The notes under the pieces: model-generated | Seen by the model: the letters and a program-made list of their open reading frames with translations, nothing else | Database searches by the model: none | Told to the model about the DNA's origin: nothing | In this document: positions 1 to 64,000 of the stretch, in pieces | Layout of the letters: each line of letters begins with the position of its first letter | How positions within the stretch are numbered: the stretch's first letter is position 1 | Translations under genes and position numbers: made by a program | Origin: Azolla caroliniana | Lineage: Eukaryota > Plantae > Polypodiophyta | DNA length: 64,000 nucleotides | Direction: 5' to 3' | NCBI GenBank assembly: GCA_043228905.1 | Contig: JBHGNT010000001.1 | Span: forward strand, 6,014,001-6,078,000

Positions 1-18
1 GAGGGAAAGACGGGCTTC

Positions 19-900
19 GTGGAAGCCGCTTGCCGGAACTACGAGGCTCTGGTAGAAGAGAAGCGGGTGGGGAAACCCGGGACGACCGGGCCCTCACAAC
101 GATACGAGACCCGGTCCGGGCCACGACGGGACGAAGCCGGCGGGGCCGGTACGCAAGATAAACCCCAGAAGGGCGGGTACCGTCTGGGGACGGAGATAGA
201 AAGAACCACGGACTTACGAAAGGTCCTGGAGGAACGGATCCTCGACAGCAAGGTGGAACTGTCGCTACGGGAGGTGCTGGGAATCGCCAAGAAGGAGTTC
301 CACGACTCCATCGTGGACTTGGTGAAACGGAAGAGGCTGTCAACGGAGACAGAACCGGAAAGACCGGTGGAAGTGCGGACGACGCACCTAGACGACATGG
401 CGCTGGGAGACGAGTGGGCGGAAAGCCACTATTCGAGACCGCACTGGGCCCGAGCGACCACGGAAACCCCGGTGAAGATCGGCGATGTCCAGGAACCGGT
501 GATAGCTTTGGTAGACCACGGATCGGAGATCAATTTGATGTCCATGGACTTCTATAAGAAGGGCAAATGGCCGATCAACACCAAGCACGGGTGGAAAATA
601 AGGGCAGCAACGCGCGCCACCGAGGAACTGCACGGGGCCTGTCCGAATGTGCGAGTCAAGATCGGCGACGTCGAGATTGACCAGCACTTCTTCGTGCAGG
701 AGACGTCTTCGCATCCGGTCATACTGGGAGAACCGTACATCACGGCGGCGCGAATGGAGACCAAGGTGCTGGACAATGGTTCGGCCTATGCGCGGGTCAA
801 GAGCCAGGACGGGCGCCATTCGGTCCAGTTTTTGACGGTTAGGCCGAACCACGAGCGTAACCGCGACTCCCTCGGTTCCGATAACCGAGAGGATTTTTAG
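19..900 (+). CDS. C-terminal gag plus aspartic protease of element A (frame open from the window edge)
   Basis: ALVDHGSEINLM protease motif and ILGEPY flap motif. Ends in GAG GAT TTT TAG. Confidence 0.9.
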   Translation: MEAACRNYEALVEEKRVGKPGTTGPSQRYETRSGPRRDEAGGAGTQDKPQKGGYRLGTEIERTTDLRKVLEERILDSKVELSLREVLGIAKKEFHDSIVDLVKRKRLSTETEPERPVEVRTTHLDDMALGDEWAESHYSRPHWARATTETPVKIGDVQEPVIALVDHGSEINLMSMDFYKKGKWPINTKHGWKIRAATRATEELHGACPNVRVKIGDVEIDQHFFVQETSSHPVILGEPYITAARMETKVLDNGSAYARVKSQDGRHSVQFLTVRPNHERNRDSLGSDNREDF

Positions 901-960
901 AGAGGGCTGCCAAGGCGTGGGGCCGCGACAGTCCGGACACCCCGGGAAAACCCCACACCT
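891..960 (+). promoter_or_regulatory. Putative -1 programmed ribosomal frameshift signal (slippery G_GAT_TTT plus H-type pseudoknot)
   Basis: Frame overlap is only 885-897. Stem 1 is 904-909/929-934 and stem 2 is 913-922/951-960 (manual pairing). Confidence 0.7.
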
Positions 961-3900
961 GTACGATAAAACCGAAGAAACCTTGTACCATAGGTAGGGA
1001 ATTTTTGTTCTCCGACAGCGGAGCGTGTACGATAGTCGGCATCGGCGGCCGAGAGAAGACAAAGGCGGAGGGGAGACTTCGAGCGTGCGGAGTTCTCGGC
1101 CCTGACGAGGAAATCAACGGAGCCGTGGAGGCGGTCTCATTCGACGACACCTTGGGAATGCTGGGAAAGGTAGTCGAAGAAGGCCTTAGCGAAGACCGGA
1201 CGATACCGGTGTGTTCCGAGGAGATGTACGAAGTCATCGCGGATTTCGGTCGAGGGCTCGAGTCAGTTCGGACGGCCCACGTAAGCACCAAGTACAAGAC
1301 TGTGGACCGGAAGGTAAGGCCAGTCGCGGCACCCTTACCGGAGGACAGCGCGTCGAGAATCAAAGGGGTTGCATCGGACCCTAGTCTACGAGATCCGGCC
1401 TGCATAGGGCACACCTTCACCGACGAGACGCTCCGAGAGCTCAAAATAGGTGGGGGCGGGTTCCTACTGCCGGCGGAGGAAGACCGGTTTCGGAGAATGC
1501 TCGGAAGGCACGGGAAAGCCTTCGCATTCTCGCCGGAGGAAATCGGGTGCGTTGACCCGACGATCGTGGAGCCGATGGTGATATTCACGGTACCGCATGT
1601 ACCATGGAATCTCAAGCCAATCCCGGTTCCGAGAGCTCACATCCCGAAGTTGATGGAGCTGCTGAGGCAGAAAGTTGATATGGGAATTCTCGAGCCGTCG
1701 AGCGCCCCATATTCAAATCGATGGTTTACCGTACCGAAGAAAAACGGTTCGTTGCGCTTCATCCAGGACCTGCAGCCGGTCAATCGAGTGACCATTCGGA
1801 ACGCAGGGATCGGACCGACCATAGACGAGTTCGCGGAGGCCTTCGCCGGAAGGTCAATTTACTCGGTCGGGGATCTATACTCAGGGTACGACTAGTTCCA
1901 GCTAGCCGTGGAGAGCAGAGACATTACGACGATGCGAACTCCCCTCGGCCTAGTTCGGATGTGTACACTGCCGCAAGGAGGGACCAACTCGGTGGCCCAC
2001 ATGGTGAATGCGATGAACAAGGTTCTGAGGGACTGTATCCCGGACATCACCATGCCGTTTCTGGACGACATCCCGATCAAGGGATGCCCGGTGGAAGAAA
2101 AGGACGAGACGATCGGGCCGGACGGATGCCGGCGATTCGTGGCGACGCACATCGACGACTGCGAGAAGGTGCTGCAAAGGCTAGAGGATGCGAGACTCAC
2201 CTTCTCCGGGGAGAAGTCGGCCTTCGGGCAGTCAGAAATCATGGTGGTCGGACACCTGTGCGGACCATATGGCCGGAAACCGTCTCCGGCAAAGGTAGAA
2301 GCCATCTCCGCGATGAAGCCCGACTGCAGCTCGGTCTCGGAAGTACGGAGATTCCTGGGGGCATGCGCGTTCTACCATATATGGATCCCGCATTACGCAC
2401 ACGTCGCGGAGCCACTGTACGGGTTGCTGAAAAAGGGGCGAAGGTTCGAATGGCTAGACGAGCACGCGGAATCGGTCCGGAAGCTGAAAGAGGCCCTTGC
2501 AGCGGCACCGGCACTCCGGAAGGCGGTATACGGGAAGGGTACCCCGGTATTCATAACGGTGGATACCAGTCCGACCGGGATCGGATGGGTCGTGAACTAG
2601 GAAGACGAGGACGGCAATCGGTTTCCGATCCGATTCGGCGCGAAAGTCCTCAGTGAACGGCAGCGAGGATACGCCCAGGTTAAACGCGAACTCTGGGGTA
2701 TTGTTTCGGCGGTTAAGGCCGACAAAGACTACCTGATAGGGACGGAAGTGATCATCGAGACGGATTGCCTGCCGATTCTCGGTATGGTTTCCGGATGCGC
2801 GACTCCGGACCTGGCGATGCTCAGGTGGATAGCGTACATCAAGTCCCTGGACCCGGAAATACGACACATTTCCGGGAAAGACAACGCCATGGCCGACATG
2901 CTTTCGAGGGCGAGGTTCGACGACGAGGGCGGCATGGTTTCGGAAGACGAAGAAGTCGGCGTGGATTTCTTCGAGGCGGCATACATAACGACCGACGGGG
3001 TGAGCACTCCGGCGCTTAACGAGTTCGACGCGAGCAAGTACGACGGGGAGTGGCTGCAGATCGGCGGGTTTTTGAAGACAATGACGCCCGATGCGTCATG
3101 GACGAAGGACGAGGCCGACCGGATCCGGAAGAAAGCATATCGATTCTTTCTCCGAGATGGGCATCTATGGAAGCACCCGAAGAAGAGGGACGGCGTCCCG
3201 CTCCGGGTGGTGGCGATGAAGGAAGTACAGGAGGAGCTACTGGCGGCCTACCACGACAGCCCTTGGGCTGGACACCGTGGAACGTGGGCGACGTTTGAGA
3301 AGCTGAAGGGGAAGTACTGGTGGCCGGGATTGTACCGGGACGTGCATCGGTTCGTGTCAACTTGCGAGAGTTGTCAGATGCACTCGATAGTCCGACACCG
3401 GGACGGGCTTCACCCTACGTACCCTCCGACTATCCACTTCAAATGGATGGTAGATCTGGTGACGATGCCGATGGGGGTAGGACAGATGCGGTATCTGGTC
3501 CTAGCGCGGGAAGACCTGACGAACCAGGTGGAAGGCCGAGCCCTTCAGAACAAGACGACCGCGGCCGTGTGTCGGTTCCTAGTCGAGGACGTGATATGCC
3601 GGTACGGGTGCGTCGGGAAGATCGTGGCTGACCGAGGGGAGTTGGACGCCGAAGAGGCCGCGGAGCTGTTCGACCGGCTTGGAGTCAAGCTCTCGCTCAC
3701 CACTGCGTACAATCCGGAGGCGAATGGAAAGGTGGAGCGCGGACACAGACCGATCGTCAAGGCGTTGATTCGGGCATGCGGAGGCCGAGTCGGTAACTGG
3801 CCCCGGCTGCTACCTTATGCTTTGTGGGCAGACCGGACCACGCACAGTTCGGTAACCGGGTACATGCCGACGGAGCTCATGTTCGGCCAGAAGCCGATCA

Positions 3901-4388
3901 TGCCGATTGAACGGACGATCTCCTCGTGGGCAACGGTCGACTGGAGGGTCGAGATGAGCCGGGAGGAGTTGTTGGCCGCACGTATACGACAGCTCGAGCG
4001 GAGACCGGAGGACGTGGCACTGGCTACGGAGAAGCTCCGGGTGGCGAGGACAAAGAACAAAGCCCGGTTCGACCGAACGCACCGGCTACGACCGAAGAAA
4101 ATCGACGAAGGTGACTGGGTGCTCGTCTACGACAGCAGCCTCGACAACCAGCACCGAGCAACGCGGAAGTTCGCACGGAGATGGTTCGGGCCGTACACGG
4201 TACAGAGCGCCAACGACAACGGGACGTATCATCTGGCGGAGCTCGACGGTACGAGAATAGCGATACCCGTGGCCGGGAAGAGGATCAAAGCTTTCAAGAA
4301 GCGGCACGACGACGAACCCGACCCGATTCTCCTGGACAGCAGCGACGACCGATCCGAGGCCGAGGAAGGGCCGGCAGGCGAAGAGTAG
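891..4388 (+). pseudogene. pol (RT-RNaseH-integrase) of element A in the -1 frame, with in-frame TAG stops at 1893-1895 and 2598-2600
   Basis: ORFs 1005-1895, 1908-2600 and 2748-4388 share one frame, which I read as open back to 885. Stops fall in YSGYD*FQL and VVN*EDE. Confidence 0.9.
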
Positions 4389-4447
4389 AGGCGGGCCGGT
4401 TTTCTCCGTGCCAACTTAATTTGGCGCATGCCGGTGGATGCGCGGTT

Positions 4448-4460
4448 AGGTGGGGGCGGA
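4448..4460 (+). other. Polypurine tract of element A
   Basis: AGGTGGGGGCGGA directly abutting the TGTCG LTR start. Confidence 0.8.
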
Positions 4461-5177
4461 TGTCGTGAAGAAAACCGCCCACAAGAGGAATCGGAGGAAC
4501 AAGGCGTGGGAAACGGCTCTACACACACACGCGCGCCAAGATGTACCTAAGGACGAAGTAGGTACATACGAGGATCCTAGGTGGGTAGATTCGGTTGGTA
4601 TGCAGTTAATGCCAAACGGCCTCTTGACGGGCTATAAAAGGAAGAGGAAGAATAGAAGTGGGGTATCTCCCGCGGAGAGGACGAAGTGCTGCCGAACCGA
4701 TTTCGGAGCTTCTCTCTCACTCCTGCTCTCTCTGTCTTCTGCTCCATCGCGTACCTGTGCAGGTTTCGAGGAGGCTTGCGCTGTTCCGTGGAACGCCCCG
4801 AGTGCGTCCTGCAGCACCTCCGACCTGTCTTCCCTTTCTGTGCATCGCGACATACAGGGGTCGGCAGCTGTTCGCCGCCCTGTTCGTTTTCGTTAGTATC
4901 TATTTTGTGCCCCACCGTGGGTTGTAATACTTTAGTCTGTTATTTTCTTGCATTCATAAGTACATATCTCTCGTTGTTGCGTCCATCTGCGTCGGCGTTT
5001 ATTTGTGATCTCTGTTTGTTGGGCCGTGTCCCTGTGCAATCGTCGGTTCTGCGCAATCGGATCTTCGGTTCTGTGTAATCGGGTCTCTCTCTCTTACTCC
5101 TCTCTCTCTTGCTCTTCGGTTCGAGACCCCCGTGGTCCCTCCTCCTTTCTACACGCAAGGGCGTAGCAACCCCGACA
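4461..5177 (+). repeat. 3' LTR of element A (717 bp)
   Basis: TGTCG...CGACA inverted termini, TATAAAA at about 4633 and CT-rich tracts. Element B integrase sequence resumes at 5178. Confidence 0.9.
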
Positions 5178-5391
5178 ACGGTCCGACAAAATCCAACCCC
5201 CACTTCTGGAATGGCTCTAGTGGAAGTACCGGTTGGTGTGGCATCCGTGCTTGCTCCGTAGGCTGGCCCATTCGTTGGCATAGGTCACATTCCTTAGCGT
5301 ACTTGACGACGTCTTTTAACGTCGTGGGCCACCATAAGCCGCTCTGCCATACTTTCCTTGCCGTCGCTTCCCCGGCATAGTGTCCTCCGGC

Positions 5392-5865
5392 TGTCACGGA
5401 CACACCAACCTTGGACCACAATAGAGCATGGATGATGAGGCTACGATGGAGCGATGAGGCGAGGAACTTAAGATGGGGAATGACACAAGAGCATAAAGAT
5501 AGAGATGAAGATTAAAGAGAGAAGATAGGCGAAACGGGAATACTAGATTGATATGTCCATGACTGGCGTTGAATCCCTTGAATGGGACCACGAACGTTAC
5601 AAGTATTTATACTGTGAGTCAAATTACATGCATTAGAATATTCTGGAGAATATTCTAGACAATGTTCTAGATTCCTCTAGAACCTTCTCGTTCTAGAACT
5701 TTCTAAAAACTCCTAGAACTTGAAATAGATAAACGACTAACAATCTACTGAGATACATATAATATAACCATGTATTTGGATGTATTGGTTAGAGCATAAC
5801 ACTTGACTATAGTATAGGTGGTCAAGAGTTCAAATCTTGACATGACTGTTGTCATGTCTGTGACA
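5392..5865 (-). mobile_element. Solo LTR (474 bp) of a third retrotransposon family
   Basis: TGTCAC...GTGACA termini and perfect 5-bp TSD CCGGC at 5387-5391 and 5866-5870. AT-rich. TATAAATA on the minus strand at 5604-5611 gives the inferred orientation. Confidence 0.92.
5636..5719. promoter_or_regulatory. Heat-shock element (nGAAn) array in the solo LTR
   Basis: GAATATTC twice (5636, 5648), CTAGAACCTTC, a perfect 3-unit TTCTAGAACTTTC (5691-5703), and further TTCTAG/CTAGAA half sites. Confidence 0.7.
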
Positions 5866-8800
5866 CCGGCAACCCCACAGTGTGCTTCCCGTAAGATTAC
5901 TTGTTTCTCGTCACTACGGACTGCCCGTCTCCATATTCCATCTGCTCCTTTGTGGTAGAGAGTGTCCCGTAACAGACAGAAATTGCGGCTCTGCACCGCC
6001 AGTCGTTTCCTCTCGTCCCGGTTCATTTCCTCCGGTGGCAAGCCCGTGCTTAGGAACTGGTGCATGTTTGTCAGCCACCTATCTTCTGATACCACCGTGT
6101 CGTCCGCTGCCGTTTCCGGGGTGATACGGAATAACTCTGCGTCCGGGAATTCATCCGCTACTCTGTCGCCTGATTCTCCGAACTCTAACCGGCTCAGGTA
6201 GTCTGCTACGGCATGCTGGATACCGGGCCGGTGAAAGATCTCGAATTCGAACTCCTACAACAGCAAGGTCCAACGGGCCAACTTACCGGTCAGGGACTCC
6301 TTGGACACTAAGTACAGGAGCGCCGAGTGATCCACATGAAAGGAGAACTTCCTTCCCAATAGGTAATGACGAAACTTTGTGACACTGTAGATCATGCCCA
6401 GGGCCTCCCGTTCTGTCGTCGAATAGTTCTTCTTCGCTTGGGACAGCTTCCGGCTGGCGTAATATACCGGCCGATACCATTTAGGCTCCGTAAGTTGCAT
6501 TAAGGCGCTGCCGATAGCGATGTCGGAAGCGTCAACGAACACATGAAATTCCTTGCTCCAATCCGGAGGCTGCACGACGGGTGCTTGCGACAAAAGTACC
6601 TTCAGGGCATTGTATGCCTTATCCTCCGTATCCGTCCATTGGAACGGTGTCCGATGTACCGCAGTGTGTAATGGTGTAGCCAAGTCAGCCAAGTGACGGA
6701 GCATCCGGCTGTGCCACCGGATCTGTCCTAAGAATCGGTTGAGTGCTTTGGCCGTTTTCGGCGCCGGTGCCCCTAGTATCGCGTTTACTTTGTTCGGGTC
6801 GACCGCAATGCCCTCCTTACTTACAATGTGTCCCAGTAAGATTCCACTTGAAACCCCAAAGATGCATTTTGCTGGGTTTAAGCTTAGCCGGTATAACCTA
6901 CACTTTTCAAGGCATAACCGTAGGTGTTGCAAATGGTCTTTTCCCCGGCTATAGACTGCAAAATCATCCAGGAAAACCTGCATGAAGGCAGGAATGTATT
7001 CGCCAAAGATCTCCATGATGATTCGCTGGAAAGTTGCTGGTGCCGTTTTTAGGCCGAACATCATTACTTCGGCCACAAACACCCCCCATTCGGTGACGAA
7101 CGTTGTCTTCTCCTGGTCGTCGGGGTGCATCCGGATTAGATTGTATCCGCTGAACCCGTCTAAAAAACTATAAACTTCATGGCCGGCGACGGCATCCAGT
7201 ACTCCATCCGTGAACGGAAGAGGGAATGCATCCGTAATTGTGGCTGCATTTAATTTCCTGTAATCTACACACACGCGGATTTTACCGTTCTTCTTTGGGA
7301 CGACGACGATGGGGCTCAGCCACGTCGCTTTCTTTACCGGCCGGATGAAGCCCACTCTCAGGAGTTTGTCGATTTCCTCCTTCACTTTGGCAGCGTAGTT
7401 GGGGTTCATTCGGTAACGTCTTTGCGCCACTGGTTTTGCGTCCTTGCCTAAGTGGATCTGATGCTGATATAATTGAGGGTCCAGCCCTCGCATGTCTTCG
7501 TATGACCAGGCGAATACGTCGCGAAACTCCGTGAGAAGTTTGATCATCGCCGCTTTATCTTCCGGCTTCATTTCTTTGGCGATGTGTACCGGCTTTGATT
7601 CGTCCTTGCTTCCGAGGTTCACTTCGTCGAGCTGGGATGTTTTTACCCGTTGGGAAACGGCCATTTCCCGTTCCAACGCTTCCTGTGCTTGCCGTAATTC
7701 CCGAATCGCATCTTTGTCTGGTTCGGCTTCGGTTTCGTCCCGCTGCGGCAAGTATGGCGCTACGGCTTCAGCCACGTCAATCTCGAAGAGTGGTACGATC
7801 TTCGGGTGTTCCTCCAAGTACTGGGCTTCTTCGTCGTCTGCCAACCCTTCAAGCATGTTCACGCATTCCGCATACAGCGGTGTGCATTCCTTACCGTTGC
7901 TCGTCCGTGGTTGTGTCGGTACCCGGACCTTGGCTTTTCCGCGCCGGAAGGTAATCATATTTTTCCGCCAATTTTGCTTGATGTGTGTTGTTTTCAACCA
8001 TGGTCTGCCCAACAACAGTGGGTACGCGCCTTGCGCCTGTAGCTGCAGCACTACAGCCGAGATGTGAAATGTGTGACCTCCTATGGTGACTTCCAATTTC
8101 CGTATTAAGCCCGTCGGCCGTACAGAGCTTGTATCCGCCATCCGTAGCCAGAACGGACATGGCTCCCATTCATGTATACCCAAGGCATCACACGTGTGGA
8201 GGCTTATTACGTTCACCCCGGAACCTCCATCGATTACTGTGCCGGGAAGTTCGTGCCCTTTGACAATAGCTGTAATCACCGGACTACTAGTGTCCACCAC
8301 CGTCGGTCCCTCCTCCGGATTCGAGAAGAGAACTGGTGCCGGTGGGGCTATACCGTCTGTCATGACCGTTTTTAGTCCTTCCGTAAATCGCGGCACGAGC
8401 TGCAAGAGTCTTCCTAATGGCAACGTGATCTGACATTCTTGCAGTGCTTGCCACGTCTCGTTTTCTGGGTGGCTACCGCCGGTACTCCCTATGGTATTCG
8501 CCTTTTGCCGTTCCGCGTCCGCGACGTTCCTTTCATTGGCTTCCTTCACCCATTCCGTCGCCTGTTTTCGTATGGCCTCTTGTGTTTCCCACTCTTTGGC
8601 CATGCCTTTCGACCGTGTGGTTACTTGCTGTATATCCGCCACTTCCGGAACCACCATATTAACTGCTGGTCGTTTATCGTAGCTCTTTGCCGGGCATTGG
8701 TTACTGTAGTGGCCTTCCTGCCTGCAGTAATAGCAGTACTCTTTACGGGTATTGCTGGATTCAGCATTGCTGGTATCCGGAGTCGGTCCCGTAGTGAGTG

Positions 8801-10573
8801 GTGCGTTCTGTGCCGGTTGGCTCCTTGGGGTTCCATGTTCCGGGTCCCTAGTGTGACCACCTTTCTTGAAATTACGTTTCTTATTATTCTTATTTTTATT
8901 TCGGTAGTCCGGTCGTGGTGGATCGTAAAATCGGCCGTAGTCCTCCTGGTGCCTTCGGTAACCAGGGGAATGGTCTCTGTCGTATTGCTCGTGTCGTCTG
9001 TTGGGCTCCCGATAACGGTCCGATCGCTCATACCGGTCGTAGTTATCATGCCGATTCCCGTACCGGCCATCATTCTCTTGTCTGTCTCCGTACCGGACAT
9101 CCTGTGCCGGTCGGTACCGGTTCATTCTTTGCCAACGATTGTCATCTTCGTCTCGGCTGCTTCTTGGCTCGATCCGCCGGACGGGTGGTGCTTGTTGGTT
9201 TAACAGGTTATACTCGCACCGGTCCGTTGTATGACTCTTGGATTGACAAATCACACACTGAGTTCGCATGGTGCACTCCACTGCCGAGTGTCCGGCATTC
9301 AAGCAGATTGTGCATTGAATTGCCTGCCGGAACCGGAGATCTTCCTCGGTGGGTAACGCCCGTTGCAGTGTTCCCAGTGTAAGCCATGAGCTTGACTTTT
9401 CCATTTCTCTGACCCGGTCAATGACCTGGTCAATGGTGCTTCCTCGAAAGTCGATTACCGTACACACCGTGCGTAACGGTTCCCGGAGTGCGTTTAAAAA
9501 TATCGTCCGTAATTCCTCCTCCGGGGGTGCACGGGCAAGCTGGCTATGCATTCGTTGGAAACGGATGACGAATTGGGGAATGCTTTCCCCTGCCTCCTGT
9601 CGGATCGTATAAAACAGGCCCACCATTGTCGTCTGGTCGACCTCCTTGTGGAAAAAATGCAAGAATTTTGCTTTTAATTCTGCAAAGGTTGTGATGGTCG
9701 CCGGGTCCTGCGTCCGTTGCCATCGTGTCGCTGGTCCTTCCAACGTGACCCCGAATTCCGCTATCTTCGAGCGTTCTTCTTCCTCCGGTGTCATTCGCTG
9801 GGACGTGTGATTTGCTTCCCATGTCTGCTCGAAGGCATGAACATGCGCTTCCGCGTCCGGGTCATCGCGATACTTTGAGTATTGGAACGGCATGTCGTCG
9901 TCTAGTATTAGGCCGCGGTTTAGTAGCGTTTGTTGATATCTTTCCGGTTTTCTCTCCGGTTCGACTTCCGGTTCTTTTGCCGGTGCTTTTTCCGGTTCCT
10001 CTTCTGGTTCTTTTTCCGGTTCCTTCACCGGCTCTTCTTCCGGTACCTTTGCCGGCTCTTTCGTTGGTGTCGGTGGCTTTGCTTCTTCCACTTCCGGTGT
10101 TGGTGGGTTGACGGCTTCCGTTTGCGGTTCCGGATAGCCCTGGTTGAGCGGTTCCGGTTCTGGAGTCGGCACGGTATCCGACCCGTCGTCCTCCGGGCCG
10201 CCGGGGGTATCGTTGCTGCTCCGGTAGTTCGTGTGCACGCTGTATCCCCCTTCGGAATCCGATTCGTAGGCTGAAAAGGCTTCTTCCTCGTTTTCTCCGC
10301 TTGCCAGCGCCTCTAGGAGGCGTTCGGTTTCCCGGAGACTACTTAGACTGCTTCCGTCGTCCTAGTCGCGAGTTTGCTGTAACCGAAGAGATTCCTCCGC
10401 GACTCTCCGGATCTCGTTGGAGAACGAACGATCCGAGCGAATTTCGTGCGCTGCTTGCTGGAAAGTCTCACGCCGTCTTTGCCGTTCGGCGAGGCGTCGA
10501 GCTCGGTCTGTAACTAAGTCGTGCGTTGGTCTAGTCATCCATTACCGTCGTTCGCTGCGAGAAAGCAGGAATC

Positions 10574-10583
10574 GTGGTCGCCA
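10574..10583 (-). other. Primer binding site of element B, tRNA-Arg type
   Basis: TGGCGACCAC lies 4 nt inside the LTR end. It is complementary to the 3' end of plant tRNA-Arg(UCG), ...GUGGUCGCCA (from recall). Confidence 0.7.
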
Positions 10584-10587
10584 AAAC

Positions 10588-11010
10588 TGTGTTATTCGCT
10601 GGCCGGACAAGGCCTAACACAAGGTGTCACGGAGACACTTCACCAAAGGGTGATTACGGCATAGGATTAAGATTCAACGATTACACCGACTTACGTAGGT
10701 TACACGATTAGAATGCTTTGGTTAATTACACGCGTAAGATATAACAGTAATTACAGAACGGAAATCAACACAGAAGTATAAACACCATATGCTCTATTAA
10801 TTATCCGCTGTCATTACAATGGGGTCCGGGCCTTTAAATAGGTTTCCGGCCCGTAGTACAAAACGGTGCCTCTCGCACCTATTCGGGATCCATCCGGATC
10901 TGGAACGGCATACCGTTTCCAGTCCGTCCGTCCACACTATGCTTATTTACAACCATGCTTAATTAATTCCTTCACTCCGTATTTTGGACTCCTTGCCGGC
11001 CGGTAACACA
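10588..11010 (-). repeat. 5' LTR of element B (about 420 bp)
   Basis: TGTGTTA...TAACACA inverted termini (alternative boundaries 10590-11008), TATTTAAA on the minus strand near 10835, adjacent PBS. Confidence 0.85.
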
Positions 11011-11560
11011 GATAGAGCCGCAATTGTCCACATGTAAGTAAGGAGTAAAAAAAAAGATCCGGTAAGATTGTGCATGCTGAAAGGTGGATCACATAGTCAA
11101 AATAATGAGGGCGACGGTTTCTGGTATATGATTTGTCTGCTAGACATTACGATGTTGGATGCGTTTTTTGTTGTTGTTGTAATAGTACTTTTGCATGCTA
11201 GACATGAGAAGGAGGGATTCAATTTTCGTATCACTGCGTATGTGTTGTTTCGTGTTCTAATCTGCTCAAATGCCAGATTGGCGTATGTATGTATTAACGG
11301 CAAGAGACACGCACATCTGTCTGTTTTTCTTTCTTTCTTTCGTGAATATATTCGTTGTTAACCTGTTCTGCGTGTGTGCGCGTGTGTCTATAACTATAAT
11401 TTGTTGTTAATCCGCTTCCTTTCTGTATTATTGATGTTGAGCAGGATAAGTTACCAAAGAGTCTGAGTAAATTCGTGATGGTGATGGTGAGAGCTAGAGA
11501 CATAACTACATGTAATTAACCAGTTGCAAAATCCAATTATGAATGTTTTGACATTATCTG

Positions 11561-14077
11561 ATGAATCCACATCAAAGCCGCAAGATAATCGCATGTCAAG
11601 ATCGGAGAAAACACACTTCCATCTCATGTTTCCGTTTCAGGCGTGCACCTAGTCATTATTCACATGGATATCGTGAAGATGATTCTGCTCAGAACGGAAA
11701 TGTAGATGTAACATCCGGTGAAGGCACAATCTATGATGACTTCATAGACTCTCAAGACAATATTCATGAGCTAACAGGATTGATGTCAATTGTCTATGAT
11801 TCAACTTCAACAATCATAGGCCGCGATGTAAACAACAGAAGAAGTGATCACGTGGATGGATCATCAATGGGTAATCACGAAGTAAAGACTCGAACAAGGA
11901 GATGCTGGAGCCTTCGTGATGAATATACACTCTTAAATTTACCTGATCCTTCGCTACATCCACGTACTATTGACGACATTGATCAGAAGGTTCACACGGC
12001 GCCAAGATCTACAGTCAGTGAATTTGCATCAGAAATCAAGGAAGAGAGTCACGGAACCAAATCAGACGGAATATGTCCATGGAAACTTGAACATATTCAT
12101 GACGCAAAAGACCAATTTTATCCTGAAGAAGAAGAAGTAGATGGTCATGGTACAGAGATCCAGTCATCTGGAAGGCATTATAGCAAGTTCCAGTTATTGC
12201 ACGAGAAGAAAGGAGTTCTTGGATACCTCATACGTTGCAAGAAGCGAGTCACCGAGCGTCTGATGAATCGCGATGTTTCCAAGTCCAAGAGTCGATATTC
12301 AAATCAGGGAGAAGGTTCACCATTAAAGCTGGGAGCTGCTTCAAGAAGTCATAAATGGCAAGCAATGATCAGAAAGCGCATAACCTCATCCCCATGGCAG
12401 GAGTTTAATCATGCTGCAAGTGAATACTATAGTAGTGCAGGAGATGAAGAGATTATGTCCATGGCCATGGATACCTACAGAGCAACTAGCAAGGGTGAGA
12501 TAAATCAGGATATAACTAGATCAAAAGAGATAAACAGTCAAGAACATTATGAGTCATTAGGATCAGATTCTGATCAACAAGGCAGAGCTATGTCCAGAGG
12601 ATCAATTGTTCCGTATATACTTTCCAGTAACTATAATGATGATAAGGCCGTTTCATTAACATGTACTTCTGTCTCTTCTAGCAACTCGAGATCTGTTGAA
12701 GATGTGCTTAATGAGCGAGATGCCATGGAAGTCTTGAAGGTGAAAAGAGAGAAACGTTCTCAGATAAAGAAAGATGAAGTATTTGATATGAAAAGTGATA
12801 GAGGATCAGGTCGTACAGAAAGATCTGTAAGTAGAAGGCGCTCGTTAATCTGGCCGAGGAAGAGAGGAAGGAAATGGACGTATAACGTTGATACCATCTC
12901 TGAGCAGAAGACGCGTGATCAGCTTGCAGGAGCAGAGGAGAAAGTGGTAACTTCTCATCGTGACAATAATAAGACGATACGGAAAGAAAAGTACCATAGC
13001 AGTTTCAATATTAAGAAGAATTCTGAAGTCGTTAATAGTGAATACATCGATCAAGGTGAAGAAGAAGATCTAAAGCTCAAAAAAAATATGAAAGAAATTA
13101 AGTCTCTGGATATACCGACGGAGGCTCAGCACTGGCTCCTCTGGACGTGTTTGGCATCAGCACCTATTCTGCGAGAGTTTCAGGAAGCTGTTGAAAACGC
13201 ACATTTACAGATGAGGATGCTCTCAGGTTTTATTGCTATCCAGAAAGACACAGAAATTATGGCTTCTTATAATAGCTGCACAGATGTTATTCATCATTAT
13301 CACCGGAGCAATGTGACTAGTAGCAGCACTCTTGAAGATACACGAAACCATGTCTTTGCTAGCATAATGGAAGCAGGAATACAGATATCTGGAAGCTTAA
13401 TCAGCTTTCAAAGGCCATGGCACATCAAATATGCACTAGACGCTTGCGTAAATTCCATCTTCTTTAAGATTAATCTTCATCGATTTTCAGAGGAAAACAG
13501 TACTAATAGCTGTGCAGAATACAGAATAATTAGCCGATCATCATCATCTTCTTCTTCATCTCCGCTAACCGCTAAATTATCTTTCTTGGAATACAATCCC
13601 AGTCAAGGATTTGAATGCTTCTTGACTAGCAGAAGGAAAGCCACAGAAGAACTCATAGGAACTGAGATGGAGAAGTGGTCTGAGCCTCTGAGGAGCATCT
13701 TTTTGGCATGCGCTGTCTCTTGTTTCCATGTCTATACACTCATTGCAGCGAGTGGGTCACGCATGGACTCTGTCAAGATTATCCATCCTCTCCATGGAGA
13801 TCTTTTTGATGAAACCGCCATGGATCCTTTGGACAGTGGTTATAATATTAGTAGCAGTACAGGATCCCATATTGAGCTTCACAGTCATCGCTGCCCTCCA
13901 AAGGTTCTATTCACCATCTTCACTGGCTTTGCATTGCATTATGATTATGATGATGAGGAGCATCGGGAATGGAAGATACTGTGCAAACCTCAGGTTTACA
14001 TCACATCAAAAGCTCTGAGGAGGACAACTACATGGATCGGTATGGCATCCGGTTATCCATTCATTCATCACGGATGA
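11561..14077 (+). CDS. Intronless 838-aa protein with a long low-complexity N-terminus and a C-terminal IRK-interacting/GIL1 (DUF641-family)-like region
   Basis: Long ORF in AT-rich DNA. Motifs FQRPWHIKYALD, FLACAVSCFHVYTL and VLFTIFTGF...CKPQVY resemble the IRKI/GIL1 C-terminus (recognised by eye). Confidence 0.65.
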   Translation: MNPHQSRKIIACQDRRKHTSISCFRFRRAPSHYSHGYREDDSAQNGNVDVTSGEGTIYDDFIDSQDNIHELTGLMSIVYDSTSTIIGRDVNNRRSDHVDGSSMGNHEVKTRTRRCWSLRDEYTLLNLPDPSLHPRTIDDIDQKVHTAPRSTVSEFASEIKEESHGTKSDGICPWKLEHIHDAKDQFYPEEEEVDGHGTEIQSSGRHYSKFQLLHEKKGVLGYLIRCKKRVTERLMNRDVSKSKSRYSNQGEGSPLKLGAASRSHKWQAMIRKRITSSPWQEFNHAASEYYSSAGDEEIMSMAMDTYRATSKGEINQDITRSKEINSQEHYESLGSDSDQQGRAMSRGSIVPYILSSNYNDDKAVSLTCTSVSSSNSRSVEDVLNERDAMEVLKVKREKRSQIKKDEVFDMKSDRGSGRTERSVSRRRSLIWPRKRGRKWTYNVDTISEQKTRDQLAGAEEKVVTSHRDNNKTIRKEKYHSSFNIKKNSEVVNSEYIDQGEEEDLKLKKNMKEIKSLDIPTEAQHWLLWTCLASAPILREFQEAVENAHLQMRMLSGFIAIQKDTEIMASYNSCTDVIHHYHRSNVTSSSTLEDTRNHVFASIMEAGIQISGSLISFQRPWHIKYALDACVNSIFFKINLHRFSEENSTNSCAEYRIISRSSSSSSSSPLTAKLSFLEYNPSQGFECFLTSRRKATEELIGTEMEKWSEPLRSIFLACAVSCFHVYTLIAASGSRMDSVKIIHPLHGDLFDETAMDPLDSGYNISSSTGSHIELHSHRCPPKVLFTIFTGFALHYDYDDEEHREWKILCKPQVYITSKALRRTTTWIGMASGYPFIHHG

Positions 14078-14265
14078 GTTAAACCAGGATTTGATTTTTA
14101 GTTTGAGAGTTGAAAGCCTCAGAATTCAGGGATTAGCAGAAGATGATTTTTGGTTTGAGAATTGAAAGCCTTAGGGTTCACGGATCAGGTTAAGCAAGGG
14201 GATGGTTTTAGTTTGAGAATCCAAAGTCTCAGGATTCAAGGACCAGGTTAAACCAGAAAATTTAG
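14060..14265. repeat. Degenerate tandem repeat, about 57-60 bp x 3.5
   Basis: Recurrent TTTTAGTTTGAGA..GAAAGCCTCAG..TTCA.GGA..AGGTTAA units. Confidence 0.7.
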
Positions 14266-17249
14266 TTTTTCATTTTGATAAAGAAAGAAGAAGTTGGATC
14301 AATGTGCAGGTTACGCATAATTAGTTTTGGTGGGTTGAGAACTCCATTAACAACAAAGAAAGAACTTTTGGCTCATCCTCACTAAGCGTATGCCATGTCC
14401 TTTTTCAACCCCCTCCAAAGGAATAGAAGCTAGACGAAGATTCGAATGAAGAATACAATGTGAGTCCACTTTGTATATTTTTCATCTAGGATGAAGGATG
14501 AACATCTGATATATGGAAATGATATTAGGGTTGTCTGCATAATTCTGCACCTCTATTACAGGTATGAATGACATTTTGGCAGATGTCTGAAATGAATTTT
14601 GTGCAAGGGAGAGGAGTTCATAGTGTGGTGTTATCTGTCAAGCCCACTCCATGGAACAATCAAAACTACGTTTATCTTTATAGTAATCACGTCGGGACAT
14701 ATGTGATATAGAAGAAACTTCTGCGAGATCGATGCTAAGCAAATGTAATGAGCAAAAACTGCTTGAATTTCCTTTGAAAATGTTTAAGCATGGAATCACT
14801 CTTGTCAAAACTATCTAAATTTCCTTGGAAATATTGCCGAGCATTGAGCCTTGCGTTTGGCATTGTTGCCACTAGATTGTGTGGCCATGGTTTAGAATTT
14901 TGAGACTATAATGAGCAACAACTAATACACGTTGACGACACCCTAACTCAAGCATGGGCACTCCAAATCAGTTAAATCTTCATGGAAGGTAATGGGATTC
15001 AGCTGCTCTATTGCTGCAAAACGGATTATGTGACTATAGCAACTTAGTTATGCTCATCAAGGAGAGCAAAACTCTCTCACAAACCATCATTCAAATTTGG
15101 GATCTAAGGCAAAACTATTTGATTCCACGTCACATATTCTCATCAAGTGATTGGCTATTTGGTACCATGTCACCAATTTTCATCAAGCAGCCTAAGAGAA
15201 GAATGACAGCTTAAATTAAATATCAATACATGACATAATAGACTAAAATTTGTTTTGTGTTTGTTTTTCAAAAGAAGTGGTAAGGAAGAGTTGGCAAATG
15301 CTACAAGAACGTTTTGCCACTAAATGTCATAAGCACACCTCATGTTGGGAAGCAAAACGCTAAATAAATAGGAAACCATGAGAATCCAAAGTAAAATATT
15401 CTCTTCATTCACTACTATTTCAAGGCTGAAGTTTGATTTACATTTAGAACATACCCACAAGGTAGACCACATTTATCTCAAGTTTAAATGAAGACATTCC
15501 TTGAGTACCAAGTTTGATGTTCTCAAGAGTACCAATAAATGGAGACATTCAAGATTACTGATAAATGAAGACATTCCCAATATCATTTTTTATGTGAATT
15601 GTTATGAAGTTGGAATGAATGACAATGATGTTAAATGAAATCAAGTAGGATTCTATAATGTCAAGGATGTTAAATGAGATCAAGTGGGATTCTATTGCAC
15701 CACAACCATATACGTGTCACGAAACTAATGCAACCGTCGACTACTAAATAAATTGCTGATTGAATGTGATCAAGTTGTTGGTTTGATATTGATAAATTGG
15801 TGAGGATATAGCCCCCCTTTAATGTATAGCTTATAGGTAAGAAATACATGGATATAACTTAAGCTTATATATTTTGCATCTTTATTGCTGAAACATGCAT
15901 ACTAAAGACATACAGTTAATTAGGCTAATGGGGATACCAATAGCTCACCAAACATTAAATAACTAAATCCCTATTGTAGAAGCATCTACATAAGCAAAAG
16001 TAGAAAACCACAAAGAAGATTTGTCATCACAACATATGCAATCACAATTTTGTATATATTTCCGATCCTTTGGAATATCAAAACTCGTGGGCTTGGGCCA
16101 AATAGGTACTTAATGTCAACATCGAGAGAATACCAAAAATCACATGAGAACTTAGAAAATCCAACTACATTCATATAGCTATCATGTGTTGTTAAATGTT
16201 TTTTTGAAATCTAGTTGCAAGAGCGGACTATGTTTGGAATCGACAACACTATCACCCATAGCTAGTGTAAGGTCTCATACAAATATATTGTGTGAATGTA
16301 CAATATTCTTAAGTTTTCACATGTATGAATCATGATCATCGATGTATCTATTGTGTCTATGATACATATGAATAATGAATGGGATAGGATAAACTCTCAA
16401 GTTTTTATGGAGTGTTTTGTTTACGCTAAAAACATGTCAGCAAATAATAAGACACACTCTCTTCTTCATCGTGTTGTTGATGGGTCTTCTCGACACAGAG
16501 GAATCTCCCTACCCCCCCACTTCCCCTCCCCTCTCTGAGCGGTGCCCTAACCTCTTTTCCTCGCAGGTAAATCTTCCCATCTGTCTGTCAGTCTGTCTTC
16601 TTTTTATTTCTTTCTTCTTTCGCACCAGTTTTATTATCTCTTTAATATTTCTCTCGCTGTGCGTGTGCGTGTTTGAATGGATATAGATTGATCTAAGTAG
16701 AAGCGATGAAAAAAAGAAGAGAGAGTAACAGAAAGAGAGAGGTAGAATTTCGTATTGATTAATATGAATTAAGGGAGAAAGCAGGTATGCATTAAAAAAG
16801 TTCAGGTTTTTACACTCTGGAATTCATTGTTTTGATTTAGGTTTTCTTATTTAACCCCGATCATCCAGAAAGATAAAGAAAGTGTTATGACAGATAGAAC
16901 CTACACACTTTAGGTCATTTTATGCAGAGAGTAATAGGGTTGTCAGGGATGAACAATTGTTAAAAAGGAGGATTTCTGACATATGTATGTATGGATGTAT
17001 GCTTAGTAATTTCTACACAATTGAAGCCTTTAACATGTTTTGATCAATTAGATCAAGATGAAAATTATGTAGCTCTGTATTGGATCATCAGATAGACATA
17101 GTATTGTGTCTATTTATACTATCTAGATTGAAGTACTGATTGCATGTGCATTATAATAACATAATGAAACGTTAAGAAAAGATACATTAATAGGAGTGAC
17201 TGCAGAGTATAAATATTGACCATTGAAACCTACTGTTTGAAACTGGAAA

Positions 17250-18330
17250 GGCGTTTGGAGCCTTGGAACACATAGAATTCTTAACTTCACTACCAACAAC
17301 TTTTAAGAATCCTCAGCACCAAATGCAAAAACATTCTTGAACTCCATCCCCACCAAGAGCAAAGATAACTGCTTGTAAATTTATCTGAAACCTTGACTCG
17401 GCCCACTTCAATAAATACCTATGTGCTAATAGTCCAGATAATTGATGCTGATGTGACATTTTAGAATGGACAGTAACTGTCTACAGAAGTAGAGCTGTGT
17501 GGCAGCTTTAATATAAGAAATGCTTGGTAGAAGCATGATGATGTTCATACCATGAATTTGGTATCGCTCTCCATGGAAAGTTGCTGTGAAGGCCGAACAG
17601 ACAAATGTGCATACTGATGTTGGGAATTCTCTCAAGCCTCAAGTGTGGTGTATAAAAGACATTTATCTGGCTAGAGCCTCAATACATTTATGCCCAGATC
17701 TATTAGGATGATCTAAATTCTACACTAGGATCCCACATTTGTGATCCATATAAAATAGCATAGTTAACCAGCGTGTCAAGAGCCAGTTTGTGCATGGCTC
17801 ATGGAACTTCACAATGTCATTTATCCTTCTTGAGTCCTAATGCTGCACATCCTTTGGTCAATTTGGCGTCAACAGCTCGCCTCATAGAAAACGTGAGTCA
17901 AATACTCGCTACTCCAAGATAGGTGACTGCTCAAGTTTCAATATACTCCACATCTTGATGTGCTGGTGCAAATTACTTGTTCATTTTATTATTAACATCA
18001 GAACATTGTGTTATGTTGAACACCATAACCTTGTGTTTGCTAAAGTTAATTGATAGACAAATGTCATATTTATATGCATGCGATGAATCCTGCATGCTGT
18101 CATGGGAAATTTCTAAACTGAAATATTCTGCATGAACTAATGCATCCTGTATTACGTTGTGAAGCATTTCCAGATACTTTACCACTGTGACCATACTCAA
18201 ATCTGGAGACCCAGATCTGCTGGCTAACTATCAGTGTCATAATTGGCCACATATTGGTGAAGTTGTGCACATTCATTATTTGCATAGATATATATGTGCA
18301 GAATTACAGGCCTGAAATGTTTGCTCACAT
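17250..18330 (-). mobile_element. Decayed LINE (RTE/CR1-like) RT fragment in the probable 5'UTR intron of WDR48
   Basis: Residual motifs INFSKHKVMVF (like VNxxKTKVMVF) and YGSQMWDPS (like YGxEVWGP). Boundaries approximate. Confidence 0.55.
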
Positions 18331-19217
18331 GACATCTCTTAATCTAGTATTAATATCCACATTGGGACCACCATATAGAAGCGATGTTTTGTCTATTCAT
18401 TGATCGCACTGCAGTATGGATATCCATGGTATAAACAACATGAAATGTTGGAGAAACTTAAGTTATTACAATATGGATATATGCTGTAAACATACACACT
18501 TTCAAGATTTAAGGTTCTATTATTGAAATGCCACAAGGAAACTTGATTGGAAGACAGACAGAACATCAATGACTGAAGTGGCTGAAGTTAATGTTGGTGA
18601 AAAGAATGTAAGAAGAAGCAAAATGTGAGTTTTCGATCATCAAGTAAAATGAGAAATTATCAGCAAAAGTGAAAACGTACATGTTCTATATTTGCATTTG
18701 ATCCAACTGTATTGAAACATCTTGCATTTCTGGGCACATTCTATTTCACGAGTTACATAAATCATGATGCTATTCTTACATTCTGGCTGAATTACTAGAT
18801 TCCTCTGATGTCCCAGTAGAGATATCCAAAATATTTCTTAGATTGCATCCAGTGCTAGGATATCAATATTGATCTATTCTATGATATCCAACATTGTAAG
18901 AACAGTTGGTTTATCTTGCTCAACCATCACCTGAAAGACAGTAAACCAAAACACTCAGTATCAAATATCTATGTGGTAGGATACCATCTAAACGTTGCAG
19001 CTGAAAAGGTATAGCACATGCTTGATTATATTCATGCCACTGATAAAAGAAATAGAACTGAATGTTCTATTTTATAAGACATGGAGAATTTACTGTTCAT
19101 AGTCATCCTATGATTGACTTAGATTTATTTTTTTCAGGTCGACATAAATAATTATGTATTTTCAAGATTTTCTTAGACATTGATTATTAATTTATGATGT
19201 AACAGGTTACTTTCTAG

Positions 19218-22200
19218 ATGGGCAGTATGCATCGTGTAGGCAGCACGAGCAACATGTCGAATTCAGCACGCTCTCGGAAAGAGCGCCGCTTAACATATGT
19301 TCTTTGTGATACCTATAGTCCAAAGGTGTGTGAAAGGGAAAAATACGATAATTTATACATTCATGATTTTAAATCTGATGATGTGCATGTATATGGCAGC
19401 ATTGTTCAGGGATAAATAGTCTTAAAGTAGGTTCTTGTGAAGGCGATAGGAATGATACCTTATTCAGTGGCAGCAGGGATGGCACATTGAAAAGATGGGA
19501 GTTGGCTGATGAAACAGCCACATGTACTGCAACATTTGAATCTCATACAGATTGGGTATGGATAGATTTTCTGTCCTGTAGCACGAAGCTACTGTATTTA
19601 TACTAATCTTTTGACTGTTACAGGTAAATGATGTAGTTTTGTCAGGTCAAACACTAGTTTCGTGCTCATCTGATACTACGGTCAAGGTGTGCCATTGTAT
19701 ATCTTACATTCTAAAATGCTAATGGATTTGTTCATATTTCAATTTTATAAATATATCCGCTTTCCGAAAAGAAAAAGGGAAAAAGCTGAAAGAATCAATG
19801 CACTTTCACTTGTACGGGACCTGCGTGGCCATTATATTTTTTGAATGTAGATGGCCTATTGTTTCTTCGGAGCCTAGCCACAAACGGTCTGTCTGAGTCA
19901 CTTGTCTAGACAGTCTTGTTGTTGGTATAGATGATATGGCAGCTCCGATAATGATGTCAAGGCTATTATCTTAATTTGTTTAAATTGATTGAGGATATGA
20001 TTGTAGAAATATGTCACATTTTAATATTTTCAGACTTGGGGAGCTTTCTCAGATGATTGGCATTGTTCAAAAACTTTCCGTCAACATTCTGATTATGTTA
20101 TTGCCCTTGCAGCAGCAAAGCATGTGAGTGTTGGGAAAGTTTATACTTGTATGGGATAACTAAATTGGATCTTTAGTTATAATGAATGAAATATTTGAGC
20201 ATTTGTTTGTGTCGTTCTTTATTTCTTTGACGATGCAGAGTAACATCATTGCATCTGCTGGCCTTGGTGGTGAAGTGTTCGTATGGGACTTAGATGCAGC
20301 CTCTGCACCCATTTTGAAGTCTGCAGTAGATGAAAACACACCCGAAAAGAACAGTACCCTGGGACCATCTGCTCCAATAACCAGCTCTGATCGTTCTCTT
20401 GGTACAAGCTTCAGTACTGCTACACAAAATTCATTACCATCACAAGGATATACACCTATCATGGTTAAGGGCCACAAGGAATCTGTATATGCATTGGCTA
20501 TGAATGATTCTGGTACCATACTTGTTTCTGGTGGCACTGAGAAGGTTGTGGCATATGCAATAAGATAATTTTGGACTTTGCAGCATTCTCTTATGTCAAC
20601 TGAAAGTGGTTGATGATGATTTCTGACAGGCAGTTAGGGTGTGGGACCCGAGGTCTGGTACAAAGAAAATGAAATTGAAAGGTCACACTGATAACATACG
20701 GGCTTTGTCTCTCGATCCCTCTGGCAGGTAACAATATGCTTGCAATTTATCCATCCTACTGTATGGATGCCAAATACAATACAAGACATCGTCAATATAT
20801 TGCCATGCATGTGATATGTATTTTTTTGCTTTGCGTTTCTCACAGATTCTGTTTGTCTGGGTCTTCAGATTCCGTGATCAGGTACACATATGTTTGAAAT
20901 TAGATCTGTATGCTGAAATAATCCTGTCACTCAGCCTTTACTAATTTTCCTATATTTTGTTTTTGTAGACTATGGGATTTAGGACAGCAGAGATGTGTGC
21001 ACTCTTATGCTATCCACACAGACTCGGTATGGGCTTTTGCAACTACTCCATCTTTCAATCGTGTTTACAGTGGTGGACGTGATCTTTCTGTAAGTTCCAA
21101 GTTTTCTAGTTTGATGTTGTCCATAGCTCAATCAGGAGGGTTTGAAACACTAAGATTATTGTGTATGGTAATTATTCAGGTTTATTTGACTGATCTGATG
21201 TCTCGTGAAAGCTTGCTTATATGTTCAGAGGATGGTCCTATTCTTTCTTTAGCCTTGCAAGGTGAAGACTGGCTGTGGATTGCCACTTCGGACTCTTCAT
21301 TGCATAAATGGCCTACCAAAGAAAGAAGCTCAGCAAAACATTTATCCAAAGCAAGCTCCTTTCTGGCTGGTACCCTACCCTTTGCTAGGGCAAGAGCATG
21401 TTTAGAGAGCTCACCTTCTGTAAGTATGTTTCCACTGTCAATCACAATTTGTAGGCTTGCATTCTCTGAAGGACGGAAGAAAAAGCAAGAGCAACCGTGC
21501 TTCTCGTCAACAATGTGCAGTATAATAAATGGTATCCATGTTTCCAGGTTCCCTTATATACAAAACCTGCATGCATTGTACCAGGAACACCTGGAATTAT
21601 CCAACACACGGTTCTCAATGATAAGCGCCATGTCCTAACAAAGGTGTACTGCATTTGTGGGAATTTAATGCTTCTAGTTCCACCAGCTTCCTATTCTTAC
21701 TTTCTCTATGTGTTTGTTTAAAAAAGGATACTGCAGGTGTTGTAAAGCTCTGGGAAATAACCAAAGGTGCAGCAATAGCTGACTTTGGCAATGTAAAACC
21801 CTTTTGATACAGTTTCTATAGTTGTTTCCCATTTGTTCATGTTCTTCTTTTTGATGGGAATTCTTGGTGGCCTTTGGGGTGTCTTTAATATGCTTTCTTA
21901 TTTATAGGTGCCCTTTGAAGAAAAGGAAAAGGAATTGTTTGAAATGGTAAGCCTTGAAGTCAGGCTATTAATGGTCTGCAGCAGAAAAAGGAAAATATCC
22001 TTTGAATAGAAAAAACTTATGGCAATTGTTCACATTTCATTTGGTGTGGTCGTGACAGGTGAGCATACCTACATGGTTCACAATAGACACACGGCTTGGT
22101 AGCATCTCTGTTCACCTTGAAACTCCGCAGTGCTTCTCGGCTGAAATGTATGCCATTGATCTCCAAGTGGCAGGAGCAACTGAAGAACAAAAAGTAAGAT

Positions 22201-24714
22201 AACTTGATGAAAACAATTAGTTTTAATGAGTGATGTTTTGATGAAGTAAACTGACAATACTGCTTCTGGTTGGTTCTAATATGGATGCAGCTATTCAATT
22301 CATACAATCAATTGCTGAATTTGCCCATTTTCATTTTGAGGCATGAAATAAAATCCATTCATTGGTTCTCTATGTGTGGGTTATGCACTCAAGAGTGAAG
22401 ATATGTTTGCCTCTCCTGGTTACTTTTTCTGTAGAATGATATAAAGAGAAAAATAACAACAATCTTTGTTGAGTGGATTTACGGTCGTTCACTACCTAGA
22501 GTTGAAAAGAAATTGTTTTAACAAAGCTAGTTGCTCGTTCATGTTTTTGTTCTATAAAGTGGATATTTAAATCTGGAAACAAATCTATGCGTGTTTATCA
22601 CTGCTAGTAGAAATGCTGTGAAAGGGTAATCTTGCCTTAATTTAAGATTCTTTATGAAAAATGGTGCGTGTTTTGTTACATTTTCTTGAGGTAAATACTT
22701 ATTTGTTCGGTGTCCTTCTGATATACAGATATGTATTTAGATGAAAATGTATAGTCAACTAATTTTCTCATCCCTCTCTCTGGTTGTAATGTTTATCCTT
22801 TGTTGCCCATTCTTCCATAGTTTGAGTGATAGATGACTGGGTTGATTGTGTGAACATCTGCAATATTGTATGTGTAAATATTATTGATCATGCCAACTGT
22901 CATCATAGTACTTGAAATATGGTATTTTGTTGAGTTCCTGCTATTATGGAACTTATACCTCCTTTAATGTTCTGCAGTTAAACTTAGGTCAGGAAACAAT
23001 TCGGGGGCTATTTTCACGTTGGCTAGCTTTGAGACAACAAAAAGCCACACCATTACTTGTTATTGATGGTGATAAGCAATCTAGTTATGAAGCTGAGAAT
23101 GGAAACCATATGAATAGCAAAACGCCTGCAAACTCGGATTTACGTTCTGGTATTGAAAATGGACCTCCAACAACTTATCCTGCATTTGACTTCTCAGATT
23201 TGTCTCTGCCTTCAATAATAACTGAAGGAAGCCAAGGAGGTCCATGGAGAAAAAATCTTACTGAACTGGATGGGAACGAGGATGAGACGTCTCTTCCTTC
23301 CTGGTGTTTGGATACTCTTCTTCAAGGAAAGCTTCCTCCTAGGGAAAACGCCAAGTCAGTTTTATTTTTCCTGAACTCTACTATATGACTTTAGCTATTT
23401 TTCCATTTTGGATTTGCAACCAAATTCTAAATTTTTATATATAACAGGTGCAGCTTCTATCTGCATCCTTTTGAAAGCTCCATGACACCAGTACCGTCAC
23501 TTACATCAGGGAAGTTGAGTGCCCCTCGTATCCTGAGGATCAACAAGGTACAAATTCTTCAAATTTAGCTTGAACTTTCTTGAGCTGCGTCCCTGATGAT
23601 AGGGGTAAGGTAGTTAATGAGGACTTTGGAGTTAATGAGATGTAATCTTTCTCATTCAAATATTGAATATTTGTCAGGAAGTAGATATTCCTTAATGATA
23701 GAATGTGTGACTATACTGAATTTCACTGGTAACAGATATGGTAAAAACACTAAATGCATGCATTTTTCATTTCTCTTTTTTACTCTATTATCTTTTAGAC
23801 TTTCTCATCCACATTGTATTTTGATTTTTCAAAATCAAATGATAATTGGGAATGCACAGATTGAGATTGAGAGTATTTAATGGATAAATACGTAAGTTTT
23901 GGTGGATTGGGTATGACAAAACAGCTTGTTTTATCTTTTCCATAGATATTTATTTCTGCTCTATTGTCTTTCAGACTTTCTCATCCGCTTTCTATTTTGA
24001 TTTTTCAAAATCGAATGATAATTGGGGATGCATATATTGAGGTTGAGAGTATTTAACGGATAAATAAATAAGTTTTGGTGGATTGGGTATGACAAAACAG
24101 CTTGTTTTAGTTTACTTTGTTTTAATTGTATCTTTTGCATAGATACTTGTTTTATCCAACCTATGCTGAAAAAGTAAACAATATCCGCAAGTTTTGGTGG
24201 ATTGAGTATGACCCAACAGCTTGTTTTAATTTGCACTTTGTTTTGTGCTTGAAAATGGTAAATGCTGTGTGTAGATTTTGTTTTTTTAATACCTAAAGCC
24301 AAAAGCCTAAACAATACCCTCATAACACAGGTTATTAATTATGTGCTGGAGAAGCTTGTGCTTGATAGGCCATTGGAGGAAGGAGCAGCTTATACTAACA
24401 GCCAACAACAGATGATGAATGGTAGGCCTAGCTCAAGACCATGGCAACTTGGAACTCGACTAGAAGTGGAAATACTTTGCAATAACCAGGTAGATGCACC
24501 GAGAACAGAACCTCTTACTTGTTAAAGAATAAAACTTACGTGCATATTATTGTTGTTTGTATAATGTGGCTGCTTAGATCCTATCTCATGGGATACACAT
24601 TTGACAAATTAACAGGTGCTTCGTCCAGAAATGAGTCTCGCAACTGTTCGGCAATATATATGGAAAAAGCCTGAAGATCTCTACTTGTATTATAGAATTG
24701 CATCTCATCGCTGA
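19218..24714 (+). CDS. WDR48: WD repeat-containing protein 48 / UAF1 (LRS1-like), about 17 coding exons
   Basis: MHRVGS...[10 protein letters not shown] start and WD40 repeats ([38 protein letters not shown]). C-terminus [13 protein letters not shown]...[25 protein letters not shown] exons include 19218-19325, 19400-19555, 19624-19686, 20034-20123, 20239-20544. Probable 5'UTR intron 16567-19205. Confidence 0.93.
23790..24235. repeat. Intronic tandem duplication (about 180 bp x 2 plus a partial third copy)
   Basis: Repeated AGACTTTCTCATCC...TAAGTTTTGGTGGATTGGGTATGACAAAACAGCTTG. Confidence 0.8.
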
Positions 24715-26329
24715 TGGAATTTCTCCAAAGGGAAAGACACAATTTCCATGTTAATTATGGCACTTAAGACAGTAGTGAATGTTGACTTATCTGCCTATAC
24801 ACCTTCGGTGTTCATTAATTGATTGACACTTTCAACCAAAAGAGATGTTCTGGAAGAGATCAATTGATATGTGGGCAGTGTAGTCTACAACAGCAACAAT
24901 GGTTGTGTTGGTAAGAAGACAGATGCCTAAAGATTATAATTAATCTTGTGTATATGTTCAGCCACTGAGTCTTGAGCTCTGAAAAAACTGGTAGTTTTTG
25001 TAATCTCCATGAAGATAAAAAGGACATTATATATATGGTCATATGCCAAAGGTATGTGCCATGACATATCTAGTTTTTTTTGAAAGAACTTTACAATACC
25101 TTGTGAATGCGAGAATCAGTGTAATATTTGTATGTTTACTTACTAGAACTCTTGGGATACTGGTGGTTCTTGGGGTTATGAAAGCTTACTGCTATGGTAT
25201 TTTTTGAGATTGGTCATATAGTTTTTGTGCGCCTCTTCATGCAGAGTTTTTTTTGAATCCAAGGTCTGTATGAGACATGTTAATTAAGATATAAATGATA
25301 ATATTATAGATTCATTCAAATAAGGTTAGGCATTACATATGTTGAGGACATTCTTCAGCATATAAACGTCAAATCAATAGTGTATCTACAGTATATCTTT
25401 TGATAAATATAAAGTTAATTCTGTCCAAACCTGATGAAATCCTTTGTTCATCCTATTCCCACAGACCTTCATGCTATGCTATGGATATGGTTGTCATTGA
25501 AGGCTAATGGACACCCAGTGAGAGATATATCAGGCTTACGAGCTGTGAACTTAATGCTGGACATTCAATAAAGTAATCTTGCCATTCCTTCAAAATGTTA
25601 AGTGGCAAAATCTAAGCAGGTGTTATTAGCCATGTGTTTGACAGTTGATGCCAAAATCATGGGATATGAGTTTGTCCATTCCGTCCATGTACAATATGAT
25701 TATGGTTGGCCGTTGCATTGCCTTGTCAATTGTTGACCACTCTTACCCTTGCAAAGTGTTTTGTCTCCCCAAATTGCCTTAGTTTTTCTGGATCTTCATT
25801 GTTATTTGCTATGGTCTTTCTTGCAACATTATGATATGTATATATTTACAACGTAAGCATTATTATCCTATTGTGCATCTCTTTTGTTGTTCGTCCAATT
25901 TTCGTTTAACACAAGCCAATTCCTACATCATGTGATTCGATTGACAGCAATTAGAAATGAATGCAATAACCTAGAGTAACTTCGAAAGAATCATGAGTTT
26001 AAACGGCAATGCACAATTTTCGTTATGGATCTCATTTGCATGGCATTGTACACTTCCCATAATATCTACATGTGGCTTTTATCATTGCAAATAGAGCCAA
26101 GGTGATTAACTCATTTGAACCAACCTTAAATGTGATCTATTTCCCTTGAAAAAGAGGGTGACATGAATGTTGTTTTGGTTGGTCATGTGGTGTGTGGTGT
26201 ATTCATTCGACCATGTGATACATTCAGTGCATGATATTAATCCAAACCGTTGGTATGAAGACATGCCATTCATTGTTAATAGAGTCAATGAGCGTGCCCA
26301 TAGTGGTATGTAATATACGTATGATCTGG

Positions 26330-26590
26330 CCAATGATCGGTGACACTAGTCATTGATCTACCTAGAATGGACATGGCATCACCCATCTAGCGACATGGTG
26401 GCAATTGTCATTTGATCTAGCTTGTGGCAACTAACCGGTACCATCCTATGATTAGTGACACTATTCATTGATCTACCTAGAACAAACATGGCATTACTTA
26501 TCTAGCGACATGGTGATAAGTGTCATTTGATCTAGTGTGCATCATCCAAACATGCATCGACTAACCGGTATCATCCAAACATGCATCGAC
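26330..26590. repeat. Tandem duplication (about 115 bp x 2) upstream of the plastid-protein gene
   Basis: Repeated GTGACACTA.TCATTGATCTACCTAGAA...TCTAGCGACATGGTG...GTCATTTGATCTAG. Confidence 0.75.
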
Positions 26591-26784
26591 AAAATTGTCT
26601 ATCCTATCATCGTCCATCCTACCATGATGGTCCTCCGACAGATAGTTATAGGTGTTGACACATATAGCTATAGGTGTATGACACGTGGCCTAGGTGCTGA
26701 CGTGCCAATAAGCCACCTTGAGAAAACAAGAGCTGACTCATCATCATCATCTTCTTCTTCGCTTTGGATTTTAGAAAGAGTGCA

Positions 26785-29617
26785 ATGGCTATGGCTTCGT
26801 CTTGTTCTCCTTCTTCCAGCTGCTATTCTCCGCGCAAATCTCCGTCCTCCATAGCCATGCTCCTCGCAGACAAGAATACATCTTCTCTTTCTTTTCCTCC
26901 TTTTTCTGCTGCACCACTCCCTTCTACTCTATTTCCGTTCCTTCCACCATCATCGGACAGTATATTTCAGAGGCAGTCCGAGCAGCAGCGGCAGAAACAG
27001 CAGCAGCAGAAGAAGATAATATCCATGTCGGATGTTCATCATCATCAGAATGTTCCTCGAAGCTCTTTCTCAAGAGGCATGTTGGTTCTTCTCACATCTC
27101 TCATTCTTCAAGAAGAAGAGGAAGCTTCTTCTTCTACAGGAAAAAACACTGCTATCGCTTTCTCTCTCGGAATCTGTAAGTTCCATTAAAATTCTTGGTG
27201 CCTTTTCCTGCAAAAATATCTGTTATCCAGCATTTTCTCCTCCTTAAATGCTTTTGATATTGCTTTCTCTTTTGTAGCATTAACAGATACAACTAAACCT
27301 TCAGAATTATGCGAACTTGAATTTGCTTGTTTATTTTGTTTCTCTATTTTTTTCCGAATGTAACAGTTGTGAAATATCTAATAGCATTTCATTCTTTTGC
27401 GTTCCTTTTTTGCTGAGAATTAAGAGTCGTAAAAGCTTCCAAAATCTGTCACTTGCAGTTTCTCCATTTCTTTATCTTTTGCAGTATTACAATATTTGAA
27501 ATCTATATCTAGCATTTCCTGCTTTTATTTCTGCAGAAACAACGTCAAGATCTTTCAACTACAGGAAACTTGCATTTGCAGATCCTTAATTTGATTTAGA
27601 TTTTATAGAATTGCCAATCTACCAAATCCTTTTTTCATTAATTTTCATTTTGGAGATTGATCAGTTGTCTTGAAATCAGTCTAATTCTGTTATCTTGCAT
27701 TTTCTCGTTTAATTGTTTTCTCTTTTTGCAGAGAATTAACAATAGTGAAACCTTTAAAATCTGTAACTTAAACTTCTGCAATTCTATTGCTTAGAAAATC
27801 CTCTGAACGATTAAGGCTGTCTGTGAGTCCTATACAATTATTAGTTATGTGTTCAGGTTATTCCTTTCCAGATAAATTTATATAATATACTACATACCAT
27901 CAGGCACAAAGCACTCGGTATAAAGTATCCCTGTATGCTATTTCACTTAGCACTTTGGATTTAAATGAAGCATTTTCCCTTGATGTAGTCACTAAACATT
28001 ATGCTTATGCTTATATTTGTATTGCTAATTTTAGTATAAAAAGTCTGGTATGTTTGGATAACTAATCTAACATTACATAGCCAAGCGGTTCAAACATTAC
28101 ATGTTATTCTACAATCTTTATCAGAAAATATTGAATCTTGTGATGTGAATGATTGATGTTCTAGGTTTCGATAGCCAGTTCTTACATTGCATGTTGTTGT
28201 ACTTGATAACCAGCTAAAGCACCACATATTGCACTTGATAGCAAGTAGCATTATAGGTTATTGTACTATGATCATCATAAATAGTTGAATCTCCGCATTT
28301 AAAAGCAATTGGTTTTCTATATTTAGATAACCAGTTCTAATATGACTAGCCAATCTGCTTTAAGAGGAAATGCTATTTTACTACGGCAATTTACTAGCAG
28401 AAAGATTGATTCTTGTCATATGAATAATCAGTTTTATATGTTTCCCAATAGCAGGACCAAAAGAATGGTTGAAAGGTCAGAAAAAGAAGACTTCAGAGTT
28501 CCTTATAGCTCCAATACTAGCATCGCGTGAGAGATTGAAGAATGCTATGTCATTAGCTGGTACTCTATGTTGTCATTTATGCATTTTGCCTCTCTCATCA
28601 AAACCAAGTGTGTTTAATGTAAATTAAGTTTGTATAGTGTTTCTCATCAAAATCAAGTGTCTCATAAAAAATAAAGTGTGGTTAGTCTTTCTCATAGAAG
28701 TCAGTGTGTTTTGTCTTTCTCATCACAATAAAGTGTGTGTGTACATAGAGTCAAACACTATCAGCGGTATGGAAGAGGCCCAAAGGCTTGTCAACATGGC
28801 TGCCCGGGACTGTCTCAAACCTGAAGATGGATCAATTATTGCTTTTCAAGTAAAGACAGGAGTTGAGGTAATATATAATTTGCATTCTTTATTTTAACAA
28901 GTTCATGATTGTGCAATTGCACATTTTGGCAAAGTCTGTGTACATTGCACATTCTGTTAGCCTTGTTTTCATGTAAGATGTAGTTTATTAAATTTGAAAA
29001 GTGTAGTGTGTATTGCATTCGAAATAGGAAGAAAACGAGCTATTTAAATTTTTTATTTCATGCACTTATGTTACTTTCAGGTATGTACATTTCGACTTAT
29101 TTTGAAAAATGCAGCTTCTCTTCTCGATGATCCTGATCCAATCAAATTAAATGCGAATGAAGCCTTAGATACTCTAATCAGGTTTTCACTATTTTTAGCA
29201 GAATTTTGCACAGTTAATAAGGTAGGGTTTTCAGACTTCTTTTTAATACTGAATTTATTTATGCAGCTCATTTGAAGCTCTCAGTGATGTTCTATCAAAC
29301 AATTTTGTTGGAAGCTCCTTAGGAAGGTTAGATGTGAAGTTTATGATATAATATTAAATTCTGGCGGTTTAGGATTTTCTATTATTATATGGTTGTTTTG
29401 TAATACAGTATAATTATATGGCTGCTATTTAGCATGGGTGATTATTGTGTGTGGTTTAGCATTTCTGATCAGCACTTGTCGTTGAGCATGTGGTAAGTGT
29501 TATGTAAAACTTCCATTTTCTTAATGCAGGGATACGATCATGAATGCTTTCAATCAAGTAAATATTGCACTTGATGGTTTCGAGATTGGGGTACGAGAGT
29601 GTCTTGGGATTTCCTAA
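26785..29617 (+). CDS. Conserved plastid/thylakoid protein of unknown function, At2g36145-like, 6 exons
   Basis: Ser-rich transit peptide. Spliced product reads AIA|FSLGISGPKEWLKGQKKK, FLIAPI, AARDCL, FQVKTGVEVCTFRLILKNAASLL, LDGFEIGVRECLGIS*. Approximate exons 26785-27175, 28454-28559, 28751-28867, 29081-29181, 29267-29326, 29529-29617. Homolog assignment is from recall. Confidence 0.8.
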
Positions 29618-32251
29618 GCACAAGAGGAAAGTAACGAATATGTGGAAGATAAGACAAAACATGAGACGTTTACAACTCTTAGAATTTCATGATGCTAAGA
29701 AATTGAATCAAAATGAGAACTGTCTCCATAGGCTTAGTTTTTCCATCGCAAACTTTCTGACTGAAGATTAGAAAGTGAAACTGTGAACTTTCTATTCATG
29801 AGAATCATGCATTCTCACGAGTTTTGCATAGACATATGGTACATATTGGAGATTTGTATAGAATTGTTTGTCCAAGTTCTTTTCTCTATGCCCCTAGACA
29901 CATCCACCTTGTAGATTCATATCTTTTTTGCAGGATTAGAATAAAACCAGGTGATGGATGGCCTAGCTATTAGTGTTGCAATGAGAAAATGTATTCCGTT
30001 TTTATGTACTTCTCATTTGCAACCGTCGCTTTAAAACATGTTTCCTTTTATTTAAATCAGAAAATTTTACCTAAATATGTGGTAAATTACCAATATATAT
30101 GCTTGGGTCAAATTTGGGCTCGTGAAACACAGCAAAATGAAGCTTAAAATGACGTGAGAATTTCAAAACTAAGCTTCAAAATCTAACCAAGGAATTTTGA
30201 AAAGTAGGCATAAAAATGTAATGGAGGAATTTCAGAATTAAGATTAAAAATATAATAAGGAATTTGAAATGTATGTAGGTATGATGCATTTGTTAGAGCA
30301 TAAATTAATGTACATAGTTAGATATCCTTCTTTACTAGCAAGTAAAATCACTGATATTTATGCTTGGTAAAAGTTGGCGCTCTTGAGAAAGGTTAAACAC
30401 TTAATTAAGGAATTTCAAAATTAAGCGTAAAAAAGTTAACCAAGAGATTTCAAAACTAAGAAATTTGAAATGGAACATAGGACATAAGATACATCTATCT
30501 ATTAGTGTTTACATAGGCATAAGATACATCCATCTATTAGAGTTTGCATTAGGTATAACATACATCCATCTATTAAAGTTTTAGTTAATGCAATGAGTAT
30601 GTGCAAGGAAAGATTCAAGCACACTTTTGGCTTCTTTTATAGTCTTAGAGAGTGTGTAGATAATTTGCCCTATAAAGCTTTAATAGATTGGAATAATTCT
30701 ATTCAACTCTTTACAATGAGAGCATGGAGTTGAAGCAAGTAATACAACAAGTAACTTCTAAGCAAATAATGCACCCTTGTGAAAGACGCTTCCAATTATA
30801 TGCTTGGAGATTGGTTTAGGGTGTTTGAAAAATGGGCCTTCATTTTGTTGGATAATATAATTTTGTAGAAAGACATAGGAAGGCTAAATAGGCCAACTCT
30901 TCATGATAGTCCCTAGTAAATTAGGTTAACATAAACCTTGTAAGACTAAATAGACAAACTTTTGGTGATAGCACCTTTTGAATTTGAGTAAAACGAAGCT
31001 TAGAAGAATAAGTAAGGTGCCTCTTGATAGTTTATGTTTTAGAAAACAAGATGCTATAGATAAGCATTAGCAACCCTGTGTGCGACCAAGATGATTGTTT
31101 GATTATAACAGGGACACTAGAATAAAAAATAATTCAAATAAGTTGATGTTTCTCGTTCAAAATGAACAACATCACCTAATGGCCACACAATACCCTTTCT
31201 TAAGTACGAAACTTGATTTCCCAAGTGTAAAAAGTCTAGCTTTACACATCTCTTTGGTTTGGTGATTTGCTAGAGAGCATTCCCATGCCCTTGAAGCCAG
31301 GGAGGTAGGAAACAATAGCATGCAAATGCCGATGCATATATTATATACATCAATATATAATACATGCACAAACACAATTATTTATAAGTAGATTGAATGA
31401 GAGAGTGTGATATGAATATATGCCAATGGGCAACATATACATGCACAACCAATGCATGAGAGATAGATAAATGGATTTTATTATGGTTCCCAAAGGTTTA
31501 AATATGAACTATAGAACCAAAGTGTATGCATGCACTATTCCTGAAAACTTTCTTCGTTAATGTATAGGATATTGTTATTACATCACTATATACAGGAAAC
31601 ACCAAAAATTACAAGCAATTTGTTTAATTCCATTAATAAAGAATAAACGATAGGCAATCTTAGCATGAAATGATAGGATAGTATTACTACATTAGGAAGC
31701 ATACGAGAATTTACAAGCGATCATAGAATGTGAACCATACATATCATACGTGCATTCGCATTCGAGAATGATTCAATCAAATGTGTATGGTAAATCATCT
31801 CAAAGTTGGATTGGATTGACTAGGGTCTATATTATATATTGATTCACTCTCAATCCTAATAAGTGGACTATAATCCATTGTGAACCATCAACATAAATAT
31901 GGTTGCAATATTTGCATTGTATCACATGCATACTTTTGGGATGCAAATCAAGACATCTCTATCATCTTCACTTTAGAACTTTACAAAAAAATGAGTATGA
32001 ACTATAGAGATTGAATCAAAATAGGTCATTATAAATTATAATCAAACGTTCAAAAACTCATAAAACGTATATTCGAGAATATGAAGAAAACATGACATAG
32101 GCAGTATTAGCATAACAACTTACCACTAGGGTGACCTAATTTCTAATAACAAAGAAAGAAAGAAAGAAAGAAAAAGGAACATGACACTAACAAGAGGATA
32201 TGAGAAAGTTGGGAATTGAAACCAAGACACAAGTAATAGTAGCACAACAAC

Positions 32252-35200
32252 TTCTTCTTTTTTCCAAAAAACAACTCCTTCCATTAGTTATAAAATTTTA
32301 CAAATGAGGCGATTATGTACAAATCCCTAAAGGGACGCGATAGTTCCATCTAATGTGGAAGCCCATTGACTCAAGAAAGGGAGAGGACGACCATTGTTGG
32401 ATGAAGGCTATGCGTTGTCTTTCAACTCCCTCGGAGCCACCTTTAAGGCCATCATATTGGCTCTTCAGAGTGGCTACAATTTCACTCCATATCTCTTGCA
32501 GTAACCTTGTTAGATGGGTGGTTTGGTTGGAGAAGACTCGCCTACATCGTTGTTTCCATAGAATCCAAAGGGTTATTGGGCTGACCAATTCCAACACCTC
32601 TTGAGATTGGTCATTAAGAGGAAAATAGTGGACATTGTCGCTAGAGGAGAAAAGAACCTCTTGTGCTTTTATCACCAAAGTCATCCCCTCCTCTTGATGC
32701 TCGTATCGGCCAATTGCAGCTTGCCATGATAGCCAACATATATTTCCCCACTTGATTGAACCTTGCACCTGGCATAATTGCAACAAGCGGCCAACCCCCC
32801 GCCATGTTCTATGGGACGTTGGGCAGTCCCACAGAGCATGTCGTATGGATTCTACTGAATGTGGGCACTCTACACAATTAGGAGAGTTAAGGTTCCCACG
32901 TTGCCATGCTCCCACCGCCAAGCGGCCAACCCCCCGCCATGTTCTATGGGACGTTGGGCAGTCCCACAGAGCGTGTCGTATGGATTCTACTGAACGTGGG
33001 CACTCTACACAATTAGGAGAGTTAAAGTTCCCACGTTGCCATGCTCCCACCGGTAGGGACTTATGTATTAACAACCATTGGAAAGTGGTAATTCGCCTCG
33101 CGTGTTGTTGCTTCCAGATTTTCTGCCAAAACTTGGTGATTATTGCGGAGGGAACTTGAAATGTGTGCCAGACCTTTGCAGCAGCCGGTTCTCGGGCGGC
33201 TTGAGCAGCTAGAATGTGGCGACCCAATCTAGTTGTGAATTGGAAGAAAGGGATGGTTTGCTTCCTTGCCCCGCGTAGGGATCACGCCATGTCCATTGCA
33301 AAGGGTCCCAACTGACCTTACGCAGCCATGTGTTTTCATGAGTACATATATGCCAATCGGGTTGTACTTTGATCGGATCATGATCTACAATCCATTTATG
33401 ACCAGTGTACGCGAGTACTCGAATGGCGTTGTTCTGTGTGGGTGTCTCAGTGTCTCTCCCTTCATGGCCTTCGAGCATGTCTAGTGATCCCCTACCTCTC
33501 GGGATCAGAGAGCCCTGCTCCTCGTGGCCTATCCATTTCTCCATTGTCGTCCTTTGAGTAGCAGAGTCCCTAATCAGTAGCACGTTAATGATTTCTGATC
33601 TCATAGTCCATCCGCCCCTGATTCCATGGAGTATGTTCGCTTGATCTTGTAGTGGCATTGACATAAACCGTTGCCAACATTCAATACTTTTGCCTGGACC
33701 TTCTACAATGTATCCCCATGATAACCCCTTACGTGATCCCAGTAGTTGATTAGATTCATCCTTGAGACATGGGTTCCATAGGATACGTTGACTGAGCCAG
33801 GCAGGTTCAGATCTCGGTTGATCACACTAGAGCCCCCGACGAATGTCACACCATGCCTTCCACATGGATGCACTGAATCTGTCCTCCAAATGGCGGGAGA
33901 AACTCGGTTTGAGATCCATGTTTAGAATCCATCCCGTTTGGGGGGCCCAATTGACCCCTTTTTGTGGCTTAAAGTAAGCGAAACGTAACCTTAGTAGCAT
34001 TTTCCAACAATCATTTTCTGGTTGGAGTCCTCGCACCACAAATTTGGCAAGTAAGGCTTTCGATTGTGAAAGGGGATCAATAAGACCCAATCCCCCTCTC
34101 GACTTAGGCGTTGTGAGTATAGGCCACACCACCTTGGCGCGAGCTACATGGTCTTCCTTACCAGACCAAATGTAGTTGCGGACCAGTTGTTGAATCTGAT
34201 GTATACTTTCCTTGGAGATTGTCCAACATGATAGACTGTACCATGCTGTTGCGAGGAGTACCTGATTTGCCACTATGATGCGACCTGCTAGCGACAAATT
34301 TTTAGAGCTCCAATGTATCAACTTTTGTCGAATGGAGAGGATAACGGGTGCAATCATAGTCTCTGGCGGTATGTTGAAGCCAATTTGGAAGCCCAAATAT
34401 TTGGTGCTCGCTCCTTGATTAATCCACTTGAAAGTGGGGTGAGGGTGCCACGCCGGATGTGTTTCCTGAGAAAGCCATATTGCACAGGATTTGTGCCAAT
34501 TGATCATGGCGTTGGATCGCTTGCAAAATAAAACTAGCCCACTTTCTAGCTTTTGGAGGTTGTCCAGGTCCCCTTGCAGGTAGACTGCTATGTCATCTGC
34601 AAATTCTATATCCATGATGCTTTGGTAAGAATGAGGTATGGGAAGACCACATAGGTTGAGATGCCGCGAGTTGAGAAAGCAAGAGAGTGCTTCGGCGTAT
34701 AATAGAAATAAGGATAGAGTTAGTGGACATCCCTGTCGTACAGAGTGAGATATTCGGTAAAAGGGGCCCCTTTCACCTGCCAGCGAAACACAACTGCTGC
34801 CATTCCTATAAAATCCTGCAATGCCTTTGATCCATATCTCTTGAAAGCCGAGTTTCCTCATCACAATTTCTAGAAAGTTCCAGCATACCCTATCATAGGC
34901 TTTCTCAAAATCTAGTAGCACCATCGCTACCTTCTTGTTGGTCTGCTTGGCAAGGGCTACTGCTTCCCAAAATGAGAAGAGGTTGTCTAGGATGCTCCCA
35001 TTTCTAATGAAACCTGTCTGTGATGGATGAATGAGTTGAGGAAGAAGTGGAGTTAAACGGCGTGCCATGATTTTTGCGAGCAACTTATAGACAATATTGA
35101 GAAGAGTAATGGGCCGCCATTTGTGAATGTCATTGGCATTCCCACCACTTTTAGGAATGAGATGTATCATCCCCTGTCCAAATTCCTCCGGCATGCTTCC

Positions 35201-36931
35201 AGAGGTGATGATCTCCTCATATCCCTGGAGCAGGTCTTCTTTAATAGTGCCCCAAAGGCATGTGAAAAAGTGCAGGGTGAGACCGTCAATTCCGGGGCAG
35301 CTCTCAGCATCTAAATTAGTGAGGGCCTCCCATATCTCAATGATTGATAGAGGGCGCACAAGCCAAGTATTCATTTCCGGTGTGACTTTCTCGGGTATGC
35401 TTTGGAGGATAATATCATCGCTTATGTCTTCCTCTGTAGCTATCATGTCTTCGGTAAGTAGGCGGCTATAATACCTTGTGGCAATATTCCTCATTTCGTC
35501 GCCATCCTTAGTGGTTGTTCCATCCTCCCGGTTGAGGCTGCGCATCACAGTTCTAGCGTGTCTCGGGCCTTTGGAGCGGAAGAATTCCTTTGTGGTTTTG
35601 TCCCCTACTCGAATCCATCGCGCCATGCTGCCATGAAACTCCATGTCATATATTGCCTTTTCTGCCATGCTAAGTTCCTGTTTGGCCGTGGCGACTTGTC
35701 CTGCGATCCAACTACAGGATGGGTATCTTTGTTGGAGGCGTTGTAAGGCTATTAGTCCTCGTTTTGTCCTCTGTCGCTTCTCCTGAGCATCCTTGCGTCT
35801 GGTCTTGACAATCTCATGTAGGAGAATAGAGGCTCTTGTTAATTTAGCTAAAAGTTTGTCCGATGCTGATGAGCCATTGACGGGTAATGACCATTGGTTG
35901 GATAGTTGGTCCTTCACGTCTATAAGTGTGTAAATAGTGTGTGGGATGCGAGTCTGGAATGGGCCCCATTTTCGGTGCAATTGAAAATGACCAGTTATCG
36001 GGTAATGGTCAGAGAAAGTCGTGCCTGGAGTTATGTGACACCACCCTCCCTTCGCTTCTAAAGCCTCCCCCACATAAATGCGGTCAATGCGAGATAGGGT
36101 GGGTCCACTAGTCCGCCCGTCTGATCAGGAGAATAGGAGAGAGTCCCTTTTTCGTTGGAAGTTGGCAGAATGCCAGATGTCTCGCAGGTTAAGGTGGACA
36201 CATAGCTTCTCCCATTGTTTGCGTTCCCTTCCTTGTAGGACTATGGGGTTGTTGTTGGAACTATCATGAATGGATTCGATCATATTAAAATCCCCTCCAA
36301 TGCACCACTCTTTCGCACCCACTACTTGTAGGCGGATGCGGTCCCAGAATGTTGCTCTTTCTGTTATGTTGTTTGGAGCATAAACATTCATGAAGTTCCA
36401 TCATTGCCCTTGGATGGTTAGCGTGCAAAAATGTGCCCTACCAGGTATAAGTGATTCTTGGTGTATTAATCCCTGGGCTAGATGTTCCCGAATCAAAGTG
36501 CAAATACCACCATGATTTCCATCCTCCCCAATTGCTGGCTCCCAAATCGTTCGCCATGATCCTGGTAGAAGGTCTCCGACTTCCTTTAACTATGTGCTAT
36601 CGAGGTGGTGTTCCTGCAACATGATGACGTCAGCACCACTCCCTAGTAAATGTTCTTCAAGATCCCTTCTTAGTTTCCATCTATTTTGTTGGTCTAGTCT
36701 ACTTCTGAGTCCTTGCACGTTCCATGTTATAATCTTCATACTCATGGAATGGGGTGGGAGGTTGCCAGTTGTGCCTGGTGCTTTGTACAACAGGTCGTGA
36801 GTGGGGAGCACTCACCATTTAGACATTTAGACATTTCCAGGGATGGAATAGTGGTCCACATCCATGAGTGGAGTTTGTGGGCTATCTTGTGGGCTTCAAT
36901 CGCCCCTTCATGCTTCTCATAGAAATAGACA
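32252..36931 (-). mobile_element. 5'-truncated L1/Tx1-like LINE (ORF1 tail plus decayed ORF2)
   Basis: APE endonuclease (MKIITWNVQGL, IGGDFN, FSDHYP), RT (WRPITLLN, LDFEKAYDRV, VRQGCPL, FADD, KYLG) and C-terminal zf-RVT CCHC. Short 3'UTR with an A-rich tail near 32252-32262. Confidence 0.9.
32313..36745 (-). pseudogene. LINE ORF2 (EN-RT-zf) with several in-frame stops and a frameshift near 33230
   Basis: ORFs 36590-36811, 36125-36391, 33827-36073 and 33209-33664 share one frame. ORF 32313-33227 is shifted. Confidence 0.88.
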
Positions 36932-36969
36932 ACCACTAAGTTGCGCGTAGTTGTAATAATAAAAAACTA

Positions 36970-37941
36970 AAAGAAAAATATATTAATACATTAACATAAA
37001 ATTTTGCTTATGGCATGGTACTAATGAGAGAGAGAAAGAGATTAGAAAATTTGGAATCGAGCCCAAGACATAGACAGCAACAACATGACTCCTTACCACT
37101 AGAGTGAGTAAATTGTAATGGCAATAAATGAAAAAGAAAAGAAGAAAAAGGAGCACGTATTTTTCCCATTTCAAACGTGTTCGTTTCCAAACGTTGGAAT
37201 GCTTGCACGAACACGAATATTACGTTCTATGCAAGCGATACATGTCTTTCCATTTATAAAGATTTCTAGCATATTCTCGGATTAGTCGATTGGAAAGAAA
37301 AATATATTAACACATTAACATAAAATTTTGCTTATGGCATGGTACTAATGAGAGAGAGAAAGAGATTAGAAAATTTGGAATCGAGCCCAAGACATAGACA
37401 GCAACAACATGACTCCTTACCACTAGAGTGAGTAAATTGTAATGGTAATAAATGAAAAAGAAAAGAAGAAAAAGGAGCACGTATTTTTCCCATTTCAAAC
37501 GTGTTCGTTTCCAAACGTTGGAATGCTTGCACGAACACGAATATTACGTTCTATGCAAGCGATACATGTCTTTCCATTTATAAAGATTTCTAGCATATTC
37601 TTGGATTAGTCGATTGGAAAGAAAAATATATTAACACATTAACATAAAATTTTGCTTATGGCATGGTACTAATGAGAGAGAGAAAGAGATTAGAAAATTT
37701 GGAATCGAGCCCAAGACATAGACAGCAACAACATGACTCCTTGCCACTAGAGTGAGTAAATTGTAATGGCAATAAATGAAAAAGAAAAGAACAAAAAGGA
37801 GCACGTATTTTTCCCATTTCAAACGTGTTCGTTTCCAAACGTTGGAATGCTTGCACGAACACGAATATTACGTTCTATGCAAGCGATACATGTCTTTCCA
37901 TTTATAAAGATTTCTAGCATATTCTCGGATTAGTCGATTGG
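36970..37941. repeat. Near-perfect tandem repeat, 324 bp x 3
   Basis: Units 36970-37293, 37294-37617 and 37618-37941 differ by only about five substitutions. Confidence 0.97.
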
Positions 37942-40900
37942 CGTTCTGGCAAACTCGGCTTTTATCTCGGATCATTTGGGAGGATAGAATGAGGAATGTC
38001 AATCAAGAGGGGGGGGGGGGAGGGGTGAAAGTTAAATGAGTAATAAGAAAAGAGGTAGTAATGATTAGACGCATATTAGGAAAGATTGAGTGTGGAAAAG
38101 CAAGTCAAAGGAAGGATGTGGACAATCTCGCTTCGTGTTGTTGTAGATGGTATATATTTTGGCCAAAGTAAATTCCAGCCCATTGACTTTAATCAACTCA
38201 GACACATACAGTGTGATATATATATATATATGTATATATACGTATATATGTATGTATATAGCCTATGGGTAAAAAACAAAACTTGCTTTCATGTGGTGGA
38301 CCGGTGCTGCTTGTTGACTGAATATTACAAGCAGCATAAACATATATGGAAGAAAAATTCTTTTGTTTATAATAAATCAAATAAATAAATGCATAAATAG
38401 TACTTATAATTGATAAAGCTATTGCTTTTGGGCATTATTTTTTCTGCTTTCGTTGTTTTGTTTTAAAAAACAAAAGCAATTCGCATCATTTAAGCAACAG
38501 GCTCTCTCATTTGTACGCGCGGTGTCTAGTAACGGCACTAAAGCGGTTTGGCCAAAACCATGGTTATTTCTTAAACCACGGTTTATGACTATATATATAT
38601 ATGTATCTATGGTGATTTGTTTTTAATTAAATTTTTTTTATGACCTTTTGGATTTACTTTTTTGACTTACTTTGAGTGATAATAAAAACGAGGAGGAGAA
38701 AGGGAAAGGTGTAACTTTAGAGGGATATACCAACCCCACTCAAACGTGACTTTAAGCTCCTTGAATCTTTCCTCCGTGCCATAACTTATCACATATTAAC
38801 AACTGTGAGTGTGAGAGAGAAAAGATCTAACTTTTTCTCACCAAAGTCTGATGTGGGTTATTGATACTTCAAACAGTCAACCCTTTTGTCTTGCACGATT
38901 CACTTCGCAATGTACGTGGCATCGTCCACTCCGGGAGTCTCCTATAGTTTTTAAAACTTGTGTTCATCAACCTACATAATATCGATTCATTGTTATATCA
39001 ACCAACGTACATGATGTCATTTATGTTATACTTTGCTTGTGTTGCTTTCCGATAATGTCATGTGTCAACATTGTTCAAATTTTGATCAATAAAGCACGCG
39101 GGAGATAGAAAAGTCAAAACATTGTTGGACAAATTCTTGGAGATTGTCTAGGTTCATATAACTGAACTAGCTAAGTTTTTTACTAGCATACTATTATCGG
39201 GCATTCATCAATATCTATAATGTTTGAAAAGTTGCTCTAACTATGTACATGCTATTGAACATGTACTATGACAATTACGTTGGATAGGTATATATGAATT
39301 AAGTTTTGATTTGGGTTCACATAATCTTGCAACGAAATATGTACGATGTATTGGAGTAATAGTACTAAACATTCAATTGTGCCTGCGTTTTTAACATTGT
39401 GCAAAGGGAAACTAAACAAGTTGCCAATTGGCATCCCATAATGGTCATACAATCCCTCCCAATTTTCATTTATTTTGAAAACTCGCACAAAGTTAATTTG
39501 AACTTGGTCTTGGTTGTACCTATGATCCAAGCTTGACATTGTACTATGCAACAAAATTATTTAATTAATAAAGGATAACAAACCTTGACATAACATTATA
39601 AACTTCATGATTGATTGGTGATAGGTTTGGTAGATCATGTAGTCAAGATGCATCTTTGCCTTTCAACGATAGAGTTTTTCCTACTATTATACCATGTGTT
39701 TACATGGTCATCATTGTGCATTATAGAGATTCGGCCTATATTAGGGTAAATAAGTATAGTAAGCTCAATTTCTCTACTAACAATAGAAATGTTGATGACT
39801 TTTTGAGTGCTATGAATAAATTTCTTGGATAGGTGAATGGGAAGTATTGAAGCTTCATTCTATGGGGGCAAAAGATATTGTATCTAATTGGATGAGTTTT
39901 GAGTTTGACATGAACCCATGTATAGAATAAGCCCCTATTAGAGACATTAAATAAGACGTGTTTGACTTGATTTTGTGTCTATGGAAAAATTAAAGCTATA
40001 AAGGTCAATATTGTGAGCTAGTTATATTACTCTAGTAATCTAAGTCACTGTTCATTTCTCATCCCTCTAGACACTTTCCTACTTTGACCTTATTGTCTTT
40101 GTATAAAAAAGCCTAAAAGGAAAGGATCTTTGATTTTAGCTAGAGAATCTAGGAAAGGTTTATCACTCTTGGTTAAAGATCTATAGTATGGTAAGATGTG
40201 TTTTCTCTTGGGCAAATAAGAAATTTAAATGAGGAGACAATAATGGTAAGTGTGACAATCAAAAGTGTTATTCCCAATATACGACTTGATGTATGTAGCC
40301 ACGATAGGTTCCTACACATAATAAAGTTGAGAGACTTTTCCATTCATTATGTTGTAGTTGGGCATTGGTTAGAGGGATTTCAATGCTCATTGGCATTAGA
40401 GGTGATTAAAAGTAGTGAAGCTTAGAAAGCAAATTATTGGCCTTTTAAAAAAGTTGTGAACCTTAACAAAAATGAAATTCCCTTCTCTAACTTATTTGCT
40501 TAACAAATGATTAAAGTTGTGGGTATGTGGAGACAAGGTATGGATTCTGGTCATGGTGTGTAGTATTTCATTTTACAAGCAATATTTCTCAAAGGCAATA
40601 TTGGCCGCATCTTCAAGATGTCGTGTCAGATCTTGTACCATTTGTTTTTTGTCGTAATGTCTTTAGGTATTGAGTTTGGACTCAATGAATGCACATGGGA
40701 AAGGGTGCGACATTTAGAATGTTGTTGGATGGTATATATATATATACACACATAAACCAAAACATTGACATATATGATAGAATTTATTCTGCATGGTCTT
40801 CTTGGGAGATGAATAGTAAGAGCACAAAATAAGTATAAAGATTATGCAACACACTTGAATATAACCATACGACACGATGCCCATTGGCCTACTCATTGCT

Positions 40901-42422
40901 AGTGCATATCCTTTAGATATTTTCCTATGTTGAAAAAGCACAATCCAATGCATAAATTATTATAATAATTCAAAATATTAACCAATCATCAATTTCTTGG
41001 TGTTGTAGGCAGTTCTTTGCACCGACGTAGTGCCATATAGCTCACAAGTAGGGCTAGATCTCATATATTGCTAGGAAGGAGTAAACACTTGTTTATGCAT
41101 TAGAAAGAAGGGGAATTGGATGGAGAATTATAGCTCAAATGGAATTGAGATGTGTTACATAATCCATTTATGTCAATTGTAGTAATTTGTATTTCTCTTA
41201 GTTACGAGGATTAAGCAACAAGGAAATGGAACAAAAATGCATATTCCAAACATTGAGGCAGTTATCATCATAACGATCATGGAATGGGTCTGAGAATCAA
41301 TCGAAAGCCCACGATATCACAAGTCAATACTTGATGAATGGCTTGCATGTAGCATAGGAATCAAGTGTTTCCAAAGACAAAAACCCCCATATGCACATTC
41401 CCAACATCCCCCCTCCCCCCCCCTTTCTTCAATTCATCCTTCCTTGATCATCAATAAGAATTCAATGTGTCAGCAACGCAATGTTTGGGTGATCGATGGA
41501 AGGCGTGAGGTATGGAATATCAACAAGTTAAGGAGGGATGAGAGAGAGAGAGAGAGAGTGTGTGTGTGTGTGTGTGTGTGCATGTGTAAAACGAGCCGAG
41601 CCACACTGTGTAAAAAAGAAAAGCATAGTGGAATGAGAATCAAAGATAGATAGATATTTAGATAGACAGAAATACAATACAATACAAATACAATACAAGA
41701 CATAGGTAAAGAGAAGCTAGTAAAATCGGGGTGTGGTTTGTTGATGGGACAAGACTTGTGTAAAAAGAGGAAGAGGTGGGTGGGGTGCATGCATGCATGC
41801 ATGCGTATGTATATATATGTATGTAACGTAACGTAACGTAATGTATGTATATAATGTATGCATGTATGTAATGTATTCATGTACATTGTGTAATGTATGC
41901 ATGGTATGTAATGTATGTGTCTGTTGACAATGAATGAATGTGGTGAATCGTGATATGCATCTTCTTCGCTCGCTCGCTCGCTATGAGAATGAATGTATAT
42001 AAATTACTAAAGTCAGCGCCGTCTCATCTCCTCCTCCTCTCTTTTTATTATTTTCTTCTCACTAACAAAAACAACTCCTCTGTTCCATCACAACTACATA
42101 CATACATCACATACATACATACATACATACATACATACATACATACATTCTAAATTAATTCCTCTTCTTCTTCTTCTTCTTCTTCTTCTTCCTCCACCAT
42201 ACATACTATCAGAACAGACAGAGTCCTCTGTTCTCTTCTTAACACACACACACACACAAACACACACATTCATACATGAAATAAATAAATAAATAAGTAA
42301 ATAAATAAATATATAAATCTATGTAGAGTCAGAGATAAGGGAAGTGCAGCAGAAAGAGATTTTGAAGGGGCAGATAGATAAGAGATAAGAGATTAGAGAT
42401 TAGAGATTAGATTAGAATACAT

Positions 42423-44559
42423 ATGGACATTGCTCCTGCCCCACTCCCTCCTAATAATGCCATCATGGATGATGGAGACCTCTCTGCTATCGTCCATTCT
42501 TCATCCAATTTCTATAATTATGATTACTGTACAGTTCGGACTCTCCATAACTCACGCCCATCCAATTTCAATCTCGCTGTCCCCCCTCTAATCAATTATA
42601 TCCATACTTCTTCTTCTTCTTCTTCTTCTTCTTCATCACCATCGCCATCGCCATCATCATCATCATCGTCTTCTTCTTCTTCTTCTTCATCATCAACATC
42701 ATCTTCTTCTTCTTCTTCATCGTCTCCTTTCTTGCCCGATCCCCGTTTCTACCTGACTAACCCTAATTATAATATTCCTTCCAATGATAACTCTACCAAT
42801 ACTAAACATGACAGTAATCATCCCTGCCCTTCATTAGGCATCATTAATACGCGTGCTCTCATCACAGCGCCAGTACCTCATTTCTTCTCTACTCTTCCTC
42901 CTCCTCCTCCTCCTCCTCCTCCTCCATATACTAGCAATAACAGCTGCAACACTTTAAATACTACCAATCATGCCCTGTTGAACAATAACTCTGCTAATCT
43001 GCTCCTCAATTCATCCCCTCAGCTTTATAATACTACACCTACTTGCGGCCGATCCATGCTACTACATAAGCCTTTCTTCAAACTTATGGAAAATCAGAGC
43101 ATGTCTAATGCAATTCAACAGCTAAGTAGTAGTAGTAGCATTTACGATAATCAGAACAGGGGGCAGCAGCAGCAGCTGCAGCTGCAGCTTTCTACTAGTC
43201 TTCATCAAAATAGTGATATTAATAAACATGATTGTAATCAAGCCAAGGTGGGGCCTAATTACTGTATGCTATCTGCTACTAGTGGTTCGAGCAGCTTCTT
43301 GCAACGCCACAGGATGATGTCGGGTGAAGATAATCATGATTATCTAAGATTGTTATTAAGCATTGGGGAGCAGCAGCAGCAGCAGAAGAAGAAGAGCAAT
43401 ATGATTGTCATGTCAAAATCCTCTCCTCCCCCTCCACCAAATTTACTCATTAATTCAAGGCTACTGCTTCATCCTCATGGGCCTGCTGCTGCTACTACTA
43501 CTAGTAATAATAACGATAACAAGAGTAATGTGGTTATGCACAACACCACCACCACCATGGATCTGCAGCCACTCAAACAAAGGGCTCCCAAAAAGAGGTA
43601 TACATACATACATACATACATACATACATACATGCATAGACACATACATAGATACATAGATACATACATCTATACATACATACATACATACATGCATGCA
43701 TAGACACATACATAGATACATAGATACATACATCTATGCATACATTCATGCATGCATAGATACATACATACATACATACATACATCTATGCATACATTCA
43801 TGCATGCATAGATACATACATACATACATACATACATACATACATCACACAATTGTATGTTGTCTTGTGCTTTTCTCACATTGCCATGCGTTGGGTTGGT
43901 TGGGTGGGTCGATCGTTAGCAGGAAGGCGCAACAAAAGCGCGTCGTATATGTCCCGGCCGGAGGAGGCACGAGCTCCCATGTGCGCCCCGGCGAACCTAT
44001 CCCTTCCGACCCTTGGGCTTGGAGAAAATATGGCCAAAAACCTATCAAAGGTTCACCTCACCCAAGGTAACAATGTGCACAATGTGTATGCTATATACAA
44101 CAAAACCCTCATGTTCATGAACTTTGTGTAAGTCTTGTGAGCTAATCTCTCTTCAGTCCATTCTTCGTCTTTACTTTAATATGTTTTTGCCCTAGTCATT
44201 TAACTATTAATCGATTGCTAATGTACTTCCTTTGAATAATTTGTGTACTAGGGGTTATTATAGATGCAGTAGCTCTAAAGGTTGCCCTGCCAGAAAGCAA
44301 GTGGAGAGAAGTCCTAGTGATCCTTCCATGTTAATGGTAACCTACACTTCGGAGCATAATCACCCTTGGCCGACTCATAGGATGAATGCATTGTCGATAT
44401 CGAGCATCCCCACAACTTCGAAAACCCTTCCTTTGTCACACGCTCACCCCACTGCCTCATCATCTTCCCAGGAGAAATCCCCTAGCACCAGCCATGAACA
44501 ACTTAGCCCATTTACTTGCACCAACACTAGTGACCCTAATTGTAGGGACATCATGGATA

Positions 44560-44592
<33 letters not shown>

Positions 44593-44894
44593 TTACCGAA
44601 GATTTGGTCAAGCACATAAGAAGCAAGATGAATGACCGCGAGGTTTTGGGATCTACAAGTTGCACTAATTTGCATGTGGATTCAAGTTCTTCTTGTGTTG
44701 AAGATCCAAGTAACATTCATTACATGGAAGATGACACTCTTTTTGATGACTTGGTGGAGGAGATGCACACACAAAGCACAACTACATCTAGTATATTAAA
44801 CGTAGAGCTAGATCAAGCAATACTAGAGGGTGGACCTTCCGAAGTAGACCCTTTTAATCTCTTCCATTGGTCCTCCCCTACTTTCAACAAATGA
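42423..44894 (+). CDS. WRKY: WRKY transcription factor, group IIe-like, 3 exons (42423-43597, 43923-44066, 44252-44894)
   Basis: [22 protein letters not shown]|[20 protein letters not shown]...[11 protein letters not shown]: single WRKY domain, C2H2 finger, R-type intron. N-terminal [10 protein letters not shown] motif. Confidence 0.93.
43598..43845. repeat. (TACA)n-type compound microsatellite filling WRKY intron 1
   Basis: Directly visible. Related TGTA/TACA, GA, GT, CA and TCT tracts lie at 41540-42420. Confidence 0.95.
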
Positions 44895-47800
44895 CCATAA
44901 ATGTATAATTCAAACTCACACAAACCCACTCCCAATATACAAGTTATTTCCTCAACATGAGTCTCAAATGAGGGATATACAACCCTACTAATTGTATTCA
45001 CATTAAACTTGGCAAAATTTTGTAACTAAAGAGCTCCAAATAATCATGTCCTTTTTTCCGCCCTTCATTTGGCATACCATATATTTGTGGTACTGTTTTT
45101 CCAGCACATTTGCTTGAGAGAATTGGTATTGTACTGTTGCATTTTATTTCTATTGCTAATGTTTCCAAGCAACAAGTCTGAAAGTTCGACCTACACTTTA
45201 GTGCATGAAGCCGAATTTGTGCCACACTAATCGAAAACAACCACGTTGTTCATAATTAAATTTTGTAATACTTATATTAAGAATGCATTCTTTCAATGCA
45301 AATTACAATATTTAGTTTTATTCCTCCCCCCCAAAAAACCAAAATTGATTGTCTCCACTATTGTTGTTTTACGTACCATCCAAGGCTATTTTTCTTGGGA
45401 TTGTGGAGTAAAGTTATCCGAAGCCATTGTCCTTCCTATATTTAAAAACAATGTGCGCTATAAAATATTATGCAACACTGTATATTTATGTGTATCTATA
45501 TCTATATCTATATATATGTGTGTGTATAACATTTTCATTACCATGCTCTTTCAATCAAACATGTCGGTAGCATCGTATATTAAACATTGAGCTACTATCC
45601 AAATAAATCCGGAGTGGATTTATTTATTTATTTACAACATACACTGGGATCGTGAGCTTAAACTTTGTAAGGGGCAAGTCATACAAATATCTAGACGATT
45701 AAAAGGAGAGTGGGAACAATTGATCCATTGGGGTGTGTATCGGTCGATATATGTATTTGGGTATGTGTATTGATCAATAACGCGTGAACACGTCCCATAT
45801 TAGTCAAAAGGGAAAGAGGAGAATGAGTCACAACTTGCAGGGATTGATGTAGATGGTTATGAGTGGCTACATAAAATGCCATGTTCAATACATCTTTTGT
45901 GATTGAGTAGACTTAAAATTGCATTTGACTCTTTTGACTTGGTTGAAATTAAAAAGAAAAGGTTGAAAAGTGGTTTTTGTAAATTGCCAAATTATATATA
46001 ATGTTTTTATGTCCTTTTTTAGTTTCTTTTGATGGGAGCTAGTAGCTATGGCATATCAAATTTACCATAGAGTCCAAGCCCTCATATAGTTATCAAGAAA
46101 AAGAAAAGTGCAAGTGTGATGATGACATGTAGCAGTACCACATACTTATAAGTCAACCCTTTCTTCTGTGATAAATCTCGAAGTTCCAATCAATTTAGAG
46201 CACTTCAATATTTACCCCATCTTTGCCTTCGTAAGCCTCAACGGTGAGTGTTTTGTCAAAATGTACACTTCAACCTCGAGGTCTCAACAATTCAATAAAG
46301 TTAGGAGTGTTACGGTTATAGATTAAATGGATGGCACTATAAATATGCACTATTATTTTAGAAAACCTCTAGCTTAGCGAAATTTTAACTTGTCAAATTC
46401 AGGTGTGTAACAAAACGTAAGCAATTACAAAGAACTATATCATTGGTCGTGCTTGTAGTATGTTATGGCCATAGTTTGGTCACCATGTTTTCTTTTGATG
46501 GTAATGCGGGTGACAACCCAAATATGTAAGCATGATCTTAATTTATGGTTGCTTTTCGAAAAAAGGTGGAATAGTTTTCATTATATTGACTGACACTCAA
46601 TGCTAGATACATTAATAGACATGTAGACATGATAACTTCTAGTGTTAGAATCAAGTGCTCTAGGGACCTTTGAGTTTTTATGTGAGTTGGAACTTGGCAC
46701 TTCTCATTTTATCAAAATAGATTGGGCCCCATCCCAAATAAGTTATGAAGCATATTGACACATGCATGATTACTATCTTCTACCACAATTATTTGACCTA
46801 CCTCAAGGTGGCAATCGTTCTATCAAGGTGCTCCAATATGGGGGCTGCTAGCCCACATAAATAATGGTATACTTCTTGCCCTTTGGAAAAACGGGGACAT
46901 CCTCTCATATAATCAATGAAGTGAACAACTTTCAAAGTGTGTATTGTAAGTTTAGTGTGTTTTTCATCATTTTCAAGTATATTTTCTTTTCTTTTGAGTA
47001 AATTGGCATGAAGCTAATTACTCTAAAGTATATGATGGTCCACTAAGACAACCACCTCCCTTCCTAAAGAGACCTTTGACACCATTAGAGGCATGCATGG
47101 AAGCTACTTAAACATATTATATTTATGTTTAGGTGGACTAAATACTTGTGTCCCAAACCTTCATTGGACATGGATAGTTAATTCTTACTCTACAAAATTA
47201 GCCCTCTAAGATTATCTCGAATGATTGCAACTGAGAAAAAAAACATGGTAAAATCACAGTTACACCTTCCGGCTAAAATGCATGTCAAGTTTAAGTTTTG
47301 GTATCAAAGGTTCCTTACAATGGATCCATAGATCGACATACATGCTCTCCCATCGTAGGTAAAATGTAGTGGTTTGGATGAACAACTAACACACCAATCA
47401 GTGGTAGAAACTAGCACTTCTCAAATAGTATACTTCCAAGTCATTAGGATGTAGTCTCCCGCAATAAAGTAATATTTCTAGTGGATCAAGGTCAAGAGAT
47501 GAACCCAAGTTATTGGTACGTGATGTGCCATTGGTCATTCTAGGGGTACGTGGCCATCATCTAGAAGAGCACACAGAAATAGTAAGTGAATGATCAAAAT
47601 CCATAAGCCACGATGTGTCGACACGCTTGACGAATACATCCACAAGTACTTGACCCCATCATAGTAACATTTCAGGATAAAATCAATATCCCCAATTCAA
47701 CATCCACAAGTACTTCATGATCAACTTCCATATTTCATTATTTAAATCAAGACTTTAATTTCCACAACAAGGCTTCACCATGAAAATTTTACATACATTG

Positions 47801-48901
47801 CAATTAGTGATTTTACTTCTTATTATGATTATCAAAGAATATAAAATAAATGAGTGTTTTCCTTGTTCTTTTTCCCATTTTGGGTTTCAATACGGAAAAC
47901 TACAAAAATAAGCACTTTATACTTATATTCACATGATTGAATCCTCTTAAATCATATTACAAACTGAATTTTTATCATTTCATTTCGTGTATAATAACTT
48001 ATGATAATATCTAACTTGTTATAAATGCGTAGGCAACAGGTTATACTACACTGTCATCCCAATCAAATTTCTTCAAGATAACTGGGAATCTTATACAAAA
48101 CGTTTGTAAGTAATTCAAGGTGTCATCACTCTGACAAGGAAGCAAAATATGTACAAAATTCTTATTCAAGTTTCTTCACAAACATTTAGAATTCTAGTTA
48201 TGCACTCAAGTCAAATTATATGCAGTACTGCACACAATCATTGATCATATACAATGTATGCGTCTATTGACATATGCCTCGAACACTCGAACACTCATAG
48301 AAGGTATCCTTCAATAACAATGGCACCCGAACACATGAATTTTAAGACATTTTGATAATGTTTCCTACATAGAGATATATGTTTAAAAAAGTTATAGTTA
48401 AAAGAGGTTTTCATACGAGTAATAGATGGATAACTTGATCCAGTGGCCCAGTCCCCAATGCACACTTTGAGAAGGCTCATGGTGTCAATATCCTTGGCAA
48501 CACAGAAAAGAAAAATACTCATGGTATTAAGTTCATTCAACCATGGTATTTCTATAGCATATGAGAAAGGAATTGAGTCAAAAGTAATATGCGATAACTT
48601 TCAATAAATGCAATTACAAGACCAAAAATAAGTCATTTATCTGCCTCAAATATTTGTGTGCCCTGGCTTCTGTACCTACTCCTGTATTTGTATAGTTAAG
48701 CCTTGAGTCATCATATCCCCTTACATTGGGTGATGCAAATGACCCTCAATAAAACTGTTCAGTTTCTTGGTTAGCAAACCCCCCTCCCAAAATAAAACAG
48801 GTGATAGATGGCAATTAGGTCATCAAACAGAAGAACACAAAGACAGAAAAATCTACTCTCATTTTGTTGTACATTTTCCAATTTTTATGACAGATAGCCA
48901 T

Positions 48902-50788
48902 TCAAAGCTCGTCATGTGCGATGTCTCCTGTACCATCCAGTTGACGCTTCAGTGCCTGCAATTTTGATAGAATTACCTCACAATCAGAAAGACTAAATAA
49001 ATACAATAAAAAAATGTTTTCGGTTGTAAAGCATCCAAACATAAAAGTAAAAACATGAAAAAACCAGATCTCCTATTCAAGAAAACATGCAAAACTTACA
49101 ACTAATCTCTCCTCATGGCATACTGCTGGAGTTGAAAGTTGTGCCACATACCTATAAAAATCAGACTCTTACATCAGTTGGAAGTACACCAATCCTCTCA
49201 ATATTCATTCATATCTCATAGCACATTGGAACTTACTCACAACGGCTTGGCTCATCAACATCTTTTAGTTCAATCTTAGTGCTACAACGTAGTCGCACCT
49301 GCATGAATATATATATCCAAATAAGTTCTCGGTCTAATTTTTTATTGTAATGGGCTCCCCTAATGGTTAGCTATTTAGCTATCAACACAAGGTATACTTC
49401 ATTCTCACATCTTTTTTAAACTATATACCACTGCTCCTAGGACACAAGCCATCTCAACTATGGCTGATGGCTCTCTCTCTCTCTCTCTGGACAATGACAT
49501 TAGAATATGTATCGTGCAAATAAGCCACGACTATCTGGACTATGGTCTCATTGTTGCAGAGATCTCTTCATCTTCGAATGGTTCATGTTGCCATGTTGGA
49601 GATAGTTCTTAGATATTCAGATTCTTTGGTACCTATGTTCAGTTATCTTTATTTTGGTTTGGTTTGTTCTCAAAATGAGAAAACATTATGATATATAATC
49701 TCTTGTTTGGTTTTATAGGTCATTTTGACATCTTAAAAGACGTTAATATAGCTCTTTCTCTCTCTGTCAATCACTCCTTTGCACTCGATCACACAACCTA
49801 GGTATTGAAGTTATATTATGGAATCAAAATCAGCCAAATATAAAGGCATGTAAGGTATGCAATGAAGGGCTAGTAGAAGATGAGTATCACTTGCTTTTTA
49901 CATGCTCTGCTTACAACGTAATTTGTGAAAGCTATGATGATATATTAAGAGGGGGTGAGGGGGTGATGACGTGACTGTAACACTAAAGAGAAAACCTAGA
50001 CGGTTGAGCTCATATGTATATGCCTAATTCATGTTAGAAATATTGAGAATTGATTAGATAGGTATATAGAGTTACAACCACAGAGATGGATATATGAAAA
50101 CAAAACTTCTATTACACATGAGAGTAGCTCACAATGGTATTCACCATGCACTCACACCTTAGAGCTTAGATGGGATCTGAACCAGCTCACTACAAAATTA
50201 GTGGGGACTGATGATCAATCCAACCACTATGTAAGAAAGTGGATTATATTCTATGTTTGGTCTAAGTATAACATTAAATGTACTAGTCAGTTGATAGTAG
50301 TGGAGATATTCCTTTTCTGTCAACTAAATTGTCATTTAATATGACCCAACTCCCTAGATACAGGCTAGTGCTAGATAGTACTTATCTTGAAGTCAATGGC
50401 ACATACTTCAAGACTAAGTACATCGTAACTTGCCCACAAAATATTCTAGTTGACTTGATTGGCCAATCCTATTACCTATTTCGCTCTTTCCTAAATCCAT
50501 TGTGTCTTATGCATCTACGGTTTCCTAGATTAGCACCTTATCGACCCATATGGTCGAGTTGCACACTAGCCGCTCCTCATTTGGGGCGCAATCACAAAAT
50601 GTGCACTCTAAGAGCACATATGGGGATAGATTTACAACTTGGGGCTGATCATTGATTATATCTAACAATTCACACATCGAAACTTGGTGCTTCAAAGTAT
50701 GAATATCCCTTCTTAGGAAGGAGACACACATCAAGATAACTTTTGTACTTAGGTCCCATGGGTCAATATTGGCCTCTCTATGGGTGCT

Positions 50789-50824
<36 letters not shown>

Positions 50825-53800
50825 ATAGAGACACTACATAGTTTAGATAAATTTATTTTTTCTTTTTTGACCAGACTTCCAAAATAGCTTCTATCTCACA
50901 GATCAGTTTGGCCACATGAATAATAATTCATTTCATTTTCTTCTTTCATCATCTGCGCAATTGGTTCTATATGACTTGGCTCACATTATATTTGATGTGA
51001 GATGGGTATTGGGGGTATTTTAGCCAGAACAAGTTTGTAAATTTGAGTATCACACTTTGACACAATGCTCTGCATTTGACCAGATTCGGGTTTGCCTTCC
51101 ACACACTGTCAAATCAATCCAATCCCGCAACACAAGCTATTATTATTTCAACTAAGATTAGTTTTCCTTGATTAAGTTGATAAATCTATATAGTGCACTT
51201 GTTCTTCACGAACATTGTTTGAGGATATAGTGCACTTATCAACTCCCGATGTTTCTAGCTATTCTATATTGATAATTGACTGACTTGCCATTTGTGATAT
51301 ATGCTTGTTTATACAACCCCAAATAATACCTTCAAACTTCGGTCTGGACCATTCCAGCACTTGTCACCTCGTACAAATTGCATACTTCTGTAATCATCTT
51401 TGAAACCATCCCAATTCCTGCAGATACTTCTTCTTTGTTACAAAATTCATGATTAAAAATACAAAGGTAAAAACAATGAACAGAAAATATAAGCAGAAAA
51501 AGAAAATGCCAAATGAAAATCGCAACGACCCTAATGTGGTAGTTGAGCGCCCCTCCATCTGCACCCCATGTCTATAAGGACAGACCTTATATGTGTATCT
51601 ACAGGAGTGAAAATTGCACTATTCAGTGGACACACTTATTCAAAATCTTCATGTTTTCTGTGTACATCAAAGATTCAATCTTCATATATGTATGCCCCTT
51701 ACTTGTTCTCCTCTAATTCAAAGCATTTACCATAAAGACTGTAAAACTCTCCATCTTTCCCTGAGGAACCAAAAGAATTTTCAGTTCGATGTGAACATAT
51801 TGTAAAAAACCAAATTTAGAATGAATGCACATAATCAAAAGAACCAAATAAAGAGTATTACCAAAGTCCTGCTCAAGTTTCTTTTCAAGGTCAGAGATCT
51901 TGGTGCCTATATTACTTAATTTTGAGTTCAATTCCTTGTACTCTTTACGTATCCGATCAGCATCTGAGAGAAGCATTCACGCTAACTCACATCAGAAAAA
52001 ATGCACCACATTTTTTATCAATAAGCCGGAAATATCAAAACCAAGGTTAACTTGCCTGATTTGTTTATGGGCAGCCTAGGAAAACTGTAAAGTCCCGAAA
52101 ATGACTCAAAAATGCTTTTAAATTTGGTCCAAAATGAGGGCTCTACATGAGAACTATCTCTCTCTAGATATAACATGCATAGAAAAGATAAAAAATTAGT
52201 AATTAAATGAGTTCATAAAAAAAATAAAAACAGATCATAGTGATGATATACCCTTATGTGCCTGTGTTACATCAGTATGATCATATGCATCAGGATTTTC
52301 ATACTCATCGTCATCTTCGTCATCTGTAGAAGACTCTTCCTCCTCTTGCTCATTCTCTAAATCATCATCATGAAGTTCATGATCATTATGAAACTTTTCT
52401 TCATCATCAACATCATTTTCTTGTGGAGATGGCTCATTTGGATTCTCTCCTGTCCAGCGAGATGCTACTAGGCGTCCCAATTCCTCTTTTGATAAACCTT
52501 CAGCAGTATTTTTTTGCTCCACTGAATCAAATTTCTGAGCATTATTTTCCATAACTTTCTGCTAAAAGGCCATGGAACAGATCAGAACTATATGAGTAAA
52601 AGAACATACTCACAGACATACAAAAGTTTCAAATAGATGCATGTGTATGTCTTTGGTAAACTTGGTTTCTCCACTGCTGGCGCATGCCATAGTGCTGTGT
52701 TTGGCTAATCATGATGGTTGATGCAGCTTAACACTGCATCAGTGCTCAAAAATAGAACTCGAATACAGTGCATTTACAGTATTTTGTGAACGCCCTAAAG
52801 CTTTACAAACCTTTAAATTTTGAAATCTAAAACAGAAATGGAAGTGACAAATTGTTATTTTACCTATATTTATTAGCTGCTATTTTGAAAAATTGAGACA
52901 ACAAATCATATTATATTTGATAGGCAATATATGCAATATTAACTATCCAGTGGAATACATTTCAACAATATATATTTATTACTATTTAGCATTACATAAA
53001 TAGCAGTATGTATGTCTCAATGGAGTAAATTTTGCACAGCAGATGATTGAACCTCACCAGTTCTGCAGGGTCAGTATAATCTTTCTGACCGTGCTCTGCG
53101 TGGTTGGTATTCTCTTCCAGGTCTTGCTCTTCAATCTCAGGATCCTCTTCGAGATCCTGTTCATCTCCTTTCGGTTCTATTCGCTGTTCTTCCATGCCTT
53201 CCTCCCTAGCCTTTTGTATCTCAGCTTCTTTCCTTGCTTTCTCTTCTTTTTCCCGCTCAAGCTTCTCTTTTTCTTCTTCCTTTTCAATTGCTTCCTTCTT
53301 TGCTGGATATAAGCATGGTAAAATGATAAATGACTATTGAATAAAAAAATTTATCCAAAAACCAGAGAATTTCCTACCCTTTAGTCCAAAATAGAGAGAC
53401 AAAGCAAAGTACTACACGTAATGCCTTTCAGAGTTATTGTTAGTTACACCAGTTTTATGCTGTTCCAACAATCTAGATCTGTGCATATGAAAATCAACTT
53501 TAATCTGCACAGTTATGAAAATATACCACCAAGTTTTTGCACTACATCTTTCAGATTCTTCTCTTCAAGCTTCAAGTTTGCTAGCTCCCTTTTGTCCTTC
53601 TCAATCATAAGTTGTGAGTGTTCAATATCACGATTTCTAGCTTCCAGACCAGCTCTGAACGTAGCTATTTTCTTTTTTAACTTCTCCCTCCAGACATTTC
53701 CTGCCTCTGAGCATGTATTTGCACATTGTGCCTTTCCATCATATTCATCACTTCCATCACAACAATCTGTATAACCAATAAAAAATAATAATGGCATAAA

Positions 53801-56694
53801 CCCAGAAGTGCTTGGAATGTATACTTACATCAATCCAAGAACATTTGATCCTTACCACAAATACCATCATTGACTCTGGATGAAAAAATTGATAAAGGTT
53901 TGTGCCCTTTGTTTTCACAATAGAATTTCCCATTACCACATGCTGATGTTCCTGCCAAGGATATCCAAAACAGATTAAGGGAAAAAATATTCAAAATTTT
54001 CCTGCTCCAATGCAAGTGATAGAAAGCAATGCCATGCTATTTTTCAAGCTTCAGGTGTAGGTTTTCATCCTTGTAAAGTATAAATGACGATCAAGCGTTA
54101 TTGCACAGACACGACATGACGAGTCCGAGGGATTATGGCAGACCATGGCACAACTTTAGCGATGACACATTCAAATGTGGTCCAAAACACTATACTTCCA
54201 TTAATACTCATATTCAAGTTTCATCCCACCACATCGTCCAAGGGTTCAGGTGACATGCCAACATTTCAAGTTGCCAAGCACTGATCCTTTGCCTCGAAGC
54301 TCCATGTGCCAAAGAACTTCTCATAAAACCAAGGAGTAGAAATGAAGTCAGGCAGAAGGGGAAATCTAGGCCATCCATCACTCACAGGCAGAGTTGCCTC
54401 CTTTTTAAGCCCCAATAATTTGAAGAACTCTCATCCTTGAAATCCAGTCCGGGTCCTTCAGAGTCATGTCTGGAAATAACAGGCAGAGAGAGACAGAGTT
54501 ATGCTGCCTCCTTGGTTAAATATTTGGAGAAGTCTATTGGACATAACAATAAGTGAGTCCACTTTTCACTTCCCAAGCTATAGTTGTATGTACGGCTGTC
54601 TCATGCACTCCCTGGAACACAAGCATACCCATTGATTTATAGCATAATCCCTTATGATCATGAGCACATGTCCCTAAATTTGAGCCTATCTAGAAGGCTG
54701 CACCTGTATTTGTAGACGTTCAGTTTCTAGCCAAAGGTCACGCTTCCAATTCCAGTTACTTAAAGGTTTGTGTCCAGTTCTGACTTGCAAGTGGGAGCCC
54801 ATAATCACAATACACATCATCTCCATTGAGCCTATACAAAGGCTTGATATTCAAATACACATCATTCATGTGATTGCTGTACCATTACTTCAAGGTTTGG
54901 TCCAGTTCTGAATTACAAGTAGTGAGCCAATATCACAATACACATAATCTCCATTAAGCCTATACAAAGGCTTGATCTTCAAAAACACAACATTAGTGTG
55001 CTTGCTAACATGAAAAAAATGGCAATGCTTCCACGGTGACCCGGTGAAATGATAATCCCTTTCACGCGTCGTCCTGTAGGGCAAGGATTTTCCTGTGCCT
55101 CTTAAGACTCATTGATTCCTTGTACCCGACTTAAGTTTGGTTACTGAGGTCGGAACTCAGGCTCCTAGTGTTGGGGTAAAAGCCCTAGGTGCCAACCTAC
55201 TCTGCAATAAGGGTAGTAACCTGGTCAACTTTCAACTCACATTTTATGATAATAGGGATCTTTGCCTCGCCAAGGTATTACCCTGCTTGGCATCTTTGCA
55301 AATGCCTCTATTAATACTGTAATCAAGGGTTCAAGTGATTTGACAAGGTTGGATTTGATTTATGGAATGTTAAAGTGGAAAGCACACTATTTGGAAGGAT
55401 CAAACTGAATTAACAAGGAGGATTCTTAGCCACAAGGGCTACCTGACTTGAGGAGGGAGAGTGGCAGAGGTAAAGTGAAAAATACCTCAACAAAGGTCTG
55501 GAAGCAAAAGCAAGGGGAAACATGTGACTTGTTTTCACTGTGGTCGGAAAAGAGGCATAAGAACCCTGAGGATTCAACAGGCAAGAGTTGGAGAGGAGGA
55601 AGAAGAACCAAAGAGATAAGTTCAAGAAGAACGAATAAGAGTAATCGTCATTACATCAGGTAGCTTGCATACAGTAATGCTTCCATAACATTTTAAATAT
55701 ATTTCAAATTAGAAAGCCGTAATATTAACAGTCAAGGATTACATTTATATATTCCATTGAGAGAAACATGCTTATATCACATATTTCAATTTACAAGGTG
55801 TAATACCTTGAAGATAAAATCTAGAAGCTACCAAAAAAATGGTAAAAGTAACTATAGCATTGTGTGCAGAAAACGTGCATTTCAAATTAATATAAGACTT
55901 CACAAATTCAAGATTAGAATCACAGTACTAACCAATTATAATTACTTACCAGGCTCATCAGTACCATCAACACAATCACAGAAATCATCATTCAGTTGTT
56001 CATGAGAAAAACTTCTAGATCCATCTCTACACAAGATAGTCAGTGTCTTATAATAATCCTTATCTGCAAAGAATACACAACCAAAATTCATCAGAAAAGA
56101 AAAACAAAAAATTAAAAAAGGCGTTTTTAAAACACTAAAAAAGCAAAACAACCAATCTCAAAGATGTATACAGAATCCATAAAAGGGACCGCTAAAATGT
56201 ATTTTACCAAAAAATACATTACGTAAATTTTATCAAACCTAAAAACCTCCAAAATAGCTAGAATGTAATGATTTTCCCTGTATTCAAAGCGATGATGAGG
56301 ATTTGATGATAAACATACCTTAATCCATCTCTAAAACTCAAAATAAACATAGAAGTTAAAATATAATCTACTTTGTATAACCCTAACAAAAAGAAAGCCC
56401 CTTCTCACAAGCTAAAAATGCATTGATTTCTCTATATGCAAATGAAGAGGATTGATGTGAAAACATACATTGTGCCATCTCCGAAACTCATCATAAAAAA
56501 GAACCCACTTTCACAGACATGGGAGAGAGAGCGTAACTAAAATGTATACATTTGCGTACACTCATTCGAAAGGATGAGGATTGAAGTGAGAACGTACCTT
56601 GGGGAGAGATACCTCTGAGGTTAACCGGTGATGCCAGTGCAATAGGAGTGAGAGAAACAAGGAAGAATACAAGTCGAAGATGGAGAGCATCCAT
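48902..56694 (-). CDS. PSL4: Glucosidase II beta subunit (PRKCSH/PSL4-like), about 14 exons
   Basis: Signal peptide, [16 protein letters not shown]|[22 protein letters not shown]|DCCDGSDEY, acidic/coiled region, [20 protein letters not shown] domain ([19 protein letters not shown]). Last exon ends IAHDEL* at 48902. Confidence 0.95.
49780..50040 (+). mobile_element. LINE 3' remnant in a glucosidase II beta intron
   Basis: Translates [23 protein letters not shown], a C-terminal LINE zinc-knuckle motif. Confidence 0.6.
54060..55320 (-). mobile_element. Probable highly decayed gypsy fragment in a 2-kb intron
   Basis: More GC-rich block with weak integrase-like (CHGLP) remnants and an internal duplication of about 130 bp (54765-55000). 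No intact frame. Confidence 0.3.
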
Positions 56695-57924
56695 AGCAAT
56701 GTTGACGCAGAGATCGGAGAAAGATCACCTTGTCTCACTCTCTATCTCGGTAGAACAGAGTGTAGAATCAACTTCTCATAAATAAACTCTGTCTGTATGT
56801 CTCTCTCTGCCTCTCTCTTAACTCAACCGTGGTTAAACTATAACCCACCATAAATAAAACACACACAATCTGTCTCTCCCTCTTTTAACTTAACCATGGT
56901 TAAACTTTGACCCACAAGTCTGTCTCTTTTCTTTGGTGGGGGTGGGGGGGGGTTCTAAGAATTTAAACTTTTTTGTAAAATACCTCACATTTTTCCGAAA
57001 TTACGAGAATGCCCCAGCACAGGACATTCATCGACAACTTCTCTGGCTATTCACTTCTTTATCATAGTGCCCATTGGTTTCTTAGAAATTACTCAAATAC
57101 CCTTCCAATTCATTGTCCGGCAATGGGGTTTTTTATCCTTTGTGGTATAATGGTATTATTCACTTCTCTTATTGCTGTGCTCATCAGTTTCTTAGAAATT
57201 ACTATAATGCCCCCCTCCAAGTCATTGTCTGACAATGTGGTTCTTTGCCATCTTGGGTATTATTCACTTTACCTCGTTTATCAAAATAAGACACTTAGTC
57301 ACCACAATTTCGTATTTTGCTGAACCCCTTGCTCAATTCCACTGTTATACAACTCTATCCATTCCCTTTTTTCTTATGAGGAATCTGAATCCATTTCCTT
57401 TTGATTTGGTTTTGTAGACCAGGGGCATCTCAGGAGTTAATGAAAACAGAGGGGCAGTTCTATAGGGAAATAAAGAAAAATTCAGAAAAGTATTTTTCTA
57501 GTTTCCCCCTAGCAACAAGAGTTTGTGACGAAGAATACATATATGATATGATGAAGGAATCTATGGAATTCGTAAAGAAACGGATGATGAAGGAATCTAT
57601 GGAGAAAGGAACGGAAGTTTTGGAAAGAATATGATGAAGGAATCTATGGAATTTGTGAAGAAGCAGATGACAGAAAAAGTAAGAAGTAAAAAGTTTTGAA
57701 ATTTGTCCTCTTTATCATCGATTGGAAGAACTGAATACTATCACAACTTTATACATAATCAATGGTATATCTCTATACATTTTCTCCTCTGTTGATGCAA
57801 TACAAGCGATACACATTGCGAGAGTCAAGCATAAGGTATGTCGTTTTAAACTCGCCATTTCCCAACACTATTGCATTGTCTCTCAGACTATTTGGTTTCG
57901 GAGAGATTCTATCTCCACAACAAG

Positions 57925-59523
57925 ATGATATCTCAAGAAACCATACAATGTCTTGTGAAAGAATGTGAAAAGAACAAAGATCTCAAGGATGGAAGGAAGA
58001 TAGTTAATCTTATCGCTAGCCATGGACTTGATTTGATTACAGATTTGCATGATTATCTAATCCGTATGTTTACATCTTGTGGTAGTTTGAAAGATGCAAA
58101 TTTAATATTCAGAAAGGTTGAAAAGCCGACCTTGTATACATGGAATTCGATTATGTCAGCTCATGCTTTGCTTGGTGATGGAAAAGGAACAATTGCTTTG
58201 TTCTATGAACTTCAAGAAGAAGGATTCAAACCATCAAAGTTCATTTTCCTTAGTGTCTTGAAATCAATCGCAAAGCTGAAAAGCTTACCTGAAGGTAGAG
58301 ATGCACATTCACGACTCATTAAAAGAGGTTTTGAGAATGATATCGTTATCGGAAGCTCACTCATTGATATGTACGGAAAATGTGGCAGTATCTCGGAGGC
58401 ACATAGAGTATTTGCAACTCTACCAAATAAAAATGTTGTATCATGGAATGCAATGATTGCAGGGTATGTACAACAGAAACAAAAAGCTAATGCTTTTGGT
58501 CTTTTTATGAAGTTGCAAAGAGAAGGCATCCAACCTACCAAGTTTACTCTTTCATGCATATTGAAAGCATGCGATAACATTGAACAATGTGTGAAAATCC
58601 ATGATCAAGTTATAGTGAGTGCACTGGGATCTGACATTGTTGTTGGGACTGCACTTATTGATACATATGCAAAATGTGGTGGATTGGATCATGCACACAA
58701 AGCATTTGATAGATTAGTAGAGCCTGATTTAGCTTCTTGGAATGCTATTATTTCTGGGTATGCCCAACATGGACATGGATTACCAGCGCTCAAAATGTTT
58801 GAAAAGATGCTTGATAAAGTGAAACCTGATAAGATGACCTTTTCGTCTGTTCTAAAAGCTATTGGGAACATTGGAGCCATTAAGAATGGAAGACTTATAT
58901 ACCATCAAGCTATTGTGAATTGTCTTGAAGGGGACTTGATTTTGAGCAATGCATTGATTGATATGTATGCAAAATGTGGAAGTTTGAGAGAGGCGCACAA
59001 GGTGCTCAATATTTCATCAGTTAGGGATATTGTATCATGGAATATTCTGATATCGACCTATGCACAGCATGGAAATTCCAAATCAGTGCAACATTGTCTT
59101 TGGGAGATGACAAGAGAAGGTTTGAAACCAGATGAGAGAACTTTTCTCAGTGTTCTTGCTTCATGTAGCCATGCTGGGCACGTGGATGAAGGAAAGGATT
59201 TTTTTGTATCAATGGTAGAAGAGTTTGGTATTATATATGGTGAGGAGCATCTAAATTGTATGATTGATCTTCTTGGTCGTGCTGGGCACCTAAAAGAAGC
59301 AGAAGTATTCCGTGCATCTATGCCCACAAGTGCAACTAATTCCCATGGATGGACATCTTTACTTTCTGCGTGTGATAAATATAGCAACATGGAGGGAGGA
59401 AAACTATCGTTTGAGAAAGCATCATTGATGAACCCGAGCTGTGGTTCTGGATATGTTCTACTATCAAACCTTTGTGCAGGGGCTCAATATGTGCTAAAAT
59501 GCAATCAAAATACAAGAGCTTAG
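57925..59523 (+). CDS. PLS-class pentatricopeptide repeat protein ending in a partial E domain (no DYW)
   Basis: Repeated LIDMYGKCG / VVSWNAMIAGY / PTKFTLSCILKAC motifs, then HLNCMIDLLGRAGHL, WTSLLSAC and GYVLLSNL. First in-frame ATG is 57925 (stop at 57847), so an upstream exon is possible. Confidence 0.9.
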   Translation: MISQETIQCLVKECEKNKDLKDGRKIVNLIASHGLDLITDLHDYLIRMFTSCGSLKDANLIFRKVEKPTLYTWNSIMSAHALLGDGKGTIALFYELQEEGFKPSKFIFLSVLKSIAKLKSLPEGRDAHSRLIKRGFENDIVIGSSLIDMYGKCGSISEAHRVFATLPNKNVVSWNAMIAGYVQQKQKANAFGLFMKLQREGIQPTKFTLSCILKACDNIEQCVKIHDQVIVSALGSDIVVGTALIDTYAKCGGLDHAHKAFDRLVEPDLASWNAIISGYAQHGHGLPALKMFEKMLDKVKPDKMTFSSVLKAIGNIGAIKNGRLIYHQAIVNCLEGDLILSNALIDMYAKCGSLREAHKVLNISSVRDIVSWNILISTYAQHGNSKSVQHCLWEMTREGLKPDERTFLSVLASCSHAGHVDEGKDFFVSMVEEFGIIYGEEHLNCMIDLLGRAGHLKEAEVFRASMPTSATNSHGWTSLLSACDKYSNMEGGKLSFEKASLMNPSCGSGYVLLSNLCAGAQYVLKCNQNTRA

Positions 59524-60683
59524 GAATTCTGTTAGTGCACAGAAAGAATGTTAGGTGAATCTGGATAGAAACAGGGACATAAAGGCATGAATTTAGTCGA
59601 GACCATGTCGATATGGATCTAATAAATGTAAAACATGAATGCACTCACTAATGAAAGAAGAGGGTTGTGTGCCCGATTTGAACTTGGTTCGAAAAATTGG
59701 ATTAAACGGTTGAGCTTTACTTGGATAGATGCACATATGGAAGATCAAAATTATGAAGATATTACTCCTATGGTTGAAAGGACTTTGATTCTGCTAGATT
59801 TTAGGAACAATGGCCTTGAAACCCTATGTGAGCTCTATTGCAGCATTTGTGGGGCAACTTTGGTAAAGGGGGTATTATGAAGACATGCTCATTATCAGGC
59901 TCTGGATAAAAAAGAACAAGAAAGAGCTAAGTGGCTAAATTTGGGATATAAGCAAGGTACAAAATACTCACTTATTTGCAAATAGCAGAATGTCAATTTG
60001 GTTATATTTCATCTTACTTCTGCTAACAGAATTGCAGATACCCCGCAAAATGCTTCTCCTATTTATTCTTTGTTGCAACTGTTGCTGCTCATTGCGATTA
60101 TACCATACATCAGAGTTACAGGTATATTCATATGTAAAATAGGGTTTTTATTTATTTAATCAAGGAATTCTTTCTTCAGATATTGGAAATGATTTGTACT
60201 AAAGGTTTTTTGTACTGTAGTTTATAAATTGAGGTACATTATAGGGTGAAACTTAATCAAATTGAATTGTAAGAATGAACATTGTACTAATAAGGTAGGT
60301 AAAGCAATCAGCTGAGGCTGAAATTGAATAGGATAATACTTCAGAATGCTGAAGCATCCCATAAATGATGGTGTAATGGTAAAAGAATCAAGTTATGTTA
60401 TTAGATCATGCGTTCAGTTGATTAGATCCACCAAAGCCCTCATCAATACCCGGCTACAACACTCCATGGGTTTTCAACATATGGACATTCATTTCAGAGG
60501 ATTGACATGTGAACATACAGAAATCACAGTATAATGAGTAAAAACTCCACCTTCCATGTCATATATGAAATGAACCCCATAGATTGATTCAGCTCATTTT
60601 TATAATGACATTCTTGAGTGGTTGATGGGTTTATTTGAACCTTTGATGTAAACATGAAGTAATTCATCACCAATTTAGGCAGG

Positions 60684-60877
60684 CATCATTTCAAATTAAG
60701 AAATGAATTGACGAGAATCTTCAATGTTGCTATTGCTCTCTATAGAACACTATCTACTTTTGCAACATAACAAAAAAAGTAATCATTTCAAATTAAGAAA
60801 TGAATTGACGAGAATCTTCAATGTTGCTATTGCTCTCTATAGAACACTATCTACTTTTGCAACATAACAAAAAAAGT
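60684..60877. repeat. Exact tandem duplication, about 98 bp x 2
   Basis: ATCATTTCAAATTAAGAAATGAATTGACG...CAACATAACAAAAAAAGTA is repeated. Confidence 0.85.
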
Positions 60878-61199
60878 ATTGATGGATAGAGTTTTTGAAA
60901 GAGATATTTCTCGAGAGAGTGTTTGATATAAAGGCCCAAAAATTCTTCATTTGTACAGTTGTCTAAAGGTCCGTTCATATTATATTTTTCTTGAGAGGTT
61001 CTAGAACACATTTGGGTCACTTGGTTGGTGTGAATTGGCTCAAGTGCCCTAAAATTACGTTTAACGCCCCTCAAAATAGATTATTAGGAAGCTCTAAAAA
61101 CCTATGCACTTGGGTGAATTGGTTTGGGTCACTTGATTGGCTCAAGTGCCTTATAATTAGGTTTTCTGCCCCTCAAAATAGATAATTAGGGAGCACATC

Positions 61200-62230
61200 T
61201 CCTCCCTCTTTTGGCTTCAAGAGGAACCACAAAAATCTTCAACATCTGCTGTGAATCATTAACAGCCCTATTTTTGACATTATTCCCCATGATCTCCAAA
61301 TGCATATAATGGCTCTCCATCATCTTCTGATACCACTACCATGGCCTCGTCATGATTTTGAGCCCTCTGTGATTCCTCATTAGGCACATGATCATTGCCA
61401 ATGGCTGTCTGACTGTGCTGAAATCTAGGTTTTTATGATGTTTCATAGAGGCACAGCAAGGTTCGAGCAACTTAGTCTCATTAAATACGACATCCCCGCT
61501 GCATATAACCTCCTTAAGCTGAGGTAGCCATATCCTATAGCCCATTTCACCTTCATCATACCCAAGGAAGATGCCCTGAATGAACTTGCAACAAGTTTAT
61601 TCCAAAGCTCATGTCTAGATATTTGTAGATACTCATATGATGCTGGCTTTTCAGACCAAACCTCTTCAGGGATGCCAGCTTTCAACGTTGTGTGGGGAGA
61701 TCTATTGAATGTATATATTGTTGTTTTAATAGCCACTTCCCAAAATGCAACCCCATTGTCGGTACATACGCATTTTGGATTTCTATTTGTTTGGATTGTC
61801 ACAAAAGCATGAAAAGACTTGAATGCAGGAAATGCTTCATCTTTTCTTTTCAGCAAATAAATCCAAATTCTCCTTGAACAATCCTCCACAAAAGAAATAA
61901 AAGACACAGCATCCCCCATAGATTTAGTAGGCATGCTACAAATATCATTATCTCCTTTGTACAGTGTGTACTGTGTCTGCAATCACTATGGCATGTTTGC
62001 AATGTGCTATGCGTATTCTGTTTGTAGTCATCATTTGATCATGCTGTTAATGCTGCCTTGTTTTAACCTTTGCAGTGACCTGATGGAAAATGTTTACCAA
62101 CTCTGGAAATTAGTACTGCCTTGGTTTATCATCTGTTGCCCTGCACTTTTTATGCATATTGAGACTTGCCCAATGCATTTGATTTATGACATGGAAAGGG
62201 CATGTATAATAGTTCATTTAAAAGATTTTA
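61200..62230 (-). mobile_element. Decayed Ty1/copia integrase fragment with an internal deletion
   Basis: FISFVEDCSRRIWIYLLKRKDEAF...KCVCTDNG joined directly to FWEVAIKTTIYTFNRSP, then GYRIW...VICSGDVVFNE. A duplication of about 180 bp lies at 62115-62420. Confidence 0.8.
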
Positions 62231-62737
62231 TGTTCTGAATTGCTATTACAATTGTGGAAAAGGTGCATCAGTTTATCATCTGTTTCTAAATACCATAAGT
62301 CATTCCCTCCACTTCTTATGCATATTGAGACTTGCCCAATGCATTTGATTTATGACATGGAAAAGGAATGTATAATGGTTCATTTAAAAGATTTTATGTT
62401 CTGATTTATGCTAATGGAAAAGGTGTGTATAATGACCCTTTTAGAGCATTCCTATGCAGATGTACTCATATTAATTTTGTTAACTTGCACATGATACATT
62501 CATTTCCCATTTGATCCATTGGCTGTATTTCAATGCTGATTGTGTGCAACATGATCTTCTTACAACTATAAATGTGTGGATATACAGATGCAATGTGAGT
62601 TGAACTATTAATCTGTTTATCATGCACAAACAGTAAAAGTATTTGATAAAAGCACATGCATACATTCAAAGTGGTCATTATCTCATTGAAGTTTGATCAA
62701 TTAAATGAAGTGAGCATAACGAGAGACTGAAAGTTAC

Positions 62738-62791
62738 GTCGATTTGAACCTTAATGAGAGTGCACATCATCTAATTTTAACCACTACACCA
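62738..62791 (-). repeat. tRNA-derived SINE-like head
   Basis: Minus strand reads GGTGTAGTGGTT (A box) ... GGTTCAAATCG (B box). Confidence 0.45.
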
Positions 62792-63704
62792 AAATCATGT
62801 CCTTGTGAATGGTAAGAATTGGCACTTCTTGTACTAATCAAAAAGATTTTACACTTGTTGGGTCTAGTTACTACTTCACTTACCATGACTCTCAAGGGTA
62901 TTGTCTTGTCTTCACCCTTACAAAGAGATTCAGAGAAACTTAATCACTTAATTAGCATACTTGGGATACAATGCTCATTTTTTGTGCTTAAGTATATTTC
63001 AAGAGAGTCTGCTAGATATATAACTATCATCATCACATATTCTCGTTGTCGGTGTTGTAAAGTTCTCAACTTTTTCTAATTTCAAGTTTTGTTGGGATTT
63101 GAATCTCAATTTCCCTTCCCCATCCCATGGGTAATGATGTGGCTCAACATAACAATGCAAATGGCTTTAGAAACTATGAATGCAAAGAATTTGTGGTTGG
63201 CAATTTCTAAGTGAGGTGTAGAAGAATCTAGCTATGCTCCCCTAAAAAATTGGTAGTTCACAATTCATCGTTGAACACAATAGCCCACTAACAAAACATG
63301 GTTGAACACAATTCATGATGGGGTTGCTATCCAATGTACGATACATGTGTACATCATACATATCAAGATAATTCACATGTCAATTCACCACTAACTAAGC
63401 TCTATCGTCAATTATCTTATGTTTTGATTTTTTTCTATCAAATAACCAATATTGTTATATTTAAGCCATCAATTCCAAACTAGGGCCATAAGTGTAGGCA
63501 GAGTACATAATAATTGCTAAATATGATTATATGCATGAAGTATATGTAACTTGACACTTATAATTTTGAATGCTATCATCCTCCTTTACAGCAATAAAAT
63601 AGTATTTTGTATAGTTACCACAAGAAGCTTCACCATATAATTCATTTATTTCAAATTACAGAACTCATGTCATTTCAAATTTACTAGATGCCACTGTGGA
63701 ATGT

Positions 63705-63985
63705 GGGGGCCCGAGGGTTGAATGCATGACCTTTTGGCCTTCGTCAAACAACTGTACTAACTAATAGATATCTATCTAAGTTCTTTATTTTATCATTTTT
63801 TAAAACTAGTTTACCCTAGTGGTAAGTTGATATGACTACTAATCTTAGGCCTCAGGTTCAAGGCTTGACTATCAACCCTCTATTACATCATGCATATTTT
63901 TCATAATTTACTAGGTCCCTCTAGAATGCTTGACCTTTTGGTCTCCAAATTATCAATGTTAATTCATCTAAATGGTAAATACTTT
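63705..63985. repeat. Cluster of degenerate tRNA-like units in alternating orientation
   Basis: Plus-strand CCCTAGTGGTAAG...CAGGTTCAAG at 63814-63862, flanked by two related GAATGC.TGACCTTTTGG units that read as heads on the minus strand. Confidence 0.4.
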
Positions 63986-64000
63986 ATTTTATTTCCAAAA

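Follow-up and report, generated by a model that had tools for sequence, protein, structure and literature searches.

Pseudoknot-stimulated -1 ribosomal frameshifting most probably parts Gag-protease (Gag-PR) from reverse transcriptase, RNase H and integrase (RT-RH-IN) in a Ty3/gypsy retrotransposon that, judged from its sequence, is Phygy-like, and would yield Gag-PR in excess over RT-RH-IN; we put the probability of this reading at about 0.88. The mechanism is a known one in a new setting; the junction likely carries a deeply conserved recoding signal of moss, liverwort and fern elements. The element begins beyond the left edge of the window (the whole 64-kb stretch of DNA that was analyzed). 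Its features are as follows:

1-900, + strand: Gag-protease ORF, 3' part (5' end beyond the window), with DUF4100 and aspartic protease, C-terminus REDF
882-884, + strand: TAA shutting the -1 frame upstream, read from the sequence
885-4388, + strand: Pol frame, comprising linker, RT, RNase H and integrase, with two stops in this copy
891-897, + strand: slippery heptamer G_GAT_TTT of the X_XXY_YYZ type, in Gag-PR phase
891-1286, + strand: linker of 132 codons (-1 frame) that spans slip site to RT-proximal TKYK motif and shows a coding signature ahead of its first ATG
898-903, + strand: Gag-PR stop TAG plus AGA, forming a 6-nt spacer (stop TAG, TAA or TGA among relatives)
904-911, + strand: 5' arm of predicted stem 1, with both-side changes in 6 of 8 pairs
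927-934, + strand: 3' arm of predicted stem 1, pairing with 904-911
917-922, + strand: 5' arm of predicted stem 2, GTGGGG, pairing with 951-956
951-956, + strand: 3' arm of predicted stem 2, CCCCAC, preceded by a 16-nt loop 3
932-946, + strand: rival hairpin across the 3' arm of stem 1 in the window copy (-6.6 vs -7.0 kcal/mol for stem 1)
4448-4460, + strand: polypurine tract, from the sequence
4461-5177, + strand: 3' LTR, TGTCG...CGACA, 717 bp, similar to the 5' LTR of the relative L002
5178-5181, + strand: right-hand target site ACGG of the NCGN type (left copy beyond the window)

The layout of this junction had been described in an earlier note made from the sequence alone, and we recovered it in full. 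Gag-PR ends in GAG GAT TTT TAG (frame 1-900, TAG at 898-900), and the RT frame lies at -1, is open from 885 to 1892 behind the TAA at 882-884, and has its first ATG at 1158 (placed by the note at about 1157). Because of this TAA, the frame change is confined to 885-897, where the heptamer and, after it, the 6-nt spacer are both present as claimed. The note's description of the geometry as canonical is likewise borne out by a phased heptamer within the overlap, an open -1 frame and a spacer leading to a predicted pseudoknot; G_GA heptamers and spacers of 5-9 nt are established for -1 frameshifting (PMC5009743, in excerpt). Taken singly, the signal of the window copy is not above chance, the 10-mer GGATTTTTAG arising in 22 of 100 window shuffles; it is the conservation among relatives, and not the window copy alone, that lifts it above chance.

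The Gag-PR ORF matches PF13352 (E 1.6e-7) and, weakly, Asp_protease_2 (E 0.016), and the four ORF segments of the element, all scanned with Pfam, contained no chromodomain and no additional RNase H. The in-frame pol stops of the window copy (1893-1895 and 2598-2600) are a minority state, being absent from most contigs aligned in four DNA runs; this copy retains the shift signal, yet full Pol cannot be made from it. There is no second copy of the element within the window. The element sits inserted in the integrase region of another Ty3/gypsy element (5149-10361, - strand), which has Gag-PR-RT-RH in one 1368-residue frame and is also interrupted by further sequence at about 5390-5870. An open frame of 841 codons lies at 11552-14077 (+ strand). 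At 20164-23388, 42411-44894 and 57850-59523 (+ strand) and at 32313-36124 (- strand), motifs read by eye suggest host-like genes (exons of WD40 repeats, a WRKY factor and a PPR protein) together with a LINE-like RT; the host is a land plant.

A metagenome scan yielded 165 stretches encoding relatives, and the best 80 (65-97% identity) were kept; 32 of these stop short of RT and 48 reach it. Among the 48, RT lies at -1 with the frame open back past the Gag stop in 40 loci, which form 20 clusters at 90% and 15 at 80% nucleotide identity. One further locus is at -1 with a linker stop, two are open at +1/-2, and five decayed loci have a +1/-2 or 0 offset with linker stops. The two +1/-2 loci bring the open loci to 42, which at 90% nucleotide identity fall into 22 clusters and at 80% into 17, two of the clusters being the +1/-2 loci. 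PR and RT in one continuous frame, the arrangement that the earlier note had named as speaking against it, occurs in none of the 48. A search of viral contigs found no relative.

The slip site is conserved along with the offset. Within the best 80 of the 165 loci, GGATTTT stands in phase in 60 and out of phase in 2, GGATTTC is found in 2 and GGTTTTT in 3; the other 13 have none of these, 6 of them ending before the junction. Among 23 internal Asp-Phe pairs of Pol, a single one uses the codon form G_GAT_TTT, which places the constraint at the junction on the nucleotides. Downstream, the linker is 120-132 codons long across relatives. In 26 loci with open linkers, the RT frame shows conserved first and second codon positions before any ATG occurs; no ATG is conserved, the first Met ranging from residue 4 to residue 112, and third-position identity is higher over the knot (0.71 vs 0.52-0.58).

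The predicted pseudoknot is close to that proposed earlier, with some amendments. Positions 904-909 and 929-934 are complementary as claimed, but stem 1 of the family is longer, at 8 bp (904-911/927-934), with one mismatch (910/928) in the window copy. Similarly, 917-922 and 951-956 are complementary and this 6-bp core of stem 2 is conserved, but its AGG/CCT extension is not general. Of the structure predictions that the note had called for, a pseudoknot search scored the window copy above 38 of 40 shuffles, but nested MFE folding told little: at 885-985 the nested fold scores like shuffled sequence (z -0.15) and has stem 2 and the hairpin 932-946 in place of stem 1. A TCCGG...CCGG hairpin across the 3' arm of stem 1 recurs in the closest families (L001-L006 and L012-L020) and could compete with the knot. 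Rfam returned no match for the junction at E up to 10.

Comparison among relatives carries the structural case, and the compensatory changes that the note had asked for are there. We aligned 34 junctions, hand-picked from 81 sequences to cover distinct families, and RNAalifold returned the 8-bp stem 1, with compensatory changes in 6 of 8 pairs and 6 broken cells of 272. No shuffle of 500 matches the stem 1 covariation in any measure, in controls that ignore relatedness and with a structure derived from the same sequences that were tested, many of the loci being reassemblies of the same families. Pairing of stem 1 is 86% in the true register vs 22-42% in slid registers. Stem 2 (4-10 bp, at 9-18 nt past stem 1) is found in all 34 aligned loci; its arms score 16.0 with their own partners vs 14.1 when cross-paired (0 of 2000 permutations as high) and vs 10.0-10.7 with windows further downstream, and in 16 divergent loci the own-partner score is 15.7 vs 12.9. 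An alignment-free H-type search found a knot in 53 of 57 distinct junctions, and in 50 of the 57 the fold was matched by at most 2 of 40 shuffles. One locus, L063, has the same geometry with both stems rebuilt from different letters (GCGAGA with TCTCGC). This locus (L063:2758-2830) is the sole JGI locus, its stems are such as the protein ends in Physcomitrium and Adiantum imply, and the 5' arm of its stem 1 has an alternative long-range pairing of 7-8 bp.

The ends of homologous proteins extend these observations to named hosts. Of 162 homologues, 120 were listed, including 91 unnamed ORF calls that end in DF-stop (64), [NG]F-stop (6), DFxx[VMI]P[LF]-stop (16), QVFD-stop (1) or otherwise (4); none of the 91 contains RT. 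The form DFxx[VM]PL-stop is the zero-frame reading of an L063-type spacer and stem 1. As far as protein sequences tell, DF-stop or DFxx[VM]PL-stop ends 4 of 14 proteins from Physcomitrium, 3 of 9 from Riccia and 3 of 6 from Adiantum, and several representatives at 38-46% identity have the same C-terminal ends. One ENA ORF call at 46% identity (P0246, from an 8777-base contig) has PR and RT in one frame of 1374 residues, which holds protease, RT and RNase H with a portion of integrase and lacks the Gag N-terminus; the search for such fusions covered lengths up to 2000 residues, so longer ones could be missed. Two proteins, P0188 and P0240, end in FFKDYG-stop and FFQDYG-stop; the terminal Asp-Tyr would set the stem-1 motif in the register of the -2 clade described below and is possibly another offset variant. 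A search from a distant homologue gave 2 hits and no named fungal protein. In the Atlas, look-alikes of P0003 (0.95-0.96) include Basidiomycota clusters of 829-864 residues with DUF4100 and protease and no RT family listed, a lead by which fungal kin may be split at the same Gag-PR/RT boundary. The frame split accounts for the stand-alone 'DUF4100' proteins or fused models of gene predictors.

The earlier proposal that recoding makes Gag-PR in excess is thus supported by the conserved offset, the phased heptamer, the spacer and the covarying predicted stems. On our model, most ribosomes would end at the UAG and release Gag-PR, while a minority would pause at the predicted pseudoknot 6 bases past G_GAU_UUU; the Asp and Phe tRNAs would then slip together from GAU UUU to GGA UUU, and the shifted ribosomes would continue through the linker of about 130 residues into RT-RH-IN. 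Protease would be as plentiful as Gag, and the RT-RH-IN enzymes scarce. Tandem tRNA slippage at a ribosome paused by a knot is an established -1 mechanism (PMC5009743, in excerpt). RNA data comprised 327 reads from three polyA runs of a related organism, with a depth of 8-25 across the junction in the three runs; the reads are thin, map to both strands and possibly include DNA, and are therefore not proof of expression.

Among the rival explanations, splicing as in Ogre, in which an intron would remove the Gag-PR stop and join PR to RT in frame, has a precedent at the same boundary (PMC6317226, in excerpt), and 12 of the 120 listed homologues are indeed fused eukaryotic gene models (9 Physcomitrium, 3 Riccia), four Physcomitrium models sharing a join between KDFGE and EVL. 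Among the remaining fused models, however, the point of joining differs, as expected of introns made by a predictor. No donor is conserved before the stop either, 5 of the 26 loci lacking a GTR over the last 70 nt, with the others varying, and in the family of the element the stop directly adjoins the heptamer. The 327 RNA reads contain no joint, a weak test given their depth of 8-25, both strands and possible DNA. Splicing also leaves a phased heptamer at a fixed distance from the knot unexplained; we consider it very unlikely. Much the same low chance is given to separate translation of Pol, be it by reinitiation, by internal entry or from a subgenomic RNA, with the structure serving that start. 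The Gag stop right at the structure and the poorly conserved linker would suit such a start, whereas the lack of a conserved ATG, the RT-frame coding signature that starts upstream of the first Met and, in the thin RNA data, read starts without pile-up argue against it; the heptamer, moreover, would be superfluous.

Slippage of transcription or of reverse transcriptase in the T run would add a base to some mRNAs. A five-T run lies at the junction and slippage at shift motifs has precedent (PMC5737442, in excerpt), but the run is short, RNA reads of low depth show no indel at 5%, and a conserved downstream pseudoknot, as predicted, at ribosome-footprint spacing fits translation; we hold this to be highly improbable. 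The chance is close to negligible that the offset is decay, from an indel specific to the copy or to a family founder, with stems arising by chance or serving packaging or dimerisation. The window copy is decayed, with its two pol stops, and single-copy statistics are weak, but the offset recurs in 15 clusters at 80% nucleotide identity with long open Gag and Pol, and the same protein end is found in moss, liverwort and fern. Nor did four DNA runs (27,575-35,474 contigs aligned per run) show a junction indel at 10%. The copy-specific indel, which the note had named as speaking against its reading, is thus largely refuted. Stop-codon readthrough was rejected because RT lies out of frame.

The two open +1/-2 loci, L053 and L056, form a sister clade of their own. 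They are 77% identical, carry CAG_GTT_TTT with a knot 5 nt downstream (L053:2835-2910 and L056:2497-2572), their Pol frames being open over 856 and 866 codons. The -1 frame is shut at once in L053 and within stem 1 in L056, and the homologous linker is open in the -2/+1 frame. The two group together in the tree (98/100); the base of the tree is open and the outgroup branch very long, so the direction of the switch is not given. Protein ends of this kind are QVFD-stop in 6 of 15 members of one cluster and QVFY-stop in 2 of 4 of another (among the members listed), and the RT frame of the clade is seen in two contigs only. These data suggest a natural switch from -1 to -2 frameshifting. Loss of one base would turn G_GAU_UUU with its 6-nt spacer into AG_GUU_UUU with a 5-nt spacer, and the outcome would be a -2 shift driven by RNA structure at an arterivirus slip site, without a protein cofactor; spacers 1-2 nt shorter favour -2 shifting (PMC3458567, in excerpt). 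AGGUUUUU may serve as a candidate -2 slip sequence beside GGAUUUU as the -1 sequence. The offset may instead reflect a +1 shift or a common dead-end deletion.

The slip site itself resembles that of PRRSV nsp2TF. Both L053 and L056 show RG_GUU_UUU with the downstream gene in the -2 frame, as at arterivirus slip sites, and share the identical AG_GUU_UUU, which is the PRRSV -2/-1 site (PMC7618472, in excerpt), as well as a -1 frame shut immediately or a few codons on. Unlike them, PRRSV does without RNA structure and depends on a CCCANCUCC motif together with proteins, according to the excerpted text of PMC7618472; this motif is absent 10 nt downstream in L053 and L056, and a predicted pseudoknot is present instead. 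If true, the clade would put the spacer-tension model of frameshift direction to a natural test. With -1 and -2 sister clades that have one common knot and lie one base apart, control of direction becomes open to direct testing in plant extracts. We lean slightly towards the broader picture of an ancient non-seed-plant lineage, perhaps with fungal kin, that uses a pseudoknot-driven -1 shift after the protease and in which one clade has naturally switched.

As for lineage, 8 relatives of the 14 loci examined have a readable flank, and in 6 of these NCGN precedes the 5' LTR; one PBS, putatively of the tRNA-Trp type, is common to 14 of 15 loci. Compared with viral contigs, this PBS gave 31 matches, none a tRNA gene. 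The nearest named homologues among the matches listed are from Physcomitrium, at 61-71% in PR. The NCGN target site, the lack of a chromodomain and of an extra RNase H, and the compact size are all like Phygy (PMC6317226, in excerpt). Phygy is described there as Physcomitrella-specific, whereas the relatives found here reach Riccia and Adiantum. Its ORF organization is given as 'ND' in REXdb and in the available text of PMC6317226, the standard plant classification; the layout of the Phygy-like lineage is here resolved as GAG-PROT that overlaps with RT-RH-INT, which the table of that text does not list.

Reports of the signal itself were sought in the open literature, where no listed title or abstract describes it, although subscription journals lay outside this search and an earlier remark may exist. 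The word 'frameshift' is absent from the P. patens TE paper PMC7466625, the available parts of PMC5014426 and PMC8708638 hold nothing specific on this signal, and PMC12786077, in excerpt, cites splicing as the sole mechanism characterized in plants.

Among viruses, one parallel is the pro-pol junction of MMTV and HTLV (beta- and deltaretrovirus), where a -1 shift at the protease's end likewise leads into RT (PMC5009743, in excerpt). MMTV and HTLV need two shifts, whereas the present element would need one, after an in-frame Gag-PR. RSV, too, carries its protease in gag. The wording of PMC5009743 differs on that point, and its excerpt also names alpharetrovirus gag-pol as a -1 likeness. The likeness to RCNMV that the earlier note had drawn stands for the heptamer alone, because RCNMV has a stem-loop with long-range pairing (PMC5009743, in excerpt). 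Dianthovirus and umbravirus sites, with G_GA as the XXX triplet in the same source, have a bulged stem-loop pairing kilobases downstream, and the element a predicted local H-type pseudoknot. The exact RCNMV heptamer is G_GAU_UUU.

Among plant elements, Tcn1, Selgy and SIRE also have overlapping frames, but at the Gag/protease boundary (PMC6317226, in excerpt) and not after the protease. The note had called the position unusual, which holds in that an overlap after the protease is absent from the available text of PMC6317226, but the split of Gag-PR from RT is itself not rare. Ogre and Retand of the Tat clade, both with aRH, part Gag-PR from RT-RH-IN at the same boundary by a spliced spacer and a single in-frame stop (PMC6317226, in excerpt). 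Unlike them, the present element has overlapping frames, a slip site and a predicted knot, and in place of an Ogre-type spliced junction the 26 loci show a coding linker and no conserved donor. A 2003 survey of plant LTR elements, as reported in the excerpt of PMC5009743, found +1 offsets only; here a cellular plant element carries a complete, covarying -1 signal, with its structure predicted, and would provide a third route to an excess of Gag-PR over RT, beside the intron of Ogre and the stop of Retand.
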